Shown here piece by piece: positions 1 to 20,000 of a stretch of 20,000 bases of DNA. Under the pieces are notes generated by a model. The model did not search any database, was not told the DNA's origin, and saw nothing but the letters and a program-made list of their open reading frames with translations. The DNA comes from an uncultured virus (IMG/VR IMGVR_UViG_3300006217_000024) (Duplodnaviria; Heunggongvirae; Uroviricota; Caudoviricetes), in IMG/VR virus record IMGVR_UViG_3300006217_000024; one strand, written 5' to 3'. Positions within the stretch are counted from its first letter, which is position 1, and each line of letters opens with the position of its first letter. Position numbers and translations under genes: made by a program.

Positions 1-2
1 CA

Positions 3-716
3 GACACAGGAAGCGATTACATCACCTACCAGCAAGACGCGAACCGTCTCATCGAATGGGCGATCACGCGCTTGGGCCTGGGCGAGTTCTTCAGGGCCCG
101 CACAAGTGACGCCGGAATCGTCGTGACCGGAAGGTTCGACCGCTTTGCCGACGGGTATGCGGGGCTTTGCAAGGCTCTCTCCTCTGGCGGCGCGAAACTC
201 AAGGCGATCTATGACGGTGAGCGCGTAGAGCTTTACGCCCTTCCGGTCGCCCGCTACACCGAGGGAGAGGCCCTTGACGCGGATGAGATCACGCTTGTGA
301 TCAAGCAGAACCGAGGGTGCGTGAACCATCTGATCTGTGCGGGAAAGGGTGAACTGCGGGACCGCATCGTGGTGCATCTCTACGCCGATCGCAAGCATCG
401 GATATCACGCACCCAGACCCTGTTCGGCGTGGATGAGGTTGCCGAGTTCTACGACTACAGCAACGCCGAGGAGGCAGATCTGTTAGAGAAGGGCATCGCC
501 AAGCTGCAGGAGTATCAAGAGACCAGCGAGATGGTGGAGGTCACGATCAACAGCGAACGCGAGCTCGATATAGGGGACGTGGTGGGTGCTACTGATCCAG
601 AGACAGGGCTTGCCGCCACAGCGACAGTAACCAAGAAGATCGTGACAAGCGATGGGGAGACATGGACGGCAGAGTACAAGGCCTCGGCCGCTGCCACAGT
701 CAGCATAGCCGCCTGA
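3..716 (+). CDS. Minor tail protein (Siphovirus Gp37/ReqiPepy6-like), 5'-truncated by window edge
   Basis: Frame open from base 3; 'VNHLICAGKGELRDRIVVHLYAD' and 'LDIGDVVGATD' resemble this family; lies upstream of the tail fibre. Confidence 0.7.
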   Translation, partial: DTGSDYITYQQDANRLIEWAITRLGLGEFFRARTSDAGIVVTGRFDRFADGYAGLCKALSSGGAKLKAIYDGERVELYALPVARYTEGEALDADEITLVIKQNRGCVNHLICAGKGELRDRIVVHLYADRKHRISRTQTLFGVDEVAEFYDYSNAEEADLLEKGIAKLQEYQETSEMVEVTINSERELDIGDVVGATDPETGLAATATVTKKIVTSDGETWTAEYKASAAATVSIAA

Positions 717-764
717 GTGACACCAGGCGCATGATGGAGGCGAAACGCGAAGGAAGGACAGGAT

Positions 765-1001
765 ATGGGTGTTACTTCTGGATACTCAGAGTACGTATGC
801 GAGGGCTGCGACGAGCTGGCCATGATCAAGGACGATGACAACACCGCCAAGAACAAGTGGCAGGAGATCGAGCGTGTGACCGCTGATGGGCAGCACATCA
901 AGCGGATGCTGTGCGAGAAGTGCCGCAAGGCCTACAGCCCCTTTGCTGCTGAACAGGACGCCGCCTTCAACGCCTTCATGGCCTCTCGCAGGAGCGCATG
1001 A
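765..1001 (+). CDS. Small CxxC...CxxC (Zn-binding) protein in the tail module
   Basis: 78-aa ORF with CEGC and CEKC; RBS-like AAGGA; ATGA overlap with next gene. Confidence 0.75.
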   Translation: MGVTSGYSEYVCEGCDELAMIKDDDNTAKNKWQEIERVTADGQHIKRMLCEKCRKAYSPFAAEQDAAFNAFMASRRSA

Positions 1002-1849
1002 TGGAGATCGTAACCGGCTTCCAGGGGAAGAACCACGTCACCGCCCAGCAGCTCTCTCGCCTGATCTCCGGCTTAGCAGGAGACGAGACCTATGTCCTTG
1101 ACACGCAGGACCAGCTGGCGATAGAAGTTGTCTCAGCCAACAAGGTGACCATAGCCACAGGCGATCTGATTGCTCAAGGCACCTACTTCACCAACGAGGC
1201 CCCCGAGGATCTGGTGATCGAGAACGGCGTAACGGGTCTGAACCGCAACGATCTCATCGTCTGCAGGTACGAGAAGGCGGAACCTGCAGTCGACGAAGAT
1301 GGGAATCCGGACTACACGATTCCGCGTATCGAAAGCGGTGACTGGGCTGTGGTGAAAGGCACGCCCTCCTCAGGCACCCCAGAAGACCCGTCGGTCGTCA
1401 CTGCATCCCTTCAGGATCCGAACACGTCCCTGGCAGAGTTCCCCGTTTACCGTATTCCGATACGCGGGCTGTCTGTAGGGACACCCGAGCGGATACCCCC
1501 GGTGATCCCCTCTATGCGTGAAGCTTGTGATTCCCTATCACAAACGCTCGAAGGCACATGGCAGCGCATCTCTGGAGGCAAGGGAAACGGACAGTGGTTC
1601 AATAGTCCGCTTCTTGGCGCCACGAAAATCATCCTCGCAGTCGAACATGATGCTCACGAGTCATTGATTGTTTGGCGCACGGTCACCCTCGAAGAGCTGG
1701 AGCAGGCGAACGCATCAAATCCAGTGGTTGTATCATCCTTGATCGAGCCGCAGACCTACTCCATCTCAGCATACATTTCGAATGGAAACATATATGGAAA
1801 GAACGCAAATCCGAACTTTGCGACAGTATGGATCTATGGACTCGTGTAG
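998..1849 (+). CDS. Tail fibre/receptor-binding protein: constant N-terminus fused to currently expressed variable cassette 1 (1529-1849)
   Basis: Last tail gene before the holin; recombination site at 1527-1543 encodes the DSLSQ junction shared with the silent cassettes. Confidence 0.85.
   Translation: MMEIVTGFQGKNHVTAQQLSRLISGLAGDETYVLDTQDQLAIEVVSANKVTIATGDLIAQGTYFTNEAPEDLVIENGVTGLNRNDLIVCRYEKAEPAVDEDGNPDYTIPRIESGDWAVVKGTPSSGTPEDPSVVTASLQDPNTSLAEFPVYRIPIRGLSVGTPERIPPVIPSMREACDSLSQTLEGTWQRISGGKGNGQWFNSPLLGATKIILAVEHDAHESLIVWRTVTLEELEQANASNPVVVSSLIEPQTYSISAYISNGNIYGKNANPNFATVWIYGLV
1527..1543 (+). repeat. Shufflon crossover site A, GTGATTCCCTATCACAA
   Basis: Dyad TTGTGA-TTCCCTA-TCACAA (1525-1543) with asymmetric 7-bp spacer; inverted copies at 2116-2132 and 2306-2322. 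Confidence 0.9.
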
Positions 1850-2130
1850 ATGGTCATATGGCATAGGGGGATGCAGAGCAGATCAACCGTTGGGCGAACC
1901 GTATGCGCGCCGCTTATGAGATTCCTAATACGTCCAGATATAGCATTCTCATAGAGAAGACATCTGGTTATCACGGCATCGGCTGAATACGAATCAAACC
2001 CCGCGATACCCATTACCCTGTAGTCTTCCTGGATCTTCGTGATGTCGACGGAAAAGACCTCGGCACCGTTAGGCCTAAGGGCAATATCACCCGCCGCAAC
2101 ACTGATTCTGGTGGACTGTAATAGGGAATA
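1834..2130 (-). CDS. Silent variable C-terminal cassette 3 (start-less, 98 aa: YSLLQSTRISVAAGDIALRPNGAEVFSVDITKIQEDYRVMGIAGFDSYSADAVITRCLLYENAISGRIRNLISGAHTVRPTVDLLCIPLCHMTIYTSP)
   Basis: Translated by hand; open from site C in the same frame as DSLSQ to TAG at 1834-1836; absent from the ORF track. Confidence 0.8.
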   Translation of the reverse strand, partial: YSLLQSTRISVAAGDIALRPNGAEVFSVDITKIQEDYRVMGIAGFDSYSADAVITRCLLYENAISGRIRNLISGAHTVRPTVDLLCIPLCHMTIYTSP

Positions 2131-2132
2131 AC
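2116..2132 (-). repeat. Shufflon crossover site C, GTTATTCCCTATTACAG
   Basis: 14/17 identical to site A, inverted, with the ATTCCCTAT core intact; abuts the stop of cassette 2. Confidence 0.8.
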
Positions 2133-2320
2133 TACAATGTGCGACTCATTATCGTTTTCCCGTTTTTCTGGATAGTAATCTGCGCGTATTCGCTTTGCGC
2201 CCATAGCTGCCCATACAGGTCTCCGTTTGTTATGCCTATTTGAAAAGCTTTATCAGTCACGGCAAATGTCAGTCTGCTGAGTTTGCTAATGAGTGTCTGT
2301 ACTTCTTGCGATAGGGAATC
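2132..2320 (-). CDS. Silent variable C-terminal cassette 2 (start-less, 62 aa: DSLSQEVQTLISKL...KTIMSRTL)
   Basis: Begins with the same DSLSQ junction as the expressed gene; 3' part of track ORF 2132..2422. Confidence 0.85.
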   Translation of the reverse strand, partial: DSLSQEVQTLISKLSRLTFAVTDKAFQIGITNGDLYGQLWAQSEYAQITIQKNGKTIMSRTL

Positions 2321-2322
2321 AC
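2306..2322 (-). repeat. Shufflon crossover site B, GTGATTCCCTATCGCAA
   Basis: 16/17 identical to site A, inverted; contains the invertase stop codon. Confidence 0.9.
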
Positions 2323-3029
2323 GCGGCCATCGGAAGCTCTCTCGCCGGTTGCGGTGCAGGCTGTGGCGGGATGATGCCCTTGTACATGTCATCGCAGCTT
2401 TTACCAAGCACCAATCGGGCAAGCCTGCGCTGCACCCGTCGCTTGGTCGCAGCAGTGATCTCCATGTAGTATCGGTAGCAGGTCTGGATATTGCTGTGTC
2501 CCATCATCTCAGCCACGTGCTCAATGGCTGCTCCGGCCTTGATCTCTACCGCACCAGTGCGCCAGTCGATGGATTCCCAGCTGAGATAGTAGTTCTCGGA
2601 GGGACGCAACCCCAAGGCGCTCTGCAGGATTAAGGTCGGTTCAAATAGATGTCCGACAAAGCCGCGGATAAGCTTTTTCAGGCGACGCTGCGTAAGCGTG
2701 TTGAGAGGCTCTTGAGGCTTTTGGGTAATCTCGATCCTCCGTGTGGGGTCTATGGCCTCCAAGCCCTCATCTATCGCCCACCGGATGATCTGTCTGAGGC
2801 ATTTGTACGCCTTCTCTGCGCCTGATGGTCCGCGCAATGGTGTCAACTCGTCAACCCACGCTTGCACATCCTTACGCGTGATCTCGCTAACCCTGAGCGC
2901 ACCCCAGCGTGGCAATACGTGACGGTTGATGGATGACTCGTAGCCGTAAACGGTATCGGGCTTTCTGCGCTCACGTTTCTCGGTGAGGTAGTCATTGCAA
3001 ATCTCGGTGATGGTGCTCAGTTCGTACAT
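2319..3029 (-). CDS. Tyrosine recombinase (shufflon invertase), apparently with an in-frame internal deletion
   Basis: RBS AAGGAGG before ATG 3029; core-binding domain, GLRPSE (catalytic R) and MMGHSNIQTCYRYY (H, Y) present; K and HxxR segment missing. Confidence 0.85.
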   Translation of the reverse strand: MYELSTITEICNDYLTEKRERRKPDTVYGYESSINRHVLPRWGALRVSEITRKDVQAWVDELTPLRGPSGAEKAYKCLRQIIRWAIDEGLEAIDPTRRIEITQKPQEPLNTLTQRRLKKLIRGFVGHLFEPTLILQSALGLRPSENYYLSWESIDWRTGAVEIKAGAAIEHVAEMMGHSNIQTCYRYYMEITAATKRRVQRRLARLVLGKSCDDMYKGIIPPQPAPQPARELPMAA

Positions 3030-3116
3030 AGCTCCTCCTTTGAGTGACAGCAGGCGCATCATCTGAGATGCGACATGTGGAGGATTATGTGGCCGTCACG
3101 AGCGAAAGGAGAGATT

Positions 3117-3554
3117 GTGGACTGGGTTACAGCAATAGCCTGGCAGCCGATTTTGGTGATAGTCGTGCTGATGGCGTTCGACATCATCACCGGCTTCGGC
3201 GGAGCCGCAAAGGAGGGTGTCATCCAATCAGGCAAGATGCGCGAGGGGCTATGGCATAAAGCGGGATTCCTGGGGTTGGTCGTCCTTGCGATCATCTGGG
3301 AAGTCGCGGTGCTGTGGATCAATTTCGACGCCTATCTAAAGGGCGCGGGCACCATCGTGCCGGAGTTCCCGGCGGTTTCCGTTGTGTGCGCATTCATAGC
3401 CTTGATCGAACTAATAAGCATCGTCGAGAACCTATGCGTACTCAACCCATCGATCGCGACTCTGCCCTTCATAAAGCAGCTGAAGGCTCACGATCCAGCG
3501 GCCCCGGACATCAAGGTCGAGGTTGATGACGGCGACACACGCACAGACGAGTAG
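3117..3554 (+). CDS. Phage holin (holin family 4-like)
   Basis: GTG start after AAAGGAG; three hydrophobic segments; 'DIITG...SGKMREGLWHK...ELISIVENL' pattern; upstream of the endolysin. Confidence 0.85.
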   Translation: MDWVTAIAWQPILVIVVLMAFDIITGFGGAAKEGVIQSGKMREGLWHKAGFLGLVVLAIIWEVAVLWINFDAYLKGAGTIVPEFPAVSVVCAFIALIELISIVENLCVLNPSIATLPFIKQLKAHDPAAPDIKVEVDDGDTRTDE

Positions 3555-3834
3555 CCCTACAGCCAGTCAAGAGCGGCGCGTGATGCTGATCGCGGCGCTG
3601 CTTGCCTTTGGTATGGTGGCCCTTGTCATGGCCATACGCCTCGGGTCGTGGTTTCTCGCGCCCGCTGAGGTGCCACCAGAGCCAGAGACGCTCCCTGCTG
3701 TTGATCTGCCCCTCCTCACGCCCCTGCAGCGCGAGGAGGCCCGCAGAAGCGGCGTGGGTGCTTATGAGTTTGACGGCATGTGGTATGTAAACGCGGCTTT
3801 GCCGCCTGAACACTGGGAGGACTGGATTGGCTAA
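3523..3834 (+). CDS. Small single-TM protein in the lysis cassette (start uncertain)
   Basis: Hydrophobic stretch then Pro-rich region; overlaps the endolysin start. Confidence 0.6.
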   Translation: MMTATHAQTSSPTASQERRVMLIAALLAFGMVALVMAIRLGSWFLAPAEVPPEPETLPAVDLPLLTPLQREEARRSGVGAYEFDGMWYVNAALPPEHWEDWIG

Positions 3835-4669
3835 GCTATACATCATCTGCGGCCATGGAGCAGGGGACCCTGGAGCCTGCGCGGCAGGCCAGACCGAGGA
3901 GGAGCGCGTCCGTGCGCTGGCGGCGATCATCAAAGAGCGCGGCGGCGCGGATGTGGAAGTGCTTGACACATCACGCAACTGGTACGTGGATGGCGGCATC
4001 AACAGTCTCACGTTGCCAGAGGGCGCTATGCTGTTGGAGCTGCATCGTGATTGGGCGGGAGAGAGCGCACGCGGTGCCCACGTGATCATCTATGCGGGCT
4101 TCGAGGCCGATGACTTCGATAAAGCCCTGGCATCCAAGCTGTCCGCCATCCTTCCGGGACGTTCGCAGACCATCGTGAAGCGCAGCGATCTGGCAAACCC
4201 GAAGCGTGCTGCCAGACGCGGCATCAACTACCGCCTCGTCGAGGTGGGCTTCATCTCCAACGCTGAAGACCGCAACATTTTCGACACGCGCATCACCGAC
4301 ATCGCTGACGCCATTCTGGCGGCAGCTGACATCAGCATCCTGGCAACGAACCCACAGCCTGCTCAACCTGCCCCTACGCCGTCCAGCCCATCGGCATCTA
4401 GCTCGGCCGAGAAAGCTGGCTCTGGTTTCGGCGGCACCTATCGCTGCACCGTCTCCAAGCTCAACGTGCGGGACGCTCCGGGCCTCAGCGGAAACATCGT
4501 CACCAGCTATGCCAAGGGACAGACAGTCGTGCTCGATGATTGGTACGTATCACGAGATGGATACATCTGGGGACGTTACACAGGTGCTCAGAGTGGCAAG
4601 TTGCGGTATGTGGCTGTTGGCCGTGCCACCGGCAAACCAGAGCCGGATGACTATCTGATAAAGGTCTAG
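3827..4669 (+). CDS. Endolysin: N-acetylmuramoyl-L-alanine amidase (Amidase_3) with C-terminal SH3-type cell-wall-binding domain
   Basis: ICGHG, E, LELH, LVEVGFISN motifs; P/S-rich linker; 'LNVRDAPG...DGYIWGRY' SH3b pattern. Confidence 0.92.
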   Translation: MAKLYIICGHGAGDPGACAAGQTEEERVRALAAIIKERGGADVEVLDTSRNWYVDGGINSLTLPEGAMLLELHRDWAGESARGAHVIIYAGFEADDFDKALASKLSAILPGRSQTIVKRSDLANPKRAARRGINYRLVEVGFISNAEDRNIFDTRITDIADAILAAADISILATNPQPAQPAPTPSSPSASSSAEKAGSGFGGTYRCTVSKLNVRDAPGLSGNIVTSYAKGQTVVLDDWYVSRDGYIWGRYTGAQSGKLRYVAVGRATGKPEPDDYLIKV

Positions 4670-5448
4670 CTGTCCAGCTCTCTGAGGTAGATGTGGATGA
4701 TGGGGACGGTGCCCATTATCATCTCGTCGGTGGACACGGTGGCATCATCCATCTTCGAGGCTGGGTAGGTGTGCGTTCCGAAGCGCACCATGTCCTCGCC
4801 CCGCTTGGACACGAACGGCTCAAGCTGCTCGTTGTGCAAGAGAGCGTACTGACGAGGTGTGATCTTGACGAAATCATAGGTGGGGATGTCTGTTGTGTAG
4901 ACCTCCCGCCTTATGTCGATGACCTCATACGATCCGGCCACGAGGGCTTCGGCTTGATCCCAGTCGGAGTGGGCGGAGATGTCCAGATAGCGCGTGGCCC
5001 CGTCGATGTGATAGGCGATGACCTCAGCTCCATCCCTCACGAGCAAACGCCCGTTGCGGCGTCCGATGAAGTTGATGCCAGGTGCGTCATCACGAGCGAC
5101 ATCATATACCCAGCTGTCATATGCGCTCGTTGATTTGACACCCCATTTCAGGATGGTGCCCACCGCAGGGGCTAGGCCGTAGCGCGGAGACCTGCCACGA
5201 CCGCCCTCATTGTAGGTGAGGCCGCCGCTGTTGATCTCCGTACGCACGAGGTTACACGGCACGTTGTCCTGCGACATCACCGCTTCATACAGCTCCTCGG
5301 CGGTGTCCTTGACCTTCTGCGGCACACGCTCCGGTCGGCATGTGTGCCAATACTCGAAGATGCTCCTGCCACCGTGCGTGTATTGCGACCACTCAGCAAT
5401 GCTGATGTAACCGCCATCGACATACTCAGTAATCGTGTCTTTCAGCAT
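4666..5448 (-). CDS. Putative ADP-ribosyltransferase (R-S-E class)
   Basis: LVR69, KS106-T-S108 and LDISAHSDWDQ165-A-E167-ALV in canonical order; RBS GAAAGG. Confidence 0.65.
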   Translation of the reverse strand: MLKDTITEYVDGGYISIAEWSQYTHGGRSIFEYWHTCRPERVPQKVKDTAEELYEAVMSQDNVPCNLVRTEINSGGLTYNEGGRGRSPRYGLAPAVGTILKWGVKSTSAYDSWVYDVARDDAPGINFIGRRNGRLLVRDGAEVIAYHIDGATRYLDISAHSDWDQAEALVAGSYEVIDIRREVYTTDIPTYDFVKITPRQYALLHNEQLEPFVSKRGEDMVRFGTHTYPASKMDDATVSTDEMIMGTVPIIHIYLRELDS

Positions 5449-5483
5449 CCGTTCGCCTTTCTATCAGGACGGCTGTTCTGTCA

Positions 5484-5523
5484 CGCCCCATCCCTCGATG
5501 ATGAGCTCATTGAGGGATGGGCG
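5484..5523. terminator. Strong intergenic hairpin (attenuator/terminator-like) upstream of the ART gene
   Basis: CCATCCCTCGATGA (5488-5501) pairs with TCATTGAGGGATGG (5507-5520), one G-T pair; no U-tract. Confidence 0.55.
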
Positions 5524-5533
5524 GTCATCTCCT

Positions 5534-6025
5534 CTATTCGTTCGATATCTTTCGCTTGCAAGATTCAAGCGATCCCGGAGTCACGTATACAGACCCATGG
5601 ACCTTGATGGCTTTGAGCTTACCCTCCGCTATCATCTGCGTTATCCGGCCAGGGGTAACGCCGAGTGACCGAGCGGCATCTGCGGCGGATACGGTGTGTG
5701 CTTTACGAATGCCAACGCCAACGCCGCATGCGAACTGGTCTTTGTCGTAGCCATCATCGTACCAGCCGAGATCTATGCCGTCCATGTAGTAGCCGATCCG
5801 GTCCTCGTCCTGCGGGGTGAGGGCGCGGGAGGCGAAAGCCTTGCGCATGAGTAGCGCAAGCCCCGTGTCAGGATGGTAGAACACATTGTCAATCGTGAAG
5901 CCGTCAAGGCCATAGCAATCCCTGCCTTCGCGCTCAGCGTCCTTGTTAATGGCGTCCCGCACAATGCGGTAGATCTGACCATACAGGATGCCCATCTGAT
6001 AACTCTTCTCTTCGCTTACTGTCAT
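5534..6025 (-). CDS. C-terminal HTH_17-type DNA-binding domain with an N-terminal helical domain resembling Cas11c (Cas8c C-terminus)
   Basis: HTH 'VSAADAARSLGVTPGRITQMIAEGKLKAIK' is clear; the Cas11-like assignment is by-eye only. Confidence 0.7.
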   Translation of the reverse strand: MTVSEEKSYQMGILYGQIYRIVRDAINKDAEREGRDCYGLDGFTIDNVFYHPDTGLALLMRKAFASRALTPQDEDRIGYYMDGIDLGWYDDGYDKDQFACGVGVGIRKAHTVSAADAARSLGVTPGRITQMIAEGKLKAIKVHGSVYVTPGSLESCKRKISNE

Positions 6026-6034
6026 GTCATCCCC

Positions 6035-6442
6035 CTATGCTACGAGCTCGTGTGCGATCTCGGTGAAGACCTGCATAGGCCGCCAGTTCTGGTTCTCGAT
6101 GAACCACTCGGCCGACGTTTGTTCAGTGAGCTGGGAGCGCATGCGGCTGTATATCTCAGCCACGGTATCCTCCGCTCCCTCTGCACCTTTGCCGCACTTA
6201 TCTACAAAGGATTCGTAGTCTCTGATGAGCCCTGAGCGGATGTCGAGCGCCCAAGCGATCTGCTTCTCAGAGCCCTTCAGCTCGGCCATGCCATCCTCGC
6301 CGTTCTTTGCAGCCCTGCACGCGTCGCAGGGATGAGACGCAAGCCATGCTGCTTTGCGCTCACGCTCACCGTGGACGTTGGTGCCGCAGATGTTGACCGT
6401 GGTGGTATGCCCGCAGGTGTGCTCGATCTCGTACTTTGCCAT
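6035..6442 (-). CDS. Conserved phage/mobile-element hypothetical protein (CGH...CxxC Zn-finger and 'LKGSEKQIAWA.DIR' motif)
   Basis: Clean ORF, RBS GAAAGGG, first gene after the promoter at 6473-6501. Confidence 0.8.
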   Translation of the reverse strand: MAKYEIEHTCGHTTTVNICGTNVHGERERKAAWLASHPCDACRAAKNGEDGMAELKGSEKQIAWALDIRSGLIRDYESFVDKCGKGAEGAEDTVAEIYSRMRSQLTEQTSAEWFIENQNWRPMQVFTEIAHELVA

Positions 6443-6465
6443 ATCATGCCCTTTCTCTTGCTGTC

Positions 6466-6523
6466 ATTAAACATTTTATAATATTGTTTAGCGTTTGTCT
6501 ATACGATTTTGAAAATGTTTAAT
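6466..6523 (-). promoter_or_regulatory. Sigma70-type promoter flanked by a perfect 12-bp inverted repeat (operator)
   Basis: -35 TAGACA (6496-6501), 17-bp spacer, -10 TAAAAT (6473-6478); ATTAAACATTTT 6466-6477 and AAAATGTTTAAT 6512-6523; extra half-site TGTTTA 6485-6490. Confidence 0.8.
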
Positions 6524-6689
6524 CAGATAGTAGGCCAGCCTCTGCTTCTGCTGTCGCATCCATCCAATCCTCGCATGACCTGAGGGCAGCTACCACTGCC
6601 CATAGCTCCGGTATGGTGTCGGCGTATTGTTCGACGATCTGAGCGCATGCGCTGATGGTTTCAGTAACTTCTGCGGAATTGTTTAGCAT
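6519..6689 (-). CDS. Small acidic hypothetical protein (56 aa)
   Basis: RBS GAAAGGA before ATG 6689. Confidence 0.55.
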   Translation of the reverse strand: MLNNSAEVTETISACAQIVEQYADTIPELWAVVAALRSCEDWMDATAEAEAGLLSD

Positions 6690-6752
6690 GACGGGTCCTT
6701 TCACGAGGGTAATCCCACCATTTTGACTGCTAAAACAGACAGAAACCGTGAA

Positions 6753-7007
6753 ACGATGTTACATGGTTTCTAGATTGAGAATAATCTTTTACTGGTGATT
6801 CATTACGAAATGGAGCAGTTCAGCGCAGTCTTGAAAACTGTTGAAGGGAAACCTTCCGTGGGTTCGAATCCTACTTCCTCCGCCAGGTTTGACCAGTTCA
6901 GGATATGTTTTTCGTCCTTCACCTCAAATGCCCTTTACTGCGTACAAACGTACTGTTTTTACCAGTTTTTACCCTCGTTTACCAGTTAATGTTACACGAT
7001 GTTACAT
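6753..7007. other. attP region with arm-type repeats
   Basis: ACGATGTTACAT at 6753-6764 and 6996-7007; TTTACC at 6958, 6968 and 6978 (10-bp phasing); AT-rich; surrounds the tRNA fragment. Confidence 0.75.
6825..6885 (+). tRNA. 3' fragment of tRNA-Ser(TGA), attP core; not a complete tRNA
   Basis: Anticodon arm GCAGT-CT-TGA-AA-ACTGT, long variable arm GAAGG-GAAA-CCTTC, T arm GTGGG-TTCGAAT-CCTAC, 3' end TTCCTCC-G-CCA; no D arm upstream. Confidence 0.88.
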
Positions 7008-8162
7008 CTTGAATGCCTTGGCAGTCTCCCTTTTGATGTGCGCTGAGAGGTTATCAGCAAGCATCAAGGCGCCACTCCTTGTGAGCTCTTGATAGTTAGC
7101 TCCGCGCGTGGTGCCATCCGAATGACCCATTGCCAAAGATACAAGCGAATCCTCAGATCCAGCGTCTCCTTGCATTGTTGACCATGATTTCCTCAGCTTC
7201 CCTGGGTTGACGTACTTGATCCCCTTCTTGCCGCAAGAGGACTTGTATTTCGATGACACAGTAGCTGGGTTCGTATAATGCTCAGCGAGGTATATCCCAT
7301 CCTCGCAGGACTTTCCGCTCGGACAGAGAGGACCGCTCTCGGGGAGGATCTCGGCAATCCGGATGGAAAATGGCTCACCTAAAGCTACCACGCGCTTGCA
7401 GTACCTCTCATCAGTCTTAGTCTCCTTGAGGACCCTCCCATGGCGTGAGGATACGAGGGCCTTGTTGATATCAATTAGAAAGTAAAGATGCCCCTCCTGC
7501 TCTAGCCATGTGAAATCCTCAGCCAAAAGCGCACAGGCCTCCTCTACGCGAGGCCCACATCCAGCCTCAGTGAGCAGCAGGGCCTCATACTTGATGCCCC
7601 TTATGGATTTCATCCAGTCAATGACCTCATGGGCCTGGAGTAAAGGCCTTGCCTTAGGGACAGCTTTCTTCCGGTAAACGTACCTCGTACAAGGATTAGC
7701 CATATCCACCTTCTCGTGATGGATAGCGAGATTGATCATCTTCCGCCACAGGGAAAAGGCGGATTTTTGGACCCAGGGAGAATCTATCTCAGCTAGTACC
7801 TCTTCCACGCGTAGGCCGGTGGTCTCATGCACGATATCCTTAGCTATCCGAGGCTCTAGTTCCTTCTCCCAGACGCGGATGTTGTCTTCGCGAGTCCTTA
7901 TAGCAAGATCATACTTATCGAATGATGGGACTATCACCCCGCCCCAAAGCTCCTCATAGGTCATATCAGGGAGTACTCCCCCGCGCTGGATGTAGATCTT
8001 GGCTAGTTCAAGCTCAGCGTCTTCCCAGGTGCCATAGATGGTCTTGGAGGGCTGGCTCCTCTTGCCGTTCGGCTTTATATCGCCTTCCCACCAGATGCGG
8101 TGCTTCTCTTCTGGGATCAATTCCTCGATATGACCCCAGCGGACCTTGTTCCGCTTCGCCAT
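7002..8162 (-). CDS. int: Phage tyrosine integrase
   Basis: 386 aa; GPRVEEACAL (R), ETKT (K), KLRK (variant HxxR), MGH, ANY (Y); adjacent to attP. Confidence 0.9.
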   Translation of the reverse strand: MAKRNKVRWGHIEELIPEEKHRIWWEGDIKPNGKRSQPSKTIYGTWEDAELELAKIYIQRGGVLPDMTYEELWGGVIVPSFDKYDLAIRTREDNIRVWEKELEPRIAKDIVHETTGLRVEEVLAEIDSPWVQKSAFSLWRKMINLAIHHEKVDMANPCTRYVYRKKAVPKARPLLQAHEVIDWMKSIRGIKYEALLLTEAGCGPRVEEACALLAEDFTWLEQEGHLYFLIDINKALVSSRHGRVLKETKTDERYCKRVVALGEPFSIRIAEILPESGPLCPSGKSCEDGIYLAEHYTNPATVSSKYKSSCGKKGIKYVNPGKLRKSWSTMQGDAGSEDSLVSLAMGHSDGTTRGANYQELTRSGALMLADNLSAHIKRETAKAFKM

Positions 8163-8204
8163 GATACAATGCTCCTGCCTGGCCCTTTATGGGCCACTAT
8201 GCCT

Positions 8205-8288
8205 GGAGCCCCGCCTGATCCGCCAAGATTGCAGCGGGGCTTCGCTTATATATGCGACACCTTCCCTACCCTACTCAAGGTAGGAAGG
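8205..8288 (-). terminator. Two hairpins upstream of int (terminator/regulatory)
   Basis: AGCCCCGC 8207-8214 pairs with GCGGGGCT 8234-8241; CCTTCCCTACC 8260-8270 pairs with GGTAGGAAGG 8279-8288. Confidence 0.55.
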
Positions 8289-8304
8289 AGCCGTCATGAA
8301 GAAC

Positions 8305-8709
8305 CTATCTCTCTGGACTCTCACTATAATCAACATCGCCATATGCTGTATTTCCTTGGTCATCACCATAATCAACGTTGCCAACATCATCACTCGTATG
8401 TCCTAGCCCCACGAATGACAGGATCGACAAGATCAGCCCGAGGGTGGTCACGAAAAGCGTAGCCCCAGCAACAATATGGGCGTGGTGGTTGCTCTTTGCC
8501 TGCTTCTCCTGTTCTTCAGCAACCCTTCTTTGTTCCTCTACGACTTGCTCTAACAGTTCGCTTTGTCTCTCCTTCCATTCCCATTCAGCTTCCATGGCAG
8601 CATTTTCTGCATCTGCCCTAGCTTTGAATGCCTGAGAGATGGCGCTGGTATCCATCCTGACTTTGCCGAGGTTAAGGTTGAGCGACGGAATGTCATTCAT
8701 ACCACCCAC
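8305..8709 (-). CDS. Coiled-coil single-TM moron protein
   Basis: RBS GAGGT; charged coiled coil, hydrophobic helix, acidic tail. Confidence 0.7.
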   Translation of the reverse strand: MGGMNDIPSLNLNLGKVRMDTSAISQAFKARADAENAAMEAEWEWKERQSELLEQVVEEQRRVAEEQEKQAKSNHHAHIVAGATLFVTTLGLILSILSFVGLGHTSDDVGNVDYGDDQGNTAYGDVDYSESPER

Positions 8710-8751
8710 ACTACCTCACTTCTCCGCTAGCTTGGAACCAAACGACCTTGT

Positions 8752-9510
8752 CTAGCTGATGTGACCAGGCGGCCCACCAGCACGCCCTATCTGCTTTGGT
8801 CCATGTATGCGTTCGTATTCCTGCCGCTTCTGCTCTTGGATGATCTCCCAATCCTCTTCATGCGTGTGGCAGTAGAACCACCATTTGAGCGGAATCCGAT
8901 CATATGCGCGGTCCGGAATTCGCTCTTCTCTCGGGTCATATACAGAATGGATTCTATAATCGTCTTCGGAGATGAGCTCGAACTCGCGTATGCCATGCTC
9001 GTATACCTCTTTCGCTTTTTCCGAAGGGGTAAGGCGCACCATTTCACCCTCCATGTGCTGATCACCCAAAATCAGAACATCTCCGTAATCATGTTTTGAT
9101 TCAATGTTCTTAAGATATGAGCGAAGGAAATATACGGCTCCACGACCTATCATTGCATGAAGCACTTCACGCTCTATGGTTGTGAGATGGTTAAAGGTAG
9201 AAGAGATGTCCCTTAGATGGTCATCCTGTTTTCTTTGTATGCGCTCCTGCTCTCTTCGTTCCTCTTCCATGCGCATTCGTTCTGATTCGCCGTCCTGCTT
9301 TTCCTTCTCAACAGCAGCAGCTTTCTTGGCTTCTGAATCAACGAGAAGCCCGTGCAAGCCCCATCCTGCGACTACACCTGCGATAGTCGTTATAAAAGGC
9401 AATGCTGGATAGGCTGTTGATATTGCTTCTTCGGGCGAAAGACCAAGCCAGAACGCAATCGTTCCCACATCCACAATGAAGCCTATTATGGTCATGGCCT
9501 TGTAGATCAC
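8752..9510 (-). CDS. Membrane-anchored moron protein (two N-terminal TM segments), co-transcribed with the repressor
   Basis: Start abuts the repressor stop; RBS GGAGGT; two hydrophobic helices, coiled coil, then a globular domain. Confidence 0.75.
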   Translation of the reverse strand: MIYKAMTIIGFIVDVGTIAFWLGLSPEEAISTAYPALPFITTIAGVVAGWGLHGLLVDSEAKKAAAVEKEKQDGESERMRMEEERREQERIQRKQDDHLRDISSTFNHLTTIEREVLHAMIGRGAVYFLRSYLKNIESKHDYGDVLILGDQHMEGEMVRLTPSEKAKEVYEHGIREFELISEDDYRIHSVYDPREERIPDRAYDRIPLKWWFYCHTHEEDWEIIQEQKRQEYERIHGPKQIGRAGGPPGHIS

Positions 9511-9933
9511 TTACGCTACCTCTTCCACTTCGGGCGAAACTTGTATAGATTCCTCCCTATCTTTTTCGATACGGACGGAATCACCGTCCGACATAAGCCT
9601 TGCCGTTTGCACTAAAGCACCGCGCCCCACCTTGTTCATGGACTCGAAGTAGCCGTTGAGGGCTTCTTGGTCCGGGTCGGAATAGATGCGCTGTTCTGGT
9701 GGCGTACGTCCTCCCAATTCGTCGAGAGTGCAATTAAGGGCATCCGCAAACTTCCAAGCCTTTTCATATGAAAAAGACACAAGCCCCTGTTCATATTGAG
9801 TATATGTATTCGGGTTGATACCCAAGTGCTTCGCAAAAGCTTTCGCACTTTTGTAGCCTGCCTCTTTCCTCTTCTTCTGAAGATGCGAGCCTATTTGTTT
9901 CAAGTCCGTTTTAGTGGTCATAAAAAGCTCCAT
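9511..9933 (-). CDS. CI-like XRE-family repressor (alternative start 9921)
   Basis: 'LQKKRKEAGYKSAKAFAKHLGINPNTYTQYEQG...FADALNCTLDEL' HTH; transcribed towards int, divergent from the early genes. Confidence 0.9.
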   Translation of the reverse strand: MELFMTTKTDLKQIGSHLQKKRKEAGYKSAKAFAKHLGINPNTYTQYEQGLVSFSYEKAWKFADALNCTLDELGGRTPPEQRIYSDPDQEALNGYFESMNKVGRGALVQTARLMSDGDSVRIEKDREESIQVSPEVEEVA

Positions 9934-10058
9934 CCTTTTTCACATAACTAAATCTTAGACAGAATGTAGAAAAATATCAAGTAAACCACTAAAAATATAT
10001 TGACATCATTTTGTTTAATCACTATATTTGCTTTAGAAAGTTTGTTAGGTCACTAAAA
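9909..10058. promoter_or_regulatory. Lysis/lysogeny switch region: rightward promoter and operator-like repeats
   Basis: TTGACA 10000-10005, 17 bp, TATATT 10023-10028; CACTAAAA at 9909-9916(-), 9987-9994(+) and 10051-10058(+). Confidence 0.75.
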
Positions 10059-10071
10059 AGTACCTTGAAAG

Positions 10072-10127
10072 CTGAATATCTCGAACGATGACCTCCGTTT
10101 CCGGTGGTCATCGTTCGAGATATTCAG
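10072..10127 (+). repeat. Perfect 22-bp inverted repeat (long hairpin) in the early leader
   Basis: CTGAATATCTCGAACGATGACC 10072-10093 is the exact reverse complement of 10106-10127. Confidence 0.9.
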
Positions 10128-10155
10128 TACATGAGAGACAGATTAGGAGCCACCC

Positions 10156-10383
10156 ATGAAGCGCATGACCACCGAGAAGTTCTATGAAACTTGCGAAGAG
10201 TATTACACCCTCGTCCATGACTGTGGGATGAAGGCCGAGGAAGCCCTCGAAGAAGTGAAGCAATGGCTCAAGAGCACGAAGATCTACGGCTTCTCGGAGA
10301 TGTTGACGAAATTCGGGATTGGAACGCATGAGGAGCTTTATCGCTATGGCGGTCAGCTTGCAGGCGAGATAGCAGCGTTCTGA
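10156..10383 (+). CDS. Hypothetical early protein
   Basis: RBS AGGAG; first ORF of the rightward operon. Confidence 0.75.
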   Translation: MKRMTTEKFYETCEEYYTLVHDCGMKAEEALEEVKQWLKSTKIYGFSEMLTKFGIGTHEELYRYGGQLAGEIAAF

Positions 10384-10398
10384 AGGAGTTGAGGAGCC

Positions 10399-10560
10399 AT
10401 GCCGATGATCTTGATCCAACTCACCCTCGTAGCTGCCGGTTTCTACCTCGGAGGCCCAGCCACGAAAGCAGGAGGAGCGTTCCTCTTGGCCGGAGTGGCG
10501 GCGTTCGGAATCGCTGTCGGCTGGTGGGCGTACGGAAAAGCGAAAGGAGGAAACCGATGA
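10399..10560 (+). CDS. Small membrane protein (53 aa, MPMILIQLTLVAAGFYLGG...WWAYGKAKGGNR)
   Basis: Translated by hand; RBS GAGGAG; ATGA overlap with the Cro-like gene; not in the ORF track. Confidence 0.65.
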   Translation: MPMILIQLTLVAAGFYLGGPATKAGGAFLLAGVAAFGIAVGWWAYGKAKGGNR

Positions 10561-10778
10561 AGTTCAACATGGAAACTATGGGTGCGAACATCCGCCGCCT
10601 GCGCCGGGCGAAGGACTGGACGCAAGAGGAACTAGCAGATCGTCTTGATGTGAGCGCGGCTTCCATCATCAACTATGAAAACGGCAAGGGAAGCCCCAGC
10701 TATCAAGTTGCATGGAAGATGTGTGATCTGTTCGGGGTCACCCTAGATGCGCTAGGCAGCCGTCAGACAGCGGCATAA
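10557..10778 (+). CDS. Cro-like XRE HTH regulator
   Basis: RBS AAAGGAGG; 'NIRRLRRAKDWTQEELADRLDVSAASIINYENG'. Confidence 0.9.
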   Translation: MKFNMETMGANIRRLRRAKDWTQEELADRLDVSAASIINYENGKGSPSYQVAWKMCDLFGVTLDALGSRQTAA

Positions 10779-10839
10779 CACCAACTTTTGCACCTTGACA
10801 TCGTGATTACAGGAAAGCGGCTACCGAAAGGAGCTGCCT

Positions 10840-11004
10840 ATGGAAGAGAACGAATACCTGCGCGCCTGCAAGCGCCTGCCGACCAAAGACCTCGTTGAAG
10901 AGCTTCGGTGCAGAGAGGGCGTAGAGGCTTCCATGCTTGCCGTGGATGTGGAAGCCTCAGTGAAGGTGTCAGGTCCTGCGATCGTGCTCGTCGTCATCGA
11001 CTAG
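10840..11004 (+). CDS. BC1881-like small protein (54 aa)
   Basis: Translated by hand: 'TKDLVEELRCREGVE...VSGPAIVLVVID'; RBS GAAAGGAG; convergent with KTSC. Confidence 0.7.
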   Translation: MEENEYLRACKRLPTKDLVEELRCREGVEASMLAVDVEASVKVSGPAIVLVVID

Positions 11005-11207
11005 CCGATCCGGGCGTACGGATAGCAGCCCTTGATGTTCGCGTGGAAGTACCTCCCGTGCGAGCTTGCGGCTATCAAGGCGTGATAGACCGATTCGGGC
11101 ACACCGGAGTACTGATAAAGGCCCCCGGAGTTGAAGCGGATATAGAGAGCGCCGTTCTCATATCCGACCGCGTTCAGATCGCTGGAGCTGACGTGCTGCA
11201 TCTGCAT
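11001..11207 (-). CDS. KTSC domain protein
   Basis: 'VSSSDLNAVGYENGALYIRFNSGGLYQYSGVPESVYHALIAASSHGRYFHANIKG'; RBS GGAGGT. Confidence 0.92.
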   Translation of the reverse strand: MQMQHVSSSDLNAVGYENGALYIRFNSGGLYQYSGVPESVYHALIAASSHGRYFHANIKGCYPYARIG

Positions 11208-11314
11208 GGTCCCCACCTCCTTCCAGACGGAAGGATACCACCCGCTTTCCTGTATTCACGATGTCGAGAAGGCAAGTAAGAGTTTTTCAGAATTGCACTT
11301 TGAAAGGAGAACCG

Positions 11315-11491
11315 TTGGTAACCATAACTATCTCGGCAGACACAACGGAAGAGGCAGTTTCGACTTTGCGCGCCATCACAGAGCCGAAACTGCTGATCAA
11401 CAAGAAGGATCTCGCTCAACTCGTTACGAATTCACCCACTCGTGGTAACGACGAAGATGGAACAGCATCTCCTGAACGGAGATATCTCTAA
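11315..11491 (+). CDS. Small hypothetical protein
   Basis: TTG start after GAAAGGAG; 3' end overlaps an antisense gene. Confidence 0.45.
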   Translation: MVTITISADTTEEAVSTLRAITEPKLLINKKDLAQLVTNSPTRGNDEDGTASPERRYL

Positions 11492-11633
11492 TGGCGCAAG
11501 CGAGAGCCTGCATATCCATACCACCATCAGCATTCATTCGGCTTTCGATCAGGTCCTGGATCTTATCTTTCTGCACCTCAGAAAGCCCTTGTTCGTTAAC
11601 GAGCGTAATGAAGTCATCGAAGTTCTTAGCCAT
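11424..11633 (-). CDS. Small hypothetical protein (MAKNFDDF...LRRYHEWV)
   Basis: Strong RBS GGGAGGT; helical protein-like composition. Confidence 0.7.
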   Translation of the reverse strand: MAKNFDDFITLVNEQGLSEVQKDKIQDLIESRMNADGGMDMQALACAIRDISVQEMLFHLRRYHEWVNS

Positions 11634-11762
11634 GTTTGCACCTCCCTTCTGGGAAGAGTGTAGCAGCAGCTCTCACGGGGTAGGTGTGGAAGCCAACGGA
11701 GCAGGACAGCACTCCATTTCGCACCCATCCCCTGAGGTCTGCTTAAGGAGAAAGGAGGAACC

Positions 11763-11984
11763 ATGGACTACCCGATCACCATGCCCACGCGCGAAGTGGC
11801 GGCACAGCTCGGCACCAATCCTGCCACGGTGCTGGAGTACGCAAGACGGAAGGAGGACCCCTTGCCCCTTCGCTACATCAAGGGCAAGCGCAATGGTGGC
11901 TTCGTCGTCACAGCAGACTTCCTCGAGTGGATAGATCGGAATACATGCAGCTACAACGAAAGGAGAGACTATGGGACAAAATAA
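11763..11984 (+). CDS. Excisionase-like HTH DNA-binding protein
   Basis: 'MPTREVAAQLGTNPATVLEYARR...FLEWI'; RBS AAAGGAGG. Confidence 0.7.
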   Translation: MDYPITMPTREVAAQLGTNPATVLEYARRKEDPLPLRYIKGKRNGGFVVTADFLEWIDRNTCSYNERRDYGTK

Positions 11985-12147
11985 TGTGCGGCCGCCCGTC
12001 CAAAGCATGCCGCACAATGCCAGAGGCACGTTCATGGTAACACGTGAGCGCCGGGAAGACCTCCGGAACACCGCTATAGCCATTGGCATGGCGTTAGGGA
12101 TGGTGGCACTCCCCCACATTCTGGCGGCCCTGGAAAGGCTGTCATGA
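11971..12147 (+). CDS. Small protein with a C-terminal hydrophobic helix (58 aa)
   Basis: Translated by hand; RBS AAAGGAG; ATGA overlap with next gene. Confidence 0.6.
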   Translation: MGQNNVRPPVQSMPHNARGTFMVTRERREDLRNTAIAIGMALGMVALPHILAALERLS

Positions 12148-12569
12148 GCACCGCGAAAACGGTCAACGTGGCTGATGCCGAAGTCTATGTGCGCTCAGCC
12201 TGTAGGTGGATCAAGCGAAATCCTGAGAAGTTCAAGCGCCTCATGCACCTCACGCATCAGCAGGTGGATAAGGGCGCTTCTTCTGTGCAGCGCGGAGATA
12301 TCTACAACCTGGCGAAGCGTGCTGGATTCTCTGTCACCGACTGCGAAGAGCTCAAGCGGAACAACAATCTCTGGGCACCTCTTGCCCGATATATGGTGAT
12401 GCTCCGTCCCCGCTTGGCACGGGTGCTGCACTTCCGCGATGCGGGATGCGACCATGTGGATATGGATGCCATCTGGCGCGAGGAGGTCAACCAGGGCACT
12501 ACATTCCTTGCTCCCAACTGGCAGGCCGCGAAGCGTGCCTGCGAAGAGGGATGCGTGAGCGCAGCATGA
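12144..12569 (+). CDS. Hypothetical phage protein
   Basis: Coupled ATGA overlaps on both sides. Confidence 0.75.
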   Translation: MSTAKTVNVADAEVYVRSACRWIKRNPEKFKRLMHLTHQQVDKGASSVQRGDIYNLAKRAGFSVTDCEELKRNNNLWAPLARYMVMLRPRLARVLHFRDAGCDHVDMDAIWREEVNQGTTFLAPNWQAAKRACEEGCVSAA

Positions 12570-12946
12570 AGCAGTCATTCGAGATACCGGGGCGCTTGCC
12601 GGGGCTCAATGAGTACACCTCGGAGAATCGCACCCATCCCATGAGAGCAGCCAAGCAGAAGCACAACACCGAGGATATGATCAAGTGGTGTGCTAAGGCT
12701 GCTCACATCAAGCCCATGCGCTCCCCTATCCATGTGCACATCAAGTGGATAGAGCCGAACATGAGGCGGGACAAGGACAACATCCGCTTTGCCGTGAAGT
12801 ACATCTTGGATGCCTTGGTGAGCCTTGGGACCATCAAGGATGACGGCTGGAAGCAGATAGGTGGCCGTAGGCATCCAGGTATCACAGATGAATACATGGT
12901 CAACAAGTCCAATCCCCGCGTTGTGGTGGAGTTAGAGGAACTATGA
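12566..12946 (+). CDS. RusA-like Holliday junction resolvase
   Basis: 'GRLPGLNEY...RRDKDNI...KYILDALV..GTIKDD...NPRVVVELEE'. Confidence 0.85.
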   Translation: MKQSFEIPGRLPGLNEYTSENRTHPMRAAKQKHNTEDMIKWCAKAAHIKPMRSPIHVHIKWIEPNMRRDKDNIRFAVKYILDALVSLGTIKDDGWKQIGGRRHPGITDEYMVNKSNPRVVVELEEL

Positions 12947-13476
12947 CGCGGATGGACTGGACCACGGCAGAAGTTGCCTACCTCGTTGAGAATGCAGGAC
13001 GTATCCCCAAGCGTGAGATCTGTAAGTATCTGAAGCGTCGCTCCGAATCGGTGAAGCAAAAGGCCAAGGCACTCCGAGCGCAAGGCATCCCGGTTGATCT
13101 CCGATGCTACCGCCCGAAGCTGGAGGCTTGCCCTGCCTGTGGGTGCATGAGGTCAACGCTTGGAAAGCACGGGATATGCGAGGTGTGCAGAAAGCGTGCC
13201 CAACTCACAGCCATACATTCCCGCATCTCACGCCTTCTGCATCAGATTCCCTTCGAGGAGCGCGAGAGATACGCAGAGACCGAGGCTGAGACTGAAAGCG
13301 CGAATGATCCGATGCCTCGCTCCCCCAGCCTAGAAGGACTCTCCTATTACGCAACATGTAAGGCTAAGGAAGCACGTGACCGGGCTATGGAAGCCTGGCA
13401 GATCCGCAATCTGACACGTCAGGTAAAGGCGGCCCAGAAGCGCAAAGAGCGCATCCAGAAAAAGGCAAATCGTTGA
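12943..13476 (+). CDS. Hypothetical protein with HTH/Myb-like N-terminus and CxxC...CxxC
   Basis: 'WTTAEVAYL...EICKYLKRRSESVKQKA'; CPAC and CEVC. Confidence 0.7.
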   Translation: MTRMDWTTAEVAYLVENAGRIPKREICKYLKRRSESVKQKAKALRAQGIPVDLRCYRPKLEACPACGCMRSTLGKHGICEVCRKRAQLTAIHSRISRLLHQIPFEERERYAETEAETESANDPMPRSPSLEGLSYYATCKAKEARDRAMEAWQIRNLTRQVKAAQKRKERIQKKANR

Positions 13477-13512
13477 CACCTTGCGCCCTGAACTGGAAAG
13501 AAAGGAGCACTG

Positions 13513-13827
13513 ATGGCACGCGAGAATCTTAAAACCGCCCGTAATGACAAGGGCATGACCCAGCAGCAGGTAGCGGATCACTTGGGGATCAGCCTGAGGT
13601 ATTACCAGATGCTCGAATCTGGGGACTTCAACGGGAGATATGAACTCTGGGACGCCTTAGAGGACTTGTTTCAGGTACATCAACGGAAACTCCGAGAGAT
13701 GCAAGGTAATCATCCCGTTCAAGCAGCCAATCGGTTGGAACCTCAAACAGGTCAGCGATCCGCACAAGCGTCGTTAGAGGCGGTGCAGTGCGCCCTTGTT
13801 CGTAGTTCTGATAGGAGCGCAGGGTAA
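13513..13827 (+). CDS. XRE-family HTH regulator
   Basis: 'NLKTARNDKGMTQQQVADHLGISLRYYQMLESG'; RBS AAAGGAG. Confidence 0.85.
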   Translation: MARENLKTARNDKGMTQQQVADHLGISLRYYQMLESGDFNGRYELWDALEDLFQVHQRKLREMQGNHPVQAANRLEPQTGQRSAQASLEAVQCALVRSSDRSAG

Positions 13828-13912
13828 TGTCTAAGGCTCTTGCCATTTGCTCTTGCGTAAATCCGGAGTGCATACGCGCGCTCCGAAGCCTGTCCTTGAA
13901 GCCCATAGTCAT
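13628..13912 (-). CDS. XRE-family HTH regulator (antisense-overlapping the previous gene)
   Basis: 'RLRSARMHSGFTQEQMARALDITLRSYQNYEQGRTAPPLTTLVRIADLFEVPTDWLL'; RBS AAAGGAG. Confidence 0.85.
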   Translation of the reverse strand: MTMGFKDRLRSARMHSGFTQEQMARALDITLRSYQNYEQGRTAPPLTTLVRIADLFEVPTDWLLERDDYLASLGVSVDVPETSPLRRPRVHISR

Positions 13913-13923
13913 CCGCTCCTTCT

Positions 13924-14011
13924 TTTACGAAACATTCTAACGTGAAGCATTGTTTCTTGCTACGAAGCTTTACTTCGTGTAATGTGTGAGTACGTTATAA
14001 AGTTTCGTAAA
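13924..14011. promoter_or_regulatory. Divergent control region with nested inverted repeats
   Basis: TTTACGAAAC 13924-13933 and GTTTCGTAAA 14002-14011; inner ACGAAG 13962-13967 and CTTCGT 13973-13978; AT-rich. Confidence 0.65.
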
Positions 14012-14035
14012 TCAACACTACGTAAAGGAGGAACC

Positions 14036-14395
14036 ATGCTGACGTACATGGAACCCGTGGAGCTTCGCAAGCTGCGGCTGTTCGACAAGAGCATCTATCG
14101 CGAGTTCGCGAACAAGACACTGATCGAGTTCTTGGAGAAGGCGAAGGTTGGGGATGTATTCGAAGTGACGGGCTTCCCGGATACAGGCGAAGACCTCACG
14201 AAGCTCACCCAGAAGATCAGGCAGGCCATAGACACCGAACGATTCTATGAGGACAAGAGAAGCGTTGTGAAGGTCTTTCAGCGCAAAGGGAGGCTGTTCT
14301 TGGAACGCACCGAAACATACGAACAGCGCCAGCAACGCCTGCGAGAAGAAGAGCAGAAGCAGCACACCCCAAGGATCTTGAAACCAGCAATCTAG
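14036..14395 (+). CDS. Hypothetical protein
   Basis: RBS AAAGGAGG before ATG 14036. Confidence 0.75.
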   Translation: MLTYMEPVELRKLRLFDKSIYREFANKTLIEFLEKAKVGDVFEVTGFPDTGEDLTKLTQKIRQAIDTERFYEDKRSVVKVFQRKGRLFLERTETYEQRQQRLREEEQKQHTPRILKPAI

Positions 14396-14410
14396 AAAGG
14401 AGAAACACCC

Positions 14411-15625
14411 ATGCAGATAGAACGCGTCAGGATCGAAGATGTGTATCCCGTCGAGGACGAATACGGAAATCAATACCTCTCTCGCGATTACTCGCTCAAA
14501 GAGAATCAGCGATACATCGAAGAACTTGCTGCATCTTTCGACCAGAAGACAGGAGAACCGAACGAGCCTCCCGTACTGGTGAGGGATGGAGGCATCTACC
14601 GCATCAAAGCAGGCAACACACGCATCATGGCCATGCGCTCATTGGGAACCGATTCGTTCATGGCAATCATAGACGACAAGGACACTCCCCAATCACTGAT
14701 AGAAGCAGCCATCCGCACGGACACCAAGAAAGCCTATGAACCTATTGAGAGGTCCCGTTTCGAGCAGCAGCTATACCTGTTCGGAACAGACGAATACGTA
14801 TCTGAGACCACAGGGCGCACGGTAGAGGAAGTACGCAAGGTGCGCCGTACGATCGAGCGTATTGAAGATGCGGCAGAGGACATGACCATCGACCGCATGA
14901 TAGCCCTCGTGGAGTTCGAAGACGATCAGGATGCCTACATGGAGATTGTAAACGCCAAGGAGGGTGAGTGGCAGAAGGTCGCCAGTGACATCCGCATCAG
15001 CAGGGAACACATAAAGCGCAGGATGGCGCTCAAGGAAGCTCTTGATGAGCGCGGGATCAAGATAGTCGATGAGACCCCTGATGGCTATATCTTCCATATG
15101 TACACCAACAGCGCCGAAGGTCTACCAGAAGACCTGCCAGAGCAGGCGGTGTTCAGTCTTAACTACGCTGTTGACGGCATTCCGGATAACGGCTTCCTCT
15201 ACGTCCCCGCATCAGAGGATGTAAATCCCGAAGAAGAGGAGAAGCGGGCCCAAGATGCCGTACTCGAAGAAGAGTACGAGAAGACGTACGCAAGCCGCCT
15301 CGCATGGTTCCTGGAGCACATAGAGGAGGACATGCCAGCACTGTGCGACGGTATACAAGACCCCTTGAATGCGTACAGCTACGAGATCAGAGCCTTCATG
15401 GGTGAAAACAACATACCTGCCCCTCTTGGAATAGAGCATCGCATCTATTCCTTCATTGCGATGAGGAAACCCTGGAACTTCGAGCATGAGTTCGAAGGGT
15501 CACGCGCGTGTGGCTTCATCGACATTACCAACGCCCTGAGATCCTGTGGGTACGAACCCTGCGAAGAGGAGCTGAACCTCTACGCCCGAGCAGAAGCAGC
15601 CCTAGAAGAATGTGAGGAACGATGA
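14411..15625 (+). CDS. ParB/Srx N-terminal domain protein
   Basis: 'IEELAASF...PPVLVRDGGIYRIKAGNTRIMAMRSLG' variant of the ParB GxxR motif. Confidence 0.75.
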   Translation: MQIERVRIEDVYPVEDEYGNQYLSRDYSLKENQRYIEELAASFDQKTGEPNEPPVLVRDGGIYRIKAGNTRIMAMRSLGTDSFMAIIDDKDTPQSLIEAAIRTDTKKAYEPIERSRFEQQLYLFGTDEYVSETTGRTVEEVRKVRRTIERIEDAAEDMTIDRMIALVEFEDDQDAYMEIVNAKEGEWQKVASDIRISREHIKRRMALKEALDERGIKIVDETPDGYIFHMYTNSAEGLPEDLPEQAVFSLNYAVDGIPDNGFLYVPASEDVNPEEEEKRAQDAVLEEEYEKTYASRLAWFLEHIEEDMPALCDGIQDPLNAYSYEIRAFMGENNIPAPLGIEHRIYSFIAMRKPWNFEHEFEGSRACGFIDITNALRSCGYEPCEEELNLYARAEAALEECEER

Positions 15626-16554
15626 GCGATACACCTGTTTTCGAAGAGGTAGAAGCTGAGATCATAGAACCCGAAAAGGAGCTGCAAGTAAACTATGCTC
15701 CCGCGGTGATCAGCGATAACCTCACCGCCCTTGATTCGTATGTCGAATCAAAGATAGCGCCCTATGTGGGCGTGCAGATAGACCCCGAAGATGAGAATTC
15801 CATCAAGACCGGACGTGCCGTCATGGCTGAGTTGAACAAGCTGAAAGCCCCCATCGAAGAGGAGCGCAAGCGCATCAAGAGGGCTTACGAGGAACCCTTC
15901 AAGGCCTTCGAGGGGCGCGTCAAAGGTATAACCAGCAAGATCGACAAAGCCAGGGCCGATATCAAAACACAGGTTGACGAAGCCGACGAGAAGTTCCGCC
16001 AGAATCGTCGCGATAATCTCAAGACCGAGTATGAGGGCTGTGCAGGTGCCATGGCTGATGTAGTGCCATTCGATGCGATCCTTGACGAAAAATGGCTCAA
16101 TCGCTCGACCGCCCTGACCAAAGCAACCAACCAGCTCTACGAGCGTACAGAGATGGCTTTGAAGGGTTACAACACCCTTCAATCAAAGCAGTTCAACCAC
16201 AAGGATGAGGTCATCAAGAGCTTCGCTCACACCCTAGACATCATCAGTGCTCTCGACCTCGAAGATAAGCTCAACGCACATGATAGGGAGATGGCTGAGT
16301 TCAAGGCGGCTCAGGAAGCCGCCCAGACGGTCAAAGAGGAGCGAACAGGACCAACCTCTGAACAGATCCCAGAACCTTTTACAGGCCCTGCTGTCATCGT
16401 TGGCGATAAGCAATCAGATGAATCCTACCAGTGGTCCCTGTCAATGGAGTTCGAGGGGTCCCGTGAGCTTGCCGAGCGCGTAGCAAGCGCCCTCAAGGCC
16501 CTGGGTATAACTGGTGCCTCCATCAAGTGCATGGGAGGTGTGAACATTGGCTAG
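15622..16554 (+). CDS. DUF1351-like coiled-coil phage protein
   Basis: 'AELNKLKAPIEEERKRIKRAYEEPFKAFE' and 'KWLNRS' patterns. Confidence 0.8.
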   Translation: MSDTPVFEEVEAEIIEPEKELQVNYAPAVISDNLTALDSYVESKIAPYVGVQIDPEDENSIKTGRAVMAELNKLKAPIEEERKRIKRAYEEPFKAFEGRVKGITSKIDKARADIKTQVDEADEKFRQNRRDNLKTEYEGCAGAMADVVPFDAILDEKWLNRSTALTKATNQLYERTEMALKGYNTLQSKQFNHKDEVIKSFAHTLDIISALDLEDKLNAHDREMAEFKAAQEAAQTVKEERTGPTSEQIPEPFTGPAVIVGDKQSDESYQWSLSMEFEGSRELAERVASALKALGITGASIKCMGGVNIG

Positions 16555-17491
16555 CGAGATCGTGCTCCATGAAGAGCGCCCCTTAGCTTCAGCGGGTGGC
16601 TATGACATGATCCCGGTAGAGCAGATCAAGCGCCAGACCGACCAGGTGAAGTCCCTCATGGCCTCGTGCATGAGCGAAGGCATACACTACGGGAAGATTC
16701 CCGGTTGCGGGGACAAGCCAACGCTGCTCCAACCCGGCGCCCAGAAGCTGACCATGATGTTCGGGCTTGCCGACACCTACGAGATCAGCCGCGAGGACCT
16801 GCCGAACGGCCACCGCGAATACACCGTGAAGTGCCTGCTGATGTCAAAGAACACGGGGCTTGTGCAAGGCTCGGGCGTCGGCCTGTGCTCTACGATGGAG
16901 AAAAAGTACCGATACCGCAACGTGTCGGATTACGAAGTTACCGACCAGCCCATTCCCCAGGACGCCCGCGAGCGCAAGCAGGAATACCGCAAGCAGGGCT
17001 ATGGGATGAAGAAGGTGGATGGGCAATGGTGCTGGGTCAAGTACATGGATTCGACCCAGCAGGAGAACCCGGATATCGCGGACACCTACAACACGGTGCT
17101 CAAGATGGCCTGCAAGCGCGCCCTCGTAGCCGCCGTGCTCAACACCCTAGCGGTCTCCGATCTCTTCACCCAGGACGTTGAGGATCTAGGCTCCTACGCC
17201 GTCACAGAAGCTCCTGCTCCCTCTCAAGCACCGGCTCCTGACCCACGCAAGACCCTTTGGAGCGAGGTGGGAAACCTCAAGCGCACAGCCATCTCTAACG
17301 GCATCCAGGAGGAGGACATCACAGCCTGGATGAATGCCTATATTATCTCAGACGACGGGAATCCCAAACCGCTCACAGAGTACACCGCGGAGGAGATCAC
17401 AGAGGTCAAGCACCACATAGCGGACCTTATAGCCACTAAGAGTTCAGAGGCATCTCAGCAAGAGCTGCTTCCTGAGGACGTGGTGTTCTGA
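16547..17491 (+). CDS. Conserved phage protein, putative single-strand annealing/recombination protein
   Basis: 'HYGKIPGCGDKPTLLQPGAQKL' and 'NTVLKMACKRALVAAVL'; sits between DUF1351 and the replication gene. Confidence 0.55.
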   Translation: MASEIVLHEERPLASAGGYDMIPVEQIKRQTDQVKSLMASCMSEGIHYGKIPGCGDKPTLLQPGAQKLTMMFGLADTYEISREDLPNGHREYTVKCLLMSKNTGLVQGSGVGLCSTMEKKYRYRNVSDYEVTDQPIPQDARERKQEYRKQGYGMKKVDGQWCWVKYMDSTQQENPDIADTYNTVLKMACKRALVAAVLNTLAVSDLFTQDVEDLGSYAVTEAPAPSQAPAPDPRKTLWSEVGNLKRTAISNGIQEEDITAWMNAYIISDDGNPKPLTEYTAEEITEVKHHIADLIATKSSEASQQELLPEDVVF

Positions 17492-18081
17492 TGGCTGGGG
17501 GATACACCTTCCATCAAAGCTATCACGAGGCTCTCAAAGCCCGTAGCCCGGAGGAGCGCCTGGCTCTCTACGATGCCATGAGCCTCTATGCCTTCGAGGC
17601 CACGGATACCGAGTTTGATGATCCTAACCTCGCCATGGCTTGGAGCCTTATCAAGCCGAACCTAGATGCTTCGCTCAAGCGGTCGAAGACCAATGCAGAT
17701 AACGCCCGTAAAAGGAGCGTTAAAGCCACATCTAAAACGACCGTACCAGCGACCGTTAAAACGGTGGCAAAACCGACCGCTAAAACGAGCGTTGAAACAC
17801 CTGTAGAAACGGTCGCTTTACCTGAATCATTAGGAGAGGAATGGAGTGGAGTAGAGAAGGAGAATCTTTCCCTTGGAAAGAAAGATTCTCCTTCTTCCCG
17901 GGCAGGAGACGGTGCGGCTGCGGCTAAGGCCGCACCGCCCCTGCCGAAAGGCTGGGAAGCGACGGGGTGCATCTGCACGCACTCGGGATGCCGTGAGAAT
18001 CAGCTCAGGGGCAGCAACGGTGAGCTATGGTGTCCGGCCTGTGACCGAGACGCACTCCGTGAGATGGGGGTGATCTCATGA
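17491..18081 (+). CDS. DUF6291-type replication initiator/replisome organiser
   Basis: N-terminus 'YTFHQSYHEALK...EERLALYDAMSLYAF'; repetitive central linker; C-terminal Cys cluster. Confidence 0.7.
   Translation: MAGGYTFHQSYHEALKARSPEERLALYDAMSLYAFEATDTEFDDPNLAMAWSLIKPNLDASLKRSKTNADNARKRSVKATSKTTVPATVKTVAKPTAKTSVETPVETVALPESLGEEWSGVEKENLSLGKKDSPSSRAGDGAAAAKAAPPLPKGWEATGCICTHSGCRENQLRGSNGELWCPACDRDALREMGVIS
17715..17820 (+). repeat. Degenerate 12-bp tandem repeats inside the replication gene (candidate origin iterons)
   Basis: Units such as ACCGTTAAAACG, ACCGCTAAAACG, AGCGTTGAAACA, CCTGTAGAAACG. Confidence 0.6.
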
Positions 18082-18557
18082 CCGATATCCACGCCCACCC
18101 CTACGGGCTATCCCATGAAGTTGCTGAACGCTACGGCAAGCCCCATTTCATGGCTCATTACCTCTCCGGCAATGCGACGGCGAAGAGCGTTGACCGCTAC
18201 ATGGTCGAGGAGGATGCCTTCTGCATCGTCTGCGGGAGGAGTGCCACCAACGCCCACCATGAGCCTCCCAAGGGCATCATGCGAACCTTCCCGATGGCCA
18301 CCGACCACGGCCTATGGCTTCTGCGTCCTTCCCTCCTCGCTGTATGCGGGACAGGGACTACAGGGTGCCACGGAAAGATCCACGCAAAGCTTTTGCGGAT
18401 CGAGTGGGTATGGGACGAGCCGGGTTTTGAAGATGCGTGGTGGAACGGCTCACTGCTGGAGTCGTCCGAACCGCATTCCCCGAGCCTCTACGAGGTTGGA
18501 TGCTGGCGCATCACCAGCGGCGGTGTGTTCATCAAGGAGGTACGGGGATGCAGCTGA
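18078..18557 (+). CDS. HNH-like nuclease domain protein
   Basis: 'CIVCG..ATNAHH...LLAVCG....GCHGKIH'. Confidence 0.65.
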   Translation: MTDIHAHPYGLSHEVAERYGKPHFMAHYLSGNATAKSVDRYMVEEDAFCIVCGRSATNAHHEPPKGIMRTFPMATDHGLWLLRPSLLAVCGTGTTGCHGKIHAKLLRIEWVWDEPGFEDAWWNGSLLESSEPHSPSLYEVGCWRITSGGVFIKEVRGCS

Positions 18558-18790
18558 TAAATGATCATTTCCAGAACTACAAGCGTTATCAGATCCCAAA
18601 GGCTCAACTGGTCATAGCTGACATCCCGTACAACGTGGGAAGCAAGGCATATGGGAGCAATCCGACTTGGTATGAGGGCGGAGACAGGCATAACGGCGAG
18701 AGCGAGAAAGCCCACTCCGCTTTCTTCGATACTGACGGGAACTTCCGCATTATGGAGTTTTCCACTTCTGCAATCGCCTCAAGCAGATAG
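18548..18790 (+). pseudogene. Truncated and frameshifted N6/N4 DNA methyltransferase
   Basis: 'NDHFQNYKRYQIPKAQLVIADIPYNVG' (motif IV); continuation 'HFCNRLK' lies in another frame and then stops; no FxGxG motif follows. Confidence 0.8.
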
Positions 18791-18808
18791 CGATCTAAAG
18801 GAGTCTAC

Positions 18809-19927
18809 ATGTCTGAATCAATATCAAGCAAGCTGAGAGAGTGGGCAAATACCAATGGGTCCATTTGTGGTGCAGAAGATGTCATTGATAGCCTGAGAAG
18901 ATACCTAAGCGTCTTACCTTGCCCGGAATGGTCGGATGACGTTAAGGCTATCGACCGCTATATAGCCGACCAGATAGAGGCCGAGCAGAAGGCCATCATA
19001 GAGGCTCAGAGCGGTGGTAGCTCTAACTTATGGAATCGCAGCCCTCATCACATCATGAGGACCTACGCCGAGGGCAAGGGCAAGCCCATGGAAGACGGCG
19101 AGTCCATCACGGAGTGGCTTAACCGGTACTACGTGCCGCTAGAAGATGCCTATCCATGGCCTAAGGACTCCGCAGGGAATCCGATCAAGATAGGCAAGAC
19201 CTACTGGGGAGCAGATGGGAAGGCATGGAACATCATGTCGCTCAAGCCTGGCATGAAATACGATGTTGTGGGCAAGTGCGGCGGCCGCGTGAATGACCAC
19301 CTCAAAGCCTTCTGGCTATCCCCTGAGCCTCCCGCGCCCAAGATCCTGACCGCCAACGGCGTGCCGATCGAAAAGGGCATGACGGTCTATGTGACCAAGG
19401 AGCATGCGCGGGACTGCGGACACAGGAGCAACATGGCGTGGCTTTGTCGGTACCGCTTCGGCGACCCCATCACCGTGTTACGAGCTTATCCTAGCGGCAG
19501 CGTGGCGCTTGACAGAGAGAAAGATATCTCATGCCCCGCCTCTTGGCTCACCACTGAACGGCCTGATTGCCAAGAGCGCATAGATGAGGATAAGGGCAAT
19601 ATCTCAAGTGTTTATTGGGGATGTCGGGTCATCGATTCCTGCTCAAATTGTCCGACAAGAATAGATGGCGAGAGACCGAGAGATCATTACGGTGTAAAAA
19701 ACTGCACCGTCGCCCAAGGCATGGACCTAGCCCGCCGTCAGGCTGAGCTGGATGCTCTCTTGGGAGACGGAACGGTCCATTGCAAGGATTGCGCGTCATC
19801 CCAAGAAGACGGCCACCTCTGCTACCGCTTCGCTCAGGGAGTCTATGACGAAGATGAGGGTGCGGATGTCATCACACCTGTGGAGGTCGAGCCTGAGGGT
19901 TCCTGCTCGTGGGGCAGGCGACGATGA
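18809..19927 (+). CDS. Large mosaic hypothetical phage protein with Cys-rich C-terminus
   Basis: 372-aa ORF; RBS AAAGGAG; two similar segments 'DSAGNPIKIGKTYW' and 'TANGVPIEKGMTVY'. Confidence 0.75.
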   Translation: MSESISSKLREWANTNGSICGAEDVIDSLRRYLSVLPCPEWSDDVKAIDRYIADQIEAEQKAIIEAQSGGSSNLWNRSPHHIMRTYAEGKGKPMEDGESITEWLNRYYVPLEDAYPWPKDSAGNPIKIGKTYWGADGKAWNIMSLKPGMKYDVVGKCGGRVNDHLKAFWLSPEPPAPKILTANGVPIEKGMTVYVTKEHARDCGHRSNMAWLCRYRFGDPITVLRAYPSGSVALDREKDISCPASWLTTERPDCQERIDEDKGNISSVYWGCRVIDSCSNCPTRIDGERPRDHYGVKNCTVAQGMDLARRQAELDALLGDGTVHCKDCASSQEDGHLCYRFAQGVYDEDEGADVITPVEVEPEGSCSWGRRR

Positions 19928-20000
19928 GCGCCCCCTGGAACGAGCCTGAGGCCCCGTATTGGTCTGAGGTCTATGCAGATGCCTACGTGGACCTGCTTAT
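19924..20000 (+). CDS. Start of the next hypothetical protein (truncated by window edge)
   Basis: ATGA overlap; frame open to the window end. Confidence 0.5.
   Translation, partial: MSAPWNEPEAPYWSEVYADAYVDLL

Follow-up and report, generated by a model that had tools for sequence, protein, structure and literature searches.

The last tail gene of an uncultured phage (IMG/VR record IMGVR_UViG_3300006217_000024; Caudoviricetes) is followed by opposite-strand reading frames that lack start codons, and these in turn by a tyrosine recombinase gene. This arrangement raises the question of whether the C-terminus of the tail protein is exchanged by DNA inversion and, if so, whether this copy of the locus can still be switched. 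The whole stretch of DNA analysed, referred to here as the window, is 20 kb in length. By sequence comparison the locus appears to be a Rin-type shufflon, an already published kind, described in two reports for prophages of Bifidobacterium (PMC6109161) and Eggerthella lenta (PMC8778435). What is new here is an 88-aa deletion in the invertase and the absence of one cassette, termed d. The favoured reading, with a probability of roughly 0.8, is a Rin-family shufflon of an Eggerthellaceae phage whose window copy is most likely frozen with its constant part joined to cassette a, unless a full-length invertase is supplied in trans.

The shufflon of plasmid R64 is driven by the tyrosine recombinase Rci, which carries out multiple inversions among sfx sites with a 7-bp spacer. 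These inversions swap the C-terminus of the adhesin-like PilV, which selects the partner cell. PilV is a protein of a plasmid conjugative pilus, whereas the window gene encodes a phage tail protein. To our knowledge, Rin-type shufflons, which occur in two host groups, are the sole described phage tail switches driven by a tyrosine invertase. The phage-encoded inversions of Gin (Mu), Cin (P1), and Min (p15B) swap tail-fibre C-termini and so change host range, according to PMC6109161. Gin, Cin, and Min are serine invertases that work with an enhancer and Fis (PMC6109161), whereas the window enzyme is a tyrosine recombinase. A Pfam search of the flanking enzyme for a serine recombinase domain found none and returned tyrosine-recombinase domains alone.

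Recombination sites and cassettes

The initial annotation had described a 17-bp site within the last tail gene that recurs in inverted orientation, and the searches bear this out. Site A (GTGATTCCCTATCACAA) lies at 1527–1543 on the plus strand; repeat and mismatch searches place site B at 2306–2322 (minus strand, 16/17, one mismatch), and the mismatch search places site C at 2116–2132 (minus strand, 14/17, three mismatches). The 20-kb window has no further match at up to three mismatches. On average, 0.03 matches arise in a dinucleotide shuffle against the three observed, with three or more in 0 of 200 shuffles, and the repeat search of the window lists the site pairs too (I3, I9). All three sites share the exact 9-bp core ATTCCCTAT. 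The dyad claimed for site A can be read directly as 6-bp inverted arms, TTGTGA and TCACAA, around the asymmetric 7-bp spacer TTCCCTA, giving a rix-like site of 1525–1543 on the plus strand inside the expressed gene. In the tail gene the core is read as GAT TCC CTA, encoding residues D178, S179, and L180. The recombinase gene does end inside the outermost site, as its stop codon TGA at 2319–2321 forms bases 2–4 of site B. Two further candidates were rejected. A degenerate fourth site at about 1861–1875 (ATCCCCCTAT, minus strand) has two spacer mismatches, no arms, and no unitig break or loose end, and the TTCCCTA at 8262 is an isolated core without arms.

The tail gene (998–1849, plus strand) encodes 283 aa. 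Its constant part (Rc; residues 1–177, 998–1528) belongs to a tail-tip or putative receptor-binding protein and matches phrog_13141 and phrog_9994. Two B. longum proteins, P0035 and P0110, are 46% identical to it across 65% of the query length (E ~1e-37). The C-terminus expressed now, cassette a, is taken from the list of open reading frames (1529–1849, plus strand, 106 aa and stop). Silent cassette b (2132–2320, minus strand, 62 aa and stop) is read leftwards from site B, and silent cassette c (1834–2130, minus strand, 98 aa and stop) leftwards from site C. From the equivalent codon, b begins DSLSQ (2320 down to 2135) and c begins YSLLQ (2130 down to 1837). The three cassettes are in a common register with the site, and the silent ones have no starts of their own. 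The earlier description of each site copy as the head of a frame in the same register, with lengths of 106, 62, and 98 aa, is thus accurate. Cassette b may be an incomplete tip, since its 62 aa fall below the 95–100 aa reported for Bifidobacterium cassettes.

Pairwise BLASTP of the C-termini found no similarity apart from c versus c2 (81%). Among 1.84 billion representatives, cassette a has one clear relative, P0265 (116 aa, 85% identical). Five other matches to it were judged spurious, being long, repetitive proteins whose Pfam assignments do not cohere. An a-like C-terminus also occurs on another constant part, in P0016.

Exchange of C-termini in near-identical phages

The use of the sites was followed in four of the 20 public runs that contain the stretch, by way of their Logan contigs; the sampled-word share of the window in public runs reaches 0.98 at most. 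Exchange at the sites takes place in near-identical phages. Both alternative junctions that had been suggested as a check, A with B and A with C, are present: run X6 contains the constant part joined to cassette b and run X17 the constant part joined to cassette c. The reciprocal junction is also found in X6, and in X15 the head of cassette c is joined to the rin-side flank. At site A, unitigs end at 1539 (X6) and 1538 (X17), with loose ends continuing into cassettes b and c. The depth of the junction between the constant part and a is 12.2 against 24.1 for the constant part in X6, and 4.6 against 10.4 in X17.

Database proteins give the same picture. Seven share a 100% identical 179-aa constant part, extending to CDSL, and carry seven different C-termini. 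P0003 is the constant part with the C-terminus of cassette b, P0006 the constant part with that of cassette c (junction CDSLLQS), and P0004 a further fusion protein on the same constant part. That one constant part bears seven C-termini, and that individual runs show a mixture of junctions, are unusually plain signs of use in public data. The proposal of a tail-protein shufflon run by a Rin-like tyrosine invertase is supported by these junctions, by P0003 and P0006, and by the Rin-like constant part, invertase, and site core, all three of which are homologous; for the window itself it is qualified by the damage to the invertase.

The number of cassettes is less fixed than the three first described. 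Three is the content of the window copy only, and near-identical phages have at least four: cassette d is present in all four runs examined and absent from the window, and seven kinds of C-terminus are known. In all four runs and in G001, a genome with a related prophage, cassette d sequence is joined on both sides of site C. The window's own site-C junction is represented by a single 46-nt unitig in X6 (depth 6.3). These data are consistent with site C being a hybrid of two sites of a four-cassette form, as would fit the loss of cassette d. Homology to G001 begins exactly in site C, at window position 2113; G001 has another constant part and differs in cassettes a and c, although its b, rin, and lysis genes are identical.

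Internal deletion of the invertase

The rin-like recombinase gene (2319–3029, minus strand) encodes 236 aa instead of 324, as judged from Pfam and the comparison with G001. G001 matches window 2113–6889 at 99–100%, with 264 extra bases inside rin. The deletion is in frame, its junction lies at about 2534–2544, and it joins sequences that share about four exact bases (CCTT within CCTT[A/G]ATC). Phage_int_SAM_3 (PF14659) and Phage_int_M (PF22022) are present in the window protein; PF00589 scores 23.5 bits against a cut-off of 27.1, compared with 42.9 bits in the 324-aa relative from G001. The SAM-like and central DNA-binding domains are retained, along with GLRPSE (first arginine), GHS (last histidine), and the YRYY tyrosine; some residual or altered activity is conceivable.

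The 88 lost residues are kept in 8 of 8 relatives and include the conserved TKTxK and NLRH motifs. Profile alignment to the XerC-like 4a8e places LRH and the preceding strands in the missing part. In solved tyrosine recombinases, the counterparts of TKTxK and NLRH by alignment are the lysine region and the second arginine box. The lysine and the second arginine are essential for catalysis in tyrosine recombinases. The window invertase is thus most likely unable to invert DNA without an enzyme supplied in trans, and the window copy is probably frozen because the 264-bp in-frame deletion strips residues from the catalytic domain. The idea that this phage can display three tips was not borne out for the window copy, whose invertase lacks the TKTxK/NLRH segment.

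The undeleted form of rin is present in all four runs examined. Three database entries have the deleted protein: P0241, P0244 (one residue different), and the fragment P0245. All come from one source collection (JGI/IMG), leaving their independence uncertain. The same collection includes full-length forms of the invertase. When metagenome contigs were scanned for exact copies of the deletion junction, none turned up, in a set from which records near the window may be missing. Besides the 88-aa deletion, found here and in two further entries, a second in-frame deletion of the gene, of 109 aa, is seen in P0133, and its junction is present in run X17. Both deletions spare the N-terminal DNA-binding half.

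Comparison with known Rin shufflons

The dnaJ2 prophages of Bifidobacterium breve and B. longum (Mavrich et al. 2018, PMC6109161) have the same layout as the window, with a constant gene part, an internal site, and promoterless, inverted, site-headed cassettes. As in the window, the convergent flanking tyrosine recombinase has no arm-binding domain (PMC6109161). Constant part and cassettes are similar in size, at 177 aa and 62–106 aa here against 168 aa and 95–100 aa in that report. Of 10 Bifidobacterium-type viral contigs checked, 9 have a convergent recombinase, 36–40% identical to the full-length enzyme, beside one to four inverted copies of the published rix. The junction of the B. longum homologues reads WDSLTQ, which on back-translation would fit the published rix TTCCCTAACCC (PMC6109161). 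Set beside the 11-bp rix, as had been suggested, the window site agrees in part: the first seven bases, TTCCCTA, are identical and lie on the same D-S-L codons, but the next four differ (TCAC vs. ACCC). Unlike rix, the window site has TCAC(AA) after the core and clear GTGA/TCAC dyad arms. The host and the integration site also differ, being Eggerthellaceae and tRNA-Ser rather than Bifidobacterium and dnaJ2 (PMC6109161), and the cassette sequences are unrelated to those of Bifidobacterium Rin. For Bifidobacterium rin, the passages of PMC6109161 that were consulted give one allele with a mid-gene stop and no internal deletion, whereas the window rin has lost 88 residues of the catalytic domain.

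The clade 1 Rin prophages of E. lenta share both bacterial family and layout with the window (PMC8778435). Relatives from Eggerthellaceae are laid out in this way too and have sites GGGATTCCGTATCCC, whose core matches ttccgtat, the 8-bp repeat that PMC8778435 reports from E. lenta. The window site differs from that of E. lenta Rin in its core (TTCCCTA, not TTCCGTA) and its arms (GTGA/TCAC, not GGGA/TCCC) (PMC8778435). The host is of another genus, and the window copy is a deletion derivative. Some E. lenta cassettes carry an H-type lectin signature (PMC8778435); here it is weak, at 21 bits and below the cut-off in P0005. Sites among the relatives form a graded series (TTCCGTATCCC, TTCCGTAACCC, TTCCCTAACCC), and the window variant bridges the Bifidobacterium and Eggerthella cores. 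The locus extends Rin shufflons to a mouse-gut Eggerthellaceae phage.

Wider searches added little to this set. A blastn search of 700–3600 against a phage collection gave no match, and the constant part, used as query against viral and metagenome contigs, yielded no relatives, in a set that may lack records near the window. Literature searches on Eggerthellaceae, Adlercreutzia, and Enterorhabdus shufflons and on tyrosine-recombinase tail-fibre shufflons since 2019 returned PMC6109161 and PMC8778435 alone as relevant.

Proposed mechanism

In the proposed mechanism, the last tail gene would provide constant codons 1–177 followed by the site, with the spacer TTCCCTA set on Asp-Ser-Leu codons. 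Downstream would lie promoterless cassettes on the opposite strand, each headed by an inverted site in the same register. A convergent small tyrosine recombinase with SAM-like, central, and catalytic domains, its gene ending in the outermost site, would exchange strands within the common spacer. Inversion between the in-gene site and any inverted site would place a new C-terminus on the constant part, and subsequent inversions would reorder the cassettes. Recombination between directly oriented sites could also delete a cassette.

It is doubtful whether invertase loss by short-repeat in-frame deletion is a recurrent, selected route by which Rin shufflons become locked. As part of this speculative scheme, the truncated protein could persist as a site-binding factor that blocks the wild-type enzyme of a co-infecting phage. 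The point at which this phage and the prophage of G001 cease to be homologous falls exactly within a recombination site, which suggests that Rin sites may also serve as joints for the exchange of whole tip modules between phages. As a probable natural locked mutant with full-length relatives, the window copy offers a ready control for a role in adsorption or host range.

Alternative explanations

It is unlikely that the shufflon in the window genome is still active, through residual activity of the 236-aa invertase or a full-length copy in trans, carried by a co-resident related prophage or present a second time on the same long contig. In its favour, the window has intact sites and two intact silent cassettes, with the very sequences that undergo recombination in public runs, the DNA-binding domains and the GLRPSE, GHS, and YRYY motifs persist in the shortened protein, and full-length invertases occur in the same source collection. 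The contig carrying the invertase is 79 kb long with an attP-type junction, and a second copy nearby is conceivable because this length would correspond to about two phage genomes. Against this, the missing TKTxK and NLRH are conserved in all eight relatives and aligned with the LRH box of solved recombinases, PF00589 remains under its cut-off, and the G001 matches include one rin gene alone. The window sequence also runs unbroken through the shufflon, unlike the assemblies of the runs, in which unitigs stop at the sites. A frozen copy is therefore preferred.

Far less likely again is that the rin deletion and the missing cassette are assembly shortcuts and that the real genome has four cassettes and a full-length invertase. 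Shufflons do tangle assemblies, with 28 of 73 Bifidobacterium-type viral contigs ending within 200 nt past the constant-part site. The deletion junction is found in 0 of the 4 runs examined, the sampled words are covered to 0.98 at most in any run, and the window's site-C junction rests on the one 46-nt unitig of X6. That unitig is nonetheless from an independent run, and the deletion keeps the frame, at a length of exactly 264 bp, recurs in three protein entries on three contigs, one with an extra substitution, and has at its ends about four shared exact bases, too short for a jump by a k-mer assembler. It is scarcely credible that there is no site-specific inversion at all and that the C-termini are fixed strain differences exchanged by homologous recombination among mosaic phages, with the repeats reflecting conserved DSLSQ coding. 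The repeat does lie within coding sequence and encode a conserved motif, and mosaic exchange is evident in G001, which differs in constant part, a, and c beside identical b, rin, and lysis genes. However, the silent cassettes are inverted, have no start codons, and lie in the expressed gene's own locus. Both reciprocal junction types are present, and mixtures occur within single runs labelled with one organism, where the constant-part/a junction has about half the depth. A dedicated recombinase gene ends in the outermost site, and one adjoins the sites in Bifidobacterium-type and Eggerthellaceae loci as well. Inversions within single cultures are reported for the homologous Bifidobacterium Rin system (PMC6109161). 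The locked Rin-family shufflon thus remains the preferred reading.

Receptor role, host and phage neighbourhood

The cassettes are presumed to be receptor-binding tips, so that switching would change host range. A tail-tip or receptor-binding role is proposed because of the gene position and weak structural leads. The AF2 model of the protein with cassette a is poor (mean pLDDT 53, C-terminus under 50), and Foldseek of this model gave no PDB match at E <= 0.001. As to lactococcal-type siphophage receptor-binding proteins (p2, 1358, TP901-1), its top rows include p2 (2x53, 1zru) and 1358 (4l92, probability 0.72), at E >= 0.1 and TM ~0.2, which is no more than a lead. An Atlas model (pLDDT 0.78) has neighbours in the Gp10_C and Gp53-like_C baseplate clusters with TM 0.61–0.67, which is a lead only. 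Sequence and profile searches of the PDB with the tail protein found nothing relevant.

The host is a mouse-gut Eggerthellaceae bacterium and the phage is temperate and tailed. The shufflon is followed on the plus strand by a holin gene (3117–3554; PF05105, E 3.7e-14) and an endolysin gene (3827–4669; phrog_489 endolysin), which encodes an amidase_3 domain (PF01520, E 1.1e-11) with a weak SH3 tail. The attP core (6825–6889, plus strand) is the 3' part of a tRNA-Ser(TGA) gene; the G001 match from 6825 onwards ends inside a tRNA-Ser gene, and no complete tRNA was found in the window. The lysis side and the integrase side of attP are on two separate G001 contigs. Beside attP is the phage integrase gene (7002–8162, minus strand, 386 aa; phrog_1 integrase, E 3.7e-15; PF00589 25.4 bits), distinct from the invertase. 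For annotation, the lesson is that such sites interrupt contigs and that the 'integrase' next to the tail genes is a different gene from the true integrase.

Upstream of the shufflon lies a minor tail protein gene (3–716, plus strand; phrog_538 minor tail protein, E 6.8e-27) whose 5' end is beyond the window and whose Sipho_Gp37 Pfam score of 23.8 bits is under the cut-off. Between it and the constant part, a 78-aa gene with two CxxC pairs (765–1001, plus strand) matches phrog_28750, a family of unknown function (E 8e-7). G001 also has a small gene with a CxxC pair at the equivalent position.

Layout and family of the shufflon

The tail gene at 998-1849 (283 aa) and the convergent tyrosine recombinase gene rin at 2319-3029 (minus strand) delimit a Rin shufflon in its mode of working, with the copy in the window most likely frozen while expressing cassette a; this combined statement is given a probability of about 0.8, membership of the Rin family taken alone is held more firmly, and the locked state less firmly. 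Site A, the 17-bp GTGATTCCCTATCACAA, lies at 1527-1543 on the plus strand, and inverted copies occur on the minus strand at 2306-2322 (site B, one mismatch) and 2116-2132 (site C, three mismatches). These are the only matches in the window at up to three mismatches, while shuffled sequences average 0.03 and none of 200 reaches three. The 9-mer ATTCCCTAT is exact in all three sites. Site A can be read directly as the dyad previously proposed, TTGTGA-TTCCCTA-TCACAA, with an asymmetric 7-bp spacer between 6-bp inverted arms, and its core codons in the tail gene (GAT TCC CTA) encode D178-S179-L180. Translation from the equivalent codon gives 106 aa starting DSLSQ for the expressed cassette a (1529-1849, plus strand), and 62 aa starting DSLSQ and 98 aa starting YSLLQ for the silent cassettes b (2320 down to 2135) and c (2130 down to 1837), both on the minus strand. 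The terminal TGA of rin forms part of site B. Coordinates, shuffles and translations all bear out the initial annotation in its description of the 17-bp site, the inverted copies, the frames in register and the recombinase stop inside the outermost site.

According to PMC6109161, the Rin shufflon of Bifidobacterium breve and B. longum prophages joins a constant part of a receptor-binding protein to variable C-terminal cassettes of 95-100 aa, compared with 62-106 aa in the window, and uses an 11-bp site (rix), TTCCCTAACCC, with a tyrosine invertase lacking an arm-binding domain. The window's tail protein is 46% identical to named B. longum proteins across the constant part (E about 1e-37). Their junction is WDSLTQ; back-translated, it agrees with the published rix, which would then occupy the codons corresponding to DSLSQ in the window. 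Nine of the ten Bifidobacterium-type viral contigs examined with enough flank have, behind one to four inverted rix copies, a convergent recombinase with 36-40% identity to the full-length enzyme. The proposed kinship to the Bifidobacterium system is therefore seen in constant part, recombinase and site core alike.

Eggerthella lenta clade 1 prophages share the layout, although the repeat described in PMC8778435 is the 8-bp ttccgtat and the window's core is TTCCCTA. In Eggerthellaceae relatives the sites are GGGATTCCGTATCCC, laid out likewise and in varying orientations (one locus has one plus and three minus, another three and two), and GGGATTCCGTAACCC adjoins a 35-36% invertase homologue in Bifidobacterium phage PMBT6 and in an uncultured siphovirus. 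Comparison with rix, as had been suggested, thus places the window's site in a graded family with ATTCC[C/G]TA in common. Literature searches returned nothing on Rin-type systems beyond these two papers; the host group and the site variant are new, and the range of C-termini on a single constant part and the natural invertase-deletion derivatives are also of note.

Among IMG/VR loci of Bifidobacterium type, 28 of 73 contigs holding the constant-part site stop less than 200 nt past it, the pattern that an invertible site leaves in an assembly. Where more than 3 kb follows the site (27 contigs), plus/minus copies number between 1/0 and 4/1.

Switching in near-identical phages

Contigs from four of the 20 public runs holding the stretch were compared with window 500-3600; such contigs drop rare variants. 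Unitigs break at all three sites, and their loose ends, placed by script, join the constant part to cassette b in run X6 and to cassette c in run X17. The A x B and A x C junctions by which the initial annotation proposed to check for switching are both present, in public runs other than the window's source. X6 also shows the reciprocal junction, in which the head of cassette a follows an inverted site, and in X15 the head of cassette c is joined to the rin-side flank. Site A is crossed unbroken in X1 and X15. The unitig joining the constant part to cassette a reaches roughly half of the constant part's own depth in X6 (12.2 vs. 24.1) and X17 (4.6 vs. 10.4), which fits a mixed population.

The constant part is also identical over 179 residues in seven database proteins with seven C-termini. 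P0003 ends in cassette b and P0006 in cassette c, both exactly; the P0006 junction, CDSLLQS, locates the crossover inside the shared core. P0004 ends in a further cassette, d, and P0001 in c2, an 81% allele of c. P0002, P0005 and P0250 carry other, unrelated C-termini, that of P0005 with a weak H-type lectin signature (21 bits, under the cut-off).

Cassette d lies between c and b in all four runs and in G001, the nearest genome compared, a prophage. The earlier count of three cassettes holds for the window, but not for these relatives. The window's site C reads as a hybrid of two directly oriented sites flanking d, and its junction is seen as a 46-nt unitig in X6; recombination between those sites would have removed d and left the hybrid.

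DNA homology between the window and G001 begins exactly within site C (window 2113-2134, G001 shufflon locus 2217-2238). Left of it, the minor tail gene, constant part and cassettes a and c have no DNA similarity to G001, whose different constant part carries an identical 17-bp site (1306-1322 of its locus). It looks as if whole tip modules may be exchanged between phages at the site.

Deletion within the invertase

Over window 2113-6889, G001 is 99-100% identical, with 264 additional bases within the invertase gene. The window's invertase has 236 aa, against 324 at full length. The 88 absent residues, kept in all eight aligned relatives, include TKTxK, DRLH, GRPxGRII and M[KR]NLRHTW. Profile alignment to the XerC-like 4a8e places the LRH box among the missing residues, with GLRPSE, GHS and the tyrosine kept, and the PF00589 score falls from 42.9 to 23.5 bits (cut-off 27.1).

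The undeleted form is present in all four runs, and none of the pieces shown from their contigs bridges the window's deletion junction, as an assembly error would predict. Such an error is nevertheless unlikely on sequence grounds, as the joined sequences share only ~4 exact bases, the deletion is in frame and the identical junction occurs in three protein entries: P0241 (the window's own), P0244 (one substitution) and P0245 (a fragment). These entries derive from a single source collection and may not be independent. The window's copy has most likely lost both one cassette and the catalytic core of its enzyme, in either order. The proposal of a shufflon with its own tyrosine invertase stands for the family and for switching in relatives, but the window's copy, lacking that core, is probably locked, a judgement tempered by the possibility of a trans-acting enzyme or residual activity.

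An independent in-frame deletion of 109 aa (WAID|RLH), between two WAID-coding repeats, occurs in P0133 (window ~2769; G001 locus 2793-2809) and in X17, where its depth is close to that of its neighbours. The invertase relatives P0132 and P0209 (80-88% identical) have C-terminal halves replaced or frameshifted, and PMC6109161 describes one Bifidobacterium rin allele with a stop codon in mid-gene. Decay of the invertase gene appears common.

Receptor binding, gene neighbourhood and host

Gene position, homology to the Bifidobacterium constant part and weak structural leads suggest a receptor-binding role for the tail protein. A Foldseek search of the PDB with its poor AF2 model (pLDDT 53) gave no significant match, the weak rows being headed by the receptor-binding proteins of lactococcal p2 and 1358; the neighbours of the Atlas's own model include baseplate proteins (TM 0.61-0.67).

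A minor tail protein gene (3-716, phrog_538) lies upstream. Directly before the constant part, an ORF at 765-1001, which matches phrog_28750 (unknown function), encodes a 78-aa protein with two CxxC pairs, perhaps a chaperone or tail assembly factor; at the equivalent position (~564-811 of its locus) G001 has a small gene that also encodes a CxxC pair. Downstream are a holin (3117-3554, PF05105) and, by Pfam/PHROG matches, an amidase endolysin (3827-4669) and a 386-aa integrase (7002-8162), followed by HTH repressor-type and early genes (8200-20000). Three leftward genes at 4666-6442, between the endolysin gene and attP, form a putative moron-like block; their products are a 260-aa protein without family, one of 163 aa with a C-terminal HTH (weakly excisionase-like) and one of 135 aa matching phrog_16123.

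Between this region and the integrase gene lie the 3' 63 nt of a tRNA-Ser(TGA) gene (6825-6889, from comparison with G001 and a tRNA search). In G001 the lysis and integrase sides are on two separate contigs, and the integrase-side match stops within a complete tRNA-Ser(TGA), so the window has an attP arrangement. This arrangement points to excised or circular DNA, to tandem copies or to the record of a phage genome; the window is not simply an integrated prophage. By protein look-up its genes sit on a 79-kb contig, an estimated two phage genomes, which with the attP-type junction may indicate a tandem or concatemeric form.

Record titles assign related loci to Eggerthellaceae (Adlercreutzia, Parvibacter, Gordonibacter, Enteroscipio and uncultured mouse-gut members). 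The stretch is present in 20 of 24 runs listed, some of them metagenomes from gut or mouse gut, others bearing the label of a single coded organism. In X15, a contig runs from the holin region, at ~3163, into 255 nt absent from the window and from G001 contig 28, which suggests that the lysis module has a further mosaic variant there.

Follow-up and report, generated by a model that had tools for sequence, protein, structure and literature searches.

The three genes A, B and C, which lie on the minus strand between the endolysin gene and the attP of a temperate phage, may well form a new module of counter-defence assisted by an enzyme, one that would bring together a distant relative of two known anti-CRISPRs (Acr), a DNA-binding regulator and a predicted ADP-ribosylating enzyme. 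We propose that the cassette is an autorepressed counter-defence operon of the acr-aca kind, carried as self-contained cargo between the lysis genes and attP, a reading in which our belief and our doubt are evenly balanced. The features that the argument needs are as follows, in coordinates of the window, i.e. the whole stretch of 20,000 nucleotides that was analysed.

3075-3554, plus strand: holin gene, upstream of the cassette in window coordinates
3827-4669, plus strand: amidase endolysin gene, also upstream of the cassette in window coordinates
4666-5448, minus strand: gene C, 260 aa (ORF call)
5487-5521, minus strand: stem-loop in the gap between genes B and C, with 15-nt arms (93% complementary) and a 5-nt loop
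5534-6025, minus strand: gene B, 163 aa (ORF call)
6035-6442, minus strand: gene A, 135 aa (ORF call)
6466-6477, no strand: proximal arm of the inverted repeat, a candidate operator half, which covers the site where transcription should start as well as 5 nt of the -10 hexamer
6473-6501, minus strand: sigma-70-like promoter TAGACA-17-TAAAAT, with the -35 at 6501-6496 and the -10 at 6478-6473 (10/12 matches)
6512-6523, no strand: distal arm of the inverted repeat, a candidate operator half, 10 nt upstream of the -35 hexamer
6519-6689, minus strand: small ORF whose product, 56 aa when begun at the ATG of 6689, is acidic (pI 4.05, net charge about -10)
6825-6889, plus strand: attP core, 65 bp, the 3' part of a tRNA-Ser gene, common to both prophage ends in genome G001
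7002-8162, minus strand: integrase gene

Agreeing with the first-pass annotation, which had placed three co-oriented genes between the endolysin and attP on the strand opposite to the late genes, the minus-strand ORFs run there from 6442 to 4666. All three ATGs are preceded, at 7-9 nt, by a purine run resembling a Shine-Dalgarno sequence. The stop of gene A is 9 nt from the start of gene B, genes B and C are separated by an 85-nt gap, and the 3' end of gene C overlaps the convergent endolysin gene by 4 nt. The attP region carries arm-type direct repeats (6748-7007), and the Rfam scan returned nothing but a tRNA-like signal at attP. In related prophages that have a homologous endolysin, the cassette is missing and host genes follow at once, and we therefore regard it as movable cargo. 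Searching 151 genomes of the host family with the whole window as DNA (two candidates scored per genome) found little beyond the tRNA-Ser core and parts of prophages related to this one.

The small acidic ORF sits just upstream of the operon promoter, with GAAAGGA 7 nt 5' of its ATG and its stop codon inside the distal repeat arm. It had no notable matches in Pfam, PHROG, PADLOC or NCBIfam, and in IMG/VR only its own copy was found; its membership of the cassette is uncertain. Neither this ORF nor the hairpin between genes B and C figured in the first-pass annotation.

Gene A provides the link to known anti-CRISPRs. The protein consists of an N-terminal zinc ribbon (C10, H12, C39 and C42) and a helical C-terminal domain marked by the motifs GSxKQIxWAxxIR and WxIxN; it matches phrog_16123 (E 1.7e-24) and has 37 homologues of similar length and at least 332 relatives in IMG/VR. 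The four zinc ligands are invariant or nearly so among 52 family members, which bears out the earlier description of a Zn-finger protein. Judged by profile comparison, the C-terminal domain is homologous to AcrIF23 and AcrIE7, two anti-CRISPRs of solved structure. The family profile, searched against PDB sequences, found AcrIF23 with an E-value of 3.2e-4 when made from a 25-sequence alignment and 6.9e-7 when made from 52 sequences, and AcrIE7 with E about 0.003-0.014. The AcrIF23 match is a single stretch, from profile positions 50-135 to chain residues 55-126, in which both motifs align in order. The link rests on family profiles: single-sequence searches with genes A, B and C against PDB sequences gave nothing meaningful, and for gene A matched neither AcrIF23 nor AcrIE7.

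Both anti-CRISPRs are described as acting on type I CRISPR interference by blocking the step at which Cas3 cuts (PMC9270243; PMC12002350). The binding of AcrIE7 to single-stranded DNA (ssDNA) requires K6 and R49 (PMC12002350), and the positions of both fall within the two gene A family motifs. K60 of gene A is the K6 equivalent, a lysine invariant in the family; at the R49 position the family consensus has R and gene A has Q, the arginine being missing in its closest relatives as well. AcrIF23, in turn, is described as binding Cas2/3 through an N-terminal loop of residues 17-28 (PMC9270243). This loop lies outside the alignment, which begins at chain residue 55, and gene A has its zinc ribbon there.

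The gene A family is also very broad. Its members adjoin helicases, MuF-like head proteins and one Mu-type repressor, and, as described in a 2026 preprint, distant AcrIF23 homologues lie next to helicases and nucleases. Because of the breadth of the family and these helicase, head-protein and repressor neighbours, the gene A domain may have a general role in DNA handling. Such a role belongs to an alternative that we consider unlikely, in which the cassette is a mosaic of unrelated cargo: gene A would serve general ssDNA or nuclease handling, gene B would be an excisionase or other regulator, and gene C would modify the host like T4 Alt/Mod, for transcription or translation take-over, or act as a lysogenic-conversion factor. 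Speaking against it are the 9-nt spacing of genes A and B, their single promoter and the dedicated repeat.

The neighbourhoods of gene A homologues bear on the mosaic from both sides. Neither gene B nor gene C accompanies a gene A homologue in any of the 80 IMG/VR loci kept for the survey, as would suit unrelated cargo. Against it, distant phages repeatedly pair a gene A homologue with a protein that has a C-terminal HTH: the next gene codes for such a protein in 7 of the 80 loci (L011, L021, L040, L062, L075, L024 and L019, the last with a 65-aa HTH protein). Of seven loci with such a pair that were examined, five have an integrase after it, an attP-proximal slot like that of the present cassette.

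Gene B has an N-terminal domain of ~105 aa and a C-terminal winged HTH (residues about 108-159) of the HTH_17/excisionase type. That one of the genes carries an HTH had been noticed before, and the assignment is real yet sub-threshold: models in four libraries match, below curated cut-offs wherever such exist (HTH_17, E 8.8e-5, 23.1 bits where the cut-off is 27; NCBIfam 'excise', TIGR01764, E 2e-4; PHROG excisionases, ~1e-3; PADLOC mad1, E 2.5e-6). Going by its sequence, gene B is probably the autoregulator of the operon. Its best named matches being excisionase-type HTHs (TIGR01764 and PHROG), with attP less than 900 bp away, would also fit the excisionase of the mosaic alternative. The inverted-repeat arms, however, lie ~300 bp outside the arm-type direct repeats at attP, and this is not the expected place for an excisionase to bind.

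The first-pass annotation had called the 163-aa gene B Cas11c-like, a label that the comparison of its N-terminal domain with the Cas8c C-terminus did not bear out. A profile of eight Cas8c C-termini gave E 0.61 for gene B (in a set of seven targets), hhalign gave a probability of 0.4-3%, and Pfam Cas_Csd1 was absent at E <=1. The only homologues of gene B found were near-identical ones, with zero matches among 50,697 phage records and no detectable sequence similarity to solved chains among PDB sequences. Its AlphaFold2 model (pLDDT 48) was too poor for a fold search, and its ESM Atlas structure rows include HicB-like antitoxin clusters at low TM (0.37-0.41).

The Cas11c-like label does hold for proteins at the equivalent position in other phages. 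The same eight-sequence profile matches the L011, L021 and L075 proteins with E 5e-9 to 5e-8, the L011 protein matches Pfam Cas_Csd1 (E 2e-6, 27.2 bits where the cut-off is 27), and 4 of the 80 loci have a Cas8c-C-terminus-like gene in the next position. By these significant profile matches, the gene directly after the gene A homologue in certain phages is a fusion of a Cas8c C-terminus (Cas11c) with an HTH. Among Cas11c-like-HTH loci that were found independently, four of five have a gene A homologue directly upstream. No paper on a phage Cas11-HTH fusion was found by title or abstract.

The first-pass annotation had also tied the cassette to a type I-C host, a claim that finds no support in the form given. 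Lysogen G001 (2.2 Mb, 99% complete), the one lysogen from which the CRISPR content of the host was judged, has no Cas1, Cas8c or Cas3 above cut-off; of 61 genomes of its bacterial family, 28 have Cas1 and 8 have Cas8c.

The repeat at the promoter is beyond chance and unique in the window. Its arms, of 12 nt each, are 100% complementary and 34 nt apart. The window contains three perfect 12-nt inverted repeats with gaps of <=60 nt, where 200 dinucleotide shuffles gave 0.095 on average; shuffles of 6443-6830 produced one in just 0.05% of 2000, and no other copy of the 12-mer (<=2 mismatches) occurs anywhere in the window. Of the near-consensus promoter bracketed by a perfect 12-bp repeat that was first described, the repeat is thus non-random, whereas the promoter, a 10/12 match placed in an AT-rich island, is by itself not significant, since the scan gave three such sites in total against 2.2 expected. 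By sequence, the inverted repeat is a predicted operator as in acr-aca operons, with atypical spacing of its arms. As for the 85-nt spacer between genes B and C, it folds at -31.9 kcal/mol (z -2.48), and no U-tract follows the stem-loop.

Gene C is a predicted ADP-ribosyltransferase of the R-S-E (C3/VIP2-like) clade. The fold and the R/S-x-S/Q-x-E triad both uphold the label it had received earlier: the catalytic motifs are R69, S106-T-S108 and Q165-A-E167, in which R69, S106, S108, Q165 and E167 are invariant across 26 aligned relatives. No Pfam family matched at E <=1 (ADPrib_exo_Tox and ART included), and the leads came from the ESM Atlas. The protein is the ADP-ribosyltransferase domain alone, free of MuF or any other head-protein domain and of a signal peptide-like N-terminus. 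In 10 of the 25 relatives scanned, by comparison, the domain is the C-terminal part of a head protein (MuF, minor-capsid or VG15); acting early, such an enzyme would enter the cell with the DNA, a timing like that of a strong early promoter. In one relative, P0058, it is fused to a 2H phosphoesterase that weakly matches Acb1 (E 0.007).

The gene C family is very rare, with 27 representatives in 1.84 billion, a single carrier among 401 genomes of the class and none among 50,697 phage records. Its relatives in IMG/VR were only copies of the present phage, a JGI metagenome scan with P0046 returned none, and the genome collection gave one doubtful match of 29% in a Dehalococcoidia MAG. This rarity suggests a recent, opportunistic capture of gene C, as the mosaic alternative would have it, and the viral structural neighbours of gene C, which include Alt RNA polymerase ADP-ribosylases, also speak for that alternative.

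Other properties of gene C bear on a further explanation, which we regard as rather unlikely: a toxin-immunity, toxin-antitoxin or abortive-infection cassette expressed by the prophage. The first-pass annotation had named a toxin or defence cassette expressed in the lysogen as its alternative. Gene C would then be toxic, gene B (or A) would bind and neutralise it and the HTH would repress, so that the cassette stabilises the prophage or kills cells that other phages have infected. The usual layout of a type II antitoxin has the HTH protein upstream of the toxin, and gene B upstream of gene C resembles it; the HicB-like clusters in the ESM Atlas rows of gene B, low as their TM is, are in line with this. 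A distant free-standing homologue of gene C (L090, 28% identity) is located after an endolysin at a contig end; in front of it, with an overlap of 35 nt, comes a 75-aa ORF that is HTH-like by eye (no Pfam match at E 1e-4). Among proteins of similar structure to gene C are toxin/immunity pairs of interbacterial ADP-ribosyltransferases (6dre and 8za7), and its MuF-type relatives recall Bxa, described as a MuF-linked, promiscuous antibacterial ADP-ribosyltransferase toxin that needs adjacent immunity proteins, Bsi and BAH (PMC11699363). The prophage-end position antisense to the late genes would suit expression in the lysogen, and we counted it against the counter-defence reading. What argues against a toxin cassette is that gene C is followed by the convergent endolysin gene and not by a small immunity gene, that the cassette holds no ADP-ribosylhydrolase or macrodomain, that genes A and C have no PADLOC matches, and that genes B and C do not overlap but are set 85 nt apart with a hairpin between. 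It would also leave the homology of gene A to two anti-CRISPRs unexplained.

Returning to the counter-defence operon, we envisage the following course. The strong promoter would fire when the phage DNA enters the cell, and the product of gene A would act at the Cas3 cutting step or on exposed ssDNA. The winged HTH of gene B would then bind both 12-bp arms, which flank the -35 and overlap the -10, and shut the operon down; its N-terminal domain might have a second, inhibitory role, as in AcrIF24. Gene C, whose dose might be lowered by the preceding hairpin, would use NAD to modify a host protein covalently by ADP-ribosylation, so that all three genes might serve a single purpose. Because of the Q-x-E motif, its target residue may be other than arginine; this form goes with asparagine targets in C3 enzymes.

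A bolder version makes the cassette a three-pronged operon against type I CRISPR-Cas, in which gene A blocks Cas3, the N-terminal domain of gene B is a diverged Cas11-like decoy that poisons Cascade, as would the clearly Cas8c-derived proteins at its position elsewhere, with the HTH as shut-off, gene C, as an enzymatic anti-CRISPR of a new kind, modifies a Cascade subunit, and the head-fused relatives are injected anti-defence enzymes rather than toxins. We find this version quite improbable.

In weighing the counter-defence reading as such, we counted for it the profile match of gene A, its invariant lysine at the K6 position, the plan shared with acrIF23-acrIF24, the recurring pairs of gene A homologues with HTH proteins, the integrase after such pairs, the non-random repeat, the 9-nt gap between genes A and B, the AcrIF11 precedent, the triad of gene C, its head-protein-fused relatives, the Acb1 match of P0058 and the cassette as movable cargo. 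Counted against it were G001 without Cas1, Cas8c and Cas3, the Q at the R49 position, the zinc ribbon in place of the Cas2/3 loop, the broad gene A family, the absence of genes B and C from the 80 gene A loci, the 46-bp arm spacing, the excisionase-type, sub-threshold HTH and the toxin Bxa.

If the proposal is true, phages of an actinobacterial lineage from the gut would be shown to carry an operon of the anti-CRISPR type, and gene C would represent a second, unrelated class of ADP-ribosylating counter-defence enzyme beside AcrIF11. It would also give a biological role to the ADP-ribosyltransferases fused to phage head proteins, whose purpose is debated. The zinc-ribbon branch of the AcrIF23/AcrIE7 family, present in hundreds of uncultured phages, could then be a marker for further counter-defence genes, and the Cas8c-derived HTH fusions that other phages have beside it would clearly exemplify phage capture of a Cas subunit.

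Several known systems invite comparison. Unlike C3/VIP2/iota-type and T4-type Alt enzymes, gene C has no ADPrib_exo_Tox match at E 1, carries extra insertions and a C-terminal beta subdomain, and comes without an export signal or binding component. As in Bxa-type MuF toxins, compared by description, its domain family occurs C-terminally on head proteins, but gene C itself stands alone, outside the head module and without a downstream immunity gene or hydrolase. AcrIF11 is described as an anti-CRISPR ADP-ribosyltransferase that is diphtheria-toxin-like, with H-F-H-D residues and an asparagine target (PMC12421852). Both are phage-borne enzymes, and gene C, with its Q-x-E, could likewise disable a defence complex by ADP-ribosylation. 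However, its R-S-E triad differs from the diphtheria-toxin-like active site (H-F-H-D / H-Y-E type) and places it outside the AcrIF11 family; the parallel drawn in the first-pass annotation is therefore correct as to enzyme type and, as to kinship, an analogy only.

For gene A the nearest comparisons are AcrIE7, which attaches to the ssDNA of the R-loop and, in type I-E and I-C assays, prevents cutting by Cas3 (PMC12002350), and AcrIF23. AcrIE7 is the helical domain alone (106 aa) and has the essential R49 where gene A has Q; both family motifs align with it (E 0.003), and the K6-equivalent lysine is conserved. The acrIF23-acrIF24 operon of a Pseudomonas aeruginosa prophage is described as an inverted-repeat promoter followed by acrIF23 and then by a gene for a C-terminal-HTH protein that represses this promoter (PMC9638941; Pinilla-Redondo 2020 preprint). 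The present cassette departs from it in several respects: a zinc ribbon replaces the Cas2/3-binding loop, gene B has an HTH of the HTH_17 type and no detectable sequence similarity to solved chains, an enzyme is encoded by a third gene, and the host bacterium is different. Its repeat arms flank the promoter, 46 bp centre to centre, unlike the AcrIF24 operators, described as compact and located between the -35 and -10 (PMC9638941). The idea of an acr operon draws no support from the Cas11c label or from the host; its support comes from features that the first-pass annotation had not named, the homology of gene A and a layout like that of acrIF23-acrIF24: in both, the first gene has the AcrIF23 domain (profile E 6.9e-7), the second joins one or more N-terminal domains to a C-terminal HTH in place of a separate aca gene, and an inverted repeat lies at the promoter.

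The window comes from a temperate tailed phage and spans its attachment site. Of its sampled words, 79% also occur in G001, the genome of a bacterial lysogen, whose prophage of the same DNA is split at a 65-bp core that corresponds to the 3' portion of a tRNA-Ser gene; one contig has window positions 2534-6889, a second 6825-20000. DNA of the window is contained in 20 sequencing runs from eight studies, among them mouse gut metagenome runs and runs of a single organism, and 12 of the 20 carry a flag as possible sources. The features along it are as follows.

Features of the window (coordinates, strand, description)
before 2319: tail genes
2319-3062, minus: integrase-like ORF, 247 aa, between tail genes and holin (phrog_1, E 2e-27, part of the profile only)
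3075-3554, plus: holin
3827-4669, plus: amidase endolysin
4666-5448, minus: gene C, purine-rich ribosome-binding site
5487-5521, minus: hairpin with 15-nt arms and no U-tract, in the gap between genes B and C
5534-6025, minus: gene B, purine-rich ribosome-binding site
6035-6442, minus: gene A, purine-rich ribosome-binding site
6466-6477 and 6512-6523, unstranded: perfect 12-bp inverted repeat, candidate operator
6501..6473, minus: promoter-like site TAGACA-17-TAAAAT, 10/12 matches
6519-6689, minus: acidic ORF, 56 aa, pI 4.05, good ribosome-binding site, between attP and the operon promoter
7002-8162, minus: integrase, beyond attP
9511-9933, minus: CI-like repressor
10389-10778, plus: Cro-like gene, with early genes after it

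The ORF at 2319-3062 looks like the remnant of a second integrase; in its vicinity the match of G001 to the window is broken into two overlapping pieces, 2113-2544 and 2534-6889. Direct repeats flanking the attP core (6748-6764 / 6991-7007; 6889-6898 / 6958-6967 / 6978-6987) probably serve as arm-type integrase sites. In three related prophages whose endolysins are homologous, host genes follow directly, and the cassette of genes A, B and C is therefore acquired cargo.

The first-pass annotation had read this cassette as a candidate anti-CRISPR operon with an operator-flanked promoter. The sequence features behind that reading are real, namely three minus-strand ORFs, a promoter-like site and an inverted repeat in excess of shuffled sequence. 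Perfect 12-bp inverted repeats occur at three places in the window, against 0.095 on average in shuffled sequence; when the local AT-rich region was shuffled, 0.05% of the trials yielded one. The arm at 6466-6477 overlaps the -10 element, while that at 6512-6523 lies 10 nt upstream of the -35 and takes in the stop end of the 56-aa acidic ORF, for which a search for relatives returned only copies of itself. The region has no excess of promoter-like sites (3 seen, 2.2 expected), and the window holds no additional copy of the repeat's 12-mer with up to two mismatches allowed. The spacing is 9 nt between genes A and B and 85 nt between genes B and C, the latter containing the hairpin. The two other perfect inverted repeats of the window lie at 10072-10127, between the CI-like and Cro-like genes and with arms about 22 nt long, and at 17855-17895. 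We give about an even chance to the cassette being an autorepressed counter-defence operon, and consider it unlikely that the three genes are unrelated cargo. The anti-CRISPR idea has gained partial support, from evidence that the annotation did not contain: the kinship of gene A, and a pairing of Cas11c-like-HTH genes with gene A homologues elsewhere.

Gene A (135 aa) belongs to phrog_16123; there are 37 homologues close to it in length, and tblastn against IMG/VR gives at least 332 relatives. Since C10, C39 and C42 are invariant in the family and H12 nearly so, a zinc ribbon is indicated; nor do G57, K60, Q61, W64 and A65 vary. Built from 25 homologues, a first profile matches AcrIF23 (7fia) with E 3.2e-4 and AcrIE7 (four distinct sequences) with E of about 0.01, in each case over two colinear stretches spanning both family motifs. 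A second profile, built from gene A and 51 different IMG/VR sequences, matches AcrIF23 in one stretch (E 6.9e-7) and AcrIE7 with E 0.003. On these profile comparisons gene A is related to two anti-CRISPRs. AcrIE7 binds the single-stranded DNA of the R-loop and blocks cutting by Cas3, for which K6 and R49 are required (PMC12002350). Both positions fall in the motifs common to the gene A family; gene A retains the lysine but has Q at the position of R49. AcrIF23 is described as binding Cas2/3 through an N-terminal loop (PMC9270243), which gene A lacks. In P0025, a protein of 155 aa recorded on 146 contigs, the zinc-ribbon N-terminus is 84% identical to that of gene A and the C-terminal part is unrelated, which suggests domain swapping. 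In Rhodobacter phage RcapMu (L093), the gene A homologue RcapMu4 belongs to the operon that follows the Mu-type c repressor, close to attL, and would be expressed in the lysogen.

Among 80 IMG/VR loci with gene A homologues there is no sequence relative of gene B or gene C; at seven of the 80, the next gene downstream encodes a protein with a C-terminal HTH. In three of these downstream proteins, those of L011, L021 and L075, the N-domain shows homology to the C-terminal portion of Cas8c from which Cas11c arises: a profile of eight Cas8c C-termini matches them with E 5e-9 to 5e-8, and the L011 protein matches Pfam Cas_Csd1 barely above cut-off (E 2e-6). A fourth such gene follows the gene A homologue of L017.

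Cas8c-C-terminus-like phage genes (further examples in IMG/VR loci L115 and L117)
L011:4456-4950
L021:4458-4943
L075:4434-5210
L017:4239-4826

An XRE-type C-terminal HTH is fused in three of these four, none being detected in L017. Searching from the fusions gave five IMG/VR loci, with a gene A homologue directly upstream in four. Of seven loci examined that have such a pair, five have an integrase after it. No paper on a phage Cas11c-HTH fusion was found, judged by title or abstract.

Gene B (163 aa) itself ends in a winged HTH of the HTH_17/excisionase type, under curated cut-offs yet found in four libraries. The 'Cas11c-like' label that it had been given is unproven (E 0.61 against the Cas8c C-terminus profile, hhalign probability at most 3%, weak local alignments that are colinear) and holds for its positional counterparts elsewhere. 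Its structure model is too poor to use (AlphaFold2, pLDDT 48), and a homologue search returned near-identical proteins only. Two pairs of proteins, P0108/P0042 (an almost identical gene A with a gene C of 42% identity, each recorded for a contig 2217 bases long) and P0113/P0003 (a gene A with a gene B of 86% identity, each for a contig 1077 bases long), may be variant cassettes with gene C exchanged.

In G001 (99% complete) no Cas1, Cas8c or Cas3 scored above cut-off. Of 61 genomes of the host family, one per genus, 28 have Cas1 and eight have Cas8c, so type I-C systems are among those that phages of this lineage encounter. In one family genome the match of a stand-alone 143-aa open frame (L108, G418:C1:2774129-2774488) to the Cas8c model is confined to positions 440-557, and a full cas8c gene lies about 3 kb away.

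Gene C (260 aa) matches no curated family (Pfam, PHROG, PADLOC, NCBIfam); among viral models it scores best with ADP-ribosyltransferases of phages, Alt and fusions to capsid, portal and head-morphogenesis proteins among them. HMMER, run exhaustively over 1.84 billion representatives, gave 27 relatives. All 26 aligned sequences carry R69, S106, S108, Q165 and E167, and the annotation's call of a predicted ADP-ribosyltransferase is right. The family is rare, being present in one of 401 genomes of the host's class (G001 itself), with no tblastn match in 50,697 phage records. When 25 relatives were scanned for domains (a self fragment and a 114-aa piece omitted), ten proved to be MuF, Phage_min_cap2 or VG15 head proteins that end in the gene C domain; about nine were free-standing (244-282 aa), and P0058 (465 aa) joins a 2H phosphoesterase (2_5_RNA_ligase2 E 1.7e-5, Acb1 E 0.007) to a following ADP-ribosyltransferase domain. 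Two IMG/VR contigs end, past the endolysin, in a distant free-standing homologue (28% identity); the 75-aa ORF before it overlaps it by 35 nt. Bxa, a MuF-fused enzyme, is described as a promiscuous antibacterial toxin that needs two immunity proteins to restrain it (PMC11699363), and this keeps alive the rival view of a toxin-immunity or defence cassette, which we regard as rather improbable.

AcrIF11 is reported as a case of ADP-ribosylation working as an anti-CRISPR (PMC12421852); it is, however, of the diphtheria-toxin-like class, which differs from that of gene C. The acrIF23-acrIF24 operon is described as a strong promoter with an inverted repeat, followed by acrIF23 and then by AcrIF24, whose C-terminal HTH represses the promoter while its other domains bind Cas7f (PMC9638941). 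The window repeats this plan with different parts, and its extra component is an enzyme, gene C.

Follow-up and report, generated by a model that had tools for sequence, protein, structure and literature searches.

The window, the 20,000-nt stretch of uncultured-virus DNA that we analysed, has the gene content of a temperate phage, as judged by Pfam and PHROG matches. Along it, a minor tail protein gene is followed by a recombinase-like gene, the holin and endolysin genes, four minus-strand genes (p260-p163-p135-p61), the 3' fragment of a tRNA-Ser and an integrase gene (Table 1). Past the integrase lie a divergent repressor/Cro-like pair and then early genes (RusA-like, ParB-like, HNH). Our subject is p163, the middle of the three minus-strand genes p135-p163-p260, which in the prophage lie between the lysis cassette and attR. 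Identical copies of the p163 gene are present in genome G001 and on one IMG/VR contig.

Table 1. Coordinates of the genes and sequence features around p163 in the window.
Feature	Position	Strand	Basis
Holin	3075-3554		
Endolysin	3827-4669		
p260, downstream gene, ADP-ribosyltransferase-like	4666..5448	-	ESM Atlas
p163 gene (163 aa, two domains)	5534..6025	-	ORF list
p163 C-terminal excisionase-type winged HTH (wHTH), residues 111-161	5543..5695	-	
p163 N-terminal five-helix domain, residues 1-107, very probable remote homologue of Cas11c / Cas8c-CTD	5705..6025	-	
p135, upstream gene, Cys/His-rich N-terminus	6035..6442	-	PHROG 16123 (function unknown), E 1.7e-24
Perfect 12-nt inverted repeat, candidate operator; arms 6466-6477 and 6512-6523, 34 nt apart	6466..6523	.	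Repeat search
Sigma-70-like promoter upstream of p135-p163-p260; -35 TAGACA, 17-nt spacer, -10 TAAAAT	6473..6501	-	Consensus scan, 10/12
p61, small ORF upstream of the promoter, no family; stop codon overlaps the right repeat arm	6519..6704	-	
attP core, 3' part of tRNA-Ser with its CCA end at 6886	6828..6886	+	blastn to phage tRNA-Ser
Tyrosine integrase	7002..8162	-	Pfam Phage_integrase, PHROG 1

Positions 2534-6886 of the window are 99.77% identical to contig C28 of G001, and the identity ends exactly at 6886, the CCA end of the tRNA. Past this end, citrate synthase and transporter genes follow in G001, and the integrase gene in the window. This end point indicates that the four minus-strand genes border attR in the prophage as its outermost genes, and that the window represents the attP form. 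A tRNA search found no whole tRNA at the att core. An accessory block with its own promoter at the end of a prophage is typical of accessory genes that are expressed in the lysogen.

Several other features of the phage deserve mention in their own right. A 14-nt inverted repeat (6741-6771, 86% complementary, 3-nt loop) lies beside the att core; this repeat and several direct repeats (6748/6991, 6889/6978) flank the core and are possibly integrase arm-type sites. At 10072-10127, immediately downstream of the repressor-like gene (9511-9933, minus strand), is a 26-nt inverted repeat (96% complementary, 4-nt loop) that may serve as operator or terminator; it overlaps the 3' end of a 103-aa ORF (10108-10419, minus strand). 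The early-gene region contains an inverted repeat of two perfect 16-nt arms separated by 9 nt (17855-17895). The recombinase-like gene between the tail genes and the holin is a second one of the tyrosine type (window 2319-3062, minus strand, 247 aa; G001, L052 2423-3427, 335 aa). Window and G001 differ left of position ~2113, which marks the tail-fibre region as mosaic.

The promoter-like site upstream of p135 is one of three between 4500 and 7100, compared with a mean of 2.0 in shuffled sequences; the site alone is therefore weak evidence of a promoter. It is bracketed by the perfect inverted repeat, the left arm of which overlaps the -10 element. The whole 20-kb window contains just three inverted repeats, this one among them, that have an exact 11-nt seed and a distance of 60 nt or less between their arms. 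With an HTH gene in the operon and an inverted repeat at the promoter, p163 fits the layout of Aca-type loci, the binding itself being a prediction. Autoregulation by the p163 wHTH through this repeat is plausible under any of the functional readings discussed below, and with moderate confidence we infer that it occurs.

Library scans recognised the C-terminal part of p163. Residues 113-154 matched Pfam HTH_17 (23.1 bits against a cut-off of 27), and the same part of the protein matched Pfam Rv2175c_wHTH and, at E 2e-4 (21.7 bits, below the cut-off of 28.8), the TIGR01764 'excise' model. The PHROG scan returned excisionase families (E 0.0014-0.0041) and a small-terminase HTH; PADLOC returned mad1, another small HTH. 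Residues 1-105 gave no family match in these scans, Cas_Csd1 included. AF2 modelled the whole protein (pLDDT 86.3, pTM 0.79) as five helices followed by a wHTH, which superposed on Xis in a structure comparison; the N-domain model had a pLDDT of 87.4. In overall charge the N-domain is acidic (pI 4.4-4.6). A preliminary description of this DNA had reported an ORF with four N-terminal blocks and a C-terminal HTH of the HTH_17 type, a window with no cas locus or array, and the stretch 6466-6523 as a site of interest. The ORF translation and Pfam bear out the ORF, its blocks and its HTH, and TIGR01764 points to the excisionase type for the HTH; Pfam and PHROG scans of the window ORFs found no cas gene; and 6466-6523 is the promoter-like site with its bracketing repeat.

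The HTH matches raise the question of whether p163 is a phage excisionase (recombination directionality factor) with an N-terminal extension. The TIGR01764 and PHROG E-values point that way, the gene lies ~1 kb from attP and int in the circular phage, and the PHROG scan found no other excisionase-like ORF among the 26 further ORFs of the window. However, no more than ~20 kb of the phage falls in the window, and the rest may encode an excisionase. In the prophage, moreover, the p163 gene is at the end opposite int and has its own promoter. Proteins with an excisionase / BldC / MerR-like wHTH (HTH_17, TIGR01764) are small, basic and single-domain, whereas p163, at 163 aa, adds an acidic domain of 107 residues. 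Among the annotated neighbours of its chromosomal relatives (genus g130, below) there was no integrase in the contexts examined. We consider an excisionase role improbable.

A HMMER search over 1.84 billion representatives gave 34 matches at E <= 0.001, 11 of which span both domains of p163 (142-171 aa); the remainder cover the HTH alone. Alignment A1 comprises these 11 sequences, the window protein and one close relative, and all 13 members carry the wHTH. Further searches added 15 family members (96-182 aa), 12 of them with the same wHTH. The family clusters are small (1-14 members each), and the habitats are phages, a mobilisable element and bacterial chromosomes.

Cas11c is the small subunit of type I-C Cascade and is equivalent to the C-terminal domain (CTD) of Cas8c/Csd1. 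The preliminary description had likened the four N-terminal blocks of p163, by eye, to motifs of this domain. We compared profiles with hhalign, using as the Cas8c reference the last 150 residues of 11 Cas8c proteins from same-phylum genomes, chosen by Pfam Cas_Csd1 (A2), and a full-length Cas8c alignment of ~596 columns (A5). On the side of p163 stood A1, an alignment of the window N-domain with seven relatives from the family genomes (A4), and a 16-sequence N-domain alignment (A6). Against A2, full-length A1 reached a probability of 68.6% (P 4.6e-5) and its N-domain columns 81.1% (P 1.2e-5, score 35.8). A4, which consists mostly of different sequences, reached 62.9% (P 7.1e-5). A6 matched A2 at 96.3% (P 1.6e-9, score 55.9, 89 columns), and the result was unchanged when the window row was removed. 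Searched against full-length Cas8c (A5), A6 had its sole match at columns 471-573, the Cas8c C-terminal domain (95.2%, P 2.7e-8), and alignment A3 had its sole match at columns 472-566 (50.0%, P 1.6e-4). Null controls scored lower: for A6, reversed alignments gave 9.4 and 10.1 and 50 column shuffles at most 16.2, against 55.9; for the A1 N-domain, with its score of 35.8, the maximum was 17.5 in 60 column shuffles and 28.0 in 60 ten-column block shuffles, and reversed alignments gave 8.6-10.4.

The motifs that had been quoted for Cas8c are found in the 11 Cas8c C-terminal sequences, and hhalign pairs the same blocks in the same order. The claimed similarity holds for the family profile (A6, with its null controls) but not for the window protein alone, which gave 0.6% against A2 (P 0.096, not significant). 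The relationship picked out by eye is thus real as far as the sequences can tell, but only at the level of the family; a single sequence cannot prove it.

In the hhalign register, the family-invariant G16 and P52 pair with the Cas8c-invariant G47 and P80. Some family members carry C-terminal motifs close to the Cas8c motif 'LSLEDQG.F.LGYYHQ', such as RLSLEDQGHVILGY, LTLEDQGALML and STEQVGQFILGYHQ. Other features differ from Cas11c. Several Cas8c-invariant residues are lost, R48, R71, S77 and H94 having no conserved counterpart in the p163 family. Identity between the p163 N-domain and Cas8c C-terminal domains is 11-16%, and Cas_Csd1, which does not recognise p163, was absent for all 13 A1 members at E up to 10 among the matches listed (25/30 families). 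The p163 N-domain is acidic, whereas Cas11c is neutral or basic: in overall charge, the N-domain pI is 4.3-5.6 in 17 of 18 family rows, compared with 5.6-10.1 in the 11 Cas8c C-terminal domains. Finally, Cas11c sits inside a cas8c/cas locus, whereas p163 lies outside any such locus and is fused to a wHTH.

Structure comparison gave an independent line of evidence. In a structure search with the p163 N-domain, type I-C chains took ranks 1-3 of 48,161, and the N-domain superposed on the whole Cas11c domain at 2.3-2.5 A; its fold, a bundle of five helices, is that of the I-C small subunit. Small helical bundles can resemble one another by convergence or chance, in which case the N-domain would be unrelated to CRISPR proteins. 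Foldseek returned E-values of 1.4 or worse, a family HMM retrieved no Cas8c from the PDB sequences, and the window protein alone has no match, all of which would be expected of a fortuitous resemblance. Against this stand the profile-profile comparison and the I-C structural ranks, two independent lines that agree in register, together with the match over the whole domain, the second match from the mostly different sequences of A4, and the shared invariant G and P positions with the LSLEDQG..LGY motif in some members. A chance resemblance is very improbable indeed. From the combination of profiles and fold we conclude with high confidence that the N-domain, ~107 residues, is a remote homologue of the whole of Cas11c / Cas8c-CTD, as the preliminary description had supposed. 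p163 is a two-domain protein, an acidic Cas11c-like bundle joined to an excisionase-type wHTH.

Among the structural models of BFVD, the best matches were five gut-phage proteins (TM 0.49-0.67, E 0.037-0.85). Two of them, at 98-107 aa, have no room for an extra domain; the other three are 143-165 aa, and two of these are named HTH proteins, one XRE-type. These model-based matches hint that the Cas11c-like bundle may be a portable phage module.

We then considered where relatives of p163 occur. A relative in genome G293 is part of an 11-kb element with a primase, an HNH endonuclease, a relaxase and a PBECR4 nuclease; a homologue of p135 (44% identity; L045 3253-3660) lies 1.9 kb from it. In both cases, p163 at its prophage end and the G293 relative on its relaxase-bearing element, a Cas-subunit homologue is carried by mobile DNA rather than by a cas locus. 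In genus g130, by comparison, relatives occur in 7 of 23 species on the chromosome, after nrdR-dut-X and before a thioesterase gene, among lexA, hflX and dapF, and the contexts examined contained no recognisable mobile element. The slot is variable (L046-L051, L059-L062): of four gene-less species examined, three have a lipoprotein-like gene of ~200 aa there and one a transposase-like gene. None of the g130 carriers has Cas8c. In the host family, at least nine genomes carry a two-domain relative; none of the nine examined has Cas8c, though only about one would be expected, and three of the nine have Cas1. G001, the nearest lysogen genome (99% complete), has no match to Cas8c or Cas1.

On another account, p163 is simply a DNA-binding regulator unconnected with CRISPR. 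Its wHTH would act on its own accessory operon or on promoters elsewhere in the phage or host, and the bundle would be an old, re-used module for self-association or for binding a partner other than a Cas protein. All 13 members of A1 have the two-domain architecture, and 12 of the 15 further members retain the wHTH fusion, which makes DNA binding look like a core function of the family, as it would be for a plain regulator. The chromosomal slot in g130 species, all without Cas8c, the very deep divergence from Cas8c, the lysogen G001 without CRISPR-Cas markers and the inverted repeat at the promoter are each what such a regulator would lead one to expect. It offers no reason, however, why the module should be the I-C small subunit specifically, and over its whole length. 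Nor does it sit easily with the viral structural matches that are too short for an added HTH, with the variability of the g130 slot, or with the placement of the window copy in a prophage-end accessory operon beside an ADP-ribosyltransferase (ART)-like gene. We regard a plain regulator as the main rival to the anti-CRISPR reading proposed below, and as only slightly less likely than it.

The gene downstream of p163, p260, has no Pfam or PHROG match. In the ESM Atlas, its features score 0.90 (borderline) to ADPrib_exo_Tox clusters and its structure has a TM of 0.61/0.56 to one such cluster; an R / S-T-S / Q-x-E pattern can be read by eye in its translation. On these model-based comparisons we treat a possible ADP-ribosyltransferase activity as a lead, not a finding. 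AcrIF11 is an anti-CRISPR ADP-ribosyltransferase that acts on Cas8f.

The order of the two genes, an HTH protein followed after 85 nt by an ART-like enzyme, recalls type II toxin-antitoxin systems, in which case p163 would be the antitoxin or the immunity/regulator partner of p260; its acidic N-domain would neutralise the enzyme and its HTH repress the operon. The acidity of the domain and the resemblance of p260 to ADPrib_exo_Tox proteins suit this account, as do weak matches at the level of the HTH to AbiEi_4 (5 of 13 A1 members, Pfam) and to a HicB-like PHROG (E 0.019). A conserved pairing would be expected of such partners, but BLASTP of p260 against the ORFs of seven other loci with p163 relatives found no homologue. 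Only 2 of 301 family genomes contain a p260 homologue. The one further copy, on G425:C152 (L064), directly follows not a p163-like gene but a pair of ORFs with the same MGGRG(G)S start as its own, and a 142-aa minus-strand ORF lies near it. That p260 is unlinked to p163 relatives elsewhere weakens the toxin-antitoxin reading, which also leaves the Cas11c homology unexplained; we doubt it strongly. The L064 locus is of separate interest, since its three consecutive MGGRG(G)S ORFs (100-1689, plus strand), the third of which is the p260-like ART, resemble a cassette array whose modules are alternative effectors.

A potential target for an anti-CRISPR is present among the relatives of the host. 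Of 301 family genomes, 39 have Cas8c, as do 2 of the 20 species in the host genus; G323, a same-genus genome, has a complete cas3-cas5-cas8c-cas7-cas4-cas1-cas2 locus with an array. Among 86 spacers from two same-genus I-C arrays, one (L058 spacer 40) matches the G001 prophage contig (L052 1808-1842) at 34/35 positions (E 2e-13), with the mismatch at position 7 and the flank TCC. The segment matched is in a mosaic stretch of that prophage with no counterpart in the window. The I-C PAM is TTC; with its mismatch and TCC flank, the G001 prophage could be an escape variant. In another genome, a free-standing 140-aa ORF with Cas8c-CTD/Cas11c sequence (Cas_Csd1 positions 440-557, E 7e-21; L055, G173:C1, 8112-8534, minus strand) lies between a 556-aa ORF, HipA-like by eye, and the cas3 gene of an I-C locus that already has a full cas8c.

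The closest known case to p163 is AcrIB4 of Listeria, a homologue of the C-terminal ~90 residues of Cas8b, that is, of Cas11b. AcrIB4 and p163 are both homologous to a Cascade large-subunit CTD or small subunit, and both genes lie on a mobile element, outside cas loci. According to a preprint (10.1101/2023.06.24.545427), AcrIB4 shares 38% identity with the final 90 residues of Cas8b, inhibits type I-B at a step prior to DNA binding, and does not stop Cascade from assembling. A second report describes a predicted binding of AcrIB4 to Cas8b at the Cas11 site and proposes that it replaces Cas11 (10.1101/2025.06.06.658234). The two proteins differ in subtype (I-B versus I-C), in standing, AcrIB4 having been tested and p163 being a candidate, and perhaps in the DNA-binding domain that p163 carries. 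They differ also in identity to the Cas protein; at 11-16%, far below the 38% of AcrIB4, a preserved Cascade interface cannot be assumed for p163.

Other anti-CRISPRs share single properties with p163. AcrIIA1 is an anti-CRISPR that carries its own HTH autoregulator. AcrIIC9 is described as an autoregulator of its own locus (Katz preprint, 10.1101/2023.06.24.545427), and the HTH of AcrIF24 as a repressor of the acr promoter (PMC9001735). In these three, as predicted for p163, one protein is both operon repressor and inhibitor domain, although they use HTH types different from that of p163 and have inhibitor domains without homology to Cas proteins. AcrIF3, according to the same Katz preprint, is a structural mimic of the Cas8f helical bundle without significant sequence similarity to Cas8f. 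It resembles p163 in being a viral helical protein similar to part of a Cascade large subunit; the p163 family has profile-level similarity to Cas8c, whereas AcrIF3, as described in that source, has none of significance to Cas8f.

We propose as our best reading, tentatively and at clearly less than an even chance, that p163 is a candidate type I-C anti-CRISPR that poisons Cascade by its subunit mimicry and has a built-in autoregulator. The preliminary description had likewise inferred a decoy that poisons Cascade and regulates its own operon; of that inference the structural half is supported here, and the functional half stands as a candidate role. In this proposal, p135, p163 and p260 would form one operon driven by the sigma-70-like promoter, and the wHTH of p163 would bind the inverted repeat and repress the operon in the manner of an Aca protein. 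The Cas11c-like domain would occupy the position of Cas11c or of the Cas8c-CTD in the type I-C Cascade of sensitive hosts. A neutral-to-basic Cas11 surface is described as holding the non-target strand (EVADES preprint). Because the N-domain of p163 is acidic rather than basic, it would be unable to hold that strand, and R-loop formation and interference would fail, a form of subunit poisoning like the one proposed for AcrIB4 in type I-B. An acidic N-domain is what a site-occupying mimic unable to hold DNA would look like. p260 may be a second anti-defence or host-modifying effector of the same operon.

In favour of an anti-CRISPR role are the accessory operon at the prophage end, the acidic N-domain, the presence of I-C in the host genus with a spacer match, and the precedent of AcrIB4. 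Counting against it are the 11-16% identity, the Cas8c-invariant positions left without a conserved counterpart, the missing Cas_Csd1 match, the lack of Cas8c and Cas1 matches in G001, the carriers without Cas8c, the chromosomal slot after nrdR-dut, the near-constant fusion to a wHTH, and the flaws of the spacer match: its mismatch, its TCC flank and its place outside the DNA common to the G001 prophage and the window. A more elaborate variant is a two-part operon: the Cas11c mimic would dock at the I-C small-subunit position and either poison Cascade or mark it for p260, the wHTH would repress the operon via the inverted repeat, and the chromosomal copies of g130 would represent a Cas subunit domesticated as a transcription factor. 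We offer it as a long shot.

Type I-C is a subtype used for genome editing. Among the literature matches listed, neither a Cas8c/Cas11c-like anti-CRISPR nor a Cas11c-wHTH fusion was described. To our knowledge, the Cas-derived anti-CRISPRs shown by experiment so far are those of type I-B (AcrIB3, AcrIB4) and a Cas3 homologue, and replacement of Cas11 by an anti-CRISPR has only been proposed. If the main reading holds, p163 is at once a Cas-derived inhibitor and an inhibitor-regulator fusion, both known kinds; otherwise it belongs to an unannotated family of Cas11c-bundle/wHTH proteins. Should p163 inhibit I-C, it would be the first small-subunit mimic for that subtype and a natural inhibitor-regulator fusion, and it would show how far a mimic may diverge (11-16% identity) and yet be found by profile and fold. 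Should it not, there is still a previously unannotated family of ~150-180 aa proteins that combine a Cas11c-type bundle with a DNA-binding domain, a family relevant to the origin or fate of Cascade small subunits.
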